DNA from: Candidatus Poribacteria bacterium
Lineage (GTDB): Bacteria > Poribacteria > WGA-4E > WGA-3G
Assembly (NCBI GenBank): GCA_965198235.1
Contig: OZ240248.1
Span: 800,001 to 864,000 of the forward strand
Direction: 5' to 3'
Length of the DNA stretch: 64,000 bases
Shown here: in pieces, positions 1 through 64,000 of the stretch
Layout of the letters: each line of letters opens with the position of its first letter
Numbering within the stretch: the first letter of the stretch is position 1
The notes under the pieces: generated by a model
What the model was told of the DNA's origin: nothing
Seen by the model: only the letters and a program-made list of their open reading frames with translations
The model's database searches: none
Position numbers and translations under genes: made by a program

Positions 1-361
1 AGGGTTTTTCCGCTTTCATCTTAAGAAATTCATAGAACTCGTAGAGCGTTTCCTTGTCTTTTTCCGTAAATTCCATCATCCCCTTGAACATAGCACTAAT
101 CTTTGGGTCGGCTAAGAGGTCATCATAGCTTTTGTCGGCTTTTCCAAGTAGGTAATCGGTAGTGACTTTTAAAGCATCGGAAAGACTTGAAAGTGTTTTA
201 AACGAGGGTTTTCGGGCTCCTGATTCAAATTGCGAGATCGCAGCAGGTGTTAGATTTGCCACCTTTGCAAGTTCTGTTTGTGTCAACTTCAATTCACGAC
301 GACGCAGTTTTATACGTGAGACGACTTTATCTGTATTTGAGTCTCTTGATTCTCTGCCCAC
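1..361 (-). CDS. XRE/Cro-CI family HTH transcriptional regulator (3' end runs off the window)
   Basis: Not in ORF track. Manual translation from GTG at 361 with GGAG upstream: MGRESRDSNTDKVVSRIKLRRRELKLTQTELAKVANLTPAAISQFESGARKPSFKTLSSLSDALKVTTDYLLG, a typical HTH_3 pattern. Confidence 0.9.
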   Translation of the reverse strand, partial: MGRESRDSNTDKVVSRIKLRRRELKLTQTELAKVANLTPAAISQFESGARKPSFKTLSSLSDALKVTTDYLLGKADKSYDDLLADPKISAMFKGMMEFTEKDKETLYEFYEFLKMKAEKP

Positions 362-541
362 GTTAAGCTCCTTATTATTAAACAGCGAACTATTGTTATA
401 ATACCGCTGAGTTTTCTTAAATTTCTTTAGCATCGCTGCAGCGTTGCAGTGAAATGTGGTTTTAAGGGAATTCTGCTTCAATGAGAGGCAAAAACGTGAA
501 ATATATTTTAACCTAAAAAAGCCTTAAATGCAAATTTTAAT

Positions 542-571
542 TTGACAAAAATTGCAATAATAATATACAAT
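542..571 (+). promoter_or_regulatory. Candidate sigma70 promoter for the giant-protein operon
   Basis: TTGACA (542-547), 18-nt spacer, TACAAT (566-571) in an AT-rich divergent intergenic region. Confidence 0.5.
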
Positions 572-886
572 ATACATATTACTTTCTAAAATTACGCCAG
601 TAGGCTCCGAAAACAGGAATCTATAGCGAAAAGCGACTACTTCATGATTTTCCGCGACACTTAAAAGAGACAGCATAAACGCGACCACCGAATCTAAAGA
701 ACAACGGAGCTAACACGAAAAAAATAGAAAAAGATATATGAACCGCATTCCACTTTGTAAGAGTGATCGGATGCTAGGGGTATAATTTCTTTGCGCGCTG
801 TTTTCCTGCGTATTCTCTCAGGGATACCCAAACGCGCTACAGAGGGAAAATCTGAAAAATCTGAAAAAGGCGGGAGACTTTACAAC

Positions 887-3800
887 ATGAAAATTCATAG
901 TAGGCACGAGTGCAGCTTACGACGCTTCAGTGCACTAATAAATGTATTAATGTTTTTCCTTTCCGTTTTGCTTGTCACTGGGCAACTGCCCGATACTGCA
1001 TACGCGCAAACAGTTTCCAGTACTGGCATGAAATCTGCAGCCATTCAGATTCGGGATGACCTCTCTATTGGCAACATTCGAAAGGACATTGCACGCCTCT
1101 CAAGCCTCGACAGTCGGGTAACGGGCTATCCACAAGCTGCGAGTGGCAGCAAATACATTTTTGACCGTTTCGTCGAAATAGGCTTGCAAAACGTGGAAAG
1201 TCGCGAGTTCTCCGTCACTGTGCCGATCGACCACGGCGATAGCATCATTGAAGTACTCTCCCCAGAAGCCAACCTACTACATGCCTTTAAACTCACCCCA
1301 CTCTGGCCCAATCTTGTGCGGACCTCCCTGTTAGCAGACGGAATTAAACACACTGTGTTAGCAGGGGAAACACTTAAAGACATCGCAGAAAGTTACCAAG
1401 TTGATGAGACGACTATCCTTGCAGACGACCGGAACAAATTTCTGGCGACCCCAGTTGTCGAAGGAACCACCGTATTTATTCCAACAGGAGGTTTGTCTGG
1501 TCCCCTCCTTTACGGCGATGATGGCGAACTCGCCGATTTCAACGGCACCAACATTGGCGGATTTTGGCACAAGCTCCAAGATGGGGATACGCTCACAACG
1601 CTCGCTCGACGCTATCGTATCACCGAAGCCAGCATCACCGATGATATACTTAATGAACACCTGCAAAAAGCGTCCGATGGCATCGACAATGATGAGGATG
1701 GCACTATTGATGAATATGGCGAAATCCCCCAGCTTTCTGAAATCTTAGGGTGGGGAACAGATGGTATTGACAACGATGCAGATGGCTGGACAGACGAAAT
1801 TCCGGGGGACGACACTGATGAAATTGATAACGACAACGATGGACAAGTCGATGAATCCGGCGAGTTTATCGCCGCGAGTGAATCACATATCTTTATCCCG
1901 AAAGGGGCGATAGTCCTTCTCGATTTTAACTCCAGTACTCGTTATATCAATGCGGCAATGCTCGGTGGCACTGCCGTTATCTTTATCCAACCCGAAACAA
2001 CCATCCGAGGTGAAGCAGAAAATAAGTTCGGTACCGTCCCTGCTAATATACCACGATTTTGGATCTCCAAAGAAGATGCTGCTGTCCTAACCAATTTGTT
2101 GGAAGAACAACAGGCTCAGGGGAATCAAGTTAATGTTCGTGTCAGAGGTAAGATGACTTGGGAACGCCGCGTCGGGCAAAATATACGTGGGTTTTTGGAG
2201 GGTGGAGACCCGACCTTACGTGATGAACTCATCATTCTCACAGCTTATTACGACTCCATGTCTGTCGTCCCCGCAATGGCACCCGGTGCTGATCCAACTT
2301 GCGGTATCGCGACCCTCATGGAACTCGCGCGCCTTTTTAGTCAACCCCAATATCGGCCCGGCTATTCTGTTCTGCTTGTTGCAGTTGATGGACACTTCCA
2401 AGGGCTTGCGGGTATGCGCGCCTTCATGGAAGGCATTGGACAAGATATTGTCGGTTCTGCCACCAATTCACCCGGTACACCAACGATGCACGGACTTCGC
2501 CGTGGACTCTCTACAGATGTCATCGAATTTGAAGAATTGGGCAGAAGGCTTCTGCTCTCCATTGACCGGAGCGTCCTCGTCGATCTCCCTGCTGACTTTT
2601 TCCACGGTATACACAACGTAAAGTCTGACTTAGACTCCCTCACAACCACACTGGATGGCTTGGCAAAAACACGGTCTGAGATTGAATCTCTTACAGAGCA
2701 ACAGCGGGACTTTTCAGAACGCCAGAAGAAGCAGACAGATAGGAATCGAAAACGTGAAAAGCAAGGCTTCACAGGTGAAGAGAAGAGTCGTTTGTTAGCA
2801 AATCTTGCCCGCTCGAAGAAAGAGGCTCTGCAAACGACACATTTCCTCCGAGATATTGTCAGCAGGTTAGCTGAGGTTCGTGCCGTTGCACTCAACACGA
2901 GCCGATCCGCGCAGCGCGAATTAATCGAAACGCTTGGACTACCGATTGCCCGTCTTGACACATGGGCGGTACAGAAACTCACTCACGCTATAGAGACCGG
3001 TAACACCGACGAATATGGTACGCACCCAAATGATTCCTACCTTATTCCGGTGCAACAAGGTTCAGACTGGCAAGCCCTAACACCGGAAGACCTTCCACAA
3101 GAACTCGTCCCTGATATTGAGATGCTTAACAAAACCCTCGCAAACTGGGAGATGAGCGACAAACGCAAATTTGCGCTGATATGGACTCCCGAGAAAATAC
3201 TCGACCGGCATCTTGATTTACACTCACTCAACAAAGCGAAAGAAGCACGCAGTGTTTTACGAAATGCCAACGACTCCCAAGAAGTCGCGATCCAGCGAGA
3301 GAACCAGTTACTTGAAAAGGTTCTGGCACAAATACCTGACAGCCAACCCGTTGAAGATGAGATTAAAGGCAGCATTCGGCAACTCAAGGAAACGCCGATG
3401 GGGAAACCAAGCGGGGATTCTCTGATTTATGGCGGTAAGTTTTTGTCGAAAGCCGGGATAGAACGCCTTAACACTATTGATACCCAACTTCGACAGCGAT
3501 TAAACGAATCTGAAGACACCGTTGATGCTGCTATATTGATAGCCGATCTTCTCAAAGACAAACAAAGTATCTTTGAAATTGCCCTCCGCAACGCCCGATT
3601 GGAACGAACGCGTATCCAGAATTTGATCGCAACAGCCGGAACGTTAGGTCGGGAATACTTGGATGAAGAACGTCTCATTTTGGAAAACTACCTATCAGAT
3701 GATGAAGTCGAACAGGCACTTTCGTTGCGCTCCCGCATCTCATCACACATTAACGAAAAAGAACTGTTAGGGATCGTCAAAAAACGTGCGGACACAGACA

Positions 3801-6800
3801 TCGTAGCACTTGAAAATCTCGTTGAACGGTTACCCACATTAGATACCGATTTGGATGAAGAGACTAAAGTGCTCCTACGCGATAATATGCTGACGCTCCG
3901 AAACGCACGCTTCCGTAACATCCAGAGTCGCATTGAAAAGATGTTGCGCATTGACACCGACGAATACAATCGAAAACTCGGACAGATCGAGGCGGCTATC
4001 GCACTTCAAGACCTATTCAACCGGTATTATACCTCCCTCTATATTAGTATTGACTTCTCCTCACAATCAAATCAGTTCGGGGTGTTCAACAAGGGATGGT
4101 TCTACGATCAGCAACCCGAATTTGTATTACGTCGCGAGTTCGCAAGCATCGGCAATAAGCTTGCCGCTTACGCCGAAGATGCTGATTTCGGTGTCCGTGT
4201 CCGGAAACTCTGGCAGTGGACAGATGACCAAATTCGACAAGCCGTTATGGCAAGCCAATGGACGGTTGCAAACGGGATCTCTGATAAAGCAGCTCTTGAA
4301 GGGAAGACACTTGAAACGTTACTGAGCGCGCACTTCGACAAACTCACCGGTCTCAGCGGGGTGAGCCGACTGATGAAAATGCAGTTTGAACAGTGGCGTA
4401 ATCAAGGTGAACCCTCCGAGGATATGCTCAAGGATATGGACTATATCCGCAAAGAGGTCGAGCGTTTCATCCGAAATGATGTCCGCACTGCGAAGAAAAA
4501 TCGAAAGAATAATATCCGTACACGTGAGCAGCTGGACGCAATGCTACAGCTTCGATACGAAGACCCAGACACCTTTTCCGACGAAGAAATTGAGGATATC
4601 AAAACTCTTATTTCAATCGCGGGACTTGGGGGTGAGTCAAATTTCGTTAACGCCATCTCCGCAAGTGGCGGAAAGACTTGGAAAACCTATATCCCCGGTA
4701 AAATTGCTTTTGACAGTGAGGTCGCAACGCTTGTCGGAAAAACCGGAATCGCTTTTGCAACTATCGAAGATGCACGTGTCTTAACGGACACACCCCTCGA
4801 TACGATTGAACGCGTTGACTTGCGCGAAGGCGGTAATCTTCATCAGCAAGCACAGACATTGGCATCGTTACTCATCCAAGCACTTCGGGACGAAGAAATG
4901 CCTACCGCCGCACGCGTCGGGAATTTCTACTGCAACCTCTTTGGGGATGTCGTTGAATTTGACGCACGCGAGTCCGCACTACCGAATAAACCGGTACCTT
5001 ATCCCATCTTGACTCTCCGCAGGAAAAACAAAACCATGATGGGTGTCCGTGGGGACCTGTTTGTGATGGGCGATAACAAGGGCAACTTTGAGGTTGCCGG
5101 GTTAGCTATGGAAGGTAGAGCCACACGACGTCTCAAGGGGAAACAAGAAGTCGAAGCATATATTCTCGATCAAGATTCTGGAGATATCATCTACGCACCT
5201 GATTTAGGGAATTACGGTGCCAAGCTGCTTCCTAATGAAATTCCCATCAATACTCGTAGACGGGGTTGTCGGGTCGTCACATTTCCGTGCGTATCTACAA
5301 CTATCTACGACTTGGTGGATCAGCGGTACCTACGGACCTTGCGGGAACTCGAAGTCTATGATGCACTCACCGATAGCGCGCCGGAGAAGTTCGGGATGTC
5401 CAAACCGTGGCAGCAGCAAGGTGTGTCCGCAGCCGAGCCCATCGCTCTCGTGTATAGTAAGCCTAACACCCGCATTAAAATTGGGATGGCATACGGACAG
5501 ATCGGTAAACGACTCCTACTCATCAAAGCAACTAAGAGTGGTATGAAGAACCCGACGCTTTATACTGGTGAGGGGTTTGTCGTCCGCGAAAACGGACAAA
5601 TTCGCCTCACTCCATACGTCGTTGTCCGGGATATGTGGTGGCTCGATGAGAACCGCTCACGACTTTATAAACGGTTTGGTATCTCCAGCGACCGGCTTGA
5701 TAAACTCCATCAATTTGCGAATGATTATCTCGCACGAGCAGAGATTGAATTACTCCAAAAGGACTATCAACAAGCACTCAAACTCGCGCGTGCCGCGTGG
5801 GGCTACGAATCACGTGCATATCCGGATGTCAAACAGACCGGTAATGATGTCGTTAACGGTGTAATGTTCTATCTCGCTTTACTGATGCCGTTCGCGTACT
5901 TTATGGAGCGGCTCATTTTCGGTTTCCCAAATATCCACAAGCAGATTTTGGGATCGTTCGGCATCTTTTTACTTGTATTCTTCTTCCTAAGCCAAGTTCA
6001 CCCCGCATTCCAGATCGCGACTACACCTGTGATTATTTTGATCTCGTTCGTAGTGCTTGCATTGACGGTTATCGTCATCAGTATCATTGTCCGAAAATTC
6101 GAGGAGCAACTCGAAAAGATCCGGCAAGAAGGAAGTAAGGTTTATAAAGCAGATGTCGGCAGATTGAGTGCAAGTGCCGCCGCATTTAGTTTAGGTATCT
6201 CCAACATGCGGAAACGGAAAGGACGGACGATCCTGACATGTTGTACGTTGGTAATCCTGACATTTACTGTTATCTCGTTCACTTCTGTGCGAACGTTTAT
6301 GCACCCGAATAGAACAAGCCTCCCGCAAGTGACACCGCGCTATACGGGACTTCTTATCCGCGACCAGTACTGGCGCCCGCTTGAGGAACCCGTGCTCACC
6401 TCCGTGCTAAATGACATGCAAAAGACGCAGATCACACTTACCGCCTTAGAACGACTTTTGGCACGTAAGAACGAACTCTTAACCAAGCAAAGGCAACAAT
6501 CGATTGACATCACAGAAGCACGCAGGGCTTTAGAAGAGGGTGGCTTCATTGAACAAGTAGAGGAAAACCCCGTCTTGATCGTCCGGAATGTCGTCGCACC
6601 GCGCGCATGGTATCAATCCTCAGGAACTGGCGACCAATCGTTTGTCCAACTCACACGTACCTCAAACGTAGCAGATCCATCGCCTCCGACCCACCAACTC
6701 ACGGGTGAAGCGTTGACTTTCGCCGCAAACATGCTCGTGGGTATGAACGAATCCGAACCCGGTGTCAGCGGTATCGACAGATACCTCCAATACGGAAAAT

Positions 6801-8215
6801 GGTTCAACCCTGTAGACGCCGACGAATGGCCAACAGAATGGCCCTACGCCATCGTGTTGCCTAAAGGGATGGCAGAGTTGCTTAAGATCACCGAAAGCGA
6901 TATGGGCAAAGCCACCGTTTCTGTTTACGGCGCCGACTTCACCGTCGTCGGTGTCCTCGGTATCGGTTTCAAGGACCTCACCGATAACGATGGTGAAGAA
7001 CTTACACCCGTCGATTATCAGTTGATGCAACAGCAGCGGAGCCGCGGTGCCACTGGCGATGAGACACTTGAAGGTGAATTACAGAAGTACCTCCATCTCA
7101 CACCAGACAGCGTCGCCATCCTGCCATACGAGGTGGTCATGAATCAAGGAGGCACGCTTCGAAGCGTTGCTGTTAACATGGAACCGAGAGAGGGTGACCC
7201 GAAACTATTAGGTGCAACAGATAAGTTGGACCTCATCATGGCACCGCTCATGAACCGTATTGCCCTTGACTTCTTTGTCGGGCGCGATAAAGATACATAC
7301 CTCTACAGTAGTATCGGAATGACGAGTTTTAGTGGTATGGGCAACTTGTTTGTACCGATCCTGATCGCGGCTCTTATCGTCCTTAACACCATGCTTGGAG
7401 CCGTTTATGAACGGGTACGTGAAATCGGTATTTACAGTTCTGTCGGGCTCGCGCCTGTGCATATCGCCTTCCTTTTCCTTGCGGAGGCATGCGTATACGC
7501 CATCGTTGGTGCGGTGTTAGGCTATCTCATGGGACAAGCGATAGCGACAACCCTCGTGAATTTCGGCTGGCTTGCTGGGCTGACGCTCAATTACTCGTCA
7601 ATGTCAACCGTTGTTGCGACGATTATTGTCATGGCTGTAGTGCTGCTGAGTACACTGTATCCAGCGATCAAAGCCTCACGGATGGCGGTCCCTGATATCG
7701 AACGTAAGTGGAAACTCCCGGAACCTGAAGGTGACGTATGGCATTTCAACCTGCCCTTCACCGTCCTTGAAGAAGAGGCACTCGGTCTGAACGTCTTTAT
7801 GCGGGATTATTTTGAGGCACATGCAGACGAATCCGCCAGTGATTTCTATACAGATCAGGTTGCTTTCAGCCGAGCGGAAATCGAAGATTCCTACCAGATC
7901 GGGATGATGGTATGGCTGGCACCTTACGACTTGGGCGTGAGTCAGTCTATTCAGTTTGTTACATCCCCAGTCGGTGGTGAAGAAGAGGATCTCTACAAAA
8001 TCACATTGGATGTGCACCGCGAGAGTGGTGAGATTGCCTCTTGGAAGCGGGTCAACCGGCGTTTCCTCAATCTGCTGCGGAAACAACTTCTGATTTGGCG
8101 GACATTCAGTGTCGATATCCGGGCAGAGTTCCATGAACGTGGCAGAACTGAGGGCACTGACACACCGACAGAAGAAGCAGGACAGATGGACCCAGTACCG
8201 ACACCCGCGGATTAA
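887..8215 (+). CDS. Giant membrane protein: signal/TM, M28-peptidase-like domain with PA, 2 LysM and DxxDND acidic inserts, long helical insertions, TM bundle, MacB/FtsX-type permease C-terminus
   Basis: Likely ATG 887 with GGGAG RBS. M28-like motifs SRVTGYP and TAYYDS...APGAD...GIATLMELA. LysM-like HTVLAGETLKDIAESYQV and HKLQDGDTLTTLARRYRI. FtsX motif LNTMLGAVYERVREIGIYSSVGLAP. Confidence 0.85.
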   Translation: MKIHSRHECSLRRFSALINVLMFFLSVLLVTGQLPDTAYAQTVSSTGMKSAAIQIRDDLSIGNIRKDIARLSSLDSRVTGYPQAASGSKYIFDRFVEIGLQNVESREFSVTVPIDHGDSIIEVLSPEANLLHAFKLTPLWPNLVRTSLLADGIKHTVLAGETLKDIAESYQVDETTILADDRNKFLATPVVEGTTVFIPTGGLSGPLLYGDDGELADFNGTNIGGFWHKLQDGDTLTTLARRYRITEASITDDILNEHLQKASDGIDNDEDGTIDEYGEIPQLSEILGWGTDGIDNDADGWTDEIPGDDTDEIDNDNDGQVDESGEFIAASESHIFIPKGAIVLLDFNSSTRYINAAMLGGTAVIFIQPETTIRGEAENKFGTVPANIPRFWISKEDAAVLTNLLEEQQAQGNQVNVRVRGKMTWERRVGQNIRGFLEGGDPTLRDELIILTAYYDSMSVVPAMAPGADPTCGIATLMELARLFSQPQYRPGYSVLLVAVDGHFQGLAGMRAFMEGIGQDIVGSATNSPGTPTMHGLRRGLSTDVIEFEELGRRLLLSIDRSVLVDLPADFFHGIHNVKSDLDSLTTTLDGLAKTRSEIESLTEQQRDFSERQKKQTDRNRKREKQGFTGEEKSRLLANLARSKKEALQTTHFLRDIVSRLAEVRAVALNTSRSAQRELIETLGLPIARLDTWAVQKLTHAIETGNTDEYGTHPNDSYLIPVQQGSDWQALTPEDLPQELVPDIEMLNKTLANWEMSDKRKFALIWTPEKILDRHLDLHSLNKAKEARSVLRNANDSQEVAIQRENQLLEKVLAQIPDSQPVEDEIKGSIRQLKETPMGKPSGDSLIYGGKFLSKAGIERLNTIDTQLRQRLNESEDTVDAAILIADLLKDKQSIFEIALRNARLERTRIQNLIATAGTLGREYLDEERLILENYLSDDEVEQALSLRSRISSHINEKELLGIVKKRADTDIVALENLVERLPTLDTDLDEETKVLLRDNMLTLRNARFRNIQSRIEKMLRIDTDEYNRKLGQIEAAIALQDLFNRYYTSLYISIDFSSQSNQFGVFNKGWFYDQQPEFVLRREFASIGNKLAAYAEDADFGVRVRKLWQWTDDQIRQAVMASQWTVANGISDKAALEGKTLETLLSAHFDKLTGLSGVSRLMKMQFEQWRNQGEPSEDMLKDMDYIRKEVERFIRNDVRTAKKNRKNNIRTREQLDAMLQLRYEDPDTFSDEEIEDIKTLISIAGLGGESNFVNAISASGGKTWKTYIPGKIAFDSEVATLVGKTGIAFATIEDARVLTDTPLDTIERVDLREGGNLHQQAQTLASLLIQALRDEEMPTAARVGNFYCNLFGDVVEFDARESALPNKPVPYPILTLRRKNKTMMGVRGDLFVMGDNKGNFEVAGLAMEGRATRRLKGKQEVEAYILDQDSGDIIYAPDLGNYGAKLLPNEIPINTRRRGCRVVTFPCVSTTIYDLVDQRYLRTLRELEVYDALTDSAPEKFGMSKPWQQQGVSAAEPIALVYSKPNTRIKIGMAYGQIGKRLLLIKATKSGMKNPTLYTGEGFVVRENGQIRLTPYVVVRDMWWLDENRSRLYKRFGISSDRLDKLHQFANDYLARAEIELLQKDYQQALKLARAAWGYESRAYPDVKQTGNDVVNGVMFYLALLMPFAYFMERLIFGFPNIHKQILGSFGIFLLVFFFLSQVHPAFQIATTPVIILISFVVLALTVIVISIIVRKFEEQLEKIRQEGSKVYKADVGRLSASAAAFSLGISNMRKRKGRTILTCCTLVILTFTVISFTSVRTFMHPNRTSLPQVTPRYTGLLIRDQYWRPLEEPVLTSVLNDMQKTQITLTALERLLARKNELLTKQRQQSIDITEARRALEEGGFIEQVEENPVLIVRNVVAPRAWYQSSGTGDQSFVQLTRTSNVADPSPPTHQLTGEALTFAANMLVGMNESEPGVSGIDRYLQYGKWFNPVDADEWPTEWPYAIVLPKGMAELLKITESDMGKATVSVYGADFTVVGVLGIGFKDLTDNDGEELTPVDYQLMQQQRSRGATGDETLEGELQKYLHLTPDSVAILPYEVVMNQGGTLRSVAVNMEPREGDPKLLGATDKLDLIMAPLMNRIALDFFVGRDKDTYLYSSIGMTSFSGMGNLFVPILIAALIVLNTMLGAVYERVREIGIYSSVGLAPVHIAFLFLAEACVYAIVGAVLGYLMGQAIATTLVNFGWLAGLTLNYSSMSTVVATIIVMAVVLLSTLYPAIKASRMAVPDIERKWKLPEPEGDVWHFNLPFTVLEEEALGLNVFMRDYFEAHADESASDFYTDQVAFSRAEIEDSYQIGMMVWLAPYDLGVSQSIQFVTSPVGGEEEDLYKITLDVHRESGEIASWKRVNRRFLNLLRKQLLIWRTFSVDIRAEFHERGRTEGTDTPTEEAGQMDPVPTPAD

Positions 8216-8217
8216 GA

Positions 8218-8349
8218 TTTTCTAATTATTAAAATCTGGTCATCGTTCCACTACGTTTCACGATGGTTTTCGGTTAATTCTAACCGCAACTTCACCAGAC
8301 ATCTGCCCGAAACGAAGTGGAGGGCAGCTCAGAGGCACATAGTTAAAAA
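8218..8349. repeat. Intergenic TIR/twin-hairpin element (family A), copy 1
   Basis: Ends TTTTCTAATTAT...ATAGTTAAAAA. Hairpins catcgt-tccactacgtttc-acgatg and ctgccc-gaaacgaagtgga-gggcag. Confidence 0.8.
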
Positions 8350-8538
8350 ATGGAAAAAGTAGCAAGCCTTATTATCATCATCGGCACCTTCTTATGGCTG
8401 TTCAGCGTTTTCGCCCTCGAAGGGCGTTGGCAATGGCAGATGTTCTCAGCCCTCGTGCTGGCGGTTGGTATTTTCTGGGCGCATTTCTGGGAAGAACTAC
8501 GAAACACCGATAACACCGAAGAATCAGACGAAGAGTGA
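8350..8538 (+). CDS. Small 62-aa protein with two hydrophobic helices and an acidic tail
   Basis: In operon orientation; two TM-like stretches followed by EELRNTDNTEESDEE. Confidence 0.6.
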   Translation: MEKVASLIIIIGTFLWLFSVFALEGRWQWQMFSALVLAVGIFWAHFWEELRNTDNTEESDEE

Positions 8539-8694
8539 CGGACGAACAGAAGACCTGTAGGGTTGGAAGGTCTTTAGGAGTGCCACACGGGCAGTCCTCA
8601 TAGACTGATACAGAGCGAGACCGGAAAATGCCGACCAACCCCCCTTCCCAGTAACGGGTGGGGACCCCTGTCAAAAGAAAGGAGAACATTCAAT

Positions 8695-10683
8695 TTGGCG
8701 AGAGAAAGAGTATCACAAGCAGATGAATGGCAAGCTTGGGCACAGCGATACGACATTGAAGGCGGTATTCGTACCTTTGAGTCGGGGCTAACAGTTAAGG
8801 TGTTTGTTGGAGCACTTTTCGTTGGCTTACTGATGATGCCAGGTTCCATCTATCTCAGTTATGTATCGGGTGAATCCGGTGCTGGTGCAGCACCTTGGGT
8901 TGCCGTTATTCTATTCACCGAACTCGCGCGGCGTTCCTTTACAACTGCCCGACGACAGGAGCTTTATATGCTCCTCGGGTTAACAGGCGCAGCTGTTGGA
9001 AGTGGGCTCCAGTACCGGAACTTTATCTGGTACGCCTACTTTATCAATACCCCGCAGGCAGCTTCTTATGAAATCGCAGACAAAATCCCAGATTGGATCG
9101 TACCTGCAGGTGATTCTGTCGGCGTACTCACGCGAAGTCTGATACATCCGGACTGGTTTCTGCCTATCGGTATCTACCTCGTAGGAAAACTGCTGGGGAC
9201 ACTGCGATTTGTCAGTGGACAGTATATTCTGTTTCGGCTTACGGCAGACCTTGAACGACTCCCATATCCGATGGCACCGATTAGTGCCCAAGGGGCAACC
9301 GCACTCGCAGAAACGACAGGTAAAGAAGAGACCTGGCGATGGCGCGTTTTCTCCATCGGTTCTATGGCAGGACTTATCTGGGGGTTCCTCTATATCGGTG
9401 TGCCTTCGCTCACCGGTGTTATGATGAGCCAGCCGATTCAGATCCTGAAGATCCCGTGGATAGATTTCACACAGAGTATTGAAGGTTTCGCACCAACAGG
9501 TGTTTTCGCCTTCCGAACCGATTTTGGACAGATGCTCATTGGGTTCGTGATGCCGTTCCCGATTATCATGACAGAGTTTATCACGGCGATGGCATCGCAA
9601 TTTATTTTGAATCCACAAATTCTGTACCGCTACGAGATTCTTCATCAGTGGACCCCGGGTTTAGATGTCCGTGGTGTCGGCTTGTTCAACGGACTGGATT
9701 TCTGGATTAGTTACGGTATGGGGAAATCCTTTAGCCTTGCGCTCGTTGGAATGGCAGCTTCAATCCCGATGCTCGTTAAACTACGGAAATCCCAGAAAAC
9801 CGCAGGCGAACGCGGTTCCTTCGCGACCCCTCCGAACCGTGGCGATTTCCCAATCTGGTTGATGGGATTAATGTGGTTCATCGGTATGGCTGGATTCATA
9901 TGGCTCATCCATTGGATGGTTCCTAACTTCCCCTTGAGTTTCCTGATAGGCTACGCATTTCTGTACACGCCAATTAATTCGTATATTACCGCACGAACCT
10001 TTGGGGTCTTGGGGCGCGATCTCTTTGAAATACCGTATCTACACGAAATTACCTTTATTTTGAGCCGATACGAAGAGGTAGACATTTGGTTCGCACCACT
10101 CCCAGACGAAGATTATGGACGTGGCACCCAGAATTGGCGAGTCCTTGAATTGACAGGGACGACCTTCACTTCAAATCTCGCTGGCACACTGCTGATTATG
10201 CCGATTTTGCTTGTCAGTGGAATTGTGGTGCTTCACTTTATCTGGAAGATTGCCCCTATTCCGAGTGCACAGTATCCGTTTGCACAGATGATGTGGCCCA
10301 TTAACGCCACAAATGAATGTCTCTGGAAAACGTCGCTTCGGGATGGAAACAGCCAAATGCTTCAAGCGATTCGGGGTGATTACGTCGCCGCCGGATTTAC
10401 GTCAAGCCTCGCAATCTACGGGATGTTGTGGGTATTTAAACTACCCTCAATGTGGTACTACGGAATTATCGGTGGTATCGGCGCAGATCCGGGGGGCATG
10501 GTTGCACGGCTACTTGGTGCGATCATTGGACGGTTCTACATGATTAAGCGATTCGGGATGCGGCGTTGGTATATGTTCAACCCGGTCCTTGCAGCAGGAT
10601 TTGCCTGCGGGGTTGGCCTCATCGGCATGGGAACTGTAGCAATTGCCCTTGTTTCTAAAGCCGTAATCGTCAAACCGTTTTAA
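8695..10683 (+). CDS. Polytopic membrane protein, OPT (oligopeptide transporter) superfamily-like
   Basis: TTG start with AAGGAG RBS; many hydrophobic segments; motifs RQELYML, D-LERLPYPMAPI and APIPSAQYP. Confidence 0.75.
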   Translation: MARERVSQADEWQAWAQRYDIEGGIRTFESGLTVKVFVGALFVGLLMMPGSIYLSYVSGESGAGAAPWVAVILFTELARRSFTTARRQELYMLLGLTGAAVGSGLQYRNFIWYAYFINTPQAASYEIADKIPDWIVPAGDSVGVLTRSLIHPDWFLPIGIYLVGKLLGTLRFVSGQYILFRLTADLERLPYPMAPISAQGATALAETTGKEETWRWRVFSIGSMAGLIWGFLYIGVPSLTGVMMSQPIQILKIPWIDFTQSIEGFAPTGVFAFRTDFGQMLIGFVMPFPIIMTEFITAMASQFILNPQILYRYEILHQWTPGLDVRGVGLFNGLDFWISYGMGKSFSLALVGMAASIPMLVKLRKSQKTAGERGSFATPPNRGDFPIWLMGLMWFIGMAGFIWLIHWMVPNFPLSFLIGYAFLYTPINSYITARTFGVLGRDLFEIPYLHEITFILSRYEEVDIWFAPLPDEDYGRGTQNWRVLELTGTTFTSNLAGTLLIMPILLVSGIVVLHFIWKIAPIPSAQYPFAQMMWPINATNECLWKTSLRDGNSQMLQAIRGDYVAAGFTSSLAIYGMLWVFKLPSMWYYGIIGGIGADPGGMVARLLGAIIGRFYMIKRFGMRRWYMFNPVLAAGFACGVGLIGMGTVAIALVSKAVIVKPF

Positions 10684-10685
10684 TC

Positions 10686-10921
10686 TTTTTAACTATGGGC
10701 CCCTGGTCACTGATCCATTACATTCCGCAGTGGTGTCTGGTTGATTCCGACGTGATTCGGAAGATGTACGGTTTTAAGGAAATCGCGAACTGGAACTCGC
10801 TCCTACAAACGTACATATCTTTAATTGCGTTGGGATTAATCAGAAACCATTGTGGAACATTGTCCTGCAAGCCTCTATAGGCTTGCACAAGGAACAATGC
10901 CCAGGAGTAATAAATTAAAAA
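10686..10921. repeat. Family A element, copy 2
   Basis: TTTTTAACTAT...ATAAATTAAAAA. Hairpins cactg/cagtg and cattgt/acaatg, the latter with an extra hairpin in its loop. Confidence 0.75.
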
Positions 10922-11956
10922 ATGGACTGGACTGTTTTTGGTTGGGCAGGCATAGAACTGGAAATACCCACGACATGGGAACTTAGTGGACTCAGCGGAG
11001 ATCAGAAAACAGGATATCTCCGGCTTGACGATGCAGAGATGCCTCGCCTTGAACTCAAATGGGCGCACACCCGACGCAAAAAGCCAGACCTTCATGCGAC
11101 GCTCGACGAATACTTCAAGTTGATTCGCAAGACTTATAAGAAAGGCACCGAACTCTCCTTCCGCCGGAACGTTAATTTCATCAAAGAAGATGAATTCTTT
11201 AAGGGACGCACCGTTCTCGGTTTTAGTTGGAAGGGGAGTATTCGCGCGAATGGGTTGATTTTCCACACCGGGAAACGGATTACGATCGTGCAGGTGATGG
11301 GACGGCTCAAGGAGAATTGGCGCCCCACGGTTCTTCGGGTTTTCGAATCAATTACAGACCGTGGAGACGCACCATTGACACTGTGGAGTGCTTACGGGCT
11401 TAAGTTAGGTGTTCCAAAAGAATACAAGTTGGAACGTCAGAAATTGCTCAGTGGGTACCTGTTGTTTACCTTCGTTGCAAAGCCTGTCCGCTTTCAAAGC
11501 GCAGTACGGCTTGCGAAACTGGCAAGCAACCGTCTACGGAACAATGGTTTTGTAGAAGATTTAGATACTTCTCCACCCGACAAAGGCCGGCTTAGCGTGG
11601 AACGGTACGGACCAGCAGAGGTGATGTTGAGCGACTATAAAGACGCTCCAAACCCATTAGAGGCATGGTTTCGCGCCAAATACACAAAAGCGATTCGTGG
11701 CTACGGGTTTGAAGTAACATCCGACATAGACTCAGAAGATGAACGTCTGACACTCATTGGACAACAGACACGGCTTTATGATGGGGTCCCACTTACACCG
11801 GTGTTGATGCTTGATAAACTTTCTAAACGTACAACACTTGTGTTTCATCTATGGCGATGCAATCATTCCAATCGTATCTATGTCATCCAGTCCATCGGCA
11901 GTACCGATGCGCGTTCGACCGTCCAAAAGGTTGCTGAAAGTATTGAATGCCACTAA
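10922..11956 (+). CDS. Hypothetical soluble protein with a two-fold internal repeat (possibly PsbP/DcrB-like fold)
   Basis: 344 aa in operon; WAGIELEIPTTWEL...GYLRL recurs as AYGLKLGVPKEYKL...GYLLF. Confidence 0.7.
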   Translation: MDWTVFGWAGIELEIPTTWELSGLSGDQKTGYLRLDDAEMPRLELKWAHTRRKKPDLHATLDEYFKLIRKTYKKGTELSFRRNVNFIKEDEFFKGRTVLGFSWKGSIRANGLIFHTGKRITIVQVMGRLKENWRPTVLRVFESITDRGDAPLTLWSAYGLKLGVPKEYKLERQKLLSGYLLFTFVAKPVRFQSAVRLAKLASNRLRNNGFVEDLDTSPPDKGRLSVERYGPAEVMLSDYKDAPNPLEAWFRAKYTKAIRGYGFEVTSDIDSEDERLTLIGQQTRLYDGVPLTPVLMLDKLSKRTTLVFHLWRCNHSNRIYVIQSIGSTDARSTVQKVAESIECH

Positions 11957-11964
11957 TAGTTATA

Positions 11965-12030
11965 AGTTCTCAGTTGTCAGTAAGAAAAACGTCTCTCTCT
12001 AATAACCGAATACTGAAAACCAACAACCGT
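11965..12030. repeat. Heptamer-rich imperfect palindrome (family B)
   Basis: gttctcagttgtcagtaag...aaccgaatactgaaaaccaacaacc. Confidence 0.5.
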
Positions 12031-12065
12031 ACATAAAAGATTGTTCATTCCAGACCCATTAAAAG

Positions 12066-12539
12066 ATGTTGAACAGAATTCTATATGCTCTCAAACTCAA
12101 GAAACGTCCGGATATGGACCGGACTCGGGTGATGAAGTCGTTCCCTGTTCGGAACCAGTTGATAACCTGGGAAATAGACGACAAAGGCGAAGCCTCACTC
12201 GTTGTTCCACAGAAAGACAAACTCTGGATCCGACTCGCCAGTAAGCTTTTTATGCTCCCGAATAAAAGGGTTATTGTATTAGATTCCATCGGAACTTATG
12301 TGTGGCAGATGTGCGACGGTAAGCATACCATTTCGCAGATCATAAAGGGGGTCCAAAAACAGTACCAGTTGACTCGGAAAGAAGCGGAAACGTCCCTCTT
12401 TACGTTTATGCAGCAGCTTGGCAAACGGAATTTTATAGGGTTCGCCATTCCTAACCCTCAACAGAACGCTCCTGTAACGCCCGAACCTGAACCTGAACCT
12501 GAAAAATCGGGACTCTTTGGGTTCCTGCAGAGGCGGTAA
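12066..12539 (+). CDS. Stand-alone PqqD family / RiPP recognition element (RRE) protein
   Basis: LDSIGTYVWQMCDGKHTISQII...YQLTRKEAETSLFTFMQQLGKRNFI is the PqqD winged-helix pattern. Confidence 0.85.
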   Translation: MLNRILYALKLKKRPDMDRTRVMKSFPVRNQLITWEIDDKGEASLVVPQKDKLWIRLASKLFMLPNKRVIVLDSIGTYVWQMCDGKHTISQIIKGVQKQYQLTRKEAETSLFTFMQQLGKRNFIGFAIPNPQQNAPVTPEPEPEPEKSGLFGFLQRR

Positions 12540-12581
12540 GCCGTATCCTCATCGGAAACTTAGGTAAAATAGGAGAAAAAA

Positions 12582-13394
12582 ATGAATATACCAACAGAAA
12601 TTGGCGATGTTAGTGCAATTCTCGCCGAAACACCAGGAAAGTTCCAACGCGTCCTTCCAAAGGAAAATACAGTTCGCGTCCGGAACCTTATCAAGCGATA
12701 TGAGATGGGAACGCAGACCGTGGATGCCCTCCGCGGTGTCAATTTCCAAATCCAACGCGGCGAATACATTTCTATTATGGGTCCCTCCGGTTCAGGGAAA
12801 TCGACACTTTTCAATATGATTGGTGGTTTAGACAAACCGACCGAGGGGAGAGTTTACATTGACGAGGTGGACATCGCACAACTTGACGCGTACGAACTCG
12901 CGTGGCTCCGCTGCCGAAAAATCGGCTATATCTTTCAATCGTTCAACCTCATCCCTGTTATGACTGCACTCGAAAACGTCTCACTTCCGATGATTTTCGC
13001 CGGTATGAGTGCAGACGAAAGTAGAGAGAAAGGCGTTGACCTCCTTACACTCGTCGGATTGGGTGACCGCGTGCAACACAAGCCGTTAGAACTCTCCGGT
13101 GGACAGCAACAGCGTGTCGCAATTGCACGTTCGCTCGCAAACGACCCTGCAATCGTCCTCGCTGATGAACCGACAGGAAACTTGGACACTAAAACTGGAC
13201 TCGAAATCATCGCCCTACTCCGTCGACTCAATGCTGAAAACGGCGTAACCATCATCACCGCAACGCACGACCACAAAATGTTAGATGTCTCCGACCGTAT
13301 CTTCCACATGGCAGACGGTAAGGTGGACAAGATCGAGGGGCGCGATGAGATCGACCTCCACGTCGGTAAATTAGACGGTGAAGAAGTCGGATAA
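12582..13394 (+). CDS. ABC transporter ATP-binding protein, LolD/MacB type
   Basis: Walker A GPSGSGKST, IGYIFQSFNL, LSGGQQQRVAIAR, ADEPTGNLD, ATHD. Confidence 0.95.
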   Translation: MNIPTEIGDVSAILAETPGKFQRVLPKENTVRVRNLIKRYEMGTQTVDALRGVNFQIQRGEYISIMGPSGSGKSTLFNMIGGLDKPTEGRVYIDEVDIAQLDAYELAWLRCRKIGYIFQSFNLIPVMTALENVSLPMIFAGMSADESREKGVDLLTLVGLGDRVQHKPLELSGGQQQRVAIARSLANDPAIVLADEPTGNLDTKTGLEIIALLRRLNAENGVTIITATHDHKMLDVSDRIFHMADGKVDKIEGRDEIDLHVGKLDGEEVG

Positions 13395-13395
13395 A

Positions 13396-13523
13396 CAGTT
13401 GTCAGGTATCAGTCGTCAGCTAAGAGGTTTTCGGTATTCATAAATGATATGGGTGAATCCACACAACTCTGAATTGATAACTGATAGATAACCAATACGC
13501 CGATAGCCAACAGCCAATTAACC
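13396..13523. repeat. Heptamer-rich imperfect palindrome (family B)
   Basis: cagttgtcaggtatcagtcgtcagctaagagg...ctctgaattgataactgatag...gccgatagccaacagccaa. Confidence 0.6.
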
Positions 13524-13529
13524 ATCAAA

Positions 13530-14651
13530 ATGACTATCTACAAACGCTTAGGCATTCCTACAGTCATCAACGGGAACGCAACGCTCACACGGCTCGGTGG
13601 TTCGATTATGCCACCTGAGGTTGTCGCGGCGATGGCAGACGCTGCCAAGCACTTTGTAGACATCATCGAACTCCAAAAACGGGTCGGGGAAGAGATTGCG
13701 AAACTCACCCACAACGAAGCGGCGTACGTCTCCTGTGGTGCCGCCGCCGCCTTGACACTCAGCACTGCCGCGTGTATCACTGGGCTTGATGCTGACAAGC
13801 GTGAAAAATTGCCTCACCTTGATGCGTCAATGAAAAGTGAAGTCATTGTGCATCGTCATGGCCGTGTCGGATACGATTTCGCCGTTCGGCAGGTCGGTGT
13901 CACATTTGTAGAGATAGGGGACGAAAACGGAACGACGCCCGACGAGTTAGAAAACGCTATTACCGAGAAAACCGCCGCAATCTTCTACTTCGCAAATTTT
14001 CTTCGCCAACACCTCTGGGTGTCTTATGAAGAAGCCATCGCGATTGCCGAAAGGCACAACGTCCCTCTCATCGTTGATGCCGCTGCACAGTTACCACCCC
14101 CAGAAAATCTTTGGCGTTTCACGCAGATGGGTGCTGATTTAGCACTCTTTAGTGGGGGAAAAGGTTTGTCCGGACCGCAGAGTAGTGGGTTAATCGTCGG
14201 AAAAAAATCGTTGATTGAAACTATCGCCTTCAACGGACCACCGCACCCTTTCATCGGCAGGGGAATGAAGGTCGGAAAAGAGGAAATGGTAGGTTTACTT
14301 GCCGCTGTCAAATGGTACTTGGATCAGGATCACGACGAATTACAGAAATCTTACGAGGATCAGGTTACCTACTACGACGAAGTGTTCGCGGACATCCAAG
14401 GCGTTACAGTACACCGTAGCTTCCCCTCCGAAGCCGGACAACCGATGCCGCGCACCGAAATCCGATTTGATGAGGAACAACTCGGCATCACACGGAACGA
14501 AATCCTTCAGCAACTCACAGAAGGTGAACCCTCCATTGACATTGCAGGCGCAGGTGCAAACGGCGTAGTTATCAACGGACAAACGCTAATGCCCGGAGAG
14601 GTAGAAATCATCGCTCAAAGATTAAAGGAGATTTTAAGTAGCGTAGCATGA
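13530..14651 (+). CDS. PLP-dependent enzyme, SelA-like/DgaE family
   Basis: VINGNATLTRLGGS, VDAAAQ, FSGGKGLSGPQSSG, IGRGMKVGKEE. Confidence 0.85.
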   Translation: MTIYKRLGIPTVINGNATLTRLGGSIMPPEVVAAMADAAKHFVDIIELQKRVGEEIAKLTHNEAAYVSCGAAAALTLSTAACITGLDADKREKLPHLDASMKSEVIVHRHGRVGYDFAVRQVGVTFVEIGDENGTTPDELENAITEKTAAIFYFANFLRQHLWVSYEEAIAIAERHNVPLIVDAAAQLPPPENLWRFTQMGADLALFSGGKGLSGPQSSGLIVGKKSLIETIAFNGPPHPFIGRGMKVGKEEMVGLLAAVKWYLDQDHDELQKSYEDQVTYYDEVFADIQGVTVHRSFPSEAGQPMPRTEIRFDEEQLGITRNEILQQLTEGEPSIDIAGAGANGVVINGQTLMPGEVEIIAQRLKEILSSVA

Positions 14652-15358
14652 AACTTAACAACGGTATTCGCCTGACATGGCTCGGACATTCCACCTTTAA
14701 AATCGAAACAGACGGACAAACCCTCCTCATTGACCCATGGGTGACAAACAATCCGGTATGTCCGGATGCCCTTAAAACCTTTGACGCGCTCGACGTGATA
14801 CTCATAACACACGGGCACGCCGATCACATCAGCGACGCGGTACCACTGGCGAAAAAACATACACCGACAGTTGTGTCTATCGTTGAAATCGCAGGATGGC
14901 TTGGTAAACAGGGTGTCGAGAACACGATTGGTATGAATAAGGGTGGCACTGTCACTGTCGGCGACCTGAAAGCAACGATGGTCTCAGCAAACCATAGTAG
15001 CAGCTTCACAGAGGAAAACGGCACGACAGTTTATTTGGGTGAACCCGCAGGCTACGTGATTGAATTCGGAAACGGCTACAAAATTTACCACGCTGGGGAT
15101 ACGAACGTGTTCGGGGACATGCGAATTATCGGTGAGATTTACCAACCCGACCTCGCGTTACTCCCTATCGGCGACCATTTCACGATGGGACCGCGTGAAG
15201 CCGCCTATGCCGCGCAATTACTCAACGTCCCAGCGATTCTGCCCATCCATTATGGCACTTTCCCACTATTGACAGGAACGCCCAAAGAACTCCGTAAATT
15301 GACGGCATCTCAGGATGTGGAAATTATTTCATTAGAAGTTGGGGAAATCTTAGATTGA
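14648..15358 (+). CDS. Metallo-beta-lactamase-fold hydrolase (UPF0173-like)
   Basis: WLGHS, IDPW, THGHADH, YHAGDT, PIHYGTF. Confidence 0.9.
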   Translation: MKLNNGIRLTWLGHSTFKIETDGQTLLIDPWVTNNPVCPDALKTFDALDVILITHGHADHISDAVPLAKKHTPTVVSIVEIAGWLGKQGVENTIGMNKGGTVTVGDLKATMVSANHSSSFTEENGTTVYLGEPAGYVIEFGNGYKIYHAGDTNVFGDMRIIGEIYQPDLALLPIGDHFTMGPREAAYAAQLLNVPAILPIHYGTFPLLTGTPKELRKLTASQDVEIISLEVGEILD

Positions 15359-15426
15359 GGCAATTTTTTGTAGCAAAAACTGTTAGTTTGTGCCCTACAA
15401 GGTAGCATATCGAGGAAAGACAGTTT

Positions 15427-18400
15427 TTAAAATTCTCTTTCCTCGTCAACCCTTGCGCGTTCAATGTCCTCTTCCAACTCCTCTATATATTTATCAAGCC
15501 ACTGTTTGACATTTTTGTCGTCTTCGTTGACTCGAATACGAAGGAACTTTTCTTTTTTTTCATCCAAGTGCAAACTACGAAGCCCCATCCACATCTCTGT
15601 TGAATAATTGGCTTGTAGATTGTCGCGAACATCTTCTCGATCGCCGTAACGAGCGAGGAACGCACGCATTAGGGAATTCGGCCATTCATCCGCTGAAAGG
15701 GTTTTAGGAACGAGTCTGTAGGCGAAATACCATGCCCGATCTTTTACATCCCTATCAATCCACTCCCAAATTTTTTCATGTGGAATTAAGTTTAACGCCC
15801 CTCTTTCATCCGTTGTTGAGAAAGGCTCTTTGGAATCCCCCTCTTTAAGCCACTCCTCTAAGAAAAAGTCACGTTCTTCTAGGCGTTTACTAACATGCTT
15901 CCAAACTTGCTCCGGATATCGTTTCGTCAACTCAGTCAGCACAGAGCATGTTTCTGTGTCGAATGCGCCAAAAATGGTGCCTTCCGTCCCAAAATGAGGG
16001 AATATTTTTTCGATAAACTCTAAACCTTTTTCTGGATAAAGGCGTAGGAACGCTTTCGCGATCTCTGTCCAATAGCGCTCTGTCATGGAGTTTAACTGAT
16101 TAGGAATCAAGTTCTCAAACGCGGCTGGACGAACAAGCAATTGGAACGTCAGGTCACACGGTAAAGCCAGCCGTTGTTTGCCGTAATCATAGTAGAAATA
16201 ATACAATTTGAGTGCAATTGGTACGGCTGAGTTGTCTGAACAACTCAACAGAAACGTAATCCATTTGGTGAAGACTTCATCCGATAAATTATTTGTTACA
16301 CGACTATCGAAGAAAGATGCAAAGGAGTTGACGTGCATAATCCCTTCTTCGGAAAGTTTGAGAAGACGCAAGCCCGCTCGGTCTGTTATGCCAGAACGAT
16401 ATGTGAGCTCTGGGATTAGTCCATTTAGCGTGGTATCTTCAACCAATACATCAAGTTGTTTTTCCCATTCTGCTACGTTGCCCTCAAAGAGTGCTCGGAA
16501 ATAACCACCCAGAAAGAACGCACTTGCATTGTCCCCTGCCTTCCGCTGGGTATCAAGAAGTGTTGGGAGCATCACAAAGCGATTGTCTTTTTTCCCGAGT
16601 CGATATCCAAACGCATATCCATTGTGAGCCTCGGTTGTAACGAGCCATGGTAACTCCGATTGTAATAGGGATGGATCAGCGATAGCTTGTTCGGCAAGCA
16701 CGTGAATTTGTGGATGTCCCTCCTTGAAGTAATTTTCGTTTTCGTCAACGACATCTATAAGTAGATTCATCCCAACGTACCGCCGCATCATGGAATGAAA
16801 GTCAGATCCAATCAATTCATCTCTGAGGTGCTCCCAACGTTGTCTTATGTCGTCGGGCAGATCCTTGCTATCACGACGAAGGAACTCAACAACAGTTTTA
16901 ACAAGCAATCTGTTATCAACATAAACCTTTTCGGCGAGCATCCGAATTGTGTCAATCACCATATTACTTAGATTCGGTCGCCTTGCAATTCGAGGGGCAC
17001 GTCGCAGCAAAATACCTACAGCTTCTTCACGTTCATCCTTCGGCAAACACTCGAATTGTTCCGACAAAAGTTGCCATACTTGACGGTAAGCATCAAAAAG
17101 TTCGCCGTATGTTTCGGGATCCCAAAAGTTGGCATCCTTGCGTAACCCTCGATACTCTGCACCAGACATCCGTGAAAAATGGTCGAACTCCAGTCCTTCA
17201 TTGCATGCTTTCAGTGCAAGAAGTCGTCGTTCTTTCGACCCAGATTCAAATGCTTCTTTCAAAACTGGTAACCGTTCCGCCGGGGATGCTTCAGTTGGAG
17301 CAACTCTGCCATGTCCTAACGAAAAGAGACCGGCAAATACGCCGCTGGCATTGTTTGACCAACTTTCATTCTCTGCTTCGCCGAGGGCAAGAAGCAATCG
17401 CGCGGCATCAACAAACAGGTCGCGTTGCATAGCAATCTTTTCCAATGCCCATACCACATCCCTTCGCCCGCTTGTGAATTGGAAAAGTGCATCCCTATCC
17501 CAGGTCCCCATCGTACGCATTAAGCATTCTAAGGCAGATTTGGGATCCGCTTCAGTCAGTGCGAGAAAAAAACGGCTACCCAACCTCGTCTTCAGATATT
17601 CACCGTCCTGAAAAGGCCCATTCGGACCGAGAAGGTTCCTGACAATTCTTAATGCAGGTTCTGATTCAGCGGCGTACTGAAACATTTCATGGAACCACTC
17701 AATCAATTTGGATCCAGGAGGCAAACCTTGTGTAAAGGTTTCAAGGTCAAAAGAGGCTCCGTAAATCCGCCACCATTCCACCCATAGCTTGATATGGAGT
17801 GCTTTTAGTGTAATGTAAAGCGTAGACTCGCCTTGAAGGATTTTGCGTTTCTTCAGATCATCAACAATTTTCTGAAATCTGCTCAAGGGAATCGGGGGGT
17901 TCGCTTCTTGAACCTTCTCAGCGATTGCTTGAGCGTCTCGGAATCAATTCACTCTGCGATTGACCTGGGAAAAAAGGAAATCGCATAGTTCCATCTTGAG
18001 ACCAGCTCTGATGTGTTTGAAAGTTCAATCCCCCGCGTTCATTCACCCATAATGCCAAAGATGGAAACATTTGAAGAAAACCGATTAAAGTGTTCTGGCT
18101 GCACACCTCAACTTTGGGATGCGAATAACCACACTGCTTTAGAAAATTCTCAATGTGTTCGAGAGTATCTCTACGTTGGGAATCAACCAAGTCTATCCCG
18201 GTGCAAACCAAAACATAAGTGCCATCATCAGTATCAAGACAGGCACGTATACTCTCGCCAAGGTTCTGCCGGTCAGGAGGTTTTGTACCGAAGAACTCCT
18301 TTCTAATCACCGATTTTTGCCACGGTTTAAACGATGCCCCCGCTTTAATTTGATAACTCGTTTTGCCCAGCTTAATTATGCCGCCCCCCGTCGCAATTTG

Positions 18401-18592
18401 AACGTCATCAACAGTAGCATCGACACCACCGTCCGGGACATTAACCCAACGAGAAACGTTAATCTTGCTAATTTCTATACCGAGCCGGCGCGCTTCCGCC
18501 CAAAGCAATTGCTGGAAAAATTCAACCGCTGTGTTCTGATTAAGCCGGGTAAGGTCTTCATTCCTTACGGCAAAAATAGTATCGTAGTTCAT
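15427..18592 (-). pseudogene. Putative defence protein (N-terminal PD-(D/E/Q)xK nuclease-like domain, helical C-terminus) split into two out-of-frame pieces, central region probably deleted
   Basis: ORF 17918-18592 has PDGGVDA...YQIK. The reading frame switches near 17940 (...SELI | RDAQAIAEKVQEANPP...) into the 819-aa ORF, which has no convincing start. Neither piece has a P-loop. Confidence 0.6.
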
Positions 18593-18657
18593 GGGGCAAC
18601 TCCGAAAATTCAGGATATAAACAGGATACCATATTTTGTAGTATACCGAAAATTTAC

Positions 18658-21618
18658 TTACAAAAGTAACTGTATTTGTGCCTCGCTTGAATCCTCATGG
18701 ATAAGTTCTGGTGCTTCCTTCTCCAAGGCACACTCATCCGCTTTTCCGCCGTGGATACTTGGCTCCGCGCAGAGTTTTTTGCGGAGCAGATCAAGCCCTT
18801 CATGCACCTCTGGGTGCGTATCTTCTCCTAAACCCAGTACCTTTGATAACAGTAACCGATCAAGTTTCCGCCTCACTGGGTCATTTACCATCTCATTGAA
18901 GGGGAGCATCTCCTGGTGTTTTAACTCGTGGAAAATCTGCTCTGCGGCCCCAAGCTGAGACAGACTCAACTGAGTGACATCCAATGTCGGCAGAGAACGC
19001 AAGGTCGTTTTTCGGAGTATACCGCGCCCCTGCTGCTGTTTGCCACACTGCATCCAATGGCAGAGCAACCCAAATGTTGAATTTCCCCATAATGCCCACG
19101 CGTATTCATAGATTTCGTTAGCAAAGGCAACGTTTGGGAGCGTATTTACACCGATCGATTTTTGATCGGTAAACATCACTAACACAGAACCAGCGTTAAA
19201 CTGTATGCTTTCGCTGTAATGTACTCGGCTATTAACGCCCATTATGTCTGCAATTTTGGCTTCCTTGTTTGGCCTAGGCAACGCGTGTGAATCGGGTGAA
19301 ACAAGCATCATCTGCTGCGTCCGAGAATCAACATGCCATAAACAGGGATAATCTACAGTGTCAGGACAACCCTCTTCAATATCAAAACCACCACGTCCAC
19401 TATCACCGTATATGTCTAAAGGACCAGGGCTGGTTTTGGCAATGTCGGACAACCGACAGATTGGAATAGGAATTGACTTTGTCTGTCTAGGCAGTTTCAG
19501 ATGCCCGTTGGCGAGTTGATATGCCGATTGTAGTAACCCCATATCTTTGACACGACACACCGCCCAGCCTTCTTCAAAGTCTGGGAGCGGTGCGTCCATT
19601 ACATAGCCTACGGGCTCTGCCCCTACCTTGATAGGATCGCCGCCGGTGATACCGCTTTCAAGTTGGCGGATGTCGTCAGATTTCCTGTAAATCTGGTTCG
19701 CTATTTCAAGTGCCTCCAGTACGCTCGCGGGGCAGCGGTGTAGGCAGACAAAAGTGCCTCGGCCTGTGGTTTTGGATTTTCCTTTGGTTGCAATAACAAG
19801 ACACTCCGCTATGCCCGTGTCCGCAGAAAAGGTGCTGTTTTCAATTTCGGCATCCGCGATCGTGACGACAATGACATCACGGTATTTCTTCGCCCAGAGG
19901 TTTCGCACCTTTCGCCAACTTGTGCCTGCAATGGCGTTTATGGGCAGGACTATTCCCATTCTGCCGTTGGACTTCAGCATTTTATTAGCGAGCTCAATAA
20001 AGTACGAAGCAATACCAGCATTCCCATCGGCGACGCTGTCTTTCTCCTTCTGTGCTTTAAGCGATTTTTTCATCGCCTTTTCGACTTTGGGATCCTTATC
20101 TCCAAAGGTTGTTTTTGGGACTTCAGAATTTTTATCTGTATTGCCCTTGGTATAGGGTGGGTTCTGTATCACGAAATCGAATTCTTTGTGCCTGAATTCT
20201 TGCTTTGCATCGGTTTCTTTATCTCCTTGTCCACCGACCCTACGGCTGGTTGTCATCGGTATCGGTAGAGTTTCTTCTGGGTTGCGAAGCAGATTTAGGG
20301 CACCAATGGCGCATTGTCCGTCGGGACGTTGTATACCATATTCCATCGTATGGATTCGTGTGTCCCCAATTTTGATACCTGGGTAGGTACTAGCGATAAT
20401 GGATGCGGTAAGATGGACAGCATTGGGCAGGATGTCGCAGCCGACGATATTGTTTTTCAGCATATATCGATGGATATCTTGCCCCTTTCCACCGATTTTT
20501 TCATGAAAACCAAGAATACGCTGGTAAATGTCGTTGAGGAGTGTGCCAGTCCCACAAGCGAAATCTGCTACCTTAATTTGCTGAGCATCGCGTTTTAATT
20601 CAGGTAACATGAGTGCAGAGAGAAGAGCTGACGATTCAGGACGTGTGTAGTGCGCCTTGATAAATCTCCGGTCTGTAATCAATTTCTGAAAGACTATTCC
20701 AGCGAGTTCATGCTCTCTCGCAAGTCCCATTTGCTCTAAGTTCCGTGCGGTGTTGCGGAGTGTATAAAGTACCTTTCCGACAAGTTGATCGTCAAGTGCG
20801 ATGGCATTGACCAAACCAATCGCTACATCATAAATAGAGCGATAGTTTATTGTCCGAATAGTATACCATGCGTCAAAAACCAAGTCAGAATCAAGTAAGC
20901 CGTCTTGACCTCGGAGTCCACTAAGCGAAGGCACTGCTTCCAGTTCAGGTTTGCCTGCAAGGGAACTTTGAAAGATAAAAGCATTTCCGATGATAAGCAT
21001 CGCCATCCGCGTTGTCTGTGGGCAGGACTCTTGGTAGAGGATTCTTTCTATTTGATTACCGATCTCCGGTCGTTCCGCTATAGCTGCATCAACGAGTTCG
21101 CCTGCATTATCCACACCTTGCTCCAGAATTACTGCTGCTTCATTAATTTTAGCGATGGGTATTGTTCTGACGCGGATAGCAGTCGCAATGTCCGCCACGC
21201 TACCGGTTAGCCACCCTTCCTCTGGAAAGCGATGGGATTCATCCGTACTGAGAATGCAATAAGCGATGTTATGCTCTTTTTCCATTTCCGCATCAAGATT
21301 TGCTTCCTCTATCTCCCTAAACTTGTACGGAAATCGAACAGCGATACCCATGTGAATCTTCTGCCCTGTTGTCTTAAGCGTCTTACCGAGATAGAGGTCT
21401 TTGAGTTGCCCTTCACCACTGAGATCTGGACTGCGATCGTTGTCAACCTTGTCCTCAATAGCAATCGGATCTCGCTTCGGCTCGGTGACAATGACATCAG
21501 GTTCTCTATTATTCTCAATAAAGGGTTTCGATGGACGTTGTCTAAGTGTCCATGTAGCACGCATAGGGCGGAGTATATTTACGAATGCAGATGTAATAAG
21601 GTCTTCTTTGTTTGGCAT
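18658..21618 (-). CDS. Type IIG-like fused restriction endonuclease / N6-adenine methyltransferase
   Basis: N-terminal EPDV...IEDK (PD-ExK-like), motif I DFACGTG, motif IV NPPY, C-terminal TRD-like region. Confidence 0.85.
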   Translation of the reverse strand: MPNKEDLITSAFVNILRPMRATWTLRQRPSKPFIENNREPDVIVTEPKRDPIAIEDKVDNDRSPDLSGEGQLKDLYLGKTLKTTGQKIHMGIAVRFPYKFREIEEANLDAEMEKEHNIAYCILSTDESHRFPEEGWLTGSVADIATAIRVRTIPIAKINEAAVILEQGVDNAGELVDAAIAERPEIGNQIERILYQESCPQTTRMAMLIIGNAFIFQSSLAGKPELEAVPSLSGLRGQDGLLDSDLVFDAWYTIRTINYRSIYDVAIGLVNAIALDDQLVGKVLYTLRNTARNLEQMGLAREHELAGIVFQKLITDRRFIKAHYTRPESSALLSALMLPELKRDAQQIKVADFACGTGTLLNDIYQRILGFHEKIGGKGQDIHRYMLKNNIVGCDILPNAVHLTASIIASTYPGIKIGDTRIHTMEYGIQRPDGQCAIGALNLLRNPEETLPIPMTTSRRVGGQGDKETDAKQEFRHKEFDFVIQNPPYTKGNTDKNSEVPKTTFGDKDPKVEKAMKKSLKAQKEKDSVADGNAGIASYFIELANKMLKSNGRMGIVLPINAIAGTSWRKVRNLWAKKYRDVIVVTIADAEIENSTFSADTGIAECLVIATKGKSKTTGRGTFVCLHRCPASVLEALEIANQIYRKSDDIRQLESGITGGDPIKVGAEPVGYVMDAPLPDFEEGWAVCRVKDMGLLQSAYQLANGHLKLPRQTKSIPIPICRLSDIAKTSPGPLDIYGDSGRGGFDIEEGCPDTVDYPCLWHVDSRTQQMMLVSPDSHALPRPNKEAKIADIMGVNSRVHYSESIQFNAGSVLVMFTDQKSIGVNTLPNVAFANEIYEYAWALWGNSTFGLLCHWMQCGKQQQGRGILRKTTLRSLPTLDVTQLSLSQLGAAEQIFHELKHQEMLPFNEMVNDPVRRKLDRLLLSKVLGLGEDTHPEVHEGLDLLRKKLCAEPSIHGGKADECALEKEAPELIHEDSSEAQIQLLL

Positions 21619-21659
21619 TCTGTTTTTTCGCTTCCCAACCGTAGGGGATTCTACTTTTG

Positions 21660-22571
21660 CTAATTTTGATTTTCAAGCACTTCCTGATAGGGACCTTGTA
21701 ATCCAAAGGCATTCACGGTCTTCAGCAGGTCCTGGGGGTTTCCCGTATCGTAACGCTGACCCGCGACGCGATAACCGTACATGCCTTCCCGTTTTATCAT
21801 CTCCGACATTGCATCCCGCAGTTGAATTTCTCCGTGCGTCACAATTTGGTGTCTGTAGTTGTAGTCCAGAATGTCAAAGAGGAGGGGGTTGAGGAGATCG
21901 ATGCCGAAGTTGCAGAGGTACTGTTGATTAGGGACTCCTTCAACGCGGAGGTGTGCCTGCGCGAACTCGACTGTCGGCTTTTCAGAAATTTGCGCTAATG
22001 TAAAGAGGCTTGGGGATTCAGCAGAAGGACTGCCGTGAACGATGCCGTTGAGCGAGAGCTCACTCTCATGGCAGAGGTCGAGACTCGTGACAGATTGCCC
22101 AACCTGTGTGTAGACTTCCACCAATTGTTTAGCGCAAGAGACACCTGACTCGGAAATATAGAGGTGATCCCCGAGCAGAATCATGACCGATTCACCAGCA
22201 GCGAAATCCCTTGCACAATAGATGGCGTGCCCTAATCCTTCCGGTTCTGCCTGAATAGCGAAATGCAATCGCTCGCCTATTTCTCCCAACCGATCCGCCT
22301 GCGCTGCTAATTCCGCTTTTTCGCGAATCGCATCCGCAACGCCACTGGAAAAATAGGTAGCAATCGGCTCAACCTGTTGAGGTTGGGCAACGAGACACAC
22401 CTCTTCCACACCTGCCGTTAAGGCTTCCTCAATAATCAACTGAATGATCGGTTTTGCGATACCATCCTGAGCGATGATTGGAAAAAGTGCTTTCGGCACG
22501 GCTTTCGTTGCAGGGAAAAGGCGTGTCCCGTATCCAGCAATGGGAATAATTGCCTTCTGAATGCGTTGCAT
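21660..22571 (-). CDS. galU: UTP-glucose-1-phosphate uridylyltransferase-like nucleotidyltransferase
   Basis: KAIIPIAGYGTRLFPATKAVPK, QAEPEGLGHAI, LGDH, EKP, GEIQL, RYDTG. Confidence 0.75.
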   Translation of the reverse strand: MQRIQKAIIPIAGYGTRLFPATKAVPKALFPIIAQDGIAKPIIQLIIEEALTAGVEEVCLVAQPQQVEPIATYFSSGVADAIREKAELAAQADRLGEIGERLHFAIQAEPEGLGHAIYCARDFAAGESVMILLGDHLYISESGVSCAKQLVEVYTQVGQSVTSLDLCHESELSLNGIVHGSPSAESPSLFTLAQISEKPTVEFAQAHLRVEGVPNQQYLCNFGIDLLNPLLFDILDYNYRHQIVTHGEIQLRDAMSEMIKREGMYGYRVAGQRYDTGNPQDLLKTVNAFGLQGPYQEVLENQN

Positions 22572-22578
22572 ACGGCTT

Positions 22579-23349
22579 CTAATTTCTCAATGCCTTGAGG
22601 TACCCCCAAGTGGCTGAGAGCTTGCCAGCAGGTTCCACAGGCAATTGATCGCTTTTGGACTCAAAATTCTGCTGAACCTCTTTCTCGTCAAGAATCCGAT
22701 CGTAAATGCGGACGTTATCTATCATACCGGTGAGGAATCTGCCATCGTGTTCACTGCCAATCCGACGCTCCTTCATATTTTCAGGCGTAGCTCCAGCGTT
22801 TCCTTCGTCAACTAACTCACCGTCAACATAGAGTTTAAGCTCGTTGTCTTTGGTATTGCTGGTGTAAATGATGTGATACCATCTATCCGCTTCAGCATTC
22901 GAACGAATTTTGACCCCGTCGTTCTTATGGACCTGGATCTCGTTTGCTGAAAATTTGAAATGGACCTTACCTGCCGTCCACAGCCACGTCGAAACAAGCC
23001 CTTGAGTGGGATTGAACTGCCCCTCAAGTGCATAGCACTCAATAGACACAAATTCAAAGTCACCCATATCGGGGATTTCAACGTAGTTGTCGGGTTTCCC
23101 TTCAAATTCCATCGCTTCCCCCGTGCCATCTGTCGCCCCTTCGACAAATTTGAGTTTACCGACGAGTTCTGCATCATTTTTGCCAAGGGCATCTTTGACA
23201 ACCTTGCCATCCAGATCCGCTTCATTGAGCGTATATATAGCGACAAGCCCATCTGTCACAAAATCTTGCGCATCAGCGGCACTAACATACCACAGCGTGG
23301 TAAGGAGTACGCCGAGGATGCAAATCGCTCTTCTATCCTTCAGATTCAT
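22579..23349 (-). CDS. Secreted LamG-like jellyroll protein with C-terminal PVEPAGKLSATWGYLK motif
   Basis: Signal peptide, WYHIIYT...KLYVDG, GMIDNVRIYDRIL. Confidence 0.85.
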   Translation of the reverse strand: MNLKDRRAICILGVLLTTLWYVSAADAQDFVTDGLVAIYTLNEADLDGKVVKDALGKNDAELVGKLKFVEGATDGTGEAMEFEGKPDNYVEIPDMGDFEFVSIECYALEGQFNPTQGLVSTWLWTAGKVHFKFSANEIQVHKNDGVKIRSNAEADRWYHIIYTSNTKDNELKLYVDGELVDEGNAGATPENMKERRIGSEHDGRFLTGMIDNVRIYDRILDEKEVQQNFESKSDQLPVEPAGKLSATWGYLKALRN

Positions 23350-23431
23350 TTGTCTTACTCCTTTCGGTTCCAGAAATTAGGTTTCGTAAAAACTTTCATA
23401 CATTCTATCTTATAGGTTTGGGTTTGTCAAG

Positions 23432-24457
23432 TCAATTTATCTGTGTGTCTGGCGGTATTGGCACCTTCAATTTACGTTCAAGAGTGAGATTGTCCTCATA
23501 AATGGTTTTGATTAACTCCTCAATATCAGGTTCCTGGACAGATATGTCTACAATCTTGAATTTCTGGAGAATTGCACCGACGAGATCTGCTGTGCTAATC
23601 TCCTCTGGAGAGAAGCGATACTGCACGCGAGCACCTTCCCGATAGATAATGTGCGCGTTGGGAATACTGATGTCTGGATAGACTTCGGCGTAATCAACAC
23701 TCAAAAGCCGCTCTGTTGAAAGCAACCGCCGAAGTGTGGTAAGTTCCCCATCAAAACGGAGACGCGCGTTGTCTATGAGAATGACGCGCTTGCATAATTT
23801 TTCAACATCGTTCAAATCGTGTGTTGTCAACACGACCGTTACCTCTCGTTCAGCGTTAATTTGCTGGATAAACTGGCGGATACGCGCCTTGGCGACGACA
23901 TCCAAACCGATCGTCGGTTCATCAAGAAACAGAACATCCGGATTGTGGAGCAGTGCAGCAGCGATGTCGGCACGCATCCGTTGACCGAGACTCAACTGAC
24001 GAACAGGGGTCTGGAAAAAATCGCCAAGACTGAGCAATTCGTTAAACATCTCGACGTTGTAGCGATATTGCGCCTCTGGAATCCGATAAATACGTTGTAA
24101 GAGTTCAAATGACTCTTGAACGGGTAAATCGAACCACAGATGTGATCTTTGTCCAAACACGACCCCAATGTGTTTGGCGTTCTCCTTCCGCTGACGATGT
24201 GGGATATATCCATTTACAGTTACGCTACCTGACGAAGGCACCAAAATACCAGTCAACATCTTGATAGTCGTTGACTTTCCGGCACCGTTCGGTCCTAAAT
24301 ATCCTACAATTTCGCCACGCTTTACCGTGAATGAAATCCTGTCCACCGCTTGGACAATGCGGTGTCTGCGAGAAAAGAGGTTCACAAAACTCCCGAAAAA
24401 TCCTTTTCGGTGATGATAAACCTTGAAAATTTTGCTAAGGTTGTCAACTTCGATCAT
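23432..24457 (-). CDS. ABC-2 type transporter ATP-binding protein
   Basis: GPNGAGKST, VVFGQRS, LSLGQRMR, LDEPTIGLD. Confidence 0.95.
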   Translation of the reverse strand: MIEVDNLSKIFKVYHHRKGFFGSFVNLFSRRHRIVQAVDRISFTVKRGEIVGYLGPNGAGKSTTIKMLTGILVPSSGSVTVNGYIPHRQRKENAKHIGVVFGQRSHLWFDLPVQESFELLQRIYRIPEAQYRYNVEMFNELLSLGDFFQTPVRQLSLGQRMRADIAAALLHNPDVLFLDEPTIGLDVVAKARIRQFIQQINAEREVTVVLTTHDLNDVEKLCKRVILIDNARLRFDGELTTLRRLLSTERLLSVDYAEVYPDISIPNAHIIYREGARVQYRFSPEEISTADLVGAILQKFKIVDISVQEPDIEELIKTIYEDNLTLERKLKVPIPPDTQIN

Positions 24458-24496
24458 GGATTCTCCTTATGCGCGCACCTTGGGACTACAGATAAA

Positions 24497-25297
24497 TCAG
24501 TGTCCTGTGCTTTGATAGCGTAAAACGCCCCATCTCCAAAATAGCATGGTGCTGCCAAGAAAGAGGAAACCCGCAAAAGGTGCTAATTGCACGCCAATCG
24601 GTGAGGCTCCTGACGAGCCAATTTTTCCGAGCAGAAAAAGGGACGGAAAATAGTTAACACACGCCAACGGAACAATAAAGGTGAAAAAATGCCGAAACCA
24701 CCATCGATAAATGGAAAACGGGTAACTTCCCATGAAAACGCCGCCGTTCGTGAAGATATTAATAATCTCAATGGATTGGATAGTCCAAAAGCAACTCGTC
24801 GCGCCGATTACGAAGAGACCTACAAAAAAACAGGTTCCGCTTACCAGCGAAATCAACAGATACCCCACCTTGGTAAGTGACCAAGCTACAATCAACTGCG
24901 AATTGGCAATAAGAAACACAACTAAGGCTTGCGCTATCCTCCCTATCCGACGAAGTAGAAATTCATGCGCAAATACTTGATAAAAAGTGCCGAGGGGTCG
25001 GATGAGGACCGTATCAAAGTCTCCGCGCACAATATTTCTCTGAAAAACATCAAAACCCCTCCCAATCATCTCAGCAACAGCAAAGCAGATGCCAATCATG
25101 CCGTAGAGGAACCCGACTTCCCATAGCCCCCATCCGGCTAACTCTTTGAAACGGTTAAAGAGAAGGGCAATCATGAAAAAGTCAATGACAGAGATGCTCG
25201 CTTGAGCAAACAGATCAAAGACAAACGAGAGCCGGTATTCCATCTGCGATCGGATGCGGAGTTTGACAAAATGGAAGTAGAGTGAAAGATGGTGCAT
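24497..25297 (-). CDS. ABC-2 family permease (DUF990-like)
   Basis: Likely start MHHLSLYF at 25297; SQMEYR, GDFDTVLIRP, YPFSIY, RYQSTG. Confidence 0.85.
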   Translation of the reverse strand: MHHLSLYFHFVKLRIRSQMEYRLSFVFDLFAQASISVIDFFMIALLFNRFKELAGWGLWEVGFLYGMIGICFAVAEMIGRGFDVFQRNIVRGDFDTVLIRPLGTFYQVFAHEFLLRRIGRIAQALVVFLIANSQLIVAWSLTKVGYLLISLVSGTCFFVGLFVIGATSCFWTIQSIEIINIFTNGGVFMGSYPFSIYRWWFRHFFTFIVPLACVNYFPSLFLLGKIGSSGASPIGVQLAPFAGFLFLGSTMLFWRWGVLRYQSTGH

Positions 25298-25314
25298 TTT
25301 CTTGAAAATACCTA

Positions 25315-26130
25315 TTAGCCACCCTGTATGACAAGTCGGGAAAACCCACGGGTTAAAAGAAAACGTCCCAGCCCAAGAAAAAAGAGGCTCCACACCATCT
25401 GTTTGCCTATAGCGATCCAGGCCTCAACACCTGTAATCTTGCCCAAATAGATACTAAACGGAATGTCAATCAAACCTTCAAACGGCAGCCATCTGGCGAT
25501 GTATTCCAACCATTCGGGCCATAGCGCAATCGGAACTAACATTCCAGAAAATAGCATAATTACGGAACCAGACATTCCAGAAATTCCTGTTGTATCTAAA
25601 GTCCAGAACGCACTGCTAAAAATTGTTATTGTGATCGCAGTACTCATGAAAATAGCGAGCATCATTGAAACTGTAAACGCCATCAAGAGGGTGGGCTGCT
25701 GCGGAATTGCAACCTTGAAGAAGAAAATGCTGATAAGAAAGGTCGGAAATCCCCGCATGAGTAAGTAATAGCAGGCTCTACCGCACTCATCGGCAAACCA
25801 ATATGCTTGGAAGTCAACAGGTTTGGTTAATTGGAGTGCAACGCTGCCGTCTTTAATCGCGTTCGTAACTTCAGAGCGAGTTCCCCAAAACGGCATGAGC
25901 ATGAAAGAAACCTGACAAAGAACGAAATAGGTGATAATTTCATCCAGATTAAGGGGTTGAGGACCGGCACGCGCTGCGTAGAAAGCAGTATAGACAAAGA
26001 TATGCACCAGCAGAAAGAAGAAATTGGTCGTCAAACCTGCGATGTTTGCAACCCGATATTGCATCCGCCTCTGAAACGATTTCTTTGTAAATGCCAGATA
26101 GACCTGGAACGCCAAATAGAAGGATTCCAT
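25315..26130 (-). CDS. ABC-2 family permease (DUF990-like)
   Basis: Likely start MESFY at 26130; IKDGSVALQLTKP, FSGMLVPI, ends VIQGG. Confidence 0.85.
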   Translation of the reverse strand: MESFYLAFQVYLAFTKKSFQRRMQYRVANIAGLTTNFFFLLVHIFVYTAFYAARAGPQPLNLDEIITYFVLCQVSFMLMPFWGTRSEVTNAIKDGSVALQLTKPVDFQAYWFADECGRACYYLLMRGFPTFLISIFFFKVAIPQQPTLLMAFTVSMMLAIFMSTAITITIFSSAFWTLDTTGISGMSGSVIMLFSGMLVPIALWPEWLEYIARWLPFEGLIDIPFSIYLGKITGVEAWIAIGKQMVWSLFFLGLGRFLLTRGFSRLVIQGG

Positions 26131-26337
26131 TTTTTTAACTATTGAATATGGGCGTTGTTTCACTTCGTTCCACAACGGTGTTTGATGAATTTAGAAACCT
26201 TTGAGCACCCGGAGAAGGTTGGACTTTACCGAAAACCACTGCGGAATGAAATTATGTTTCCTTAAATGGCATAATTTTGCTTCGCAGTGAGAATGCTTTA
26301 CACTTGGAGCAGTGATCAGATTTACATAGTTAGAAAA
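26131..26337. repeat. Family A element, copy 3
   Basis: TTTTTTAACTAT...ATAGTTAGAAAA. Hairpins cgttgt/acaacg and cactgc/gcagtg. Confidence 0.8.
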
Positions 26338-26525
26338 CTTAAATCTGCGATAGGCACAGATCGTCCCTTTTCTGCGGATTCGTAGATACCGTCAAGCATC
26401 TGCATCAGCATGATACCCTGTTCTGCTGAGGAGATAGGCTCTTTGCCATAACCTTTGAGATGTTGCATCCCGGGCCAACCGAGCCCGACGACAGCCGTGC
26501 GAACTTTCGTTGTTCGATTTGACAC
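26322..26525 (-). pseudogene. Gfo/Idh/MocA oxidoreductase reduced to fused N- and C-termini
   Basis: KVRTAVVGLGWPGMQHLKGY (Rossmann start) joined directly to EPISSAEQGIMLMQMLDGIYESAEKGRSV (family C-terminus); only 67 aa. Confidence 0.75.
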
Positions 26526-26547
26526 AGCACATGCTCCTTTACTTATT

Positions 26548-26685
26548 GGTTTCCATCAGCCTGCTTCGCAGCGAGAACCGTCGGAAACTGTCAGCAAGAG
26601 GTTTTGTGGCAGGTCAGAACGTTCGCAACTACCACATGCTCTACTGACTGTTGATGCTTTCCGATAGTCAACAGCCAATGGCAAG
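26548..26685. repeat. Heptamer-rich imperfect palindrome (family B)
   Basis: ctgtcagcaagaggttttgtgg...ccacatgctctactgactg...gatagtcaacagccaa. Confidence 0.5.
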
Positions 26686-26751
26686 CCAAAATTTTCTATT
26701 CAAATTCTCATAAACTTTGATTTTGCGAGGGAGGTGCGAAATTATGCGATT

Positions 26752-27988
26752 TTAGTCATGGCGCAGTGCCTCTGTTGGGGTAAGACCTGCGGCTTTGTTC
26801 GCTGGATAGAGTCCAAAAAATATGCCGATTAATGCCGAGACGCTAAACGCGATCAAAGCGGCTTGGACAGAAACAACAGCGGGCCAACTCGCCTTCATGA
26901 GTTGTGAAATAACCAAACCGGAAACAGAGGCGAGACTGCTTCCGATGAAAATGCCAATGAGCCCACCGCAAATGCTCAAAACGATGGCTTCAATGAGGAA
27001 TTGGATCAGGATGTCGCGACGTTTTGCACCAAGGGCTTTGCGCAAGCCGATTTCACGGGTTCTCTCTGTTACGGAGACTAACATAATATTCATGATTCCA
27101 ATGCCGCCAACGAACAAGGCAACACTCGCAACGCCACCCTAAGAGTATTTGAACAATCCGGCTGACGTTACCTACCTGTTTTATAATCTCTTTAGCGGTG
27201 AAGAATTCAAAATATTTTTCATCTCCGTGTTGCTGTCGCATCGCAATTTTGATTTCAGCGACGGCTTGTTCGACCTTTTCATAACTCTCAGCTTGTGCCC
27301 ACAAGAAGATCCAGCCTTTCCGCTGTCCGATAAAACGAATTTCCATTGTGGTAAGGGGGACAATCACCCGATTATCCCAACCCTCGCTCGCCATACTATT
27401 GCCCTTCTCCTCCATGACTCCAATGACCGTAAATCGCTCCGTGCCAACTCTGAGTTCAAGTCCAATCGGATCCGCCATCTCAAACAGGTCTTTCCGGACT
27501 TCAGAACCGATGACACAGACGGGTTCTCTCCGTTCCATGTCGCTCTGCGTAATAAATCTGCCGGCTTGAATGTACCAGTTATTAACCTCTTCATAGAAAG
27601 GTGTAACACCTTCGATTTCAAGCGACTGATTAACATGCTTGTGCGATACAGTGAAATTCATCTTTGACAGTGCTGTAGCTGCTTTAAGAGAGGGACAATT
27701 CTCAAGGAGAAAGTCCAGATCTTCGTATTCAATATACTCTGGATGCTTATTTTCGACATACGAGCCATCCTCTCTACGAAACGCCTCTTTCCGAAAGCAG
27801 ACGATCAGTCCTGCGCCGCCGATCCGTTCCAACTCAGCGAGCATAAGATGTTCTGCACCGCCGCCAACAGAAACGACAGCCACAACCGCTGCGATACCGA
27901 TGATAATTCCGAGGGTTGTGAGCACAGAACGTAACTTGTTACGTTGTAGTGCTGTCAAGCCGACAGTAACCCCTTGTGTAATCTGCAT
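26752..27988 (-). pseudogene. MacB/YknZ-like ABC permease with a single +1 frameshift
   Basis: RNKLRSVLTTLGIIIGIAAVV through QILL, then an extra G (TTA GGG T GGC GTT, ~27138) shifts away from GGVASVALFVGGIGIMNIMLVSVTERTREIG. Confidence 0.85.
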
Positions 27989-27994
27989 TTTTTA

Positions 27995-28144
27995 TTTTTT
28001 AAACTATTAACTCTGGGCGTTGCTCCATTACATTCCGTAACGGTTTCTGGTAAAGTTAGAAACCTTTGAATCCTTGGGATGTGTTGGTATTAACCGAAAA
28101 CCGCCATGAAATGGAATGGCACCCAGATTCCCATAGTTAGAAAA
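27995..28144. repeat. Family A element, copy 4
   Basis: TTTTTTAAACTAT...ATAGTTAGAAAA. Hairpins cgttgc/gtaacg and gccat-gaaatgga-atggc. Confidence 0.8.
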
Positions 28145-28164
28145 TTTCGATGGCCAATACGCCA

Positions 28165-29238
28165 TTACTCCGGTTTCATGGATTCGCCGTGTAACAAAAA
28201 CGCACGGATGTCGTAACGCCCTGGGCGTTCAATAGGCAAATCTTTGCTTTCAATCATCAAATCCAGCGGATTGGCATGCGTCCGCAGCGGTAATTGGACG
28301 ACTTCGTGCATACGTGCGGATTCATAGATTGCCATTATAATTTCAACAGCAGCACGCCCATGTTTTGCCTCACCACGGTGTTCAGGACCGCCCTCGATCC
28401 ATTCAACCAGTTCGGTTGCTTGTGCGACGTGCTGGTCTCTTCCATCAGAGGGACGTTCTTCCCAGTCAGCAGCTTTATTGTTGAGGAGACGGACGCGTCC
28501 CTCCATTACATCTGCGATACCATCTGTCCCATAGACGATGCCACCTTGATAGTTCGGCCTACCAATTTCCTGCAAGAGCATACCGATGCAACCGTTTGAA
28601 AAACCGATAATTCCAGCACTCCGATCCTCAATCTGAATATCTCGCTCGTAACGTTCCGTTTTTCGTTCAACGTTACCGATAACCCATTGCGGATCCGGGT
28701 CGCCGATGACATAGCGCATCATATCAAAGAGGTGTGAGCAGTCATTCAGTAACCCTTGACCACCGTGACAAACAATCTGTCGAGGTTCACCGATTGCCCC
28801 CTCAGCGATGAGGTTGCGGGCATCTGTCCATGCGGAATTGAAGCGGCGTTGATGCCCGATGACCACCTTGACACTACTTCGATTCGCAGCGATCAATATT
28901 TCGTCGCATTCCCCGAGACTTACACCCATCGGTTTTTCACAGAGTACTGCCATTGGACTTCGTGCACACGCTGCGATTGCCATTGGTGCATGGAGCTTAT
29001 GCCACGTCGCGATACTGACAATATCAAGGTTTTCGTTGTCCAGCATCTCGCGCGCATCCAAATAACAGTTTTCAGCGGCTACGCCGTAGGTGTCTGCAAA
29101 CTTATCAAGAGCTACTTGAACTGGATCGGCAAGTGCGACAATCTCTGTTTGCTCAACACCTTGATAGCCGCGGGCATGAGCATTGGCGATACCACCACAT
29201 CCGATAATTCCAACGCGATATTTAGATGCCATATTCAT
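28165..29238 (-). CDS. Gfo/Idh/MocA family oxidoreductase
   Basis: VGIIGCGGIANAH, CEKP, GHQRRF, AIYESAR. Confidence 0.92.
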   Translation of the reverse strand: MNMASKYRVGIIGCGGIANAHARGYQGVEQTEIVALADPVQVALDKFADTYGVAAENCYLDAREMLDNENLDIVSIATWHKLHAPMAIAACARSPMAVLCEKPMGVSLGECDEILIAANRSSVKVVIGHQRRFNSAWTDARNLIAEGAIGEPRQIVCHGGQGLLNDCSHLFDMMRYVIGDPDPQWVIGNVERKTERYERDIQIEDRSAGIIGFSNGCIGMLLQEIGRPNYQGGIVYGTDGIADVMEGRVRLLNNKAADWEERPSDGRDQHVAQATELVEWIEGGPEHRGEAKHGRAAVEIIMAIYESARMHEVVQLPLRTHANPLDLMIESKDLPIERPGRYDIRAFLLHGESMKPE

Positions 29239-29304
29239 ATTTCCTGTATTCTGCCCCTACACAGATTTCACCCCTACGGGGTTCAAAAAGGAATTGCTTG
29301 AAAT

Positions 29305-29363
29305 TGACCGGAAACCCGTGTGGAACGTAGTGGAACACGGCGCGAAGGCCGATCGTTTAAAAA
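29305..29363. repeat. Family A half-element
   Basis: ccgtgt-ggaacgtagtgga-acacgg followed by ATCGTTTAAAAA, which contains the stop codon of the Reeler gene. Confidence 0.6.
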
Positions 29364-30502
29364 TCTTCACCGAAATGCGAAGATACAAGAACTAAATCAA
29401 GGACACTTACTGTCCCATCACCGTTTACATCCCCTTTAAGGGCTTCTCCAGACTGACCGAATTCGCTCGCGACCAAAACTAAGTCTTGAATATTCACGGT
29501 CCCATCCGCATTGACATCCCAAGGTGTTGGGGGTGGAGGCGGCGTTTCTGGTGTCGGGGGTGGCGGCACTTCTATAGTCGTTGTGGTTGTGACTTCAGCA
29601 GTCATTGTGTCATCTGTCTTGGAAGTTGCTGTCACATTGATGTCGTAATCACCGGACGCTGTCAATAAGTCCCCCGCAACCGTCAATGTTACTTCTGCAT
29701 CTGCACCGGCTTCAAGTTCAACTGATCTGTCGCTGAGCGTGCCAAGCACACTGCCTTCAATGCCGACCTCTGCCGAGGCTTCAAGCGTTATCGTGTCCAT
29801 CATATTACCGGTATTCGTGACTTTGAGGGTATAACTCACACCTTCAACGGCATTCATTGTAGAGAGTGCTGTGTCCCCTACAATTTCCAAGGATACACCG
29901 ACAACCGTGGGGATCGGCGGTACTGATTCCGCCTGTGCTGTGTAGATATAGTCCCCTGTGGGCCCACCATCACCATTGGCGGCGTTTCCGGCAGTGTAGA
30001 ACGTAATGGGTCCTATATCAGCATCAGGGGCAGTCCATTTAAGGGTCCACTGGTTCTCATCATCTGTTCCTTGCGCGCTTCCCGCAGCAGTGTGCATAAT
30101 ATATTGCTTACTGTTCTTGTCCTTCAACTGCGTATTTGCCACATCTGCGGCTTCAAAGGAGCCAGCGCGTGCACCATTGGCATCCAGTGCAGTCATTTCA
30201 AATCCCCAACGGCTTTGCCCGGCACGTGCAAGACTGACAACAATCTCATAAACCTGACTCGACTCATAGGTTTCAGGGATTGCCAGCATCAATGAACCAT
30301 CTGTAACATTGAGTTCATTGGCGGCATGACAACCTACATCTGCACACGTGCCTTCATTGGGGGCTCCTGTCTTCTCCTCCGGCGGTCCGAAAGAGAAGGC
30401 GAATACACTACCAGTGCTCGCAGCAAAGAGAAGGACAAGCAACGCACAAACAGATAAGATATTTTTTAGATAACTCAAAAAACTTCTCCCTTGTGTACAC
30501 AT
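29357..30502 (-). CDS. Secreted Reeler-like (choice-of-anchor V type) protein with Ig-like domain, Pro linker and C-terminal dockerin
   Basis: Signal peptide; TGAPNEGTCADVGCH, RWGFEMTA, WTAPDADIGPITFYTAGNAANG; dockerin WDVNADGTVNIQDLVLV / GDVNGDGTVSVLDLVLV. Start position uncertain. Confidence 0.8.
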   Translation of the reverse strand: MCTQGRSFLSYLKNILSVCALLVLLFAASTGSVFAFSFGPPEEKTGAPNEGTCADVGCHAANELNVTDGSLMLAIPETYESSQVYEIVVSLARAGQSRWGFEMTALDANGARAGSFEAADVANTQLKDKNSKQYIMHTAAGSAQGTDDENQWTLKWTAPDADIGPITFYTAGNAANGDGGPTGDYIYTAQAESVPPIPTVVGVSLEIVGDTALSTMNAVEGVSYTLKVTNTGNMMDTITLEASAEVGIEGSVLGTLSDRSVELEAGADAEVTLTVAGDLLTASGDYDINVTATSKTDDTMTAEVTTTTTIEVPPPPTPETPPPPPTPWDVNADGTVNIQDLVLVASEFGQSGEALKGDVNGDGTVSVLDLVLVSSHFGEDF

Positions 30503-30514
30503 TAAATGTACACA

Positions 30515-30592
30515 TAAAAAAACACCCCAACGCCGACTGCTAATCGGCGTTGATTCGCGGTTAGCGCAACCGGCAAATTGGGGCGTTTTATT
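30515..30592. terminator. Terminator-like stem with a branched loop
   Basis: aaaacaccccaa...ttggggcgtttt enclosing hairpins cgccga/tcggcg and ggtt/aacc; A-tract on one side and T-tract on the other. Confidence 0.4.
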
Positions 30593-30598
30593 TTTCAA

Positions 30599-30754
30599 TT
30601 TTTTAACTATGTGCCTCTGAGCTACCCTCCATTACATTTCGGGCAGATTTCCGGTGCAATTCACACGGGCGGGTCCGCTGAAACCCTTTCGTACTTAACC
30701 AGAAACCATCGTGAAACGAAGTGGAACGATGCTCAGACTCTAATCGTTAAAAAA
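30599..30754. repeat. Family A element, copy 5
   Basis: TTTTTTAACTAT...ATCGTTAAAAAA. Hairpins ctaccc/gggcag and catcgt-gaaacgaagtgga-acgatg. Confidence 0.8.
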
Positions 30755-30766
30755 CCGCTGCTATAC

Positions 30767-33238
30767 CTACTTGAGGATAACCATCCGTCGGGTAGCAGCA
30801 AAATCTGATGTCTGTAGCGTATAGAAGTAAATACCACTCGCTACACGCTCTCCTACTGCGTTCTTACCATCCCAATACGCAGCACTCGACGGCGTCATAT
30901 ACGAGCCTACAGGCTGCCAACCCAAATCCAGCGAACGAACCAAATGACCCGACACATCATAAATATCGATCTTCACTTCTGTCGTTTTGCTCAACTGATA
31001 CGGAATCCATGTTTCTGGATTGAACGGATTCGGGAAGTTCTGCGCCAAAAGCGTGTCTTGCGGCTGCACATCTCCAACATTCAGTTGCAGACTCAGGAAC
31101 GCATTGCGAATGTCAGATGTCGTAACCGTGCGTTGGAACGGACCTGAGACGATTCTACCATGGTCGTCGTGAAGTGCGACTTTGAGTCTATCGCCTGCCT
31201 CAACGACGCTCTTGCGGTTCAGATCTGCCCAGACAGCAGACGAACGTTTCACTGCGCTTGTGAGATTCTCCGTGGCGATAATGCCAGTGCGGAGGTTTTC
31301 TGCGACGAGAGTATATGCGGTTCCTGTTTCCATACCATGGATGTCACTGGTAACGATGAACGCCCATGCGCTGTCATAGGTTGAGAGCGCGGGTGCGGCG
31401 GGCGCAACCTCTTCAGCAGCTGGTTCCTCAGCAACTTCTTCCTCTGCGACTTCTTCTTCAGCAACTGGTTCCTCAGCAACTTCTTCCTCTGCGACTTCTT
31501 CTTCGGCAGCTGGTTCCTCAGCAACTTCTTCCTCTGCGACTTCTTCTTCAGCAGCTGGTTCCTCAGCAACTTCTTCCTCTGCCGGAACCTCTTCTTCAGC
31601 AACTGGTTCTTCAGCAGGGGCTTCTTCAGGTTCAGGCTGGTTGTCCCACGCATCACCTGTGAACTTTACCTTGCCTCCAGCAGGAGTATTCACGATATAA
31701 CCCATGCCACCGTCAATACCAAAGCCATCACCTTCATCTGCTACCGTATAACCCATGAAACTCTGGGTCGTCGCATCAAGTTGGATCACAACCGTTGCAC
31801 CCAGCATTTCTGCCAACGATTTCGCTGTGTAGGGTTCTTCCGGCATCAGCGGAATAGAAATCATGTTCAAACCCGTTTCGAGCATTACATCAAAACCAGG
31901 ACCTTCCACGACGGGTTCCGGCATCGGTTCATCCACGGTTGGTTCCGCAGGAGCATCAACTGGCGTGATCATCAGCATTGCAGTCGGCTCATCCCACGCA
32001 AACGCTTCACCCACATCAGCACCACCTTGAATACCTTCGTGCGCAGCTATGACACCACCTTCGGTCGGAACACGTTCATTGCTCATTGGCGGATCCGTAG
32101 CCTCATCCAAACCGAGCGGTCCCGGAATATCGGAAGCCATTTCTGTGTTATCTTCACTACCAGCGTCATAAGACATCAGCTCGAGACTCGCTGAAACAGG
32201 GTCACCATTTTCATCAAAGAGCGGCACGTCAACAGCGGCGATGAATGCATCGTTAGTTGACACGAGCATTGAACCGACAGAAAGCGAAGAGTTCACCATA
32301 TCAGCCGTTACAGTAACGGTGGCGGATCCACCGGGGATGACGTTGCCATCAGCGAGCATGACGTTCGCACCAGCAGCGGCTGCGATTGCGGCGAGACCTG
32401 AAGTATCCCCATTTTCAGCAAGTGCCACAAGTGCTTCACTTGCGGGTTGGCCGACTTCGGAAATCTTTACGCCTCCAGGATGTGCTGCGAAGATGGGTGC
32501 CGAAAGGACTTGTCCACCCGCTCCGGGTTCACCAGTGGTGAGGTTCGTGAGGGTAATCTCGAACATCTGGCTCACCGGCATCTCAGGAGCAGCATCATCG
32601 GCAGCGGTATCATCTGTGGCTGCGTCATCAGCAGTATCATCCGTGGCTGCGTCATCAGCAGTATCATCCGTGGCTGCATCATCAGCAGTATCATCCGTGG
32701 CTGCATCATCAGTGGTATCATCAGCAGCCGCATCTTCGGCGGGTGCTGGACCCGCACCATCGACGGTAACCACACCATCCGCAGTTGTGACTTCTAATGC
32801 AGCAGCAGCGGCATCAGAGAGAAGAACACCCGTTAAACTGATAGCGGATGCTTTCGCTTCAATGACTTCAAATGTTACCGTAGCGAGCGTACCATCCATA
32901 TCTGCTGCAGGAGTCGCTCCACCAGCACTAACTAAGACGCTGGCATCAGCTGGTTTTATAATCGGAAACGCGCCTGCGGGCAGGTAGTCGGCGTTCTCAG
33001 CAGAAACATATTTGAGCGCAGTCGGATCGAAGTTTACGGTTGCTTGGTAGCCCACGACCCCTTCGCCGCCCATTATAGTGATACTCACCATGAGTTCTTC
33101 CCCGGCTGCTGGGGATTCTACTTCAGCTGGGTCCACAGAGACGACGGCTGCACCGTAACTCATGGCTGTAAACCCTAAACACATTACAACAGCTAATAAG
33201 GAAAAAAGGACTTTCCTGTTAAAAAGCTGGTCTTTCAT
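30767..33238 (-). CDS. Secreted protein: cohesin domain, acidic repeat, Spondin_N domain, acidic repeat, FlgD-Ig-like C-terminal sorting domain
   Basis: Start MKDQLF at 33238 with AAGGAG. Cohesin-like GYQATVNFDPTALKY...GTLATVTFEV. Spondin_N-like LSAPIFAAH...LAENGD...SMLVSTNDAF...YDAGSEDN. C-terminal AQNFPNPFNPETWIPYQL...WDGKNAVGERVASGIYFY. Confidence 0.85.
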   Translation of the reverse strand: MKDQLFNRKVLFSLLAVVMCLGFTAMSYGAAVVSVDPAEVESPAAGEELMVSITIMGGEGVVGYQATVNFDPTALKYVSAENADYLPAGAFPIIKPADASVLVSAGGATPAADMDGTLATVTFEVIEAKASAISLTGVLLSDAAAAALEVTTADGVVTVDGAGPAPAEDAAADDTTDDAATDDTADDAATDDTADDAATDDTADDAATDDTAADDAAPEMPVSQMFEITLTNLTTGEPGAGGQVLSAPIFAAHPGGVKISEVGQPASEALVALAENGDTSGLAAIAAAAGANVMLADGNVIPGGSATVTVTADMVNSSLSVGSMLVSTNDAFIAAVDVPLFDENGDPVSASLELMSYDAGSEDNTEMASDIPGPLGLDEATDPPMSNERVPTEGGVIAAHEGIQGGADVGEAFAWDEPTAMLMITPVDAPAEPTVDEPMPEPVVEGPGFDVMLETGLNMISIPLMPEEPYTAKSLAEMLGATVVIQLDATTQSFMGYTVADEGDGFGIDGGMGYIVNTPAGGKVKFTGDAWDNQPEPEEAPAEEPVAEEEVPAEEEVAEEPAAEEEVAEEEVAEEPAAEEEVAEEEVAEEPVAEEEVAEEEVAEEPAAEEVAPAAPALSTYDSAWAFIVTSDIHGMETGTAYTLVAENLRTGIIATENLTSAVKRSSAVWADLNRKSVVEAGDRLKVALHDDHGRIVSGPFQRTVTTSDIRNAFLSLQLNVGDVQPQDTLLAQNFPNPFNPETWIPYQLSKTTEVKIDIYDVSGHLVRSLDLGWQPVGSYMTPSSAAYWDGKNAVGERVASGIYFYTLQTSDFAATRRMVILK
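31411..31620 (-). repeat. Coding tandem repeat, 45-bp unit (EEVAEEPAAEEEVAE), about 4 copies
   Basis: Near-identical units cttcagcagctggttcctcagcaacttcttcctctgcgacttctt. Confidence 0.9.
32592..32731 (-). repeat. Coding tandem repeat, 27-bp unit (ADDAATDDT), about 5 copies
   Basis: gtatcatccgtggctgc(g/a)tcatcagca repeated. Confidence 0.9.
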
Positions 33239-33264
33239 AAGACACTCCTTAATAATTAATTCAT

Positions 33265-33390
33265 AGGACTTACGCAGATAGGCGATAAAGAGTTTCCTGA
33301 CTACCAACAAATACACCTTGAAACGACGTGTGTTTCTCAAAAGCGGCGTGGTTCATAGTAGCACAATTTATTGCGCATTGCGTAAGTCCT
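33265..33390. mobile_element. MITE-like element with 12-bp perfect TIRs (family C)
   Basis: AGGACTTACGCA...TGCGTAAGTCCT, 126 bp, no credible ORF, in the leader of the cohesin gene. Confidence 0.6.
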
Positions 33391-33966
33391 GTAATTTATT
33401 TATATTTTGACATCCCTTACCTTTCGGTAAAGATTATAGCCGTTGTGTAGAACTTACAGAAATCCGTAGATTTCCTGTCTGACTTCCTGTTTCAACGTCC
33501 GTTGCCTCCGAATGAGGTCTTACACGGACTCCACAAGCGTTTTACGTCTCCTCGCAACTCGTGGCGACGGTTTAAGGGTTAAGGATTTATAGAAATTTTG
33601 ACTGGAGTTGGGCTTGTGATAAAGCCACTGGGGTTAATTCCAGCCACCTTTTTTCTCTTGTTTTCTTCGGTTTTCTATAGAAAATTCACTACTGCACATC
33701 AGCCCCTCGTTTGACAAAAGATTTCAACCGTAATCAATATGGGAGATTCTTCCGCACCAGCGCATCGGAATCAGAGCGCAAGGTGAGTCTCTCAAATGGG
33801 ACTTTTTTTAAGGTTAAAAGATAAGTTTATCCTAATTTTAAAACGTTGTCAAATCAAATTCGGTTCAAATTTAGATAATTTTCCGTAAATTAGGAAATTA
33901 GGCGAACGGACCCTTTGTTATTTTAAGTATAGCATAAACACCAAAACAAAACAAATTAAAAATAGC

Positions 33967-34599
33967 CTACTGGGTTACGCGGGGAGCAAGCGCATTCCAG
34001 ACATCACCTAATTCAGCGACAGCCTTGTAAACTGGATAGATGGCTTCCCACATTGCTTTACGCGCCGCGGTGGCAGCGTCCGCGTCATCCTCAGCGAGTG
34101 CTGTTTTAAGTTGAGTGCCCATTTCCTGTTGAACTGCTGCACAGGTGCGGGTAAGTTCTTCCAACAATTGTGCGGCATGTATCTGGCGCGCAACGAGTTC
34201 CGCTACTGACACTTGCATATCCGGTTCAACATCGTAAGCACGAGGCGGGGCGAAATTGTGCGGTAGTCGTTCGCCTTCTTCTGTACGTGGCGTGTGCGTG
34301 GGGTGGATATGTGGCGTAACAGACAGATACATTGTCATAGGTTCATCACCGAGAACCCGCACTGTATGTGGCTGGTCTGCTATAGCGACACACATCTGTC
34401 CTGGTCCCAACTCTTCAGTTTCGCCATCAATCTCAAACTCGACGCGCCCTTCCAGAATTAGGAAAATTTCATGCCCCAAGTCATGACTATGAAGTTGGGC
34501 ACTCTGCCCAGGCTCCATCCTTAAAAACCGAGAGCGAATTTGCGGTGTCACCAACACATTCCGTATATCTGTGCGGTAATCGTAAACTGGAAATCCCAT
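33967..34599 (-). CDS. Cupin domain protein
   Basis: Start MGFPVY with GGAGG; LHSHDLGHEIFLILEG...QPHTV. Confidence 0.85.
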   Translation of the reverse strand: MGFPVYDYRTDIRNVLVTPQIRSRFLRMEPGQSAQLHSHDLGHEIFLILEGRVEFEIDGETEELGPGQMCVAIADQPHTVRVLGDEPMTMYLSVTPHIHPTHTPRTEEGERLPHNFAPPRAYDVEPDMQVSVAELVARQIHAAQLLEELTRTCAAVQQEMGTQLKTALAEDDADAATAARKAMWEAIYPVYKAVAELGDVWNALAPRVTQ

Positions 34600-34763
34600 T
34601 GTATGCCTCCATGGATTTTTGACATAAATATACAATGTCCCGTGAAAATTGGCAAGGCAAATTAGGAGATCGGCGTACTTTTCTCTTGACACGCTTTATA
34701 ATCATGATAAAATGTTGGCAAAAGACATAACACCTCATTTCTTGAACTGGAAGGACATAAATT

Positions 34764-36047
34764 ATGGATTTGACACGCCAACCACCACGTCGCCCTTCAA
34801 ATCTCGGAACCGCTGGGATTGTAGGTGTGGCACGGATGACAGACAAGGCACGCGCACATAACGCGGAAACTCTTGGTGATTATATCTACGGCGAGAGTTC
34901 TGGTTTGGATCAGCGCGTCTTAACGTTTTTAGGGATTTCCGCCGACGCTTACGCCGAAGCAGTTGACGAATACGACGATGCTGCGCTCGGGCACTGGGTA
35001 CTTGAAACAAGCGGAAAAACAGCAGCAGAGATTGCCGAGTTTAACGACGCTGCCCTCAGCCAACTGCCCGATACCGAAGGACACAAACAACGTTTGAAAG
35101 ACCGGATCGCTCGCTTCGCCCCAGGCAGAACCGACATTACAACGGTATTACAGTCCATGGAACTCGACGATTGGGGAAGCTTCTGGCAGGTCGACCTGAC
35201 TGCCGGACCGCCATGCAGTGCGCGCTCTAAAGACATCGCTGGCATTTGTGGTGTCGCACGGATGACAGACAAAGGGCGCGCTGAGCGTGCAGGAAAAATC
35301 GGTGAGTACCTATACGGCGACGATTCCGGGCAAGATGTACGTATTTTAGCGTTCCTCGGTATTTCAGCTGCAGATTTTCAGGAAGCAGCGGTCAACAACC
35401 CGAATAACCTCGAACTCGGGGCATGGGTCCTGGAAAACTGCGGTAAATCGCAGGACGAGATTGATGAATTCAACGAAACGTTGGTAAACTATGGACCCAA
35501 CGAAGCAACACGGGAACGGTTTGAAGCGCGATGTCAAGAAGTAGATCCGACCCGCACAGACATCACCACGTGGGTAGCACTTCAGGACGCGGACGATCAG
35601 TTGAGTTTCGGTATTGTCGACCTCAACCGCCGCGCACCACGGAGCCCCTACAACATGGATGTCTACGGAATGGTTCAGCTCGCACGGTTGATTGACAAAG
35701 GCAGAGCATTCAATGGCAACACACTCGGTGCTTATTTTTATGGTGAAGATTCCGGGATTGACCGAGCAACACTCGCTTTCCTTGGTATATCCGCAGCAGA
35801 ATTTAATGAAGCATTGAAAACTTTGGCAACCGATACAGAGGTTGAGGCGTGGCTGAAGGCAAATCATCCGAAAAGCGAAGCAGAGATTGAAGCCTATAAC
35901 GAACGCATGAAGCAAATGGGTCCTACAACTGAAAGACACAAGGCAATGATGGCGAAGATGCTCAGCCGGATCGCTCCAGAGCGTACGGACATCAATACAT
36001 GGTTCGCACTGATGGACCTTGATGATGAGAAGACTTTTGCGTTGTAA
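34764..36047 (+). CDS. Protein of three tandem DUF5069-like domains
   Basis: Three copies of (P)PRxP...GxxxxARxxDKxRA...G(D/E/A)YxYG..SGxD...LxFLGISA. Confidence 0.8.
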   Translation: MDLTRQPPRRPSNLGTAGIVGVARMTDKARAHNAETLGDYIYGESSGLDQRVLTFLGISADAYAEAVDEYDDAALGHWVLETSGKTAAEIAEFNDAALSQLPDTEGHKQRLKDRIARFAPGRTDITTVLQSMELDDWGSFWQVDLTAGPPCSARSKDIAGICGVARMTDKGRAERAGKIGEYLYGDDSGQDVRILAFLGISAADFQEAAVNNPNNLELGAWVLENCGKSQDEIDEFNETLVNYGPNEATRERFEARCQEVDPTRTDITTWVALQDADDQLSFGIVDLNRRAPRSPYNMDVYGMVQLARLIDKGRAFNGNTLGAYFYGEDSGIDRATLAFLGISAAEFNEALKTLATDTEVEAWLKANHPKSEAEIEAYNERMKQMGPTTERHKAMMAKMLSRIAPERTDINTWFALMDLDDEKTFAL

Positions 36048-36147
36048 ACAGGACATCGAGAAATTGACAAAGCTGTCAGCACGTCCGGTTTGTGACAGGC
36101 AGGCAGCTTCCTTTGTTTTGGTGTAGCCTCTCCATGGAGCGTGAACA

Positions 36148-37413
36148 ATGAAAAATCTCGAAGCGATTGCGGATGTTCGTTCTGGAAAAAGGACAGTTGC
36201 CAACGCCGCGTGGTGGGGATTCGACCCAGAAGACGCAACCGTGGAATTGCAAGCGGCAATTGACTCTGGTGCGAAACGGGTAGTTGTCCCGAATATGCAC
36301 ACCGATTGGATAATCCAGCCGATTAAACTTGTGGGAAACCAAGAGTTGATTTTTGAGCGCGGGACAGTCGTCACAGCAAAACGGGGTGAGTATCGCGGCA
36401 GAGGTGATTCGATGTTCACCGCACCAGACGTTGAGAATCTCACCATCCGTGGCTACGGCGCAACTTTTCGTATGTGGAAACAGGATTATATCAATGGGCT
36501 TGTACTCGAACAGTTTGGCTGGCACCGCTGGTATGGACAGTACCCAAAGGCGGAGTGGCGCATGACCTTGTCAATTCGAGGTAGTAAAAACGTGAATGTG
36601 TCCGGCTTGACGCTCAAAGATAGCGGTGGAGACGGCATCTACGTTGATGGCGGCACAGAACGAAAGGCTTCCGAAAATGTGGTCTTACGTGACATTGTTT
36701 GCGATAACCATTATCGGCAGGGTATCAGTGTTATTAGTGCTGAAAACCTCAAGGTCGAGAACTGTACGTTTTCAAATACCTGGGGAACGCCACCAGCATC
36801 AGGTGTGGACATTGAACCGGATAAAAGCGAGCAGCGAATAAAAAATACAGTATTCTCCGGATGCCAGTTTATTGATAACGTCGGTGACGGCATTGAAGTG
36901 TTCTTAGCACATACCACCGACGAAACCGATGACGTGACGCTGTGCTTCGAGAATTGCTACATCAGCAGTAAACACGGAACGGGGATCCGCGTGTCAAAAA
37001 TTGGAGACAACGGTCCCGGTGGCAGTATCAAATTTGATAATTGCATGGTTGAAAACACCGTCGGTTACGGCATCAAAGTTCAGGAAAAGTCGTTGAAAGG
37101 GGCACGGGTGAGGTTCACCGATTGTAAGGTCATCCATGCTGCCACTGATCGGCAGTTCGGCGGCGAATGGTCACCGATTTCGTTGTCCCTGCCAAAACCG
37201 GAGTTGGTCCAGACGATGGGCGGTATTGATTTTATCAACTGCTTTGTCGAGGACAATCGCGAACGTCCTGCCATCGAATTCACGCAACCGGAGAGTGATT
37301 TCCCACTTCATGACATCACAGGAACTATCACGGTGTTGAACCCAAACGGTGTCTGTGCCGAGTTAGGTAAAGACCGCGAGAAACTTCCGCTGATTGTCAA
37401 GGAATATCAATAG
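36148..37413 (+). CDS. Right-handed parallel beta-helix protein (pectin-lyase-like fold)
   Basis: SGGDGIYV, NHYRQGISVISA, GTPPASGVDIEP. Confidence 0.85.
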   Translation: MKNLEAIADVRSGKRTVANAAWWGFDPEDATVELQAAIDSGAKRVVVPNMHTDWIIQPIKLVGNQELIFERGTVVTAKRGEYRGRGDSMFTAPDVENLTIRGYGATFRMWKQDYINGLVLEQFGWHRWYGQYPKAEWRMTLSIRGSKNVNVSGLTLKDSGGDGIYVDGGTERKASENVVLRDIVCDNHYRQGISVISAENLKVENCTFSNTWGTPPASGVDIEPDKSEQRIKNTVFSGCQFIDNVGDGIEVFLAHTTDETDDVTLCFENCYISSKHGTGIRVSKIGDNGPGGSIKFDNCMVENTVGYGIKVQEKSLKGARVRFTDCKVIHAATDRQFGGEWSPISLSLPKPELVQTMGGIDFINCFVEDNRERPAIEFTQPESDFPLHDITGTITVLNPNGVCAELGKDREKLPLIVKEYQ

Positions 37414-37460
37414 GACGTTGGGCACCGCCCAACCTAACCTACGTATTAGGATTCAGAACT

Positions 37461-38291
37461 ATGTCAAAAGAACAAGCACTTCCCGCTGAACCTCTACCTC
37501 CAGACACTTTGAACGCCATTTTGGAGGATTTCTATCAAAACGGTGTGACGATTGTCCGAAATGTGCTCTCACGCGAAGAGTGCGAGCGGATAGTTGAGCG
37601 TGTTGACGAAATCTTCGCCGAGCCTTACTTCATGCAGATGCGCAACGTCAAAGGTACTCGGCAAGATGGTAAAGACCCTATCGTGGTTCATCGCCTCTTT
37701 GAATGCGACCTCATATTCCGGGACCTGCTGGTGCGAGAACCGATTATCGGCATTGCCGAAAGCGTATTAGGTGAGCACTGCCACTGTATCGCTCAAGGGT
37801 GTATCCTCAACCGAAAAGATTTAGGGATCAACCGCTTTCACATCGACGATGGCGTGGAATTTCCGATCACACCGGAAATGGAACGTCACGATCCGAGATT
37901 ACGTATGCCTGTGCTTCGTATGTCCGTGCAAATCGCACTGACCGACCAGGATGAGGTCAAATACGGTCCGTCCCAATTCGTCCCCAGTAGCCACTACTCT
38001 GGACGACAACCCGATGATTCGGAACACCCAACCTTTGATGGTAAAGCACCTGTTTCACTCCTCATGAAAGCTGGTGATCTCTACCTGCTCAATGGACAGA
38101 CTTGGCATCGAGGTGCGCCAAACCAGACAGATCGGGTCCGTTATCTATTCCACCAAGTCTACGGGCAACGCTTTGTTGCCCAGCGGTTCTGGCCGTATCT
38201 AAACTACCGTATGCCCGACTACGTTTTGGAAGGTGCTGATGAACGCCTGCTCCGTGTTCTTGGGAAACACCCTGAAATGGCTTATGGATAA
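37461..38291 (+). CDS. Phytanoyl-CoA dioxygenase (PhyH) family Fe/2OG enzyme
   Basis: FHID, IALTD...GP...VPSSH, KAGD, TWHRGAPN. Confidence 0.9.
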   Translation: MSKEQALPAEPLPPDTLNAILEDFYQNGVTIVRNVLSREECERIVERVDEIFAEPYFMQMRNVKGTRQDGKDPIVVHRLFECDLIFRDLLVREPIIGIAESVLGEHCHCIAQGCILNRKDLGINRFHIDDGVEFPITPEMERHDPRLRMPVLRMSVQIALTDQDEVKYGPSQFVPSSHYSGRQPDDSEHPTFDGKAPVSLLMKAGDLYLLNGQTWHRGAPNQTDRVRYLFHQVYGQRFVAQRFWPYLNYRMPDYVLEGADERLLRVLGKHPEMAYG

Positions 38292-38458
38292 ATTTAACCC
38301 AATTTGCCTCCTAAATAAAAAAGTTTTGCTTTCATCTTGATTTATCTCTTAAATTATGCTATCGTTATCATATTAGGACTATAGATTATAAATTATCATA
38401 CACATAAAATTGTCCTCACACAATTTTAGTGATCGAAAAAATCTAAAGGAGTCTTATC

Positions 38459-38764
38459 ATGTTTATTGAGATCATCAATCAAGATGGGGGGTATAAATCT
38501 TCCTATCGAGGGATGGTGAATATTCAGTATGTCCACCAGATTAAGATAATCAAAGGGAGGCATCGTTCGTACGAGTTGCATATTAATCTGTCAAATTCGC
38601 CCAGCATAGAGTTACCCGGTACGAAAGAAGAATGCGAGCGATTTTACGATCAGTTGCAACAGGTATTGAAAACGCATGAACAATTATCCACAACTGACAC
38701 GCTTACTTTCCCACCGCGGTTGTCGTCAAAACCACTGGTAGATGAGGATGTAGAGAAGGTATGA
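38459..38764 (+). CDS. Hypothetical protein
   Basis: 101-aa ORF with AAGGAG RBS and an AT-rich upstream region. Confidence 0.55.
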   Translation: MFIEIINQDGGYKSSYRGMVNIQYVHQIKIIKGRHRSYELHINLSNSPSIELPGTKEECERFYDQLQQVLKTHEQLSTTDTLTFPPRLSSKPLVDEDVEKV

Positions 38765-38940
38765 CTAGGAACAAAGGAAATACGGTATATGTCTCAACTC
38801 ATCACCGACCTAAACCAGTTGACTCCCAAACGCCTCACCGATTATTGCGTCAATTACGGACTTGCGTTTAACCGAGGAATAAAAGAGTACACTTTGGACA
38901 ATCTTCATCACAAATTATTAAATTATTAAAGAAAATATGA

Positions 38941-39165
38941 TATAAAAAGCACACCATTTCCTTTGAAAATCCTGATCAGTTTGAGCCAGACGAGACGATT
39001 TATATTTATTTCATAGACCCTGCAAAAATCTCAGAGAACAAGAAAATCTACATCGATCCGTGGCAGGTTGCTGTAACCGAGGATGAGATAACGCCTGACA
39101 AGATTGAAACTTATAAATCTGCCGCCCTGTGGAAATACTATCGTCTTGTCAATAAATTTGATTGA
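38941..39165 (+). pseudogene. Start-less open frame, probable C-terminal gene remnant
   Basis: About 74 open codons (…NPDQFEPDETIYIYFIDP…KYYRLVNKFD*) following an in-frame TGA, with no start codon. Confidence 0.3.
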
Positions 39166-39228
39166 CACAGTTGAAGCCAAATGGGGTTCAGTCATAATGT
39201 CGGAGAACACCCCAAAGGAGATAACATA

Positions 39229-40233
39229 ATGTTTATCGCAACTTACAACGCTATCTATGCCGTTGGAGATGATGGAAATAGTGAACCTACCTTAGTCTAT
39301 GAAGGCACGCTCGGCGGAATGGCACCTCATGGTGCGATGGTTTCACTGTCAAGCGGCGAAGCCGTGGTGTCTGCCTTGTCGGATGGAACGCTACTGGTTT
39401 TATCGGAGAATGACGAGAAACGAATTCCAACAGGTATAGAGGATCCAATCGCTTCGTTGCTCGTTGTTCGTGAGAATCCGTTGACGCTGCTCATCGGAAC
39501 AGATGAGGGTGCTTATGTCTATCGCCTCGTTGGAGAAGAGGGACCAGCTGCACGGGTCGTCGCGTTTGACGAATTAGAATGTCGGAAAGATTGGTATACA
39601 CCGTGGGGCGGCCCACCAGCCGTGCGGACTTTTGCCAAAACCCAAGACGGTTTTTGTTACGCAGATATCCATGTTGGAAGTATCATGCGTTCCCCCGATG
39701 AGGGGATTTCATGGGAACCTGTCACGCCAGACCTCAATAAAGATGTCCATCAGGTCGCTACGTGTCCTGCGGACGATCATCAAGTTTATGCGAACACCGC
39801 TAATGGTGTTTATATCAGTACAGATCGTGGAAACTCATGGGAACATCGGCTTCAAGGTTTACCTCGTCGCTACGGCACCGCTATTGCTGTACATCCAACA
39901 GACCCAGACCTACTGATCGCCACAGTCCAAAACGGACCGAGAGGCGGTGGGGCTTGGCTTTGTCGTTCGGAGAGTGGCGGCGCGACGTGGACTCAACTCA
40001 ACGATCAACTCACAGAATCCACCGATCGGATTAGCACGGGCTATGTTGCGTTTACATCCGATGGAACAGCGTGGGCAGTCATCGGAAAGACGCTTTACAT
40101 CGGTCAGCATCAAGCCACGGATTGGAATGCTTTCTGGACAGTCCCCGAATACGATGGTGTGTATCAGCCACCTTCCGACGATTTTTCTTTATCTTACCTT
40201 CTTGAACATCCGATCCAAACCCTTGCTGTTTAG
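39229..40233 (+). CDS. BNR/Asp-box beta-propeller protein
   Basis: Start MFIATY with AAGGAG; Asp-boxes RSPDEGISW, STDRGNSW, RSESGGATW; WYTPWGGPPAVR. Confidence 0.85.
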   Translation: MFIATYNAIYAVGDDGNSEPTLVYEGTLGGMAPHGAMVSLSSGEAVVSALSDGTLLVLSENDEKRIPTGIEDPIASLLVVRENPLTLLIGTDEGAYVYRLVGEEGPAARVVAFDELECRKDWYTPWGGPPAVRTFAKTQDGFCYADIHVGSIMRSPDEGISWEPVTPDLNKDVHQVATCPADDHQVYANTANGVYISTDRGNSWEHRLQGLPRRYGTAIAVHPTDPDLLIATVQNGPRGGGAWLCRSESGGATWTQLNDQLTESTDRISTGYVAFTSDGTAWAVIGKTLYIGQHQATDWNAFWTVPEYDGVYQPPSDDFSLSYLLEHPIQTLAV

Positions 40234-40636
40234 CAAATCATTTTGGTTGGTGTTTCAGAATCTGACGCATCTTAAGTATTCCTGAAACACCTAACAGAAA
40301 TGAGGTAGATCCCCTGATACAATATGCCAAAGACTTTCTTATATTACAAATTAGATTCGCCCAGAAAATCGCCGAAGTCTCCCATCAGGCTTTGGAAGAT
40401 GTGCTAATAGACTACACAATCTTGCGAACTCTGTTCAACTTGCGAGTCTCCCATGACATTTCCAACCCACTATGGGATGCGTTTATTGAAGGTCTTTGCA
40501 CGTCCGATACCTCTGAAGATTGGACATACGACTTCTATCTCCAGCGAATGGCTGTGGAGTCAGCCCCTTCCGACGAGCGGCAATTTTTTTTGTTTTGAAT
40601 CTTGCTAAGAAATTTTGATATTTTTTGCAGATTTTT

Positions 40637-40737
40637 TTGACTTTCACGGAAATTGTGGGTATAATTAATACAATTCGTGCAATTATCTGCGAATTTATCG
40701 CGATTTTTTTGACTTCCGCGAGAATTTTGTGTATAAT
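40637..40737 (+). promoter_or_regulatory. Two tandem sigma70 promoters
   Basis: TTGACT-17nt-TATAAT at 40637-40665 and again at 40709-40737, within a degenerate direct repeat of 72-bp period. Confidence 0.8.
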
Positions 40738-40742
40738 TAAAA

Positions 40743-40761
40743 GATAATGAGATTCGTTATC
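40743..40761. promoter_or_regulatory. Fur box
   Basis: GATAATGAGATTCGTTATC versus consensus GATAATGATAATCATTATC. Confidence 0.85.
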
Positions 40762-40823
40762 AATTTTTTAGAACGTAATCTCCAAAAATATTCAGAATTT
40801 CATTCTACCGAGCAACCAATTAT

Positions 40824-40842
40824 GATAATGAGTCTCAATATC
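40824..40842. promoter_or_regulatory. Fur box
   Basis: GATAATGAGTCTCAATATC just upstream of the porin gene. Confidence 0.75.
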
Positions 40843-40860
40843 GTAATTTAAATTGTGTTT

Positions 40861-42120
40861 ATGAAGAAACAATTGGCTAATTCTATAAAATTTCTCGCGG
40901 TTTGCGGAATGTTTATTTCACTAAGTGTTAATGTTATCGCTGAATTGAATCCATTCTCGGTTTCTGGATACGGGGTGATTAACTACTCCCACTTCGATTG
41001 GGAACTCGACCCAGATAGGCGTGCCGCTATTGATGTGGAACGCTTCGTCATCGCGCCGAAATACCGTATCAATGATACCATCCGACTTGAATCGGAACTT
41101 GAGTTCGAGCATGGCGGCACCGGCAGCACGATGGAATTCGACAAATTTGAAGAGTTCGGCGAATTTGAGACAGAGATCGAAAAAGGCGGCGAAGTTATCG
41201 TCGAAAAACTTGCCGCTGTCTTCTCCTTTCAGCCATCCTTCAACCTCCGTGTTGGGCATATCATAGTCCCAATAGGACTCGTCGCAAAACGGCATCGACC
41301 GCAACACTACTTTACGACAACGCGTCCTGAAACGGAGATACATCTCATTCCAACTATCTGGCACGAAACCGGTATCGAAATTTTTGGAGCACTCGGTCCG
41401 CTGAAGTACCAAGCACAAATTGTCAACGGCTTGGATTCAACGGGTTTTAGTTCCCGACACTGGATCGTTCGCGGGCATCAATTGCGATTTGAAACTGTAA
41501 ACGCTGAGGCACCCGCATTCGTCGGACGACTCGATTATACGTTCCATGAAAACGCGACCGTCGGTATTTCCGGCTACTACGGAGACACCGCAGCGAACCG
41601 ACCAAAACCTGACGTAGACTTCGATGCGCATGTCGGGATTGTGAGTTTTCATGGATTTTATGAAGTAAATGCAGTGAAGGTCCGAGGATTGTTCCTCTGG
41701 GGGGCACTCGAAAATGCTGATCAGTTGTCTAAGGTCAACCGGACCCTCTCCAATAATCTCAATGCAAAGCGAACACCGATAGGAAGTTCAGCCGTAGGTT
41801 GGTACATCGAGGCAGGTTACGATATCCTATCATTTTTCAGGCAACCAAATAACAGTGTGGAACATCGAGATCTAAAGGAAACTCATCCAGATAAGGTCTT
41901 AGATGTCTTCGCCCGTTACGACTTCTACGACACGATGGCGAGTGTTGAAGGTATTATCTTCGATAACCCGCGGTGGGAAAGAACCACGTGGACTTTTGGG
42001 ATTAATTACCACGTCCACCCACAACTCGTTTTCAAGAGCCATTACTCACTGCGGCGGTTAGCAACAATGGACAAAAACAAGGAAAATACCTTTGCACTCG
42101 GCTTCGGTTTTCAATACTAA
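40861..42120 (+). CDS. Outer-membrane beta-barrel/porin associated with imelysin iron uptake
   Basis: Signal peptide, ELEFEHGGTG...E-rich loop, IPTIWHETG, C-terminal GFGFQY. Confidence 0.75.
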   Translation: MKKQLANSIKFLAVCGMFISLSVNVIAELNPFSVSGYGVINYSHFDWELDPDRRAAIDVERFVIAPKYRINDTIRLESELEFEHGGTGSTMEFDKFEEFGEFETEIEKGGEVIVEKLAAVFSFQPSFNLRVGHIIVPIGLVAKRHRPQHYFTTTRPETEIHLIPTIWHETGIEIFGALGPLKYQAQIVNGLDSTGFSSRHWIVRGHQLRFETVNAEAPAFVGRLDYTFHENATVGISGYYGDTAANRPKPDVDFDAHVGIVSFHGFYEVNAVKVRGLFLWGALENADQLSKVNRTLSNNLNAKRTPIGSSAVGWYIEAGYDILSFFRQPNNSVEHRDLKETHPDKVLDVFARYDFYDTMASVEGIIFDNPRWERTTWTFGINYHVHPQLVFKSHYSLRRLATMDKNKENTFALGFGFQY

Positions 42121-42163
42121 TACACGCATCGCGTGTATTCAAAAATAAAAGATGGAGATTTTT

Positions 42164-43255
42164 ATGAAACTCTATAAGATTTGGACACTGTTCTGTTGTC
42201 TACTACTCGCATCTGCTCTTGTTGTCGGGTGTGGGAGTGACGATGAAACAGATGAACCTGGCGATACGCAGGGTGAGGCCTTTGATGCAGGCACGATGCT
42301 CAACGACTTTGCCAATATCGTCGTGTTAGCCACATACACCGAACTGGACAACAAGGCAGGTGATTTGTTAGCAGCAGTCAAGGCACTGAAGGCTGACCCC
42401 TCGCAGGGAAATTTGGAAAAAGCACAACAAGCATGGAAAGCAACCCGAAAACCGTGGGAACAGAGCGAATCGTTCCTGTTCGGTCCCGTCGATACGCAAG
42501 GGCTTGATCCAGCATTAGATAGTTGGCCCGTTGATCACGTTAATCTACAATCTGTTCTGGACAGCGACGATACATTAACGGTGGATTTTGTCGGTGGATT
42601 AGAAGATACACAGAAAGGATTCCACACGATCGAGTTTCTCCTGTTCCGGGATGGCAACCAACGCAAAGCATCAGATATAACCCTACGTGAACTGGCGTAC
42701 CTCGTTTCGACGACAGAGAACCTGAAGGCGAGTACCTCTCAACTACGGTTGGCGTGGGCACCAGAAGGCGAAAACTTTAGTAGCATTGTTGCACAAGCTG
42801 GGGCGGGGAGTGCTGTCTATCCCTCTCAAAGTGCCGCAGTACAAGAGATGGTCAATGGCATGATTGTCATCGCCGATGAAGTTGCGAACGGTAAGATTTC
42901 TGATCCCTACAACGAATCGGACACAACCCTTGTTGAATCTCAGTTCAGTTTCAACTCGATCTCGGATTTCCAAGACAATATCCGCGGAATTCAGAACGTC
43001 TATATGGGAAGGTTCATGAGTGATGGACAAGGGCTCAACGATTTCGTGAACAGCCACGATCCTGATTTAGACGCGCGTTTCCAGCAAGAGGTGCAGGCAG
43101 CGATTGATGCTATCGGGGCAATCCCAGATCCGTTCCGCGATTCGATTACCGCGAACCGCGGTGCCGTCCAAGTTGCGATCGATGCCGTCAGCAAGGTCCA
43201 ACAAACACTCGAACAAGATATACTCCCGCTCGTCCAATCGAGTGAGTTTAATTAA
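42164..43255 (+). CDS. Imelysin (M75/IrpA-like) iron-regulated lipoprotein
   Basis: Lipobox VVGC; WEQSESFLFGP, DSWP, KGFHTIEFLL (HxxE), EVANGKI. Confidence 0.9.
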   Translation: MKLYKIWTLFCCLLLASALVVGCGSDDETDEPGDTQGEAFDAGTMLNDFANIVVLATYTELDNKAGDLLAAVKALKADPSQGNLEKAQQAWKATRKPWEQSESFLFGPVDTQGLDPALDSWPVDHVNLQSVLDSDDTLTVDFVGGLEDTQKGFHTIEFLLFRDGNQRKASDITLRELAYLVSTTENLKASTSQLRLAWAPEGENFSSIVAQAGAGSAVYPSQSAAVQEMVNGMIVIADEVANGKISDPYNESDTTLVESQFSFNSISDFQDNIRGIQNVYMGRFMSDGQGLNDFVNSHDPDLDARFQQEVQAAIDAIGAIPDPFRDSITANRGAVQVAIDAVSKVQQTLEQDILPLVQSSEFN

Positions 43256-43392
43256 TATATTTTGTGAAAAGTTTTAATTCGGAAATATGTAAACACGAAA
43301 GGGAAACCATTTCGTCTTTGCAGGGAACAGCCACTCGTGCTGTTCCCTTACTATAAATCTATAGTCCTATTGTGACTTGAATAGCGAAAGAG

Positions 43393-44793
43393 ATGAAACA
43401 TTTTCAGAGTTTATTCTATTTAATTCTCTTGGTGTCAATTCTGCTGAGTGCGTGTGATTCCGAGTCCCCCGTGGCTGTAGAATCGACACCGGTATTTTCA
43501 ACAAGCGAGCTTTCCGGCGGTGAGACGACTGTCTTTGACGCGTCAAGCCACGCGTTCTCAATCCCCGCGCCTAATCTTTCGACATCAGCACTTGAGAAGC
43601 ATCTGGAAGGTGATGTTGAATTTGAAGCCGTCTTTGTGACAGCACCTGCGGTGGTAAACCCCGGACTCGGACCCATCTATAACAACATTTCGTGTATCAA
43701 CTGCCATTCACGTGATGGTCGCGGGCGACCGCCGGATGTTGACGAGGGACTTGTGTCTCTGCTCTTCAGGCTCAGTCTGCCGAAGACGGAGGATGCAATG
43801 GACGGAAAGCCACCGACCCCGGTACCTGGCTTTGGTACACAACTTAACAATCGCGCCATTGTGAACACAGACCCGGAAGGCAAAGTCAAGATTGACTATA
43901 CCGAGCAGACGCTGACGATAGCGGACGGCACGCGTGTGCATCTGCGCCATCCGAACTACACTCTTACGGAAACCTACCAGTCGATACCAGAAAACGTTGA
44001 AGTATCCCCACGCGTCGCGCCAGCCGTTTTTGGACTCGGTTTGTTGGAAGCGATCCCTGAAAACGCTATCCTTGCTTATGCAGATGAAACCGATATTGAT
44101 AGGGACGGCATCTCAGGCAAACCGAATTACGTATGGGATGTCGCAGCACAGCACTATACGCTGGGACGCTTCGGATGGAAAGCAAATCAACCGACACTCC
44201 GCCAGCAGGTTGCAGCGGCTTATCACGACGATATGGGCATAACAACTTTGTTGTTCACAGTTGAGAACTCAGCGGGACAATCACAACTCACGGAACACAG
44301 TGTAACACCGGAGGTGAGTGACGAGATTTTAGAGGTGGTGACGTTCTATGTTCAGACGTTGGCGGTGCCAGCGCGACGCGACATAGACGATCCGCAGGTC
44401 AAACAGGGTGAACAACTTTTTGCCGAAGCGCAGTGTGCCAGTTGTCATATTCCGACGTTAAGAACCGGTGTTTTAGCCGGTGTGCCTTCAGTCAGCAACC
44501 AAACGACCCACCCGTACACAGATCTGTTGTTGCACGACATGGGTCCCGATTTAGCGGACAATCGTCCCGATTTCCACGCCAGCGGTCGCGAATGGCGGAC
44601 CCCACCCTTGTGGGGTATCGGTTTGGTGAGAAGAGTTAACGGTCATACCAACTTCCTCCATGACGGCAGGGCGCGGGACTTAATGGAAGCGATCCTCTGG
44701 CATGGCGGGGAAGCAGAAGCATCACGGCAAGCCGTTGAACAGATGTCAAAAGCAGAACGCGATGCACTCATTGCGTTTTTAGAATCATTATAG
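43393..44793 (+). CDS. Di-heme oxidoreductase family lipoprotein (DHOR/DUF1111)
   Basis: Lipobox LSAC; GLGPIYN..SCINCH, GRFGWKA, CASCH, YTDLLLHDMG, EWRTPPLWG, LHDGRAR. Confidence 0.9.
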   Translation: MKHFQSLFYLILLVSILLSACDSESPVAVESTPVFSTSELSGGETTVFDASSHAFSIPAPNLSTSALEKHLEGDVEFEAVFVTAPAVVNPGLGPIYNNISCINCHSRDGRGRPPDVDEGLVSLLFRLSLPKTEDAMDGKPPTPVPGFGTQLNNRAIVNTDPEGKVKIDYTEQTLTIADGTRVHLRHPNYTLTETYQSIPENVEVSPRVAPAVFGLGLLEAIPENAILAYADETDIDRDGISGKPNYVWDVAAQHYTLGRFGWKANQPTLRQQVAAAYHDDMGITTLLFTVENSAGQSQLTEHSVTPEVSDEILEVVTFYVQTLAVPARRDIDDPQVKQGEQLFAEAQCASCHIPTLRTGVLAGVPSVSNQTTHPYTDLLLHDMGPDLADNRPDFHASGREWRTPPLWGIGLVRRVNGHTNFLHDGRARDLMEAILWHGGEAEASRQAVEQMSKAERDALIAFLESL

Positions 44794-44897
44794 GAGTAAG
44801 TCGTATAATAACCGTTGGGTGGATTCCTACATCCATGTCTTACGGCATGTTGAATCAAGTTGGCGGGAAACAGGATACCCCGCCTTACCATGAATTT

Positions 44898-44916
44898 GAT
44901 AATGAGTTTCATTCTC
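44898..44916. promoter_or_regulatory. Fur box
   Basis: GATAATGAGTTTCATTCTC within TTGATAAT...ATTCTCAA, adjacent to the RBS of the ABM gene. Confidence 0.8.
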
Positions 44917-44932
44917 AATAAGGAGAACCTTT

Positions 44933-45289
44933 ATGATAACTGTTGCGAACCGAATCTATGTCACACCTGAATATCAGGACGAATTTGAGGAGCGATTCCG
45001 AAACCGGGCTCGTCTCGTTGATGGAATGCCGGGGTTTATCTCCAACCAGGTCCTGCGTCCTATCAATGACGGCGACCCGTACATTGTTTTCACACTCTGG
45101 GAATCTCGAAAGGATTTTGAAAACTGGGTAGAGTCCGAGGAATTCCGTAAAGGACACTCCCAATCCGGCACCTTGCCAAAAGAGGCGTTCCCGCAATCAA
45201 ACAAACTCGAACTTCATGAGGTGTTCCTTGATTCCACTCAACCTGAGCTGAAGGAGGAACCCCGCGGAGGTCCATTCAAGGTTCACTAA
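44933..45289 (+). CDS. ABM-family monooxygenase, IsdG/HmoA-like heme-degrading candidate
   Basis: MITVANRI (conserved Asn), FEERFRNR, MPGF, WES..F..W..S.EFRKGH. Confidence 0.85.
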   Translation: MITVANRIYVTPEYQDEFEERFRNRARLVDGMPGFISNQVLRPINDGDPYIVFTLWESRKDFENWVESEEFRKGHSQSGTLPKEAFPQSNKLELHEVFLDSTQPELKEEPRGGPFKVH

Positions 45290-45527
45290 AGAAAATAATA
45301 GCAGAAAAAGCGACGCAAGAAACAGGACATGCTCCCAACTGCCAATTGTTAGCTACCGTCCATGTTTCTAAGGAAAATCAACACATGCCGATTGAAAATC
45401 GACAGCATTTCGCGTACCGCGGACCTTTCGCGCTTTTTTAAGAGCGCGTTTCGTGCCCGATGCCTTTTCTGCCTTAATTAGAATACGCCATTAGCACTGG
45501 AACTGTCAAGAGAATTCGGAGGTCAAT

Positions 45528-46244
45528 ATGCCAACAAATCCTACAAATTCAGCACCAGTAAAAAAAACTGTGAATAACCTGGAAAGACAGCGTCGACGTT
45601 CGCCATATTCCTTTCTACCCCTGGCATGGAGCAGAGGCGCGTTTCTCAAATGGCTTAGACGAACACACGCGTGGCTTGGGTTATGGGGGGCGACTTTGGG
45701 CATCCTGTTCGGTGTCACCGGTATCCTACTCAATCACCGAGGAACTCTGAAAATTAACGCCGCCAAAACCGATCAGACAAAACGGGAACTTTCACTGCCG
45801 GATTATAAATTTGAAAATGTCGAGGCGTTCGCAGCATGGCTGCAAATAGAACTTGAGCTCGATAAAAAATGGAACCGTGCGCGCTCACAGGAACCCCGAG
45901 AAATTAGTTGGGGTGGAAAATCCGTCACGCAACCCGAAAGATGGAGCGTCCGTTTTAGCAACCCAAAACGGAGTTACAGCGCAGAATACTGGGTCGGCAA
46001 CGCTTATACCACTGTCAGGCAGTTTGATAGAAATATATTTGCCTTTCTCAATCGGTTGCACATGGGGAGTGGCATGGGTGTTGCATGGATTCTCCTCGCT
46101 GATACGATTGCCGGCAGTCTAATTATCCTTGCCCTCAGCGGTGTCCTGCTCTGGACGCGTTTACATGGAGCGCGGCTGCTCGCTGCGGGGCTTGGGCTCG
46201 GATCGCTAACCCTTGCCATCTTCTTTGTTTGGCGAGTCTTTTAA
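45528..46244 (+). CDS. PepSY-associated TM helix protein
   Basis: WLRRTHAWLGLW...TGILLNH, LNRLHMG, LSGVLLW. Confidence 0.85.
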   Translation: MPTNPTNSAPVKKTVNNLERQRRRSPYSFLPLAWSRGAFLKWLRRTHAWLGLWGATLGILFGVTGILLNHRGTLKINAAKTDQTKRELSLPDYKFENVEAFAAWLQIELELDKKWNRARSQEPREISWGGKSVTQPERWSVRFSNPKRSYSAEYWVGNAYTTVRQFDRNIFAFLNRLHMGSGMGVAWILLADTIAGSLIILALSGVLLWTRLHGARLLAAGLGLGSLTLAIFFVWRVF

Positions 46245-46259
46245 CGTATTCAAGAGGGT

Positions 46260-47198
46260 ATGATTATGCTTTCAAACAGAACAGTTAATTCTCGCAGCGC
46301 AAACACTACTTTCAAATGGCTTTTACGGATACTGCTGAACCTTGTGTTAGGACTGCTTCTATTCGCAATATTGAGTTCAGCAGAAAGTACGGATGATACT
46401 CGTGAAACCGACGGTGCCGTGGAGTTAGAGCCGGTCGTGGTAACGGCAACAAGGACACTCCAACGCCTAAAAGACACACCGGTTATTACAAATCTTATTA
46501 CACGCGCGGAGATCGAAGCAACGGGGGCGGAGAATATCGGAGAGGTGTTAGAGCACACGGCAGGCATCATTATCCATCGCGATGGACACGGCGACGGTGT
46601 GCAACTTCAAGGGCTTGACTCCGAATATGTACTGATTCTCGTGGATGGCGAACCGCAGGTTGGACGCATCGCGGGCAAACTCGACATGGCTCGGCTTGCT
46701 GTCGAAAACGTCGAGCGGATAGAAATCGTCAAAGGCGCGACCGCCTCTCTTTTTGGAAACGCTGCGCTCGGCGGCGTTATTAACATCATTACCCGCAAAG
46801 CAACAACTCCCCTTTCGGTGCAGGTTTCCCAAAATCTTGAGCAAAACAGTACCCTCGACAGTCGAGCCACGCTTGAATTTCAACGCGATAAACTAAACAC
46901 ACTTTTGACACTCAGCCATAATCGTCGAAGTCCAATTGATTTGGATACGTCCGATCTCACAACTACAATCGACGGCTATGCCAACGTGACAGGTTCCGCA
47001 CGGACCGAATACCAACTCACACCAACGACTAATCTGGTGCTCTCTGGACAATACTTTACACAAGACCAGGAGGGAATTAGCGAAAACGGTCCTGTGGCAT
47101 TTGACAGGCTCGGTGCTATCGAAAACTTCAGTGGAAGTGTGGGTGTAGAACACGAATTCGGAGCAGGAAACCTACAGAACGTGTCTCCCACTTTACTA
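46260..47198 (+). pseudogene. TonB-dependent receptor truncated by an IS5 element
   Basis: TonB box VVVTATR and plug motifs LILVDGEP...VERIEIVKG...GGVINIITR. The barrel stops after ~310 aa at the IS end, and the remainder is not found beyond the IS. Confidence 0.9.
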
Positions 47199-48066
47199 GG
47201 TAGTGTTTACATTTTTTTAGTAGTGATAAGTAGAGCTGCGAAATAGACGAAACCGAGGTATCGCCCGGCATATTTATCGTATCGCGTGGCACCTCGACGA
47301 TATTGTTTCAAGCGATGAAAAAAACGTTCGATGACATTGCGAAGTTTATACACATCTGTATCATAAGCAATATCTTCAAGACGACGCTTGCGGGGCCGGA
47401 TAACCGCCTCTGCCGCCTGGTCAGTTATCTCGGCACGAAACGCATCCGAGTCATAGGCAGCGTCAGCGATAACGTATTGACACGAGTAGCCGGCAATCAA
47501 CACGGGACCTTGTGTGATGTCATGGCGTTGTCCTGCTGTCAAAGTAAAACGCAACGGCAGAAAGTCGGCACTCACCGCCGCATGGCGTTTCGTCGTAAAG
47601 CCACCCGGACACCGGCCAAGCGCTTCATTGACTTGACCTCCGTTTTTTTTTCGGGGCACCCGCAGCAGACGAATGTGCCCCCACGATCGTCGAATCTACA
47701 AGGACTGCGGAGACTTCACCCGCATCATGGAAATGTTCATGGAGTTTTTCAAAGACTCCCGCATCGCACCAGCGACCAAAACGTCTATAGATGCTATTCC
47801 AATATCCATAAACTTTCGGCAGGGCCCGCCACGTGGCTCCCTCTGTGGCTATCCAGACGACTGCTGAGAGAAAACGTCTACAGTCTTCAGGATTACCAAC
47901 ATAGACGGTGGGCAACGTTTTCAGAAACGGGTGGAGGCTGTTCCACGCAGCATCAGAAATCATCACTGGAAACTCTTGAGGCGTATTTATAGTTCTTGGT
48001 TTCATGCAAAACAGGCTACCAAAAACTGATCAAAATGTCAATAACTTACACAATGTAAACACTACC
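47199..48066 (-). mobile_element. IS5 family (IS427-like) insertion sequence, 868 bp
   Basis: 15-bp TIRs GGTAGTGTTTACATT/AATGTAAACACTACC flanked by TA. orfA 47625-48005 (GATWRALP..YG.W..IY.RF.RW) and orfB 47207-47659 (IADAAYD, YKLRNVIERFF.RLK) overlap at an A-run frameshift site. Confidence 0.92.
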
Positions 48067-49241
48067 TACTCTGTCCTCAGCCTCGGATCTAAGGCATCGC
48101 GGACGGCATCGCCGAAGAGGTTCGCAGGCAGCACCAATCCGAACATAAACGCAAAGGCTGCGGCGAGATTCCACCAAACAATCGGGTCGCGAGCGAGTTC
48201 TAAACGTGCCGTATTAATCATATTTCCCCAACTTCCGGTTGTCGGCTCAACGCCGATTTGGAGGTAGCTGAGCAACGCTTCTGCCAGCACCAATCCACTA
48301 AATCGCAAGATAGTAGATATCAACACGATATGCATGAGGTTCGGAACGAGATGCTTGAGAATAATGAGTCCACGATGCACGCCAAAGGCTTCGGAGGCTT
48401 GGATGTACTCCAATTCCCGGAGTTTCAAGGTTTCACCGCGTAGGATACGACACAACCCCGTCCAACTTCTGATACCCATGATGAGGCAGAGATTGAATAA
48501 CCCCTGTCCAAAGAGGAGCATGAAGGCAACAATAAGAAGGATAGACGGAATAGAATCGAGCGTGGCGTAGATGTACTGAACGGCATCGTCTATCCAACCA
48601 CCAAAGTAACCCGATATAACACCGAAAAATATGGCGAATGGGACAGCAATCAAGGTGGTAAATCCACCGATAATGAGTCCGGTACGGATACCTTTCAGGG
48701 CACGGTAAAGAACATCACTACCCACCTTGTCGGTGCCAAGGAGATGGCTACGGGGATACTGAAGCGGTGGATTGTCACGAACCGTGCGTCCGTCAGGGGT
48801 CTGGAGGGTGCTTTTCGCATACAGATGCGTTGCCAAAGGAGCAGAATAGGTTTTCTCGGTTCGTTCCCGAAGCGGTGTGCAAAGCCTATCAAGGAGGCTC
48901 AAACCTCTCGGTCTATAGACAATCGCACCACTCTCATTTCGAGTGAGTGTTTGGTCAGTTTGCCGTATGAGTGGGTCGCGCCAACCGACGCTATCCAACA
49001 CACCGACAAGGAGGTAACCTAAGAGAACGAAAAGACAAACAATAGCGAGGTGGTTTCTGCGAATCTGCCTTGCCGCGTTTCGCCAATACTCTTGCTGCGA
49101 GGCGTATCGGAGGAGCCACCCCGCACCGACAAGACATGCAATGACGATGAGATTCTGATAGGCATCGGAACGCCAAACCCAACTAAACCGATCATCGATT
49201 CCAATGTCTGGGGCGTTTGTCCCGATGAGAAAAATAGGCAT
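48066..49241 (-). CDS. Peptide/nickel ABC transporter permease (OppC/DppC type)
   Basis: HLLGTDKVGSD, GYFGGWID, EYIQASEAFG, LFGDAVRDALDPR. Confidence 0.92.
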   Translation of the reverse strand: MPIFLIGTNAPDIGIDDRFSWVWRSDAYQNLIVIACLVGAGWLLRYASQQEYWRNAARQIRRNHLAIVCLFVLLGYLLVGVLDSVGWRDPLIRQTDQTLTRNESGAIVYRPRGLSLLDRLCTPLRERTEKTYSAPLATHLYAKSTLQTPDGRTVRDNPPLQYPRSHLLGTDKVGSDVLYRALKGIRTGLIIGGFTTLIAVPFAIFFGVISGYFGGWIDDAVQYIYATLDSIPSILLIVAFMLLFGQGLFNLCLIMGIRSWTGLCRILRGETLKLRELEYIQASEAFGVHRGLIILKHLVPNLMHIVLISTILRFSGLVLAEALLSYLQIGVEPTTGSWGNMINTARLELARDPIVWWNLAAAFAFMFGLVLPANLFGDAVRDALDPRLRTE

Positions 49242-49245
49242 TTTG

Positions 49246-49390
49246 ATAGTTATTGGTTGTCAGTAGTCAGTAATTGTCGGTTGTCGGTGCTTTCGGTAAG
49301 CGTCTACATATTTTCAAACTTCACTATAGTTTCCAGCATCCAGTTAAAGAGGGATTTGACATCATCAGTTATCTCTCTTAACTGATAACT
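49246..49390. repeat. Heptamer-rich repeat plus hairpin (family B)
   Basis: ggttgtcagtagtcagtaattgtcggttgtcgg...cagttaaagagg...ctctcttaactgataac. Confidence 0.55.
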
Positions 49391-50531
49391 ACTCTGTTCG
49401 ATAAACGGCTTCGCGTGTGTGAAACCCATCTTTAATGACCTCTTCGTCCAGATTTTCCTGGTCAACTTGGATAGGTGTCAGCAAGATCGATGGCACGTCA
49501 ATTTTGCCATTGTCAACGGTCTGTGTAGCTTCAGCGATCGCTTCACCTTTTGCGAGTGCGACAGCGGCTTGTGCCGCCTTCGTTGCGATGAGGTGGATCG
49601 GTTTATAAACCGTCATGGTCTGTGTGCCTTTGACAATCCGTTGGCACGCGGCGAGTTCCGCATCCTGCCCCGAAACAAGGACACTTCCTGCTAAATTCTG
49701 TCCCTCAAGTGCCTGTATAACGCCACCAGCTGTGCCATCATTTGACGCAACGACAGCGTCTATTTGGTTGTTCGTCTGTGTCAAGACCTGTTCCGCCTTC
49801 TTGAGTGCGTCACGCGGATCCCAATTAACCGCCCAATGTTCTCCCCCTGCCACTAAACGAATGGCACCACTGTCAATTGCGGGCTGCAAGGCACGGAGTT
49901 GTCCCTGTCGGAGGAGTTGTGCGTTATTGTCAGTTGGGGCACCACCGAGTAGGAAGTAGGCACCCTCTGGCTTCTGACGCAGTAGGTATTCGGCTTGCAG
50001 ATATCCAACCTGTTCGTTGTCGAAAGAGATATAGAGATCCGGTGAACTCTCGCGGATGAGTCGATCATAGGCGATGACTTTGATTCCCTCTGCGTGCGCG
50101 GCTTGGACAATTTGGGCGGCAGCAATGCTATCCTTTGGAATAACAACGAGAACGTCCACACCTTGGGTAATCATATTCTCTGCTTGCTCGTTCTGTCGAC
50201 GTTCATTTCCATCAGCAGACTGGACGATAACTTCGGCACCGAGTTTCTCTGCTTCAGCCGTGAAAATATCTCGGTCCTTCTGCCACCGTTCCACACGCAA
50301 TGAATCCATAGACAATCCGATTTTGATTTTCTTGGTGGCAGTAGCATCCGCCTTTTCAGTTTTCTTTTCTGCGTCCGGGTCAGCACATCCAAAAAGCATC
50401 ACGAGACACACTGTTAAAACGCAGAAAATCGATGTAACTTTCACACAAATCCTGTTTTTGGTAGCACTTGGAAACCAAAAGTTACCCTTAAAAGTCGGAA
50501 GGCGCATCATATCACTCCTTTTGAGATTCAT
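49389..50531 (-). CDS. xylF: D-xylose-type sugar ABC transporter substrate-binding lipoprotein
   Basis: ERWQKDRD, AYDRLI, GAPTDNNA, SNDGTAGG, SGQDA, QTMTVYKPI; lipobox LFGC. True start may lie downstream. Confidence 0.8.
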   Translation of the reverse strand: MNLKRSDMMRLPTFKGNFWFPSATKNRICVKVTSIFCVLTVCLVMLFGCADPDAEKKTEKADATATKKIKIGLSMDSLRVERWQKDRDIFTAEAEKLGAEVIVQSADGNERRQNEQAENMITQGVDVLVVIPKDSIAAAQIVQAAHAEGIKVIAYDRLIRESSPDLYISFDNEQVGYLQAEYLLRQKPEGAYFLLGGAPTDNNAQLLRQGQLRALQPAIDSGAIRLVAGGEHWAVNWDPRDALKKAEQVLTQTNNQIDAVVASNDGTAGGVIQALEGQNLAGSVLVSGQDAELAACQRIVKGTQTMTVYKPIHLIATKAAQAAVALAKGEAIAEATQTVDNGKIDVPSILLTPIQVDQENLDEEVIKDGFHTREAVYRTE

Positions 50532-51829
50532 TATTGTTCTCCAGACGAATCTGCTTCTGAAGTAGATTCCTCGGATTCGGTAGAATCGGGTGTAATCTCG
50601 CGAACAACATCGCCGATTTTGAGGGGTTCCGCCGTCTCAATAACTCGGAAGATAGAAACCTTATCATTCAGGATTTCAGAAACCGCCACGAGTCCAATCT
50701 GCTTGGGTACATAGGTTAGGATTTCACCGGTATCTAAATCTCGTACCGGCTTGCCTCTGGTATAGACAGCAAACTCTTGGTTAATAGCTATCCTCTTGTT
50801 GGAACCGATATTGACATAAATCTTATCCGGATGCTCATTGTCCACGTACTGAATCTTACCTTTGACAGGTTCCCCAGATGCCATTGTCGGAGTTTCCTGT
50901 CCTTCTTTGGCGGTTGCAGTCTTTGGTTCCCAAGGCGTAATGAAATTGGGTCCGACGTTATCTCGAAGTGCCAAAACTACCTTGATTAACGCCTCATTGG
51001 TTACCACTCCGAAAAGGGTTCTGTCGTATTCGGCACTCGCAAACTGGATCTGATTAAGTTCGGTTGGTCTGACAATCGGGCGCGGGTTCTTTCGCTGACT
51101 GTCCCTCGTTTGACCAAAAGAGAGGTTCGTCCCTTCCTCCGTCATACTGACTTCAAGGGAAGCGAATTTTGTGCCTGCGTATGAGTGGTCGCGGCTGGCG
51201 GAAATTCGAGGTTCTGCCACAAGGCTGCCGGATGCATTGTAGAATTTCATGTTCAGTTTAATGGTGGCACGGTGTAGAGACCCTCGCAGAATAACGGGAG
51301 CAAGGTAACTTGCGGTTGCAGAGCCTCGCTGCGCTTCACGTCCACCTTCCCGCAGCGTGCGCGAAGCGTTAGTTCTCAACCGCTCTTGATTAAAATTTCG
51401 GATATCGCCCACCACAATTACGTCTGCATTGAGATGCTTCGCAAGCGTTGCGCGTTGCGCCTGATCCAGTTTCTTCAGGCTCTGCCGTGAGAGCGTCATA
51501 AGTGCCATAGCATCAAGGAGTTCATCTTTACTGATGGGTTCATACACATTCGTTTCGACGAGTTTCCGATTCAGCATTTTGGCAAATCCCGCCTCCAAAT
51601 CCCATCGTTTCTTTGTGCTGAACAGGTTGCCGATGAAGGTGGGGACACAACCACATCCAGTAGGAGAATCAAAACGACTGTGATCCTCAAAATAGAGAAC
51701 AGCAATGCGTTTCTTTGAAGCCGCATCGCTAACAGCAATAGTACCAATCATGAAACACAGACTGAACCCTATCACGAACAGATATGAAAAAAAGCGTTTC
51801 ACCCTTTTTTGCCCTCCTTTTTCCTTCAT
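50531..51829 (-). CDS. Secreted CsgG/FlgT-like protein
   Basis: Signal peptide, KKRIAVLYFED, ADVIVVGDI; C-terminal YVNIGS...VRDLDTGEIL...IGDVVR. Confidence 0.65.
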   Translation of the reverse strand: MKEKGGQKRVKRFFSYLFVIGFSLCFMIGTIAVSDAASKKRIAVLYFEDHSRFDSPTGCGCVPTFIGNLFSTKKRWDLEAGFAKMLNRKLVETNVYEPISKDELLDAMALMTLSRQSLKKLDQAQRATLAKHLNADVIVVGDIRNFNQERLRTNASRTLREGGREAQRGSATASYLAPVILRGSLHRATIKLNMKFYNASGSLVAEPRISASRDHSYAGTKFASLEVSMTEEGTNLSFGQTRDSQRKNPRPIVRPTELNQIQFASAEYDRTLFGVVTNEALIKVVLALRDNVGPNFITPWEPKTATAKEGQETPTMASGEPVKGKIQYVDNEHPDKIYVNIGSNKRIAINQEFAVYTRGKPVRDLDTGEILTYVPKQIGLVAVSEILNDKVSIFRVIETAEPLKIGDVVREITPDSTESEESTSEADSSGEQ

Positions 51830-52025
51830 TTACCTTTCACGTCTATAGTTTAGCAGTCCTGTGAAGATTTATCAAGGAAATTTAAGTCTTTTGGAAGATC
51901 GTTTCTTTAACAAGAAATCACTTGAAACACCAGAAAATATCTGGTATCATTACTATGAGTTAGCGGACACCGTTTACATGCCGCAACTTACTGCTATACA
52001 AAACACAAACGAAAAAGGAAACTCT

Positions 52026-53084
52026 ATGTTTACAAAAAACAGATTCGCGTATCATAATTTATTACATATATTTATATCCGCCGCGTTGGTTGTGCTAATT
52101 GTCCTCTATGGATGTAGCGATAAGCAATCGGGTGAAAAAGCGAAAACAGGTGATGCCACCCCACAGGAAAAGGAGTGGCTCTCGATTTTGGGTGGCGTGA
52201 TGGGAGGTAGTTTTTCACAATTCGCAGGTGGCGTTAGTCGCGTTCTGACCCACAAGGAACCACATCTGAAAATATCCATCGATGCTTCTGCAGGTTCGGT
52301 CGAAAATACGCGGCGTGTGAACGCAGACCCGGAAGCACTGGGTGTCGTTTTTGCTGCTGAAAGTTACCTTGGCTACCACGGTGAAGAAATTTTCGCAGAA
52401 GAGGGACCGAAAATTAACATTCGTATGGTAACGTTGCTTTTCATCGCTTACGACCAATTTTCAACGCTGGCGAACAGCGATATTCATCAGTTTGAAGACA
52501 TTGTCGGGAAAAAAATCGCCTCTGGAGCGAGTGGGTCCGGCACCGCACAAACGTTAGAACGACTGTCAAAATTGGCGGGTATCTGGGGAAAGTTTACGCC
52601 AATCTATAAAGGCGGGAGTGCTGCTGCCGAGGCTCTCCAAGATGGACAGGTCGCTGGATTCCAATGGCTCGTCAGTGTGCCGAACAGCGCCGTTATCCAG
52701 TTGACAGCGATTAAATCTATTCGGATGATCGACCTTGACGCAGTTGCGAAGAAGTATGGCTTCTACGAAAAGTATCCGTTTTACCTCTCCGGATCCCTGC
52801 CAGAGGGAGCGTATGAAGGCAAAGTGGAACCGGTGAATACTATTCTGATGCCAACGGTACTCATCTCAAACAAAGCGGTGAGCGAGGAGACTATCTATAA
52901 ACTTTTAAAGCATGTTTACTCCTCAGAGGGACATCAGACGATGCTTCAAACAAATCAAGCAGCAGCAGACATGACGATAGAGAATGGCTCGAAAGCCTTT
53001 GTAATTCCACTACACCGCGGGGCATACAAATTTTGGAGTGAACAAGGCGTGGAAATTCCAGCGCATGCGATGCCGGTGGACTAA
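52026..53084 (+). CDS. TAXI-family TRAP solute-binding lipoprotein
   Basis: Start MFTKNR; SAGSVEN, GASGSG, IPLHRGA.KFW.E. No TRAP membrane gene adjacent. Confidence 0.85.
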   Translation: MFTKNRFAYHNLLHIFISAALVVLIVLYGCSDKQSGEKAKTGDATPQEKEWLSILGGVMGGSFSQFAGGVSRVLTHKEPHLKISIDASAGSVENTRRVNADPEALGVVFAAESYLGYHGEEIFAEEGPKINIRMVTLLFIAYDQFSTLANSDIHQFEDIVGKKIASGASGSGTAQTLERLSKLAGIWGKFTPIYKGGSAAAEALQDGQVAGFQWLVSVPNSAVIQLTAIKSIRMIDLDAVAKKYGFYEKYPFYLSGSLPEGAYEGKVEPVNTILMPTVLISNKAVSEETIYKLLKHVYSSEGHQTMLQTNQAAADMTIENGSKAFVIPLHRGAYKFWSEQGVEIPAHAMPVD

Positions 53085-53177
53085 TCTAAAAACGGGACAA
53101 CCATGGATCGTCAAAAAATTGTGATGTTCCTAAAATTTGCTTTAAAAATGGGGAATATGATATAATATAATGAAATG

Positions 53178-53262
53178 ACATTGTGGGGTGCTCTTATCTG
53201 CTTGAGAGCTGAGAAAACACCCATTGAACCTGATCTGGATCATACCAGCGTAGGGAAATATG
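53178..53262 (+). ncRNA. TPP riboswitch
   Basis: GGGGTGC...GCTGAGA...ACCC.TTGAACCTGATCTGGATCATACCAGCGTAGGGAA upstream of thiamine genes. Confidence 0.95.
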
Positions 53263-53492
53263 AAGAAGGGCAATAAAACGCTGTTCCTTCTTAAGCGACT
53301 TTAGCAATTGGGACATAGAAGTTGTACTCTCAATTGTAAGCCTGCAGGCGAGGCACTTAACCCCGCTATATGAGGCACGAAGCCGCTTCCTTTTTGGTGT
53401 TGCCACGGCTGCTAATAGAGCCACTAGCGGACGGGCATGTTTCCCATATCCAAAATGGAAGACGGCTTTTTGTTGTTAAGGAACAGATACCA

Positions 53493-54257
53493 ATGCTCAG
53501 CAAATTTGCGGTGCCTGTGGTTATCCTATTGATAGTAGTAGGAGTGTGGGAAAGTGCCGTTCATCTTTTTGAGATGCCGCGCTACATTCTACCAGCCCCT
53601 TCAAAAATCGTGATGACGCTATTTGCGGAACATGCGCAATTACTGAAGCACACGCTCGTGACACTGGAAGAGATGCTCCTTGGATTTCTCCTCGCGGTTA
53701 GCATCGGTGTCCCGTTAGCCGTGTTGATGTTCGAGTTCCCCGCATTAGAGAAAGCCTTCTATCCGTATGTTATCGGCTCACAAACGGTTCCAGTGTTTGC
53801 TATCGCTCCACTACTGGTACTATGGTTCGGCTTCGGTATTGCCTCAAAAGTCATCATGGCAGCACTGATTGTATTCTTCGCAATTGTGCTAAATACCCTC
53901 GATGGCTTGAAATCCACCGATCCGGATACCGTAAACCTATTCCGAATTTTGCGAGCGACGCGATGGCAGATACTCTGGAAAGTCCGCATCCCGTCGGCAT
54001 TGCCGTTTATTTTCTCAGGTGCAAAGATAGGGATCTCGATCTCTACAATTGGCGCGGTTATCGGTGAATGGGTGGGCGCAAAGGCGGGACTCGGATACCT
54101 TATGCTGTATGCGAATGGACAACTCCAAATTTCACTCGTATTTGCAGCTATTTTTTGCTTAACGATTTTAGGTTTAAGTCTCTTCGGACTGATGACACTG
54201 TTGGAACGGTACGCAATGCCGTGGCGGCAGCATCAATACGAAAATTCAGATTTCTAA
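53493..54257 (+). CDS. thiX: ABC permease, ThiX-like (HMP/thiamine precursor uptake)
   Basis: YILPAPS, SQTVPVFAIAPLLVLWFGFG, GAVIGEWVG; located under a TPP riboswitch. Confidence 0.8.
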   Translation: MLSKFAVPVVILLIVVGVWESAVHLFEMPRYILPAPSKIVMTLFAEHAQLLKHTLVTLEEMLLGFLLAVSIGVPLAVLMFEFPALEKAFYPYVIGSQTVPVFAIAPLLVLWFGFGIASKVIMAALIVFFAIVLNTLDGLKSTDPDTVNLFRILRATRWQILWKVRIPSALPFIFSGAKIGISISTIGAVIGEWVGAKAGLGYLMLYANGQLQISLVFAAIFCLTILGLSLFGLMTLLERYAMPWRQHQYENSDF

Positions 54258-54465
54258 CGATGGGCCTTTGAGCTGCCCTCCACTTCGTTTCGGGCAGGTT
54301 TTCGGTGCAATTCACACGGGGAGTGGGTTTGCTGAAGCCTTTCAGAATCCAAGGGTGGTGGGAATTAACTATAAACCATCGTGGAACGAAATTAGGTTTC
54401 CTTAAATGGCATAATTTGTCTTTGCTTTACATTTGGAACGATGACCAGATTTTAATAGTTAAAAA
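54251..54465. repeat. Family A element, copy 6
   Basis: TTTCTAACGAT (contains the thiX stop)...ATAGTTAAAAA. Hairpins ctgccc/gggcag and catcgt/acgatg with loop insertion. Confidence 0.8.
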
Positions 54466-54498
54466 TTCGCATATCGGACAGGAAGAAAGGAAATTCTC

Positions 54499-55485
54499 AT
54501 GAAAACAGCAATTTGCTTAATGTTTCTCATCAGTTGCGGTATACTTTTAACAGGACACATCAACAGCAACGCGGACAGCCACCAGAAAGCCGAAATGGAG
54601 AAGGCCACGCTGCTCCTCGATTGGTTTCCTAACGTAGATCATGCGCCACTTTACGTCGCGCAACAGAAGAAAATTTTTGGCAAGCACGGTTTAGAGGTTG
54701 AATTGCTCTGGGGTGGTGATCCGAATGCGCCGTTGAAACTCGTGGCAGCCGGAAAAGCACCGTTCGGCGTGAGTTACCAACAGAGCGTCACGATCGCTCG
54801 GGCAAGTGAAGAGGTTTTGCCGGTTAAATCAATCGGTTTACTCGTGGAACACCCGCTTAACACGATTAGTTTCCTGAAGAAAACGGGCATTAAAACGCCA
54901 GCAGATTTCAAAGGGAAGAAAATCGGATACACAGTTGCACCGTTGGATGTCCTGCTCTTCAATGCGATTGCAGCGAACGCTGGATTAACAGAAGACGACT
55001 ACGAATTGATAAACGTGAGCACAAATATTTCGGCATCTCTCCTGAGCGGGCAAATCGATGCAGTGATCGGTCCGTTCCGGAATTACGAGATCAACGAATT
55101 GAAACTTGAAGGCGCAGAAGCAGGGTATTTCGCGCTTGAGAAGCACGGTATTCCCGACTATTATGAGTTGGTAATTGTCTCTAACGATGCTTTTTTGGAA
55201 GAACATCCAGAAACTGCTAAAAAACTGATGATGGCGATTTCGGAAGCGATTCAATTCACGAAAGAGAATCCTGATGATGCTCTGCGGCTCTTTTTCAAGG
55301 CAAATCCAAATGCTCGTAAAGACTTAGAAGAATTGGCGTTTCGGGATACGCTGGATGTGTTCGCGACAACACAGATGCAATCTGCAGAAAAATGGGCAGC
55401 CTTCGCACAATTTGCCTATGAAAAAGGCTTGATTTCCAAAACAGTCGAAGCAAAAGACTGTTTCATCAATGTTTTGGAAGAATAA
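54499..55485 (+). CDS. thiY: NMT1/ThiY-like substrate-binding protein
   Basis: LLLDWFPNVDHAPLYVA, GVSYQ, FRNYE, GIPDYYEL. Confidence 0.85.
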   Translation: MKTAICLMFLISCGILLTGHINSNADSHQKAEMEKATLLLDWFPNVDHAPLYVAQQKKIFGKHGLEVELLWGGDPNAPLKLVAAGKAPFGVSYQQSVTIARASEEVLPVKSIGLLVEHPLNTISFLKKTGIKTPADFKGKKIGYTVAPLDVLLFNAIAANAGLTEDDYELINVSTNISASLLSGQIDAVIGPFRNYEINELKLEGAEAGYFALEKHGIPDYYELVIVSNDAFLEEHPETAKKLMMAISEAIQFTKENPDDALRLFFKANPNARKDLEELAFRDTLDVFATTQMQSAEKWAAFAQFAYEKGLISKTVEAKDCFINVLEE

Positions 55486-55488
55486 CGG

Positions 55489-55680
55489 TTTTTTAACTAT
55501 TAAGTTTTTGCGCATCGTTCCAAATGTAAAGCAAAGACAAATTTTGCCGCGTGTGGGCAAAATTTCGTTTCACGATGGTTTCTGGTGAAACTTTCGTTCG
55601 CCTCTAAAAAGGTGCGGACGATTCACCAAAACCTGCCCGAAATGAAATGGAGGGCAGCCCAGGCACCCATAATTAGAAAA
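55489..55680. repeat. Family A element, copy 7
   Basis: TTTTTTAACTAT...ATAATTAGAAAA|ATG. Hairpins catcgt/acgatg and ctgccc-gaaatgaaatgga-gggcag. Confidence 0.8.
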
Positions 55681-56820
55681 ATGAAAAATACAAAGATTCT
55701 CATCATCGGTGGTGGTGTGATTGGCCTCGGTATCGGGTGGCAGCTTGCGAAATCGGGTGCCTCCGTCACCATTTATGATCGTGCTGAAGCCGGACGCGCC
55801 GCTTCTTGGGCAGCCGCTGGGATGCTCGCGCCACTCGCCGAGGCACATACCGAAGAACCGGAACTGTTGAAACTGGGTTGCCAAAGTTTAGCACTCTATC
55901 CGCAATGGGTTCGGGAATTAGAGGCGGATGCCGAGATGGACATCGGGTATCGGGTGGAAGGCACTCTGATCATCGGGTTAGAACCTGATGATACACACCA
56001 ACTTCGGCATCTTTACGCCTCACAACAAGATTTAGGGCTGGATGTCGAATGGTTGACCGGACGAGAGGCGCGTGAAATCGAACCCGCCCTTTCGCCGCGC
56101 GCGACTGCAGCTATCCGCTGCGAGAGCGACCATCAGGTCGATAACCGACTGATGGTAAAAGCACTCCAGCGCGCCTATCAGAGATGCGGCGGTGTGCTAC
56201 ATGAAAACACCCCAGTCGAAGGTATTCACGTCGAAAATGGGACCGCGACCGGGATAGATGCCCGAGATAGCGGGAAACATAACGGAGATGTTATCGTGCT
56301 GTCAGCAGGATGTGAATCTGCCCAAATTCAGGGACTTCCAGATGCCATCCGTCCGCCGGTGCGCCCTGTGAAAGGACAGATGTTGGCGTTGCAAATGGAA
56401 GATGGTATCACGGTTAAAAACGTCGTCCGCACCGTCAGAGCAAGGTATCCGATGTCGGTATATTTGGTGCCGCGAACCGATGGCAGGCTCATCGTCGGTG
56501 CGACAAGTGAGGAAATGGGATTTGACACGCGTTTGACTGCTGGCGGTGTGTTTGAGCTACTCCGCGGCGCATGGGAAGCGGTGCCGGGTGTTTATGAACT
56601 TCCGCTTCTGGAAACATGGACAGGTTTACGTCCCGGTAGCAGAGACAATGCCCCCATACTTGGCGAAACGCCCATTGAGAATCTGATATACGCCACGGGA
56701 CATTACCGCAACGGCATCTTACTCACACCCATCACGGCTTATGAGATCTCCAAACTGATTCTGACCGGTGAGACTTCAGAGACAATCGCCCCATTTCAGT
56801 TAGACAGATTTCTGGCGTAA
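55681..56820 (+). CDS. thiO: Glycine oxidase
   Basis: IIGGGVIG, ASWAAAGMLAP, PVKGQ, GLRP, GHYRNGILL; likely start at 55681. Confidence 0.92.
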   Translation: MKNTKILIIGGGVIGLGIGWQLAKSGASVTIYDRAEAGRAASWAAAGMLAPLAEAHTEEPELLKLGCQSLALYPQWVRELEADAEMDIGYRVEGTLIIGLEPDDTHQLRHLYASQQDLGLDVEWLTGREAREIEPALSPRATAAIRCESDHQVDNRLMVKALQRAYQRCGGVLHENTPVEGIHVENGTATGIDARDSGKHNGDVIVLSAGCESAQIQGLPDAIRPPVRPVKGQMLALQMEDGITVKNVVRTVRARYPMSVYLVPRTDGRLIVGATSEEMGFDTRLTAGGVFELLRGAWEAVPGVYELPLLETWTGLRPGSRDNAPILGETPIENLIYATGHYRNGILLTPITAYEISKLILTGETSETIAPFQLDRFLA

Positions 56821-56833
56821 CTGGAGTTAAGTT

Positions 56834-57040
56834 ATGAAGATACACGTTAATAGCGAAGAAAAAACGGTTCGTCCGAATTTAAATGTCCACGATCTGATCA
56901 TCGCTTTAGAAATGGATCCAACGCAGTCGGGCATCGCTGTCGCCGTGGATCGGGAAGTTATCCCGAAAACGGAGTGGCAAGCGACGGAACTTCGCGAGAA
57001 CAGTGAAGTTGAGATTATACGCGCCGTCCAAGGCGGGTAA
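56834..57040 (+). CDS. thiS: Sulfur carrier protein
   Basis: 68 aa, GIAVAVD, ends AVQGG. Confidence 0.92.
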   Translation: MKIHVNSEEKTVRPNLNVHDLIIALEMDPTQSGIAVAVDREVIPKTEWQATELRENSEVEIIRAVQGG

Positions 57041-57246
57041 TGCCCTCACATAACATGCCAGCGGGGAAATGAGGATACAGGTTTAACACTTGATAAAAAG
57101 GGTTTGAAGGTGTTATACTAATCTAAACCATCATTCAGGGATAAACTCCAGCAGAGCACTATGAAGGGTCAAGAGGTTCGTTGGATTCAACGCGCAAATA
57201 GTTTTGACAACAGAAAAAACGGAGCGAAAACCCTATAGTTAAAAAC

Positions 57247-58017
57247 ATGCAAGAATTCAAAATCGCCGACCAGACATACACATCAAGACTACTTATCGGA
57301 ACAGCAGGGTATCCGAATTTCCACATAATGACGGAGTCTATTGCCGCGAGCGGTGCCGAAATTGCGACGGTGTCAATGCGCCGCGTGAAATTTACAGATA
57401 CACCCGGTGAGAATTTGTTCGCGCTTCTACGCGAACGGGGTATGACGATCCTCCCAAACACTGCTGGTTGTTTCACAGCAAAAGACGCGATTCTAACATC
57501 GAACCTCGCGAGAGAGGCACTTGAGACACCGCTCATCAAACTCGAAGTTATTGGAGATGAGGAGACCCTGTTTCCGGATGTAGAGCAGCTGCTCAGTGCT
57601 GCGGAGATACTCGTGAAAGACGGCTTCACTGTGCTTCCGTATTGCAACGACGATCCGATTACCTGTAAGAAATTAGAAGACATTGGCTGTGCGGCAGTGA
57701 TGCCGTTAGGTGCCCCGATAGGCTCAGGAATGGGCATCCGCAATCCGTATAATATTCAGATTATCCGAGATCTTGTGCAAGTGCCGCTCATTGTGGATGC
57801 TGGAGTTGGGACGGCATCGGATGCAGCGATAGCGATGGAGTTAGGCTGTGACGGTGTCCTGCTCAACACAGCAGTAGCGAAAGCACACCGTCCTGTACTG
57901 ATGGCGGAGGCGATGAAAAAAGCAGTCGAAGCGGGTAGAGCGGCGTTTTTAGCTGGACGCATCCCCCGGAAACTTTACGCGACCGCCTCAAGCCCACAGG
58001 ACGGAATGATTGAGTGA
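57247..58017 (+). CDS. thiG: Thiazole synthase
   Basis: [44 protein letters not shown]. Confidence 0.96.
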
Positions 58018-58433
58018 TAGCACCCACTACCTAAAGGTAGGGGCTTCGGTTTCATAGCAACTGCGGTTTTCTCAGAGAGTCTACCGTCTTATTATCGCTC
58101 CACCAGCAGGCAATTCCCCTATATCCTGAAAGAAGTGGATACAGGGCAGATCGTGCGGAAACTTTCACGGCTATCCCTGCCTGCAAAAGAAAAGGGGTGG
58201 TTGAGAGAGAGGTATCTCGGAAACCACCTAAAGGTTGCAGAGAATTACCTTCTACTCTCAACTCCGTAGCAGCGACCAACGTGCAGGATTTCACCTCTGC
58301 TCCGAAACTTACGGACTGCTACCGAAAATGTTTTTAGCAAGGTCTCACTTGCAACTTGTTTGTGCCACCTCTGACAGTGGTGGACAACACCTGCACAAGG
58401 TGTGCAGGGTCAGAGCGTTGTCCAGCAAGTTAC
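58014..58433 (-). ncRNA. Candidate structured ncRNA / non-autonomous IS200/IS605 derivative (orphan omega/reRNA-like)
   Basis: Perfect promoter upstream, many nested helices, 3' end GAAGCCCCTACCTTTAGGTAGTGGGTGCTATCAC resembling IS605/TnpB right ends; no transposase or TnpB ORF. Confidence 0.65.
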
Positions 58434-58438
58434 GTATA

Positions 58439-58467
58439 ATTATACCACATTTTTGACTGAATGTCAA
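58439..58467 (-). promoter_or_regulatory. Consensus sigma70 promoter
   Basis: Minus strand TTGACA-ttcagtcaaaaatgtgg (17 nt)-TATAAT with extended -10 TG. Confidence 0.85.
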
Positions 58468-58829
58468 ATATATTTTGGCGTTTTGGTCCTTTCCAAGAGG
58501 ATAAAATTGATCGGGAAACCGGACTCAAAGCAATAGCAGAAATTCAAAAAGTAAACACCGAGGCAGAAGTAAAGCGTAAGCGCATATCCAAACTGAAAAC
58601 TGACATTTGTAGAAATGGAAAACCACAGATAAGACGTGTCCGAGAGATCGCAGATGACGACCTTTACCGACTTGGATTTGAATTGCTTACAGACGAACTT
58701 GGACTGGGAGGAGTGTCTCGTTTCCTCAGATTATGCGAACCCGGACGTGGTATCTACGCCGTTGACCGGTACAAAAACCCTAAATTAATTGAACAAACCT
58801 GCAAGGAAGAACAGAAACGAGCCTCGTAG
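58461..58829 (+). CDS. Hypothetical protein, possibly a remnant of a toxin-antitoxin-associated gene
   Basis: C-terminal LYRLGFELLTDELGLGGVSRFLR...G.G.Y...R resembles small antitoxin-like proteins. The start overlaps the opposite-strand promoter and is doubtful. Confidence 0.4.
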   Translation: MSNIFWRFGPFQEDKIDRETGLKAIAEIQKVNTEAEVKRKRISKLKTDICRNGKPQIRRVREIADDDLYRLGFELLTDELGLGGVSRFLRLCEPGRGIYAVDRYKNPKLIEQTCKEEQKRAS

Positions 58830-58868
58830 AAGTAGTATCTTCGTCAACTCAAGAATTGGAGTCGGTGT

Positions 58869-60095
58869 GTGAAAAAAAGATCTCACTTTTTCTGGATATG
58901 CCTCATCATTTTTACGCAACTCGTAAGCAGCGTCCTTTTATCCGAGATGCAAAGTGCTTTTGCACAACTCCAGAGCGAATTCGGACAGAGCCTTTTAGAA
59001 AGAAAACCCGAAACCTCTGAAAGCGATCCCGCAGAACTTACAATTAACTCCCACTTCTCTAATACATTTAATAACCACATTGAATTCGGTCTGAGCGTAG
59101 ACCCTTACACCAGTGGTCTTGCGGGTGAGGAAGACTCACAACTCGAAGGCATGATTAACCGCTTCGGTATTAATCTACTCGGGGATTTACCGATAACTAA
59201 CAAACTCCGGCTCAAATTGCAATACGCGCCACAAGTTGAAAACTACACCGGTGCTGACGGAAAACTCAACGAATTCGATGCGTTTAGCGACGTAGTCTTA
59301 ACCGAGCTTAGTTTCCAACCCGTTGCGACTTTACCACCTCTCGTTACCTCCCACCAACTGCAACGTTTCGTGCGAACTTCAAACGTTTATAACAACATCG
59401 ATAGACAATTTGGTCTTCGCTTCGGACGCGTCCTGGAATACAATCTGCGGTTACACCGATTCGACGATGAAGATACGCGAAGAGAGGACTTTCTACTTGT
59501 CGGCTCTACCAGCCATACAATGACTGCACGCTTGCAATTTGGGATTCTTAAACAGATCCTTGGTAAACTGGAATATGGGATAGAAGATAGTAGCTACCAA
59601 ACCAATTTGAATAATCTCATCTTAGGTGTGACAGGACTTGAAGACGATGAACCTCGAAACGATTGGAGACACATCGGCTCTGCAAAACTAATACAGGTAG
59701 CAAAGGATCGACTCGTGTTTCAGGAAGAGATCAACCTATTTCTGAATCGTTCCAATGTCGATTTCTTTAACTTCGTTAGTACTGAAGTAGCAGCGAGTTC
59801 TTTTTACCGACTTGAGACAGGACGGTGGATACGGCTTCGATTCTCCAGACTGTGGGTACAGTTTGAAGGTAGACAGATTCCGGACGAGACTGGATATATA
59901 CCGGAAAACGCACCAAACCGTCGTGACACACAGATAGGTGCGAATGTGCAGTTGAATTGGGAATTTAATCCATATCTAACACTCAACGCCGATTATCAGA
60001 TTAGCCAGAACCACACGAATGAGATAGATCCACTGCTCGATTTTCTCAACTACACACATACCATTGCGACTATCACGCTCCGCGGTCAGTATTGA
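58869..60095 (+). CDS. Hypothetical secreted protein, probable outer-membrane beta-barrel
   Basis: GGAG RBS, signal peptide, amphipathic strands, C-terminal ITLRGQY. Confidence 0.65.
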   Translation: MKKRSHFFWICLIIFTQLVSSVLLSEMQSAFAQLQSEFGQSLLERKPETSESDPAELTINSHFSNTFNNHIEFGLSVDPYTSGLAGEEDSQLEGMINRFGINLLGDLPITNKLRLKLQYAPQVENYTGADGKLNEFDAFSDVVLTELSFQPVATLPPLVTSHQLQRFVRTSNVYNNIDRQFGLRFGRVLEYNLRLHRFDDEDTRREDFLLVGSTSHTMTARLQFGILKQILGKLEYGIEDSSYQTNLNNLILGVTGLEDDEPRNDWRHIGSAKLIQVAKDRLVFQEEINLFLNRSNVDFFNFVSTEVAASSFYRLETGRWIRLRFSRLWVQFEGRQIPDETGYIPENAPNRRDTQIGANVQLNWEFNPYLTLNADYQISQNHTNEIDPLLDFLNYTHTIATITLRGQY

Positions 60096-60134
60096 AGCGA
60101 TATGCTTCTTTCGTATCTCCAGTTCAGGCTATTG

Positions 60135-61676
60135 CTACCGCTCCCCCTTAAATAGCTTCAACCTCCCCTCAGATGCCACCAGCGTATAACATGCCGCAAT
60201 TGCCTCGGCGACAATAGGTTCGTCCGGGGTGTCCCACAGCAATAGATAATCTACATTGTCAGCATAATCGCAGAGGTCAATCTTTTCGGGGTGCCAGTGC
60301 ACGACCTGCACCCACTCCTTCTCCTCTAATGGGGTCTCAAAATCGGCGTTGAATCGGATTGGAAAGTAGTCGAACTGTATTTCATAGTTGCCGAGGTTGA
60401 TGCATCCATTGTCAAGGCAATAGTAATTGGCAGCGTTGACAAAGATGCCTACACGCTTGGAGCTACCTCGCGGATCAAAGTGCAGCGGAAGGATGACCTT
60501 GTTCTTCCCAACCCGCTGTACAAAAGCGTTAAACTCGCGTATCTCGGCGTTGAGATTCCTGAAGAGAATGCCAACATAGAGGATGTTAAGGAGCGCGAGA
60601 AGTATGACTATCGCTGCGAATACGCGTCTCCATGGAAGAGGATCAGGAACACGAAACCATGCAAATATGGCGAGGACAGCCAAAATAGCGAGCCTGTCAT
60701 TAACCCAGCCACCGGGACCTATAGAGTTCGGCAAAATAAAATAAAGCCCGAAAAGTACACCAGCAAGACAGAGAAATGCCCTTTGTCCGAGGTATCCCTC
60801 TTCGGTGGCTCTCCTATTCTGCCAGATTGTTACAGCGGCAAGAAAGAGCAGGAAGACAGAGACCGCAGCAGAAATCCAACTTGGAGGTTCGGCGTAGGCT
60901 ACAAGGACGTGCATACCGATTAAGTTATTGAATAACTCTCCGATCCGTCCGATTCCAAATTCGGGAGGTTTTCCTGCAAGGAGATCAGAGGTAGGAAGAT
61001 AGACAAGGATGAGTACAGCTGCAGGTAGCAGATAACACCCTGTAATCAGGATTCGCTTGAGGTCACGCTTGAAATAGAACAGTGCCAGCAAGGCTATAGA
61101 GAACAGAATGAAAGCGTATGAGATGAGGTGCGCAAAATAGGTAATAACGATAAGCAGATTGAGCAGAATAATCCGTGTCCTGTTCATCTCATCCTTGTGT
61201 TTCCACCAGTAACCAAGTGCAAGGAAAAAGAGAGGCACGCTGACAGCAAAATTATAGAAGCCCATGAGAAAGAGGTAATTATAGATAAAGGTAAAACTGA
61301 GTATTACGAGAGGATGTCGTCCGCGTTGGACAGCCTCGAGAAAATAGTGGATTGCAAGAGGGAACAGGATGACATAGAGGCTCAGAAAAATTTTCTCAGC
61401 AACGAGAGGCGGGAAGACGAACATTAACATCGCTAACGAAAAGTGGGAAAGCCAGTTAGGAAAAGGGTACCAGTTAATCTCGTAATAGTCGCGAAACTGA
61501 TATTCTGGGTTGTTATACTCAGTCAAAATTTGCGAGTTATAAACATGGCTCACTCCATCTTGTGTTGGAAAATAGGGGAACAACCATATCGGTAGTAAAT
61601 AGACGAGGATTAGCGCACCAATCAAAAGCACCCCCCTTTTATGTAGAAGTGTGTAGAAGCGAGAAAAGAATGTCAT
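60135..61676 (-). CDS. Polytopic membrane protein, possibly GT-C glycosyltransferase-like
   Basis: YFPTQDGVSHVYN, PFPNW, MGFYNF, many TM segments, YFPIRF. Confidence 0.65.
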   Translation of the reverse strand: MTFFSRFYTLLHKRGVLLIGALILVYLLPIWLFPYFPTQDGVSHVYNSQILTEYNNPEYQFRDYYEINWYPFPNWLSHFSLAMLMFVFPPLVAEKIFLSLYVILFPLAIHYFLEAVQRGRHPLVILSFTFIYNYLFLMGFYNFAVSVPLFFLALGYWWKHKDEMNRTRIILLNLLIVITYFAHLISYAFILFSIALLALFYFKRDLKRILITGCYLLPAAVLILVYLPTSDLLAGKPPEFGIGRIGELFNNLIGMHVLVAYAEPPSWISAAVSVFLLFLAAVTIWQNRRATEEGYLGQRAFLCLAGVLFGLYFILPNSIGPGGWVNDRLAILAVLAIFAWFRVPDPLPWRRVFAAIVILLALLNILYVGILFRNLNAEIREFNAFVQRVGKNKVILPLHFDPRGSSKRVGIFVNAANYYCLDNGCINLGNYEIQFDYFPIRFNADFETPLEEKEWVQVVHWHPEKIDLCDYADNVDYLLLWDTPDEPIVAEAIAACYTLVASEGRLKLFKGER

Positions 61677-61908
61677 CGTTTTTCCCTTTATCTTATTTTG
61701 ACGTAACTCGTAGGTTTCCAAAACTTGCTGTTAAAAGATCAATCTTGAAATTTTTAGGGCTTCAGTTATAATGGTATCATGTTTTCACATTTTGTGAATA
61801 ACATTTTTGCCTATCCTACAAAATATATTGGTCGCTTTGCACCTTAATAAAAGCGGCTTTTTAGGAATCATTATTTTTTCGAGGTGCAAATTATCGGAGA
61901 ATAATTTC

Positions 61909-63243
61909 ATGAATCAAGATGAGGTCAAACGTTTAGTTGAAGAGAACGGTATTGAGTTTTTTCTATGCTCTTTCGTAGAGATGAGCGGTGCCCCGAAGGC
62001 AAAGGTTATTCCATCCACACACCTCGAAAATATGGCAGAAGAAGGCGCGGGTTTCGGTGGCTTCGCCGCAGGTGAGATAGGGCAATATCCCCACGACCCG
62101 GAGATGGCAAGTATCCCCGACTTTAACTCGCTGACAATTGTGCCGTGGCGGAAAAACATAGCGTGGGTAGCAGGAGACATGTATGTTGAAGGCGAAGCGT
62201 GGCACTACTGTCCGAGAACCATTCTGCGGCGGCAATTGGAAAAAGCGAGGGAGAACGGTTATATCTTCAACGTCGGCATAGAGGCAGAATTCATGCTGTT
62301 GAAACAGGATGAGACCGGTTCCTATGCCCCATGGGACAAGCTTGATACGTTGGATAAGCCGTGCTACGATCTAAGGGCACTCCATCGTAACCTTGATACG
62401 ATGACTACCCTGATTAAATACATGCAAGAATTGGAGTGGGAGCCCTACGCAAACGACCATGAAGATGGAACGTGTCAGTTCGAGGCAAACTGGACCTATT
62501 CGGACGCACTTACGACAACGGATCGGCATACCTTCTTCAAATGGATGGTCAAAACGCTTGCAGAGGAACGTGGGTTGTTGGCAACGTTTATGCCGAAACC
62601 GTTTACCAATTTGACGGGAAACGGTGCACACTTCCACATGAGCCTCTGGGATGAAGGAAATCAAACGAATCTGTTTCTGGATGAGGATGATAGAAACGGC
62701 TTGTCTCAACTTGCTTACTGGTTTACAGGCGGTATTCTCAAACATGCGAAAGCAGTAACGGCGGTTACGAACCCGCTTGTGAACAGCTACAAACGTTTAG
62801 TTCGCAGACCACCGCGTTCCGGTTCATCGTGGGCACCGGTTTACGTCACCTACGGGGCGAACAATCGGACACAGATGATTCGGATTCCCGCACCGGGACG
62901 AATTGAGAACCGATTAGGCGATGGAGCAGCAAATCCTTACCTCGCGGCGACAGTTCTGCTTGCAGCGGGTCTGGACGGCATCGAACATCAGATCGATCCG
63001 GGGGTACAGAACGAGGATAACCTTTATGAGGTCCCGGAGGACGAATTGCAACAGCGCGGTATAGGTTCTCTACCTGCAACGCTCGGCGAAGCGGCAGACA
63101 CCCTCGAAAAAGATGAAGTAATTAAGAATGCACTCGGAATGGAATATGCTGATTACTACATTCAGGTTAAACGCGAGGAATGGCGCAACTACCATTGGAA
63201 CGTCAGCCAGTGGGAAATTGATAACTACTTAGAGGTTTACTAA
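61909..63243 (+). CDS. glnT: Glutamine synthetase-family ligase, GlnT/GmaS-like
   Basis: GAPKAKVIP, GIEAEF, KPCYD, NDHED...QFE.NW, TFMPKPF, NSYKRL, NNRTQMIR, ANPYLA. Confidence 0.75.
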   Translation: MNQDEVKRLVEENGIEFFLCSFVEMSGAPKAKVIPSTHLENMAEEGAGFGGFAAGEIGQYPHDPEMASIPDFNSLTIVPWRKNIAWVAGDMYVEGEAWHYCPRTILRRQLEKARENGYIFNVGIEAEFMLLKQDETGSYAPWDKLDTLDKPCYDLRALHRNLDTMTTLIKYMQELEWEPYANDHEDGTCQFEANWTYSDALTTTDRHTFFKWMVKTLAEERGLLATFMPKPFTNLTGNGAHFHMSLWDEGNQTNLFLDEDDRNGLSQLAYWFTGGILKHAKAVTAVTNPLVNSYKRLVRRPPRSGSSWAPVYVTYGANNRTQMIRIPAPGRIENRLGDGAANPYLAATVLLAAGLDGIEHQIDPGVQNEDNLYEVPEDELQQRGIGSLPATLGEAADTLEKDEVIKNALGMEYADYYIQVKREEWRNYHWNVSQWEIDNYLEVY

Positions 63244-63298
63244 TATCGAGAATCATGAACGCAATGTGCGCCTACAAGAAGATAGAGGAAAAGAATCG

Positions 63299-64000
63299 GT
63301 GAAAATTTTATTCAAGCTGCTCGGTTTAGTACTTGCATGTCTGTTCTTCGTTTACATAGTTAGTTGTGGACAGCGTGAAGATGATGATGAAATTACGCCA
63401 GTAGGACTGGTGAGTGTAGAGCCGGCAGATGGGAGTACTATCGACGTAAACGGAATTATTACTGTTACTTTTGACGATATTCCCGAAAACGTATCAGTGA
63501 ATATAGGTGTCCTTAAAAGAGCAGGAACAACGGTCACAATCTTAGGACCTTTCAACCCGGGTTCACTCGCACTAACAATTACTTGGGAGGATGGAACGCA
63601 AACACTCGCCTACACTGTCACAACACCTAAACCGGTGGCGACTGAACCAATCTTTGAAGGTGAACAGGAACCTATTCTTGAATCCGACCCCATTATTCCA
63701 GATGGGATGGTATTGATTCCGGAAGGCGAGTTTAAGATGGGTAGTAATGATGGCGGTGCCGACAACGATGAACAGCCGGTGCATACCGTTCACCTCAATG
63801 CGTTTTATATAGACGCAAACGAGGTAACCAATGGAGAATTTAAGGATTTCGTTCTCGCGAATCCGGGATGGCAAAAAGATCGCATTGACGCGAGGTTTCA
63901 CGACGATAGTTATCTGAAAGATTGGAATGGAAATAATTATCCCCTTGGCGAACGTGAGCATCCAGTCCGCTATGTGAGTTGGTACGCAGCGATGGCTTAC
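63299..64000 (+). CDS. FGE-sulfatase (SUMF1/EgtB-like) domain lipoprotein with Ig-like N-terminus (truncated by window end)
   Basis: Not in ORF track. GTG start, lipobox IVSC, GMVLIPEGEFKMGS...DEQPVHTV...EVTNGEF...HPVRYVSWYAA. Confidence 0.88.
   Translation, partial: MKILFKLLGLVLACLFFVYIVSCGQREDDDEITPVGLVSVEPADGSTIDVNGIITVTFDDIPENVSVNIGVLKRAGTTVTILGPFNPGSLALTITWEDGTQTLAYTVTTPKPVATEPIFEGEQEPILESDPIIPDGMVLIPEGEFKMGSNDGGADNDEQPVHTVHLNAFYIDANEVTNGEFKDFVLANPGWQKDRIDARFHDDSYLKDWNGNNYPLGEREHPVRYVSWYAAMAY

Follow-up and report, generated by a model that had tools for sequence, protein, structure and literature searches.

The DNA analysed here comes from a Candidatus Poribacteria bacterium (assembly GCA_965198235.1, contig OZ240248.1, positions 800,001 to 864,000 of the forward strand); the whole stretch of 64,000 nt is referred to as the window (Table 1). 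A preliminary description had announced six co-oriented genes, and all six (g1 to g6) are indeed found as plus-strand open reading frames. Its domain calls were likewise recovered: LysM, PA, M28-like and FtsX in the giant subunit g1; OPT in g3; tandem PsbP-like in g4; PqqD/RRE in g5; and a LolD/MacB-type ATPase in g6. The frame of g1 opens upstream of its ATG, at a TTG at position 791. The promoter match in front of g1 is a candidate only, because such sites are no more numerous in the region as a whole than in shuffled sequences.

Table 1. Features of the locus, in window coordinates.
Feature	Position	Strand	Remarks
Divergent XRE/HTH_3 regulator ORF	2-481	-	Pfam HTH_3 57.6 bits
Sigma-70-like promoter match 5' of g1	542-571	+	TTGACA, 18-nt spacer, TACAAT; 11 of 12 positions; candidate
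g1, giant subunit, 2442 aa from ATG	887-8215	+	
g1, first LysM motif, aa 153-199	1343-1483	+	Pfam LysM 29 bits (whole protein); best stretch 155-179
g1, PA-like domain and N-half of M28-like domain, aa 331-520	1877-2446	+	Pfam M28 at 432-515; weak PA
g1, Poribacteria-specific insertion, ca. aa 521-1150 (ca. 630 aa)	2447-4336	+	Charged residues and Leu abundant
g1, C-half of M28-like domain (aa 1151-1340) and conserved domain (aa 1341-1590)	4337-5656	+	
g1, three extra transmembrane helices joining outer head to ABC permease, aa 1655-1735	5849-6091	+	Hydropathy peaks
g1, MacB/FtsX-type permease module, aa 1781-2267	6227-7687	+	TM1, extracytoplasmic domain, TM2-4
g1, cytoplasmic C-terminal domain, aa 2268-2405	7688-8101	+	43-51% identity across phyla
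g2, small membrane protein, 62 aa	8350-8538	+	
g3, OPT-fold permease (from model), 662 aa	8695-10683	+	TTG start
g4, tandem PsbP/Mog1-like protein (from model), cytoplasmic, 344 aa	10922-11956	+	No TM segment
g5, stand-alone PqqD/RRE protein, 157 aa	12066-12539	+	
g6, MacB/LolD-type ABC ATPase, 270 aa	12582-13394	+	

The outer section of g1 presents a signal-peptide-like N-terminus; a region of LysM and acidic repeats; a PA/M28-like head split by an insertion; and a beta-rich domain. The membrane section follows with a three-TM bundle; a MacB-type TM1; a periplasmic domain; the FtsX helices TM2-4; and a cytoplasmic C-terminal domain. Three Pfam matches of g1 exceed their cut-offs (in parentheses): FtsX with 47.7 bits (25.5), M28 with 31.1 bits (21.3), and LysM with 29 bits (20.9). 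The M28 match covers only profile positions 1-78 of 193, and the PA score of 17.3 bits is below the cut-off. The first LysM motif is followed, up to about residue 325, by a second LysM-like stretch and three acidic repeats of the DxDxDG type, matched weakly in NCBIfam; only 127 to 134 of the 290 residues of this region align with three relatives from other phyla. The large insertion is missing in a 1529-aa homologue from Armatimonadota, only 83 to 225 of its 630 residues align, and it is probably helical.

The best PDB sequence match of the g1 head is the pseudo-peptidase Nicalin (E = 1.5e-4), and a bacterial leucyl aminopeptidase matches as well. Opposite H97, D117, E151 and E152 of the latter chain g1 carries Y, P, H and F, and the two ligands of the C-half are unalignable. 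By their positions, counted in the alignment, these four residues are zinc ligands and the catalytic Glu in the enzyme from Aeromonas/Vibrio. With four catalytic or metal positions lost, the M28-like head is, as far as can be read from the alignment, catalytically dead; having neither metal nor catalytic residues, it could therefore bind, not cut. The ‘cell-wall-anchored’ peptidase-like domain of the preliminary description thus needs revision on both counts, since the four positions are gone and the LysM part and the insertion are Poribacteria additions rather than core. Nicastrin and the transferrin receptor are further pseudo-peptidases of the PA/M28 fold. The g1 head shares with Nicalin an M28-type sequence and a lost active site, but it comes from a bacterium and forms one protein with an ABC permease; the likeness spans only some 60 to 75 residues, and common descent is not evidenced beyond the M28 family.

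Residues 1151-1590 of g1 gave no match in Pfam; they are collinear with g1 of an Armatimonadota operon (L069), at 33 to 43% identity across phyla. The three extra helices (51 to 58%) exceed every outer domain, and TM1 and TM2-4 reach 60 to 64%. The FtsX match lies at 2156-2266, and residues 2127-2267 find LolC, MacB, YtrF and LolF among PDB sequences. Between TM1 (1781-1804) and TM2 (from 2155) there is a loop of 345 aa, in which MacB_PCD (1928-2029) reaches 18.5 bits (cut-off 27). The C-terminal domain belongs to no known family, gave no useful match in a protein atlas search, and has no similarity to g4.

The small protein g2 had been described as having two TM segments: segment 4-22 passes the hydropathy threshold, and the second hydrophobic stretch is weaker and stays below it. 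By tblastn, g2 is restricted to one Poribacteria class (44 of 49 Poribacteria loci; none of 30 others). Its neighbor g3, like g4, found no match in Pfam (E<=0.01 for g3) or NCBIfam. The model of g3 (pLDDT 76.7), in contrast, has as best Foldseek match barley Yellow Stripe 1 (HvYS1; 7wst_A, E 1.9e-10), closely followed by 7wsr_A (E 1.4e-9), both with TM 0.58 to 0.65 and 14 to 15% sequence identity in the structural alignment; the next match drops to E 2.3e-3 and TM 0.12. The model thus points to the transmembrane fold of the OPT/YSL transporters (PF03169, TC 2.A.67). By sequence, g3 is absent among the PF03169 matches of its own genome, a precomputed PF03169 match occurs in 6 of 120 g3 relatives among the matches listed, and a profile of 16 family members retrieved nothing from PDB sequences at E<=1. 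The g3 family is present in 171 of the 176 genomes of the phylum. In five genomes g3 is 84, 80, 77, 65 and 59% identical, against 64, 67, 60, 50 and 49% for alanyl-tRNA synthetase (AlaRS), and it therefore evolves more slowly than this enzyme.

The cytoplasmic proteins g4 and g5 come next. The g4 model (pLDDT 86.1) has 16 Foldseek matches in the PDB at E<=0.001, with PsbP chains first (TMt 0.5 to 0.66, about half of the model) and the two-domain T6SS immunity proteins Tli4/TplEi also present, which suggests a PsbP-type fold in two copies. Its family comprises 982 representative clusters at E<=1e-10. The g5 protein is the sole PqqD of the genome (PF05402, 45 bits; cut-off 23.4). The profile of its relatives matches solved RRE proteins, namely PqqD (3g2b_A, E 2.3e-7) and the lasso-peptide chaperones 9x90_B and TbiB1 (5v1u_A), in agreement with the RRE assignment made earlier. 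At another locus (L085) PqqD is fused to a small FtsX in a protein of 378 aa. A predicted g4-g5 complex scored 0.51 (best control 0.00); its runs shared no fewer than 71% of contacts, partner pLDDT was 66 or higher, and the result hints that g4 may bind g5. With the RRE placed on the small FtsX by the fusion, and beside g4, a role as adaptor or receiver fits as well as the delivery of a substrate to a membrane channel that the preliminary description proposed.

The ATPase g6 matches ABC_tran (Pfam, 120.8 bits) and shares 66 to 74% identity with the ATPases encoded in the operons of other phyla. Its top NCBIfam matches are LolD, DarD, DevA, YbbA, MacB and FtsE, all below the equivalog cut-offs, the best being LolD (236.4 bits; cut-off 307.75). 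A small FtsX of 225 aa (P0127) is encoded 1.69 Mb from the cassette, followed by a second ATPase that is a paralogue of g6 (63% identity). P0127 matches the FtsX part of the L085 fusion at E 1.8e-33, against 7.8e-10 for the next-best FtsX paralogue in the genome, and occurs in as many genomes of the phylum as g3 (171/176). Outside Poribacteria, 9 of the 30 loci carry within the operon a small FtsX 38 to 45% identical to P0127, and these are exactly the nine with an ATPase. The cassette at our locus is therefore incomplete: the small FtsX and the second ATPase belong to the system.

The set of genes stays together across the 49 Poribacteria loci and well beyond, as a search of gene neighborhoods confirmed. 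At 45 of the 49 Poribacteria loci and at 21 of the 30 loci from other phyla (24 of which offered 2.5 kb or more of upstream sequence), a co-directional giant precedes g3 by no more than 3.5 kb, and across phyla no other feature of the system is as well conserved as this g1-g3 adjacency. Five Armatimonadota loci continue with g4, g5 and the ATPase in that order. Such recurrence of the gene order across phyla is more than chance. The XRE regulator and two downstream genes accompany the cassette at 18, 26 and 26 of the 49 Poribacteria loci and at none of the 30 others (tblastn), which is only local synteny and not core. The six-gene system of the preliminary description must accordingly be redrawn, with the regulator and g2 outside the core and two further components 1.69 Mb away. 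Exceptions to the adjacency exist: a g3-family gene has no giant next to it at 3 of the 24 non-Poribacteria loci with sufficient upstream sequence, and in one genome (G177), within 19 kb of retrieved sequence, tblastn detects a g3-family gene for only one of three giants. Overall, the system is near-universal in Poribacteria and extends widely through Armatimonadota, WS1-type and related uncultured phyla.

No characterized system of this composition turned up in a literature search, as had been surmised. The nearest relatives are the type VII ABC systems (MacB, LolCDE, FtsEX, YtrEF/LolF-type), which do mechanical work within the envelope: they release lipoproteins, drive efflux or activate hydrolases. 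With these g1 shares the four-helix FtsX permease, and its large extracytoplasmic domain between TM1 and TM2 may be of their MacB_PCD type; g6 shares the LolD/MacB/FtsE-type ATPase, and the use of two different permease subunits (g1 and the small FtsX) recalls LolC/LolE. Unlike in these systems, three extra helices connect the g1 permease to ca. 1,600 aa of outer sequence that include a dead PA/M28 head; the small FtsX has nearly no outer domain; the constant partner is an OPT-fold permease; and cytoplasmic RRE and PsbP-like adaptors are added. Scores against the LolC/E, LolD, MacB and FtsX equivalogs are far below the cut-offs. An identity with LolCDE was considered and rejected: g1 scores 18.2 bits against lolCE (cut-off 362.45), g6 misses the LolD cut-off given above, and a separate, better LolC/E-like frame (242.9 bits) exists elsewhere in the genome. 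OPT proteins are regarded as secondary importers that work on their own, taking up oligopeptides or metal chelates together with protons, and we know of none that is genetically locked to an ABC motor as g3 is.

We consider it highly probable that these genes form one machine in which a type VII ABC transporter and an OPT-fold protein act together. Its motor would be an asymmetric MacB/LolCDE-like complex with g1 and the small FtsX as permeases and g6 and its paralogue as ATPases; the outer PA/M28 head would be tied to the permease by the three extra helices, and g5 would sit in the cytoplasm on the small FtsX, paired with the tandem PsbP-like g4. Outside the cell the g1 head may capture a peptide-like oligomer; the FtsX periplasmic domain, moved by ATP, would pass it to the OPT-fold channel for uptake; and at the inner face the RRE/PsbP pair would receive or sense the oligomer and couple to the ATPases. 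This statement as a whole (an asymmetric machine with an OPT-fold channel that takes up peptide-like oligomers) is the leading candidate, though somewhat less likely than not, and uptake as the direction of work is more tentative still. The paralogous giants, of which five out of five genomes of Gemmatimonadota/Latescibacterota type hold three to four each, point to substrate-specific transport rather than to a single housekeeping job. Against an importer count the very slow evolution and the near-universal single copy in Poribacteria, which one would sooner expect of an essential machine for biogenesis. To our knowledge, moreover, none of the known type VII ABC systems (MacB, LolCDE, FtsEX) is an importer, and the known RREs serve peptide maturation, not transport. 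A bolder version, in which a hybrid primary/secondary transporter would grip free peptide ends with its dead-aminopeptidase head and feed long peptide-like oligomers to the OPT channel, with strand addition to motor-bound RRE/PsbP-like proteins acting as an inner ratchet, seems improbable.

Export or extraction is the first alternative, though an unlikely one: the RRE/PsbP-like pair would recognize a cytoplasmic peptide or protein encoded elsewhere, and the LolCDE-like motor would pull the product from the membrane onto the dead-peptidase head, passing it through or alongside the OPT-fold protein. Every type VII ABC system characterized so far acts either outward or inside the envelope; RREs bind the leader peptides of cytoplasmic precursors, and g5 is a clear RRE by sequence; the PsbP/DUF1795-like folds, to which the g4 model belongs, include chaperones of hydrophobic segments; and the strong conservation would suit a role in biogenesis. 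However, the cassette has no conserved precursor gene, g2 being confined to Poribacteria; the characterized members of the OPT family, whose fold the g3 model shares with HvYS1, import; and several paralogous giants per genome suggest varied external ligands. Slightly less likely again is mechanotransmission of the FtsEX type without any transport, in which the head would regulate remodeling of the wall or envelope and g3 would be a separate transporter sharing the operon. FtsEX with EnvC, PcsB and RipC offers a precedent for an ABC motor that drives an inactive or regulatory outer domain, and the apparently dead head and the LysM motifs of the Poribacteria version are consistent with it; yet the LysM region is a lineage addition, poorly aligned to other phyla, and the frequent g1-g3 adjacency would be puzzling were g3 unrelated.

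A RiPP- or PQQ-type cluster, in which PqqD would offer a precursor to modifying enzymes and the finished product would leave the cell by way of the ABC parts, is suggested by the sequence family that g5 shares with PqqD and the lasso-peptide B1 chaperones (such as TbiB1) and by the 62-aa frame of g2, and is close to refuted: the radical SAM, YcaO, lasso cyclase and pqq genes that had been called missing are absent among the ORFs scanned in window positions 1-21618, and modifying enzymes were not found in the Armatimonadota operon either; g2 is hydrophobic and lineage-specific; g5 remains far below all RiPP-specific NCBIfam cut-offs (e.g., 37 bits against 100); it stands between g4 and the ABC parts, or fused to FtsX in one lineage, rather than beside RiPP enzymes and a precursor; and natural-product clusters do not show the near-universal presence that the system has in the phylum.

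A permanent genetic pairing of ABC and OPT proteins would add a new architecture to both families, with a dead peptidase outside for ligand binding and an RRE inside as adaptor, and the RRE fold would gain a role outside peptide natural products. Should the hybrid transporter prove true, it would represent a new import route for oligomers that are too long for the classical Opp/Dpp systems. Poribacteria are dominant symbionts of sponges. Since the system is widespread and its OPT-fold permease is conserved more strongly than a tRNA synthetase, it is likely central to the feeding or the envelope building of these uncultivated bacteria. The Poribacteria operon, devoid of two of its parts, is a warning for annotation and for reconstitution. 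Contigs from four metatranscriptome libraries of a single study, RNA libraries that may contain some DNA, cover the whole locus.

All six co-oriented genes (g1 to g6) claimed in the preliminary description were confirmed as ORFs, coordinate for coordinate (see the table below). In genome coordinates the window is G000:C1:800001-864000. They are separated by gaps of 42 to 238 nt, within which a terminator scan found no terminator-like site on the + strand; across the scanned region the counts of promoters and terminators do not exceed those of shuffled sequence, and window 1-16000 holds no Rfam family or riboswitch match at E≤0.1. Metatranscriptome contigs from four libraries of one study span the locus and both flanks. 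Of the 30 bins into which window 1-16000 was divided, two runs cover all and the remaining two cover 27 and 29; contigs also cross the g4/g5 junction as well as the junction of g6 with the next gene. Since these contigs all derive from a single study, may include DNA carry-over, and mostly end within strain-variable spacers, we discounted co-transcription as one transcript: the coverage denotes presence in RNA libraries, not operon structure. The contigs end in unlike "loose ends" at window 8233-8303, 8639-8675, 10845-10916, and 11962, and their coding parts match at 95-100%; the intergenic spacers vary among co-occurring strains.

Features of the cassette and its upstream flank (positions in the window)
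Feature	Position	Strand	Basis
HTH_3/XRE gene, divergent from the cassette	end at 481	-	Pfam HTH_3 match
Sigma-70-like match (TTGACA, 18-nt spacer, TACAAT)	542-571		promoter scan; candidate
g1, giant M28-like/FtsX protein	887-8215	+	ORF, 2442 aa
g2, membrane protein	8350-8538	+	ORF, 62 aa
g3, predicted OPT-fold permease	8695-10683	+	ORF, 662 aa
g4, PsbP-like protein	10922-11956	+	ORF, 344 aa
g5, PqqD/RRE protein	12066-12539	+	ORF, 157 aa
g6, ABC ATPase	12582-13394	+	ORF, 270 aa

A pattern scan with one genome per GTDB species yielded 583 confirmed relatives, of which the best 79 loci were kept: 49 of Poribacteria type and 30 from other groups (Armatimonadota, Abditibacteriaceae, WS1/Zipacnadia, Brocadiia, Planctomycetota, Gemmatimonadota, Latescibacterota, and unnamed bacteria). 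By tblastn, a g1-type gene lies at most 3.5 kb upstream of g3 on the same strand in 45 of the 49 Poribacteria loci and in 21 of the 30 others (24 of which offer at least 2.5 kb of upstream sequence). The corresponding counts are 44 and 0 for g2, 48 and 9 for g4, 48 and 5 for g5, and 46 and 9 for a close ATPase. Hence the giant, the OPT-like, the PqqD, and the ATPase genes, expected to recur as neighbours, do keep their adjacency in Poribacteria and in other phyla. The XRE gene and the two genes downstream of the cassette (encoding a SelA-like PLP enzyme and a metallo-beta-lactamase-fold protein) are retained among close relatives only in tblastn searches of the 79 loci, and lie outside the system. 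The system is real and conserved, and its kind is type VII ABC, in a variant so far undescribed: a full-text literature search, whose reach stops short of subscription journals and supplements, returned no publication on such a system, which agrees with the earlier statement that no characterized system of this composition was known. The cassette tolerates insertions: extra DNA of 1.3-4 kb lies between the end of g1 and g3 in the Poribacteria loci L027, L031, L033, L034, L041, L043-L048, L050, and L060, and 1.4-5 kb lies between g5 and g6 in L025, L034, L036, and L037.

The g3 protein is difficult to place by sequence: it matches no Pfam or NCBIfam family, and a profile built from 16 sequences retrieved no PDB entry at E≤1. 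Its AlphaFold model (pLDDT 76.7) best matches the fold of barley Yellow Stripe 1 (E 1.9e-10, TM 0.58-0.65; next-best match, TM 0.12), so the predicted fold bears out the OPT-like call where the sequence routes gave none; g3 has the OPT fold, yet without recognizable membership of PF03169. It was detected in 171 of the phylum's 176 genomes, and in 131 of the 133 that are of high quality. In all five genome pairs compared, its identity exceeds that of alanyl-tRNA synthetase (84/64, 80/67, 77/60, 65/50, and 59/49%); this is indicative only, as the synthetase is the sole reference gene and the five genomes are related. The Poribacteria genus g15 carries g3 as a tandem pair (two matches in each genome) in 19 of 20 genomes, for example at G044:C1:4229989-4231983 and 4232074-4234065, and these copies share 77% and 80% identity with g3 of the window. 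Two long frames elsewhere in the genome of the window (657 and 696 aa; G000:C1:4631188-4631931 (+) and G000:C1:1516582-1517217 (+)) give PF03169 matches below cut-off (21.5 and 19.2 bits), have no FtsX frame nearby, and may be distant OPT-fold paralogues.

The giant, g1, begins with a hydrophobic segment (14-32) and an Ala-x-Ala-type site, probably a signal peptide. Hydropathy then indicates an extended outer region, followed by three helices (1655-1735), a cytoplasmic linker of 45 residues, the MacB-type TM1 (1781-1804), an outer loop of 345 residues, three FtsX helices (2155-2257), and a C-terminal domain of some 140 residues in the cytoplasm; this predicted topology is self-consistent with the N-in/C-in topology of MacB. 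Pfam finds FtsX, M28 (N-terminal half only), and LysM above cut-off, and PA and MacB_PCD below it, while PDB sequence matches are to LolC, MacB, YtrF, and LolF for the permease and to Nicalin and a bacterial leucyl aminopeptidase for the head, i.e. the outer PA/M28-like part. In the alignment, positions 97, 117, 151, and 152 of the aminopeptidase chain (H, D, E, E), which in that enzyme serve as zinc ligands and general base, are matched by Y, P, H, and F of g1, and the head is therefore a pseudo-peptidase. Compared with three relatives from other phyla, the membrane core and linker are 51-64% identical, the C-terminal cytoplasmic domain 43-51%, and the outer domains 33-49%. Judged against a 1529-aa Armatimonadota homologue, two parts are Poribacteria additions: the region of LysM and acidic repeats, and some 630 residues inserted within the M28-like domain. 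Of the proposed cell-wall-anchored peptidase-like protein, the LysM stands, albeit as a lineage-specific addition, and the head lacks four catalytic or metal residues. An hhalign comparison of the C-terminal domain, a candidate third PsbP-like repeat, with the g4 profile gave a probability of 0.65%, and in the protein atlas the domain falls in unnamed clusters only (0.90-0.91, low recognition).

The calls for g4, g5, and g6 held up. Without a TM segment by hydropathy, g4 is modelled (pLDDT 86.1) as tandem PsbP/Mog1-like domains, in support of the PsbP-like repeats proposed for it; in a library of 1.84 billion proteins its family comprises 1776 representative clusters at E≤1e-3, 982 at 1e-10, and 294 at 1e-30. 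The g4 homologue of one Poribacteria-type MAG (L046:12795-13844) is interrupted by a stop codon within the frame that aligns and was excluded from alignment A2. The sole PqqD of the genome, g5, is a PqqD/RRE protein by Pfam, and its profile also matches solved PqqD and lasso-peptide chaperones, in keeping with the RRE assignment. Finally, g6 is of the LolD/MacB/FtsE type as described, though under every equivalog cut-off. A predicted g4-g5 complex scored 0.51 (runs 0.49-0.52) versus 0.00 in all three controls, with at least 71% of contacts shared among runs and a partner pLDDT of at least 66, which the tool grades as "weak support"; in its calibration, 58 of the 80 solved complexes reached the pass mark, as did 2 of the 110 mismatched pairs, and at scores of 0.60 or less stand only 7 of the 80 solved complexes and both passing mismatches. 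The two genes abut or overlap in Armatimonadota, which provides a reasonable prior, and there is modest support that g4 and g5 would pair up.

The genes of the six-gene system are real, but in Poribacteria the cassette is incomplete, a small FtsX and a second ATPase being encoded elsewhere. At the Armatimonadota locus L069 a small FtsX gene sits between the PqqD and ATPase genes, and at another homologous locus, L085, one 378-aa protein combines a PqqD domain with the small FtsX. Searched against the genome of the window, the PqqD part of this fusion finds g5 and the FtsX part finds P0127, a frame of 225 aa on the - strand (G000:C1:2495898-2496572; 44% identity, E 1.8e-33; next FtsX paralogue, 7.8e-10), some 1.69 Mb from the cassette. 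P0127 comprises four hydrophobic segments with hardly any outer loop, and the ABC ATPase that follows it is 63% identical to g6 and 64% to the L069 ATPase. It is single-copy in 171 of the 176 genomes of the phylum; the five that lack it differ from the five without g3, as expected from incomplete assemblies. Of the 30 non-Poribacteria loci, 9 carry a P0127 homologue (38-45% identity) within the operon, either between PqqD and ATPase (five Armatimonadota loci) or just upstream of the ATPase preceding g1 (four WS1-type loci). From this gene arrangement the motor is most likely a heterodimer of the giant and the minimal FtsX; LolC/LolE is likewise a heterodimeric permease, but the pair proposed here would be far more lopsided. 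In Poribacteria such a motor would use two paralogous ATPases.

We consider it likely that these proteins assemble as one machine, in which an asymmetric type VII ABC motor would move a ligand-binding, non-catalytic head beside an OPT-fold channel, the RRE/PsbP-like pair sitting at the cytoplasmic face of the small FtsX. Uptake of peptide-like oligomers is favoured because characterized OPT proteins are importers, because a non-catalytic aminopeptidase fold is a natural binder of free peptide ends, and because paralogue expansions suggest varied ligands. The last point rests on five Gemmatimonadota/Latescibacterota-type genomes in which the closest g3 homologue has no adjacent giant and which each carry three to four giants (1524-1738 aa) away from it. 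Against uptake, we know of no type VII ABC system that imports, RREs are to our knowledge confined to peptide maturation, and the extreme conservation looks like that of a biogenesis machine. The full reading, one machine for the uptake of peptide-like oligomers, is accordingly offered tentatively, and the uptake direction taken on its own we hold slightly more doubtful still. That g3 might work alone, as its stand-alone genes could indicate, is weakened by the three to four giants elsewhere in those genomes. In one of these genomes, a g3-family gene lies about 1.2 kb downstream of one of the three giants, and tblastn over the 19 kb fetched detects none for the remaining two. Beside one giant of Gemmatimonadota type (L103), a divergently encoded 691-aa protein is unlike the g3 profile in sequence (hhalign probability 0.28%). 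The system as a substitute for a missing lipid II flippase or Lol permease was dropped, as the genome, with about 20 other FtsX frames, has its own MurJ (359 bits) and LolC/E-like (242.9 bits) frames and hence no obvious housekeeping gap. A RiPP or PQQ pathway was rejected on the weighing of rivals and on a test of cluster membership, in which neither the ORFs scanned in window 1-21618 nor the Armatimonadota operon L069 yielded a modifying enzyme.

A second contig of the same assembly (G000:C2, about 43.9 kb) repeats G000:C1:~775-819 kb, a stretch that takes in window 1-19000, with g3, the FtsX part of g1, and g5 at 100% identity and matches at a constant offset; it is probably an assembly duplicate, not a true second copy, and may contribute to the 5.3% contamination figure. 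At window 26752-27988 (-) two overlapping frames (311 aa, MacB_PCD, 147.7 bits; 121 aa, FtsX, 72 bits) together make up an ordinary MacB-type permease, which suggests a frameshift and hence a pseudogene or an assembly error. Directly downstream of the cassette, window 15427-21618 (-) encodes a 986-aa Eco57I-type N6 DNA methylase (51.6 bits) followed by ORFs of 224 and 819 aa without Pfam match, which together may form a restriction or defence island.

Follow-up and report, generated by a model that had tools for sequence, protein, structure and literature searches.

The thiG locus and its minus-strand element

The window, the whole 64,000-nt stretch of DNA analysed here, carries thiG (57247–58017, plus strand), which encodes a thiazole synthase (PF05690, E 3e-111). 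Sequence comparison indicates that the minus strand from 58500 to 58014 is very probably a protein-less, non-autonomous derivative (a palindrome-associated transposable element, PATE) of a TnpB-carrying IS200/IS605 insertion sequence. In the direction of the predicted transcript, it begins with a left end (LE) remnant (58438–58500), placed by LE alignment and similar to other copies from ~58500, part of which is a σ70-type promoter (58439–58467; TTGACA, 17-nt spacer, TGgTATAAT). A pseudoknotted leader, the ~100-nt 5′ part (58351–58433), comprises helices P1, P2 and P3, hairpin H and the pseudoknot, and is followed by hairpin H4 (58337–58352; GCAAG-TGAGAC-CTTGC), an A-rich linker (58336–58324), a domain of ~60 nt that we call M (58266–58323) and a copy-specific insert of ~64 nt (58200–58264). 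The element closes with an omega-RNA scaffold and right end (RE) of ~175 nt (58014–58188), the 5′ part of which is also the last ~17 codons of tnpB (..LQAGIAVKVSARSALYP.., 58137–58188), and the predicted guide (57994–58013) lies directly after the RE boundary. The first-pass annotation had described a free-standing gene with a guide-RNA scaffold of ~420 nt; the region is better read as a transposon derivative in which homology to omega-RNA is confined to the 3′ ~175 nt.

The assignment to PATEs is consistent with IS605-type ends, with copies at several sites and with a length that leaves no room for a transposase, short elements spanning 362–425 nt between the −10 box and the RE end. An identical arrangement of parts, with differing flanks, was observed in 11 short copies from 10 genomes of the genus and in all 20 further loci that were parsed. 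There is no tnpB inside the element, as the first pass had stated, or anywhere in the window, and the nearest TnpB-like match by tblastn is ~214 kb away. A coding role for an 80-aa minus-strand ORF (58052–58294) and for other small ORFs was rejected, since sister copies, which differ by indels, do not preserve them. A decayed tnpB was also rejected: six resident TnpBs were compared with two short copies by tblastn, and nothing fell below E 0.23. The earlier view that the middle of the element is not a degenerate tnpB thus agrees both with this lack of TnpB similarity (E > 0.2) and with its covariation; tnpB ancestry is limited to the last ~17 codons.

From 58500 upward, the plus strand is homologous to an unrelated small gene of relatives that is 5′-truncated here (58500–58829). 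The relatives' version is ~160 aa long, and homologues in the genomes G025, G018 and G014 start ~54 codons earlier. A 122-aa ORF (58461–58829), whose first 13 codons come from the transposon end, is single-copy in the genome and matches no Pfam family.

The promoter consists of TTGACA at 58467–58462 and TATAAT at 58444–58439, with a TG at 58447–58446 that makes an extended −10, and scores 12/12 with the TG in a motif scan. It is one of five promoter-like sites in 57200–59200 (mean of 2.0 in shuffles), and the same promoter was found in full-length and short copies. Transcription is predicted to start at ~58433–58431.

The RNA libraries holding the stretch are labelled sponge metagenome, and their evidence takes the form of assembled contigs without strand or ends, in which coverage of the right end is family-wide and not copy-specific. 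None of the contigs covers the window-specific insert (58205–58271). Summed contig depth is in the thousands over 58004–58137 versus 5–57 over thiG, but contig depth is unfit for ranking regions, and several organisms carry the right end as a multi-copy repeat; the depth over 58004–58137 therefore does not count as evidence that this copy is expressed. Contigs branch at 58013/14, and those that run from thiG into the right end extend just 28 nt beyond the junction (threshold, 31 nt). A contig from another copy reaches ~100 nt past the predicted start on the upstream side, which makes DNA carry-over or read-through possible.

Conserved structures of the leader, M domain and ends

The leader contains P1 (58433–26/58358–51, with one G-U), P2 (58424–17/58388–81), P3 (58408–01/58397–90) and hairpin H (58380–77/58368–65), and a crossing pair (58415–09/58375–69, CTCTGAC/GTCAGAG) generates the pseudoknot. 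P1, P2, P3 and the crossing pair, all proposed from the single sequence at first pass, are complementary and recur in covarying leaders. Across 21 leaders, the named structure is paired in 89.8% of cells versus 61.6% in shuffles, a value that none of 500 shuffles reaches, and the pseudoknot helix reaches 98% pairing and shows double changes at six of its seven pairs. The leader also precedes tnpB genes of the same genome: a leader model (R1) identifies 29 genomic copies, at least 22 of which have tnpB downstream. The model matches 78 of 121 genomes of the phylum, where the pseudoknot occurs at more than 1000 loci, directly before the tnpB start codon. The leader matched no Rfam family, and the literature searched yielded no published tnpB leader pseudoknot. 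H4 is kept in short copies, its stem changing from CAAG/CTTG to AGTG/CACT in others of them, and full-length copies have the tnpB ATG at its position. The H4 stem was also listed on the plus strand in the scan.

The M domain has a closing stem (58323–16/58272–66, with 58322–16 and 58272–66 complementary as listed at first pass) and an inner hairpin (58300–58283) of the form GCAG-AGGTGAAATC-CTGC, with the conserved core GTTTCGGAGCAGAGGTGAAATCCTGCACGTTG. This core is the best-conserved stretch of all, with matches of 29–37 nt at 88–95% identity in many copies from three genera; the loop AGGUGAAA is invariant and the M stem covaries. Closing stems vary in sequence across 25 distinct copies, as judged on single-sequence folds, MAFFT having set their 3′ strands in different registers. 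In its own genome, M gives only two matches by nhmmer, both of them protein-less copies, and it was matched in 37 of 112 genomes of the family. It was seen only in protein-less copies, none of the full-length copies examined having yielded it, and in 20 of 20 parsed copies an intact right end follows 216–337 nt after it. No Rfam family matched M. The adjacent insert contains a complementary helix (58262–55/58207–00), also listed at first pass, and a centre (CAACCTTTAGGTGG) that resembles IS605 end palindromes. It is absent from all 10 other short copies, and the 64-nt sequence has no other copy in the genome; its helix is without comparative support.

The segment 58188–58014 corresponds by homology to the 3′ end plus RE in full-length tnpB elements, in agreement with the first-pass assignment of an IS200/IS605-type right end encoding a TnpB omega-RNA scaffold. 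Similarity to many right ends starts at 58188–58182, and a full-length copy (L021) ends ..INILRAGIAVNDSARYA* at the place homologous to the tnpB remnant. A helix (58184–78/58112–06) encloses two hairpins, including 58146–37/58126–17 with one G-U, both of these helices being complementary as originally drawn, and a multi-stem structure occupies 58110–58045. The terminal hairpin GCCCCTACC-TTTA-GGTAGTGGGT provides a subterminal RE palindrome (GCCCC-N4-TTTA-N4′-GGGT) and is followed by the final GCTATCAC, with a sharp conserved terminus. The palindrome stem covaries among copies (TACC/GGTA, CGCC/GGCG, AACC/GGTT, ACGC/GCGT). The region ends GAAGCCCCTACCTTTAGGTAGTGGGTGCTATCAC, and its TCAC (58017–58014) overlaps the thiG stop codon TGA (58015–58017), as had been noticed. 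RNAalifold on 11 related protein-less copies returned 78 pairs; compensatory changes were seen in 36 of these and in every scaffold helix. The promoter, helices, pseudoknot and TCAC end reported at first pass are thus all present in the sequence, most with compensatory changes in related copies.

Folding energy was dropped as a strand test: MFE z-scores are −3.56 on the minus strand and −3.38 on the plus strand, too alike to choose between them. Because IS605 elements transpose as DNA single strands with the same polarity, some of the conserved structure could have its function in the DNA itself. A gathering-threshold Rfam scan of the whole window returned only a TPP riboswitch (53174–53274); E-value scans gave chance rows only in 57900–58600 (SCARNA15, E 2.6; ctRNA_p42d, E 3.9) and one chance row in three full-length copies plus the sister copy. 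HEARO and IS605-orfB, the models that the first pass had named for this comparison, are unsupported by these scans, as are group I introns and known small ribozymes.

At the opposite end, LE alignment indicates that the window copy has lost the LE tip and the subterminal hairpin, which other copies have, including the sister copy C1:3783590–3784033 and copies of other genomes. The left-end subterminal palindrome with its cleavage site, expected of TnpB-only elements with IS1341-type ends, is therefore a feature of the lineage that is missing from this copy, which is probably immobile, that is, no longer excisable by TnpA.

Guide, empty sites and partner proteins

In 10 of 12 RE matches in the genome, similarity to other copies stops at 58014/58013, so the 3′ flank TCAATCATTCC... 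is the predicted guide. Copies with the same right end and other 3′ flanks, which the first-pass annotation had expected to define the guide boundary, place it exactly after TCAC, and the guide it had predicted (TCAATCATTCCGTCCTGTGG, of which 16–20 nt would be used) is correct. The guide lies antisense to the final thiG codons. The last base of the codon GAG and the stop TGA of thiG (58014–58017) come from the transposon end; relatives' thiG genes end GAA TAA or GAG TAA, and the encoded protein still finishes in ..GMIE*.

The element is absent from the thiG end in 29 of 29 relatives, 27 of which have no element there at all. The motif preceding the target in these 27 empty sites is TTAT (9), TTAC (5), CTAT (11), CTAC (1) or another sequence (1), and TTAY followed by TCAATCATTCCGTCCT is the element-free target form of the predicted guide. 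In G004 and G006, a different IS605-type end lies at the same base of the thiG stop codon, which is thus a recurrent insertion site. The empty site of the sister copy reads gcTTAC|GAATCC (bar at the junction), with no duplication visible at its two junctions, and by eye the DNA beside the LE of other short copies terminates in TTTAT, CTTAT, TTTAC or CTTAC. The lineage therefore inserts 3′ of a short conserved motif without target duplication, the window copy's own LE junction being lost. Read from flanks and empty sites, 11 of 27 of which have CTAT, the target-adjacent motif (TAM) appears to be TTAY, and the sequence immediately following the right end matches a TAM-flanked empty site. The 20-nt guide has no other exact match in the genome, where its own target is preceded by TCAC and not by a TAM, and none of the near-matches genome-wide (12 nt shared, or up to 17–18 of 20) is preceded by TTAY.

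Ten other copies in the genome share the 3′ ~93–190 nt at 78–93% identity. Six of 14 RE copies examined are accompanied by a same-strand ORF of 371–402 aa that ends 133–135 nt before the RE end, and all five of those ORFs that were tested carry OrfB_IS605 and Cas12f1-like_TNB. One resident TnpB aligns full-length with ISDra2 TnpB structures (E 1e-43; PDB 8bf8, 8ex9, 8exa, 8h1j), and the resident TnpBs keep the D/E/D motifs. A Y1 (HUH) TnpA (PF01797, 130 bits; C1:119838–120191), one of six PF01797 matches above cut-off in the genome, immediately precedes a tnpB with an RE 93% identical to that of the window copy, and is predicted to be active on these ends. Cognate tnpB and tnpA genes with the same end, sought since the first pass, thus exist elsewhere in the genome. 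Related TnpB genes in the genome are intact and show 74–77% identity to the subfamily from which the retained 3′ end of the window copy derives; resident TnpBs are encoded at C1:4635081–4636187 and C1:118720–119829, among other loci. The 5′ half of the scaffold (58188–58115) matches tnpB elements of other genomes only; compatibility with resident TnpBs is therefore an assumption, since no full-length copy in the genome shares this half.

Proposed history, rival readings and known systems

We propose that the thiG stop codon itself was the insertion point, 3′ of a TTAY-type motif, and that a later deletion would have taken the tip and hairpin of the left end along with the 5′ portion of the adjoining gene. 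The promoter would make an RNA of ~440 nt or more, TnpB from other copies would bind its 3′ ~175-nt scaffold and trim it, and the complex would be guided by the 16–20 nt after TCAC. The sole cleavable target would be an element-free thiG 3′ end, TTAY then TCAATCATTCC..., the own genome presumably being shielded by TCAC in place of the TAM. Because of this replacement, the RNA would act only on element-free alleles from related strains, or else be a selfish left-over. Restorative homing brings no benefit to a copy that cannot move, and its RNA may therefore be idle. The window copy is most likely a stranded remnant; in the lineage as a whole, the leader and M domain most likely act in stabilising or maturing the RNA.

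How far this remnant still functions is where the readings diverge. It is possible, though we doubt it, that the copy is an inert fossil, a dead fragment whose structures reflect selection on the family and which is not usefully transcribed or yields an RNA that stays unloaded. The lost left-end hairpin and truncated neighbour would fit such a fate, as would an insert between M and scaffold that none of 10 sister copies has and no RNA-library contig covers, the absence of the element at this locus in 29 of 29 relatives, which makes it young and not conserved, and the lack of a resident tnpB element with the scaffold 5′ half. Against this, the promoter still scores 12/12 with an extended −10, all scaffold helices are still complementary in this copy, and intact genes for related TnpBs are present. 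The same absence from relatives weighs against the opposite extreme, a domesticated regulator of thiG that would act by antisense RNA or interference, or through a TnpB–RNA complex on the thiG end, in the way that the nuclease-dead TldRs occupy promoters. We regard that as very improbable, even though the copy cannot move, the promoter points into thiG with no terminator-like site on the minus strand in 57200–58014 (scan), and the guide is complementary to the last thiG codons: the target here follows TCAC and not a TAM, resident TnpBs retain D/E/D, no TnpB-like gene lies nearer than ~214 kb, and the thiG stop is a recurrent site at which G004 and G006 carry a different end.

Two further readings concern the 5′ domains. 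The conservation of the M core, with its covarying stem and invariant loop, the strong support for the leader pseudoknot and the lack of Rfam matches for either would all suit a separate functional RNA in the 5′ 250 nt, for instance a small ribozyme or a protein-binding RNA, with omega-RNA not the main product. Yet the leader precedes tnpB in at least 22 of 29 genomic copies and M always has an intact right end within 216–337 nt in the 20 parsed copies, and we consider such an RNA distinctly unlikely. Hardly less unlikely is that the protein-less lineage did not arise passively by deletion but is a hyper-parasite specialised on TnpB elements, having acquired M and kept the leader to make, stabilise or mature omega-RNA without tnpB mRNA; if so, it would out-compete autonomous elements for TnpB. 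On that reading, M might be a novel small ribozyme or signal TnpB loading, and the leader pseudoknot might regulate TnpB expression in a way so far undescribed.

The case illustrates, within one genome, how a TnpB system separates into its components, a guide-RNA unit persisting and spreading without a nuclease gene and relying on TnpB and TnpA made elsewhere, which supports a modular, trans-acting view of these elements. It yields a predicted natural compact omega-RNA expression unit, a pseudoknotted leader before most tnpB genes of this bacterial group and a small conserved RNA domain, M, confined to protein-less copies. Should the leader or M control omega-RNA production or TnpB loading, they would be relevant to transposon biology and to TnpB editing tools. 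Searches for TnpB MITEs or orphan omega RNA returned nothing relevant, and no paper pairing Poribacteria with TnpB.

The 2021 work of Karvelis and of Altae-Tran on ISDra2-type TnpB reportedly placed the scaffold at the right end and drew the guide from the flank. The TAM is TTAC for IS608 and TTGAT for ISDra2. The window element shares with the ISDra2 type a scaffold at the right end that overlaps the tnpB 3′ end, a guide made of RE-flanking DNA and an empty-site target defined by a TAM, and resident TnpBs align full-length with ISDra2 TnpB. It differs in having no tnpB in cis, in its short transcription unit with a structured 5′ part of ~250 nt, and in a TAM that is apparently TTAY, like TTAC of IS608 and unlike TTGAT. 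Nuclease-dead TnpB-like repressors (TldRs) with adjacent guide RNAs are described by Wiegand et al. (PMC10705468) and in a review (PMC13565253). As there, an immobilised TnpB-type guide RNA lies beside a host gene; unlike there, there is no adjacent TnpB-like gene, the resident TnpBs keep their catalytic residues, no TAM precedes the target, and the locus is not conserved, so that neither a nuclease-dead homologue nearby nor a conserved promoter site with a TAM was found. IStrons, treated by Zedaveinyte et al. and in the same review (PMC13565253), are IS605/IS607 elements with a 5′ group I intron and a 3′ omega-RNA. They resemble the window element in carrying a large structured 5′ RNA on the omega-RNA transcript, yet here no group I intron was matched in Rfam, tnpB is missing and the promoter lies inside the element; IStron-like splicing from a host mRNA is impossible because the transcript starts within the element.

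The closest relationship is with the PATEs. Passages of Meers et al. 2023 (PMC10055086) and of Dyall-Smith et al. 2011 (PMC3119063) describe protein-less IS200/IS605 derivatives with near-terminal palindromes, an absence of inverted terminal repeats and mobilisation in trans, and the former add that these often encode omega-RNAs needing the TnpB of other elements. The first-pass proposal of a protein-less, trans-acting guide RNA thus stands in its identification of an IS605 right end with a TnpB scaffold, and loses its claim to novelty, the kind being in print in the former passages. The present lineage shares with PATEs the IS605-type ends with near-terminal palindromes, the lack of inverted terminal repeats, a length too short for a transposase and mobilisation in trans. 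It differs from the elements in those passages in that it keeps the promoter, the tnpB leader and the M domain instead of being a bare fusion of ends, and the window copy in addition lacks the left-end palindrome. The PATEs of both studies may have similar internal domains; compared with the passages cited, a multi-genus protein-less lineage with conserved extra 5′ domains is new.

Anatomy of a tnpB-less IS200/IS605 element

The minus-strand promoter proposed in the first-pass annotation is present, TTGACA (58467-58462) being separated by a 17-nt spacer from TGgTATAAT (58447-58439), and it scores 12/12 plus the TG extension in a consensus scan. All helices listed there are complementary, including the crossing pair 58415-58409/58375-58369. 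The promoter is followed by a leader (helices P1, P2 and P3, hairpin H, and a pseudoknot pairing the P2/P3 internal loop with the loop of H), the small hairpin H4, an A-rich linker, an extra structured domain M (its closing stem encloses a hairpin with loop AGGUGAAA), a U-rich linker and the omega-RNA scaffold, the structured region ending with ...GGGTGCTATCAC at 58014. Folding z-scores are unusually low on both strands (−3.56 and −3.38) and folding energy therefore leaves the choice of strand undecided. An Rfam scan of the window and element region, a check suggested earlier, returned no family matching the element. A hairpin-forming insert of 64 nt (about 58264-58200), found in none of the 10 other aligned copies, has a centre (CAACCTTTAGGTGG) resembling IS605 end palindromes and may have been left by a nested or an aborted insertion. 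The 58283-58313 part of M (minus strand; CGUAAGUUUCGG..GCACG) shares words with the first scaffold hairpin (58137-58160; CGUGAAAGUUUCCGCACG), of which M may be an expanded duplicate.

BLAST located the 3′ ~93-190 nt of the window copy at 10 other sites of its own genome (GCA_965198235.1) with 78-93% identity. As the first-pass annotation had anticipated, these scaffold copies have differing 3′ flanks and define the boundary: 10 of 12 matches end at 58014 or 58013. Pairing in the terminal hairpin is kept across differing stem sequences. Of 14 right-end copies examined, 6 have an ORF of 371-402 aa on the same strand, terminating 133-135 nt short of the element end, and all five such ORFs tested have OrfB_IS605 and Cas12f1-like TNB domains. 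One resident TnpB aligns over its whole length with ISDra2 TnpB structures (E 1e-43) and carries GADFG, IETLN and DRDINAA, an intact RuvC D/E/D. The expected tnpB and tnpA genes with the same end also exist in this genome: one tnpB, with a right end sharing 93% identity with that of the window copy, is immediately preceded by a gene for a Y1 transposase (PF01797, 130 bits). Left ends with the same TTGAC(A/T)-17-TATAAT promoter are located ~1.1-1.7 kb upstream of those right ends. Given these right-end copies with tnpB and TnpA and the shared left-end promoter, the window copy consists of both ends of a TnpB element of the IS200/IS605 family, without its tnpB gene. As to the alternative of a tnpB decayed throughout, tblastn with six resident TnpBs gave no match in the element interior (best E 0.23), and the structure covaries; only the last ~17 tnpB codons are retained, their product ..AGIAVKVSARSALYP agreeing with the C-terminus of a full-length copy in a related genome.

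Left-end similarity in the window copy begins at ~58500, and the subterminal hairpin of other left ends is absent. The DNA from 58500 upward has homologues in other genomes, where a gene of ~160 aa lies near thiG (comparison loci L076, L060 and L066; no Pfam family); the window retains this gene from about residue 55 only (58500-58829, plus strand), and a 122-aa ORF (58461-58829) begins with 13 codons contributed by the transposon end. In relatives, the full gene shares an overlap with the end of the preceding gene, whose C-terminus, ..FLTTDDGILKRAKRF.., looks PIN-like. Since the hairpin is absent and the gene is 5′-truncated from 58500, a deletion took both the left-end tip and the 5′ part of the gene. 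TnpA requires both ends, as established for IS608, and the window copy is thus probably immobile.

The thiG junction, target site and guide

thiG (57247-58017, plus strand; PF05690, E 3e-111) runs past the element end at 58014; the element therefore supplies the end of thiG, its last four bases providing the third base of the final GAG codon and the TGA stop. thiG follows thiO (55585-56820) and thiS (56834-57040) at the end of a thi cluster, upstream of which lies a TPP riboswitch (RF00059, 70.5 bits; 53174-53274, plus strand). None of 29 related genomes has the window's element at the thiG 3′ end, and 27 have an empty site, ...ATGATTGA then ATAA, GTAA or ATAG. On the element strand, the target TCAATCATTCC... 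is consequently preceded by TTAT (9), TTAC (5), CTAT (11) or CTAC (1), with another motif in one case. This genome has a second short copy, the sister copy (C1:3783590-3784033, in its own genome's coordinates), whose two closest empty sites read gcTTAC then GAATCCTACCC; in other short copies the left flanks were seen by eye to finish with TTTAT, CTTAT, TTTAC or CTTAC. IS608-like elements insert 3′ of TTAC, and these TAM-like flanks and empty sites fit such a rule. This makes the guide predicted by the first-pass annotation, TCAATCATTCCGTCCTGTGG, correct. Its target in the own genome is preceded by TCAC, and no second full-guide match was found there.

A right end that is also of IS605 type but differs from the window's, ...GGTCTATCAC, sits at exactly the same base in loci L064 and L058 (related genomes G006 and G004), and the thiG stop region is therefore a recurrent insertion site; in G006, G004 and the window alike, the element end restores the glutamate-stop ending of ThiG. 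At the sister locus (L002 1130-1260 compared with L125/L126), 51 nt present in relatives between two TTACs are missing from the own genome, the sister's left junction lying at the first and its target after the second, which suggests an element-associated TAM-to-TAM deletion, or an insertion in relatives.

A protein-less lineage and a widespread leader

The sister copy is 81-86% identical to the window copy, and matches occur in 37 of 61 genomes searched, namely all 36 other genus members searched and the window's own genome, and in none of the 24 genomes belonging to three other families. Nine more short copies, from nine genomes, measure 362-395 nt from −10 box to right end, and their 3′ flanks all differ save for one orthologous pair. 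A middle-part query matched 37 of 112 family genomes in three genera, with at most 8 copies per genome; all 20 parsable loci among 30 fetched hold short elements, with 216-337 nt from M to the right end. Within the own genome, nhmmer found M in the two short copies only.

RNAalifold on 11 copies predicted 78 pairs, of which 36 show compensatory changes; these fall in the leader and every scaffold helix. Across 21 leaders (11 from short and 10 from full-length copies), 89.8% of cells of the named structure are paired, compared to 61.6% in shuffles, none of 500 of which reached the observed value, and 33-45% when the structure is slid. For the pseudoknot helix the paired share is 98%, and 6 of its 7 pairs show double changes; P1 reaches only 52.8% because MAFFT misplaced its 3′ strand. 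The M closing stem varies over 25 distinct copies (GGUAGCAG, GGGCAG, GAGACCG, GGCAGC, GGGUAG) and is paired in most single-sequence folds, the formal pair count being hampered by alignment register.

The leader is not peculiar to short copies. Full-length copies have the same fold between promoter and tnpB, the ATG directly following it. A covariance model found 29 copies in the own genome (e.g. C1:644443-644547): 22 directly adjoin the beginning of a tblastn match to TnpB, another 3 are no more than ~500 nt away from partial TnpB matches, 2 are the short copies and 2 have no TnpB match in the tblastn list. It also matched 78 of 121 phylum genomes sampled, with more than 1000 matches in total. 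This pseudoknotted leader of ~105 nt, which matches no Rfam family, precedes the start codon in most TnpB elements. The P1 3′ strand is duplicated just before the tnpB ATG, where no obvious Shine-Dalgarno sequence was seen.

Parts of this stretch occur in four RNA libraries labelled sponge metagenome (X1-X4, compared with window 57200-59200), in the form of assembled contigs that carry neither strand nor end information. Besides the right end, these contigs span portions of the leader and of M; at 58013/58014 they branch into other flanks, those of other copies, and the window-specific insert is covered by none of them. A contig from another copy extends ~100 nt upstream of the predicted start. 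An X2 contig, from a related strain, links 58015 with 58852 through 88 different letters; that strain lacks the whole 836-nt block, element and truncated gene included.

Proposed working and relation to known elements

In the working we propose, the promoter would drive a minus-strand RNA whose 3′ scaffold could be bound in trans by TnpB; the thiG-end sequence would then guide the resulting complex, whose sole substrate would be an element-free thiG allele. The leader and M may aid RNA stability or maturation.

As an observation, the element described by the first-pass annotation is borne out by sequence and related copies; its interpretation is supported in part, the guide sequence being among the points that stand. 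The extra domains and leader family were found neither in Rfam nor in the limited literature searched. Dyall-Smith et al. 2011 (PMC3119063) define palindrome-associated transposable elements (PATEs) as protein-less IS605-derived elements, and Meers et al. 2023 (PMC10055086) describe PATEs as often encoding omega-RNAs that need the trans action of other elements' TnpB; protein-less omega-RNA elements are therefore a known kind, and the novelty here lies in the additional conserved domains and in a leader family of wide occurrence.
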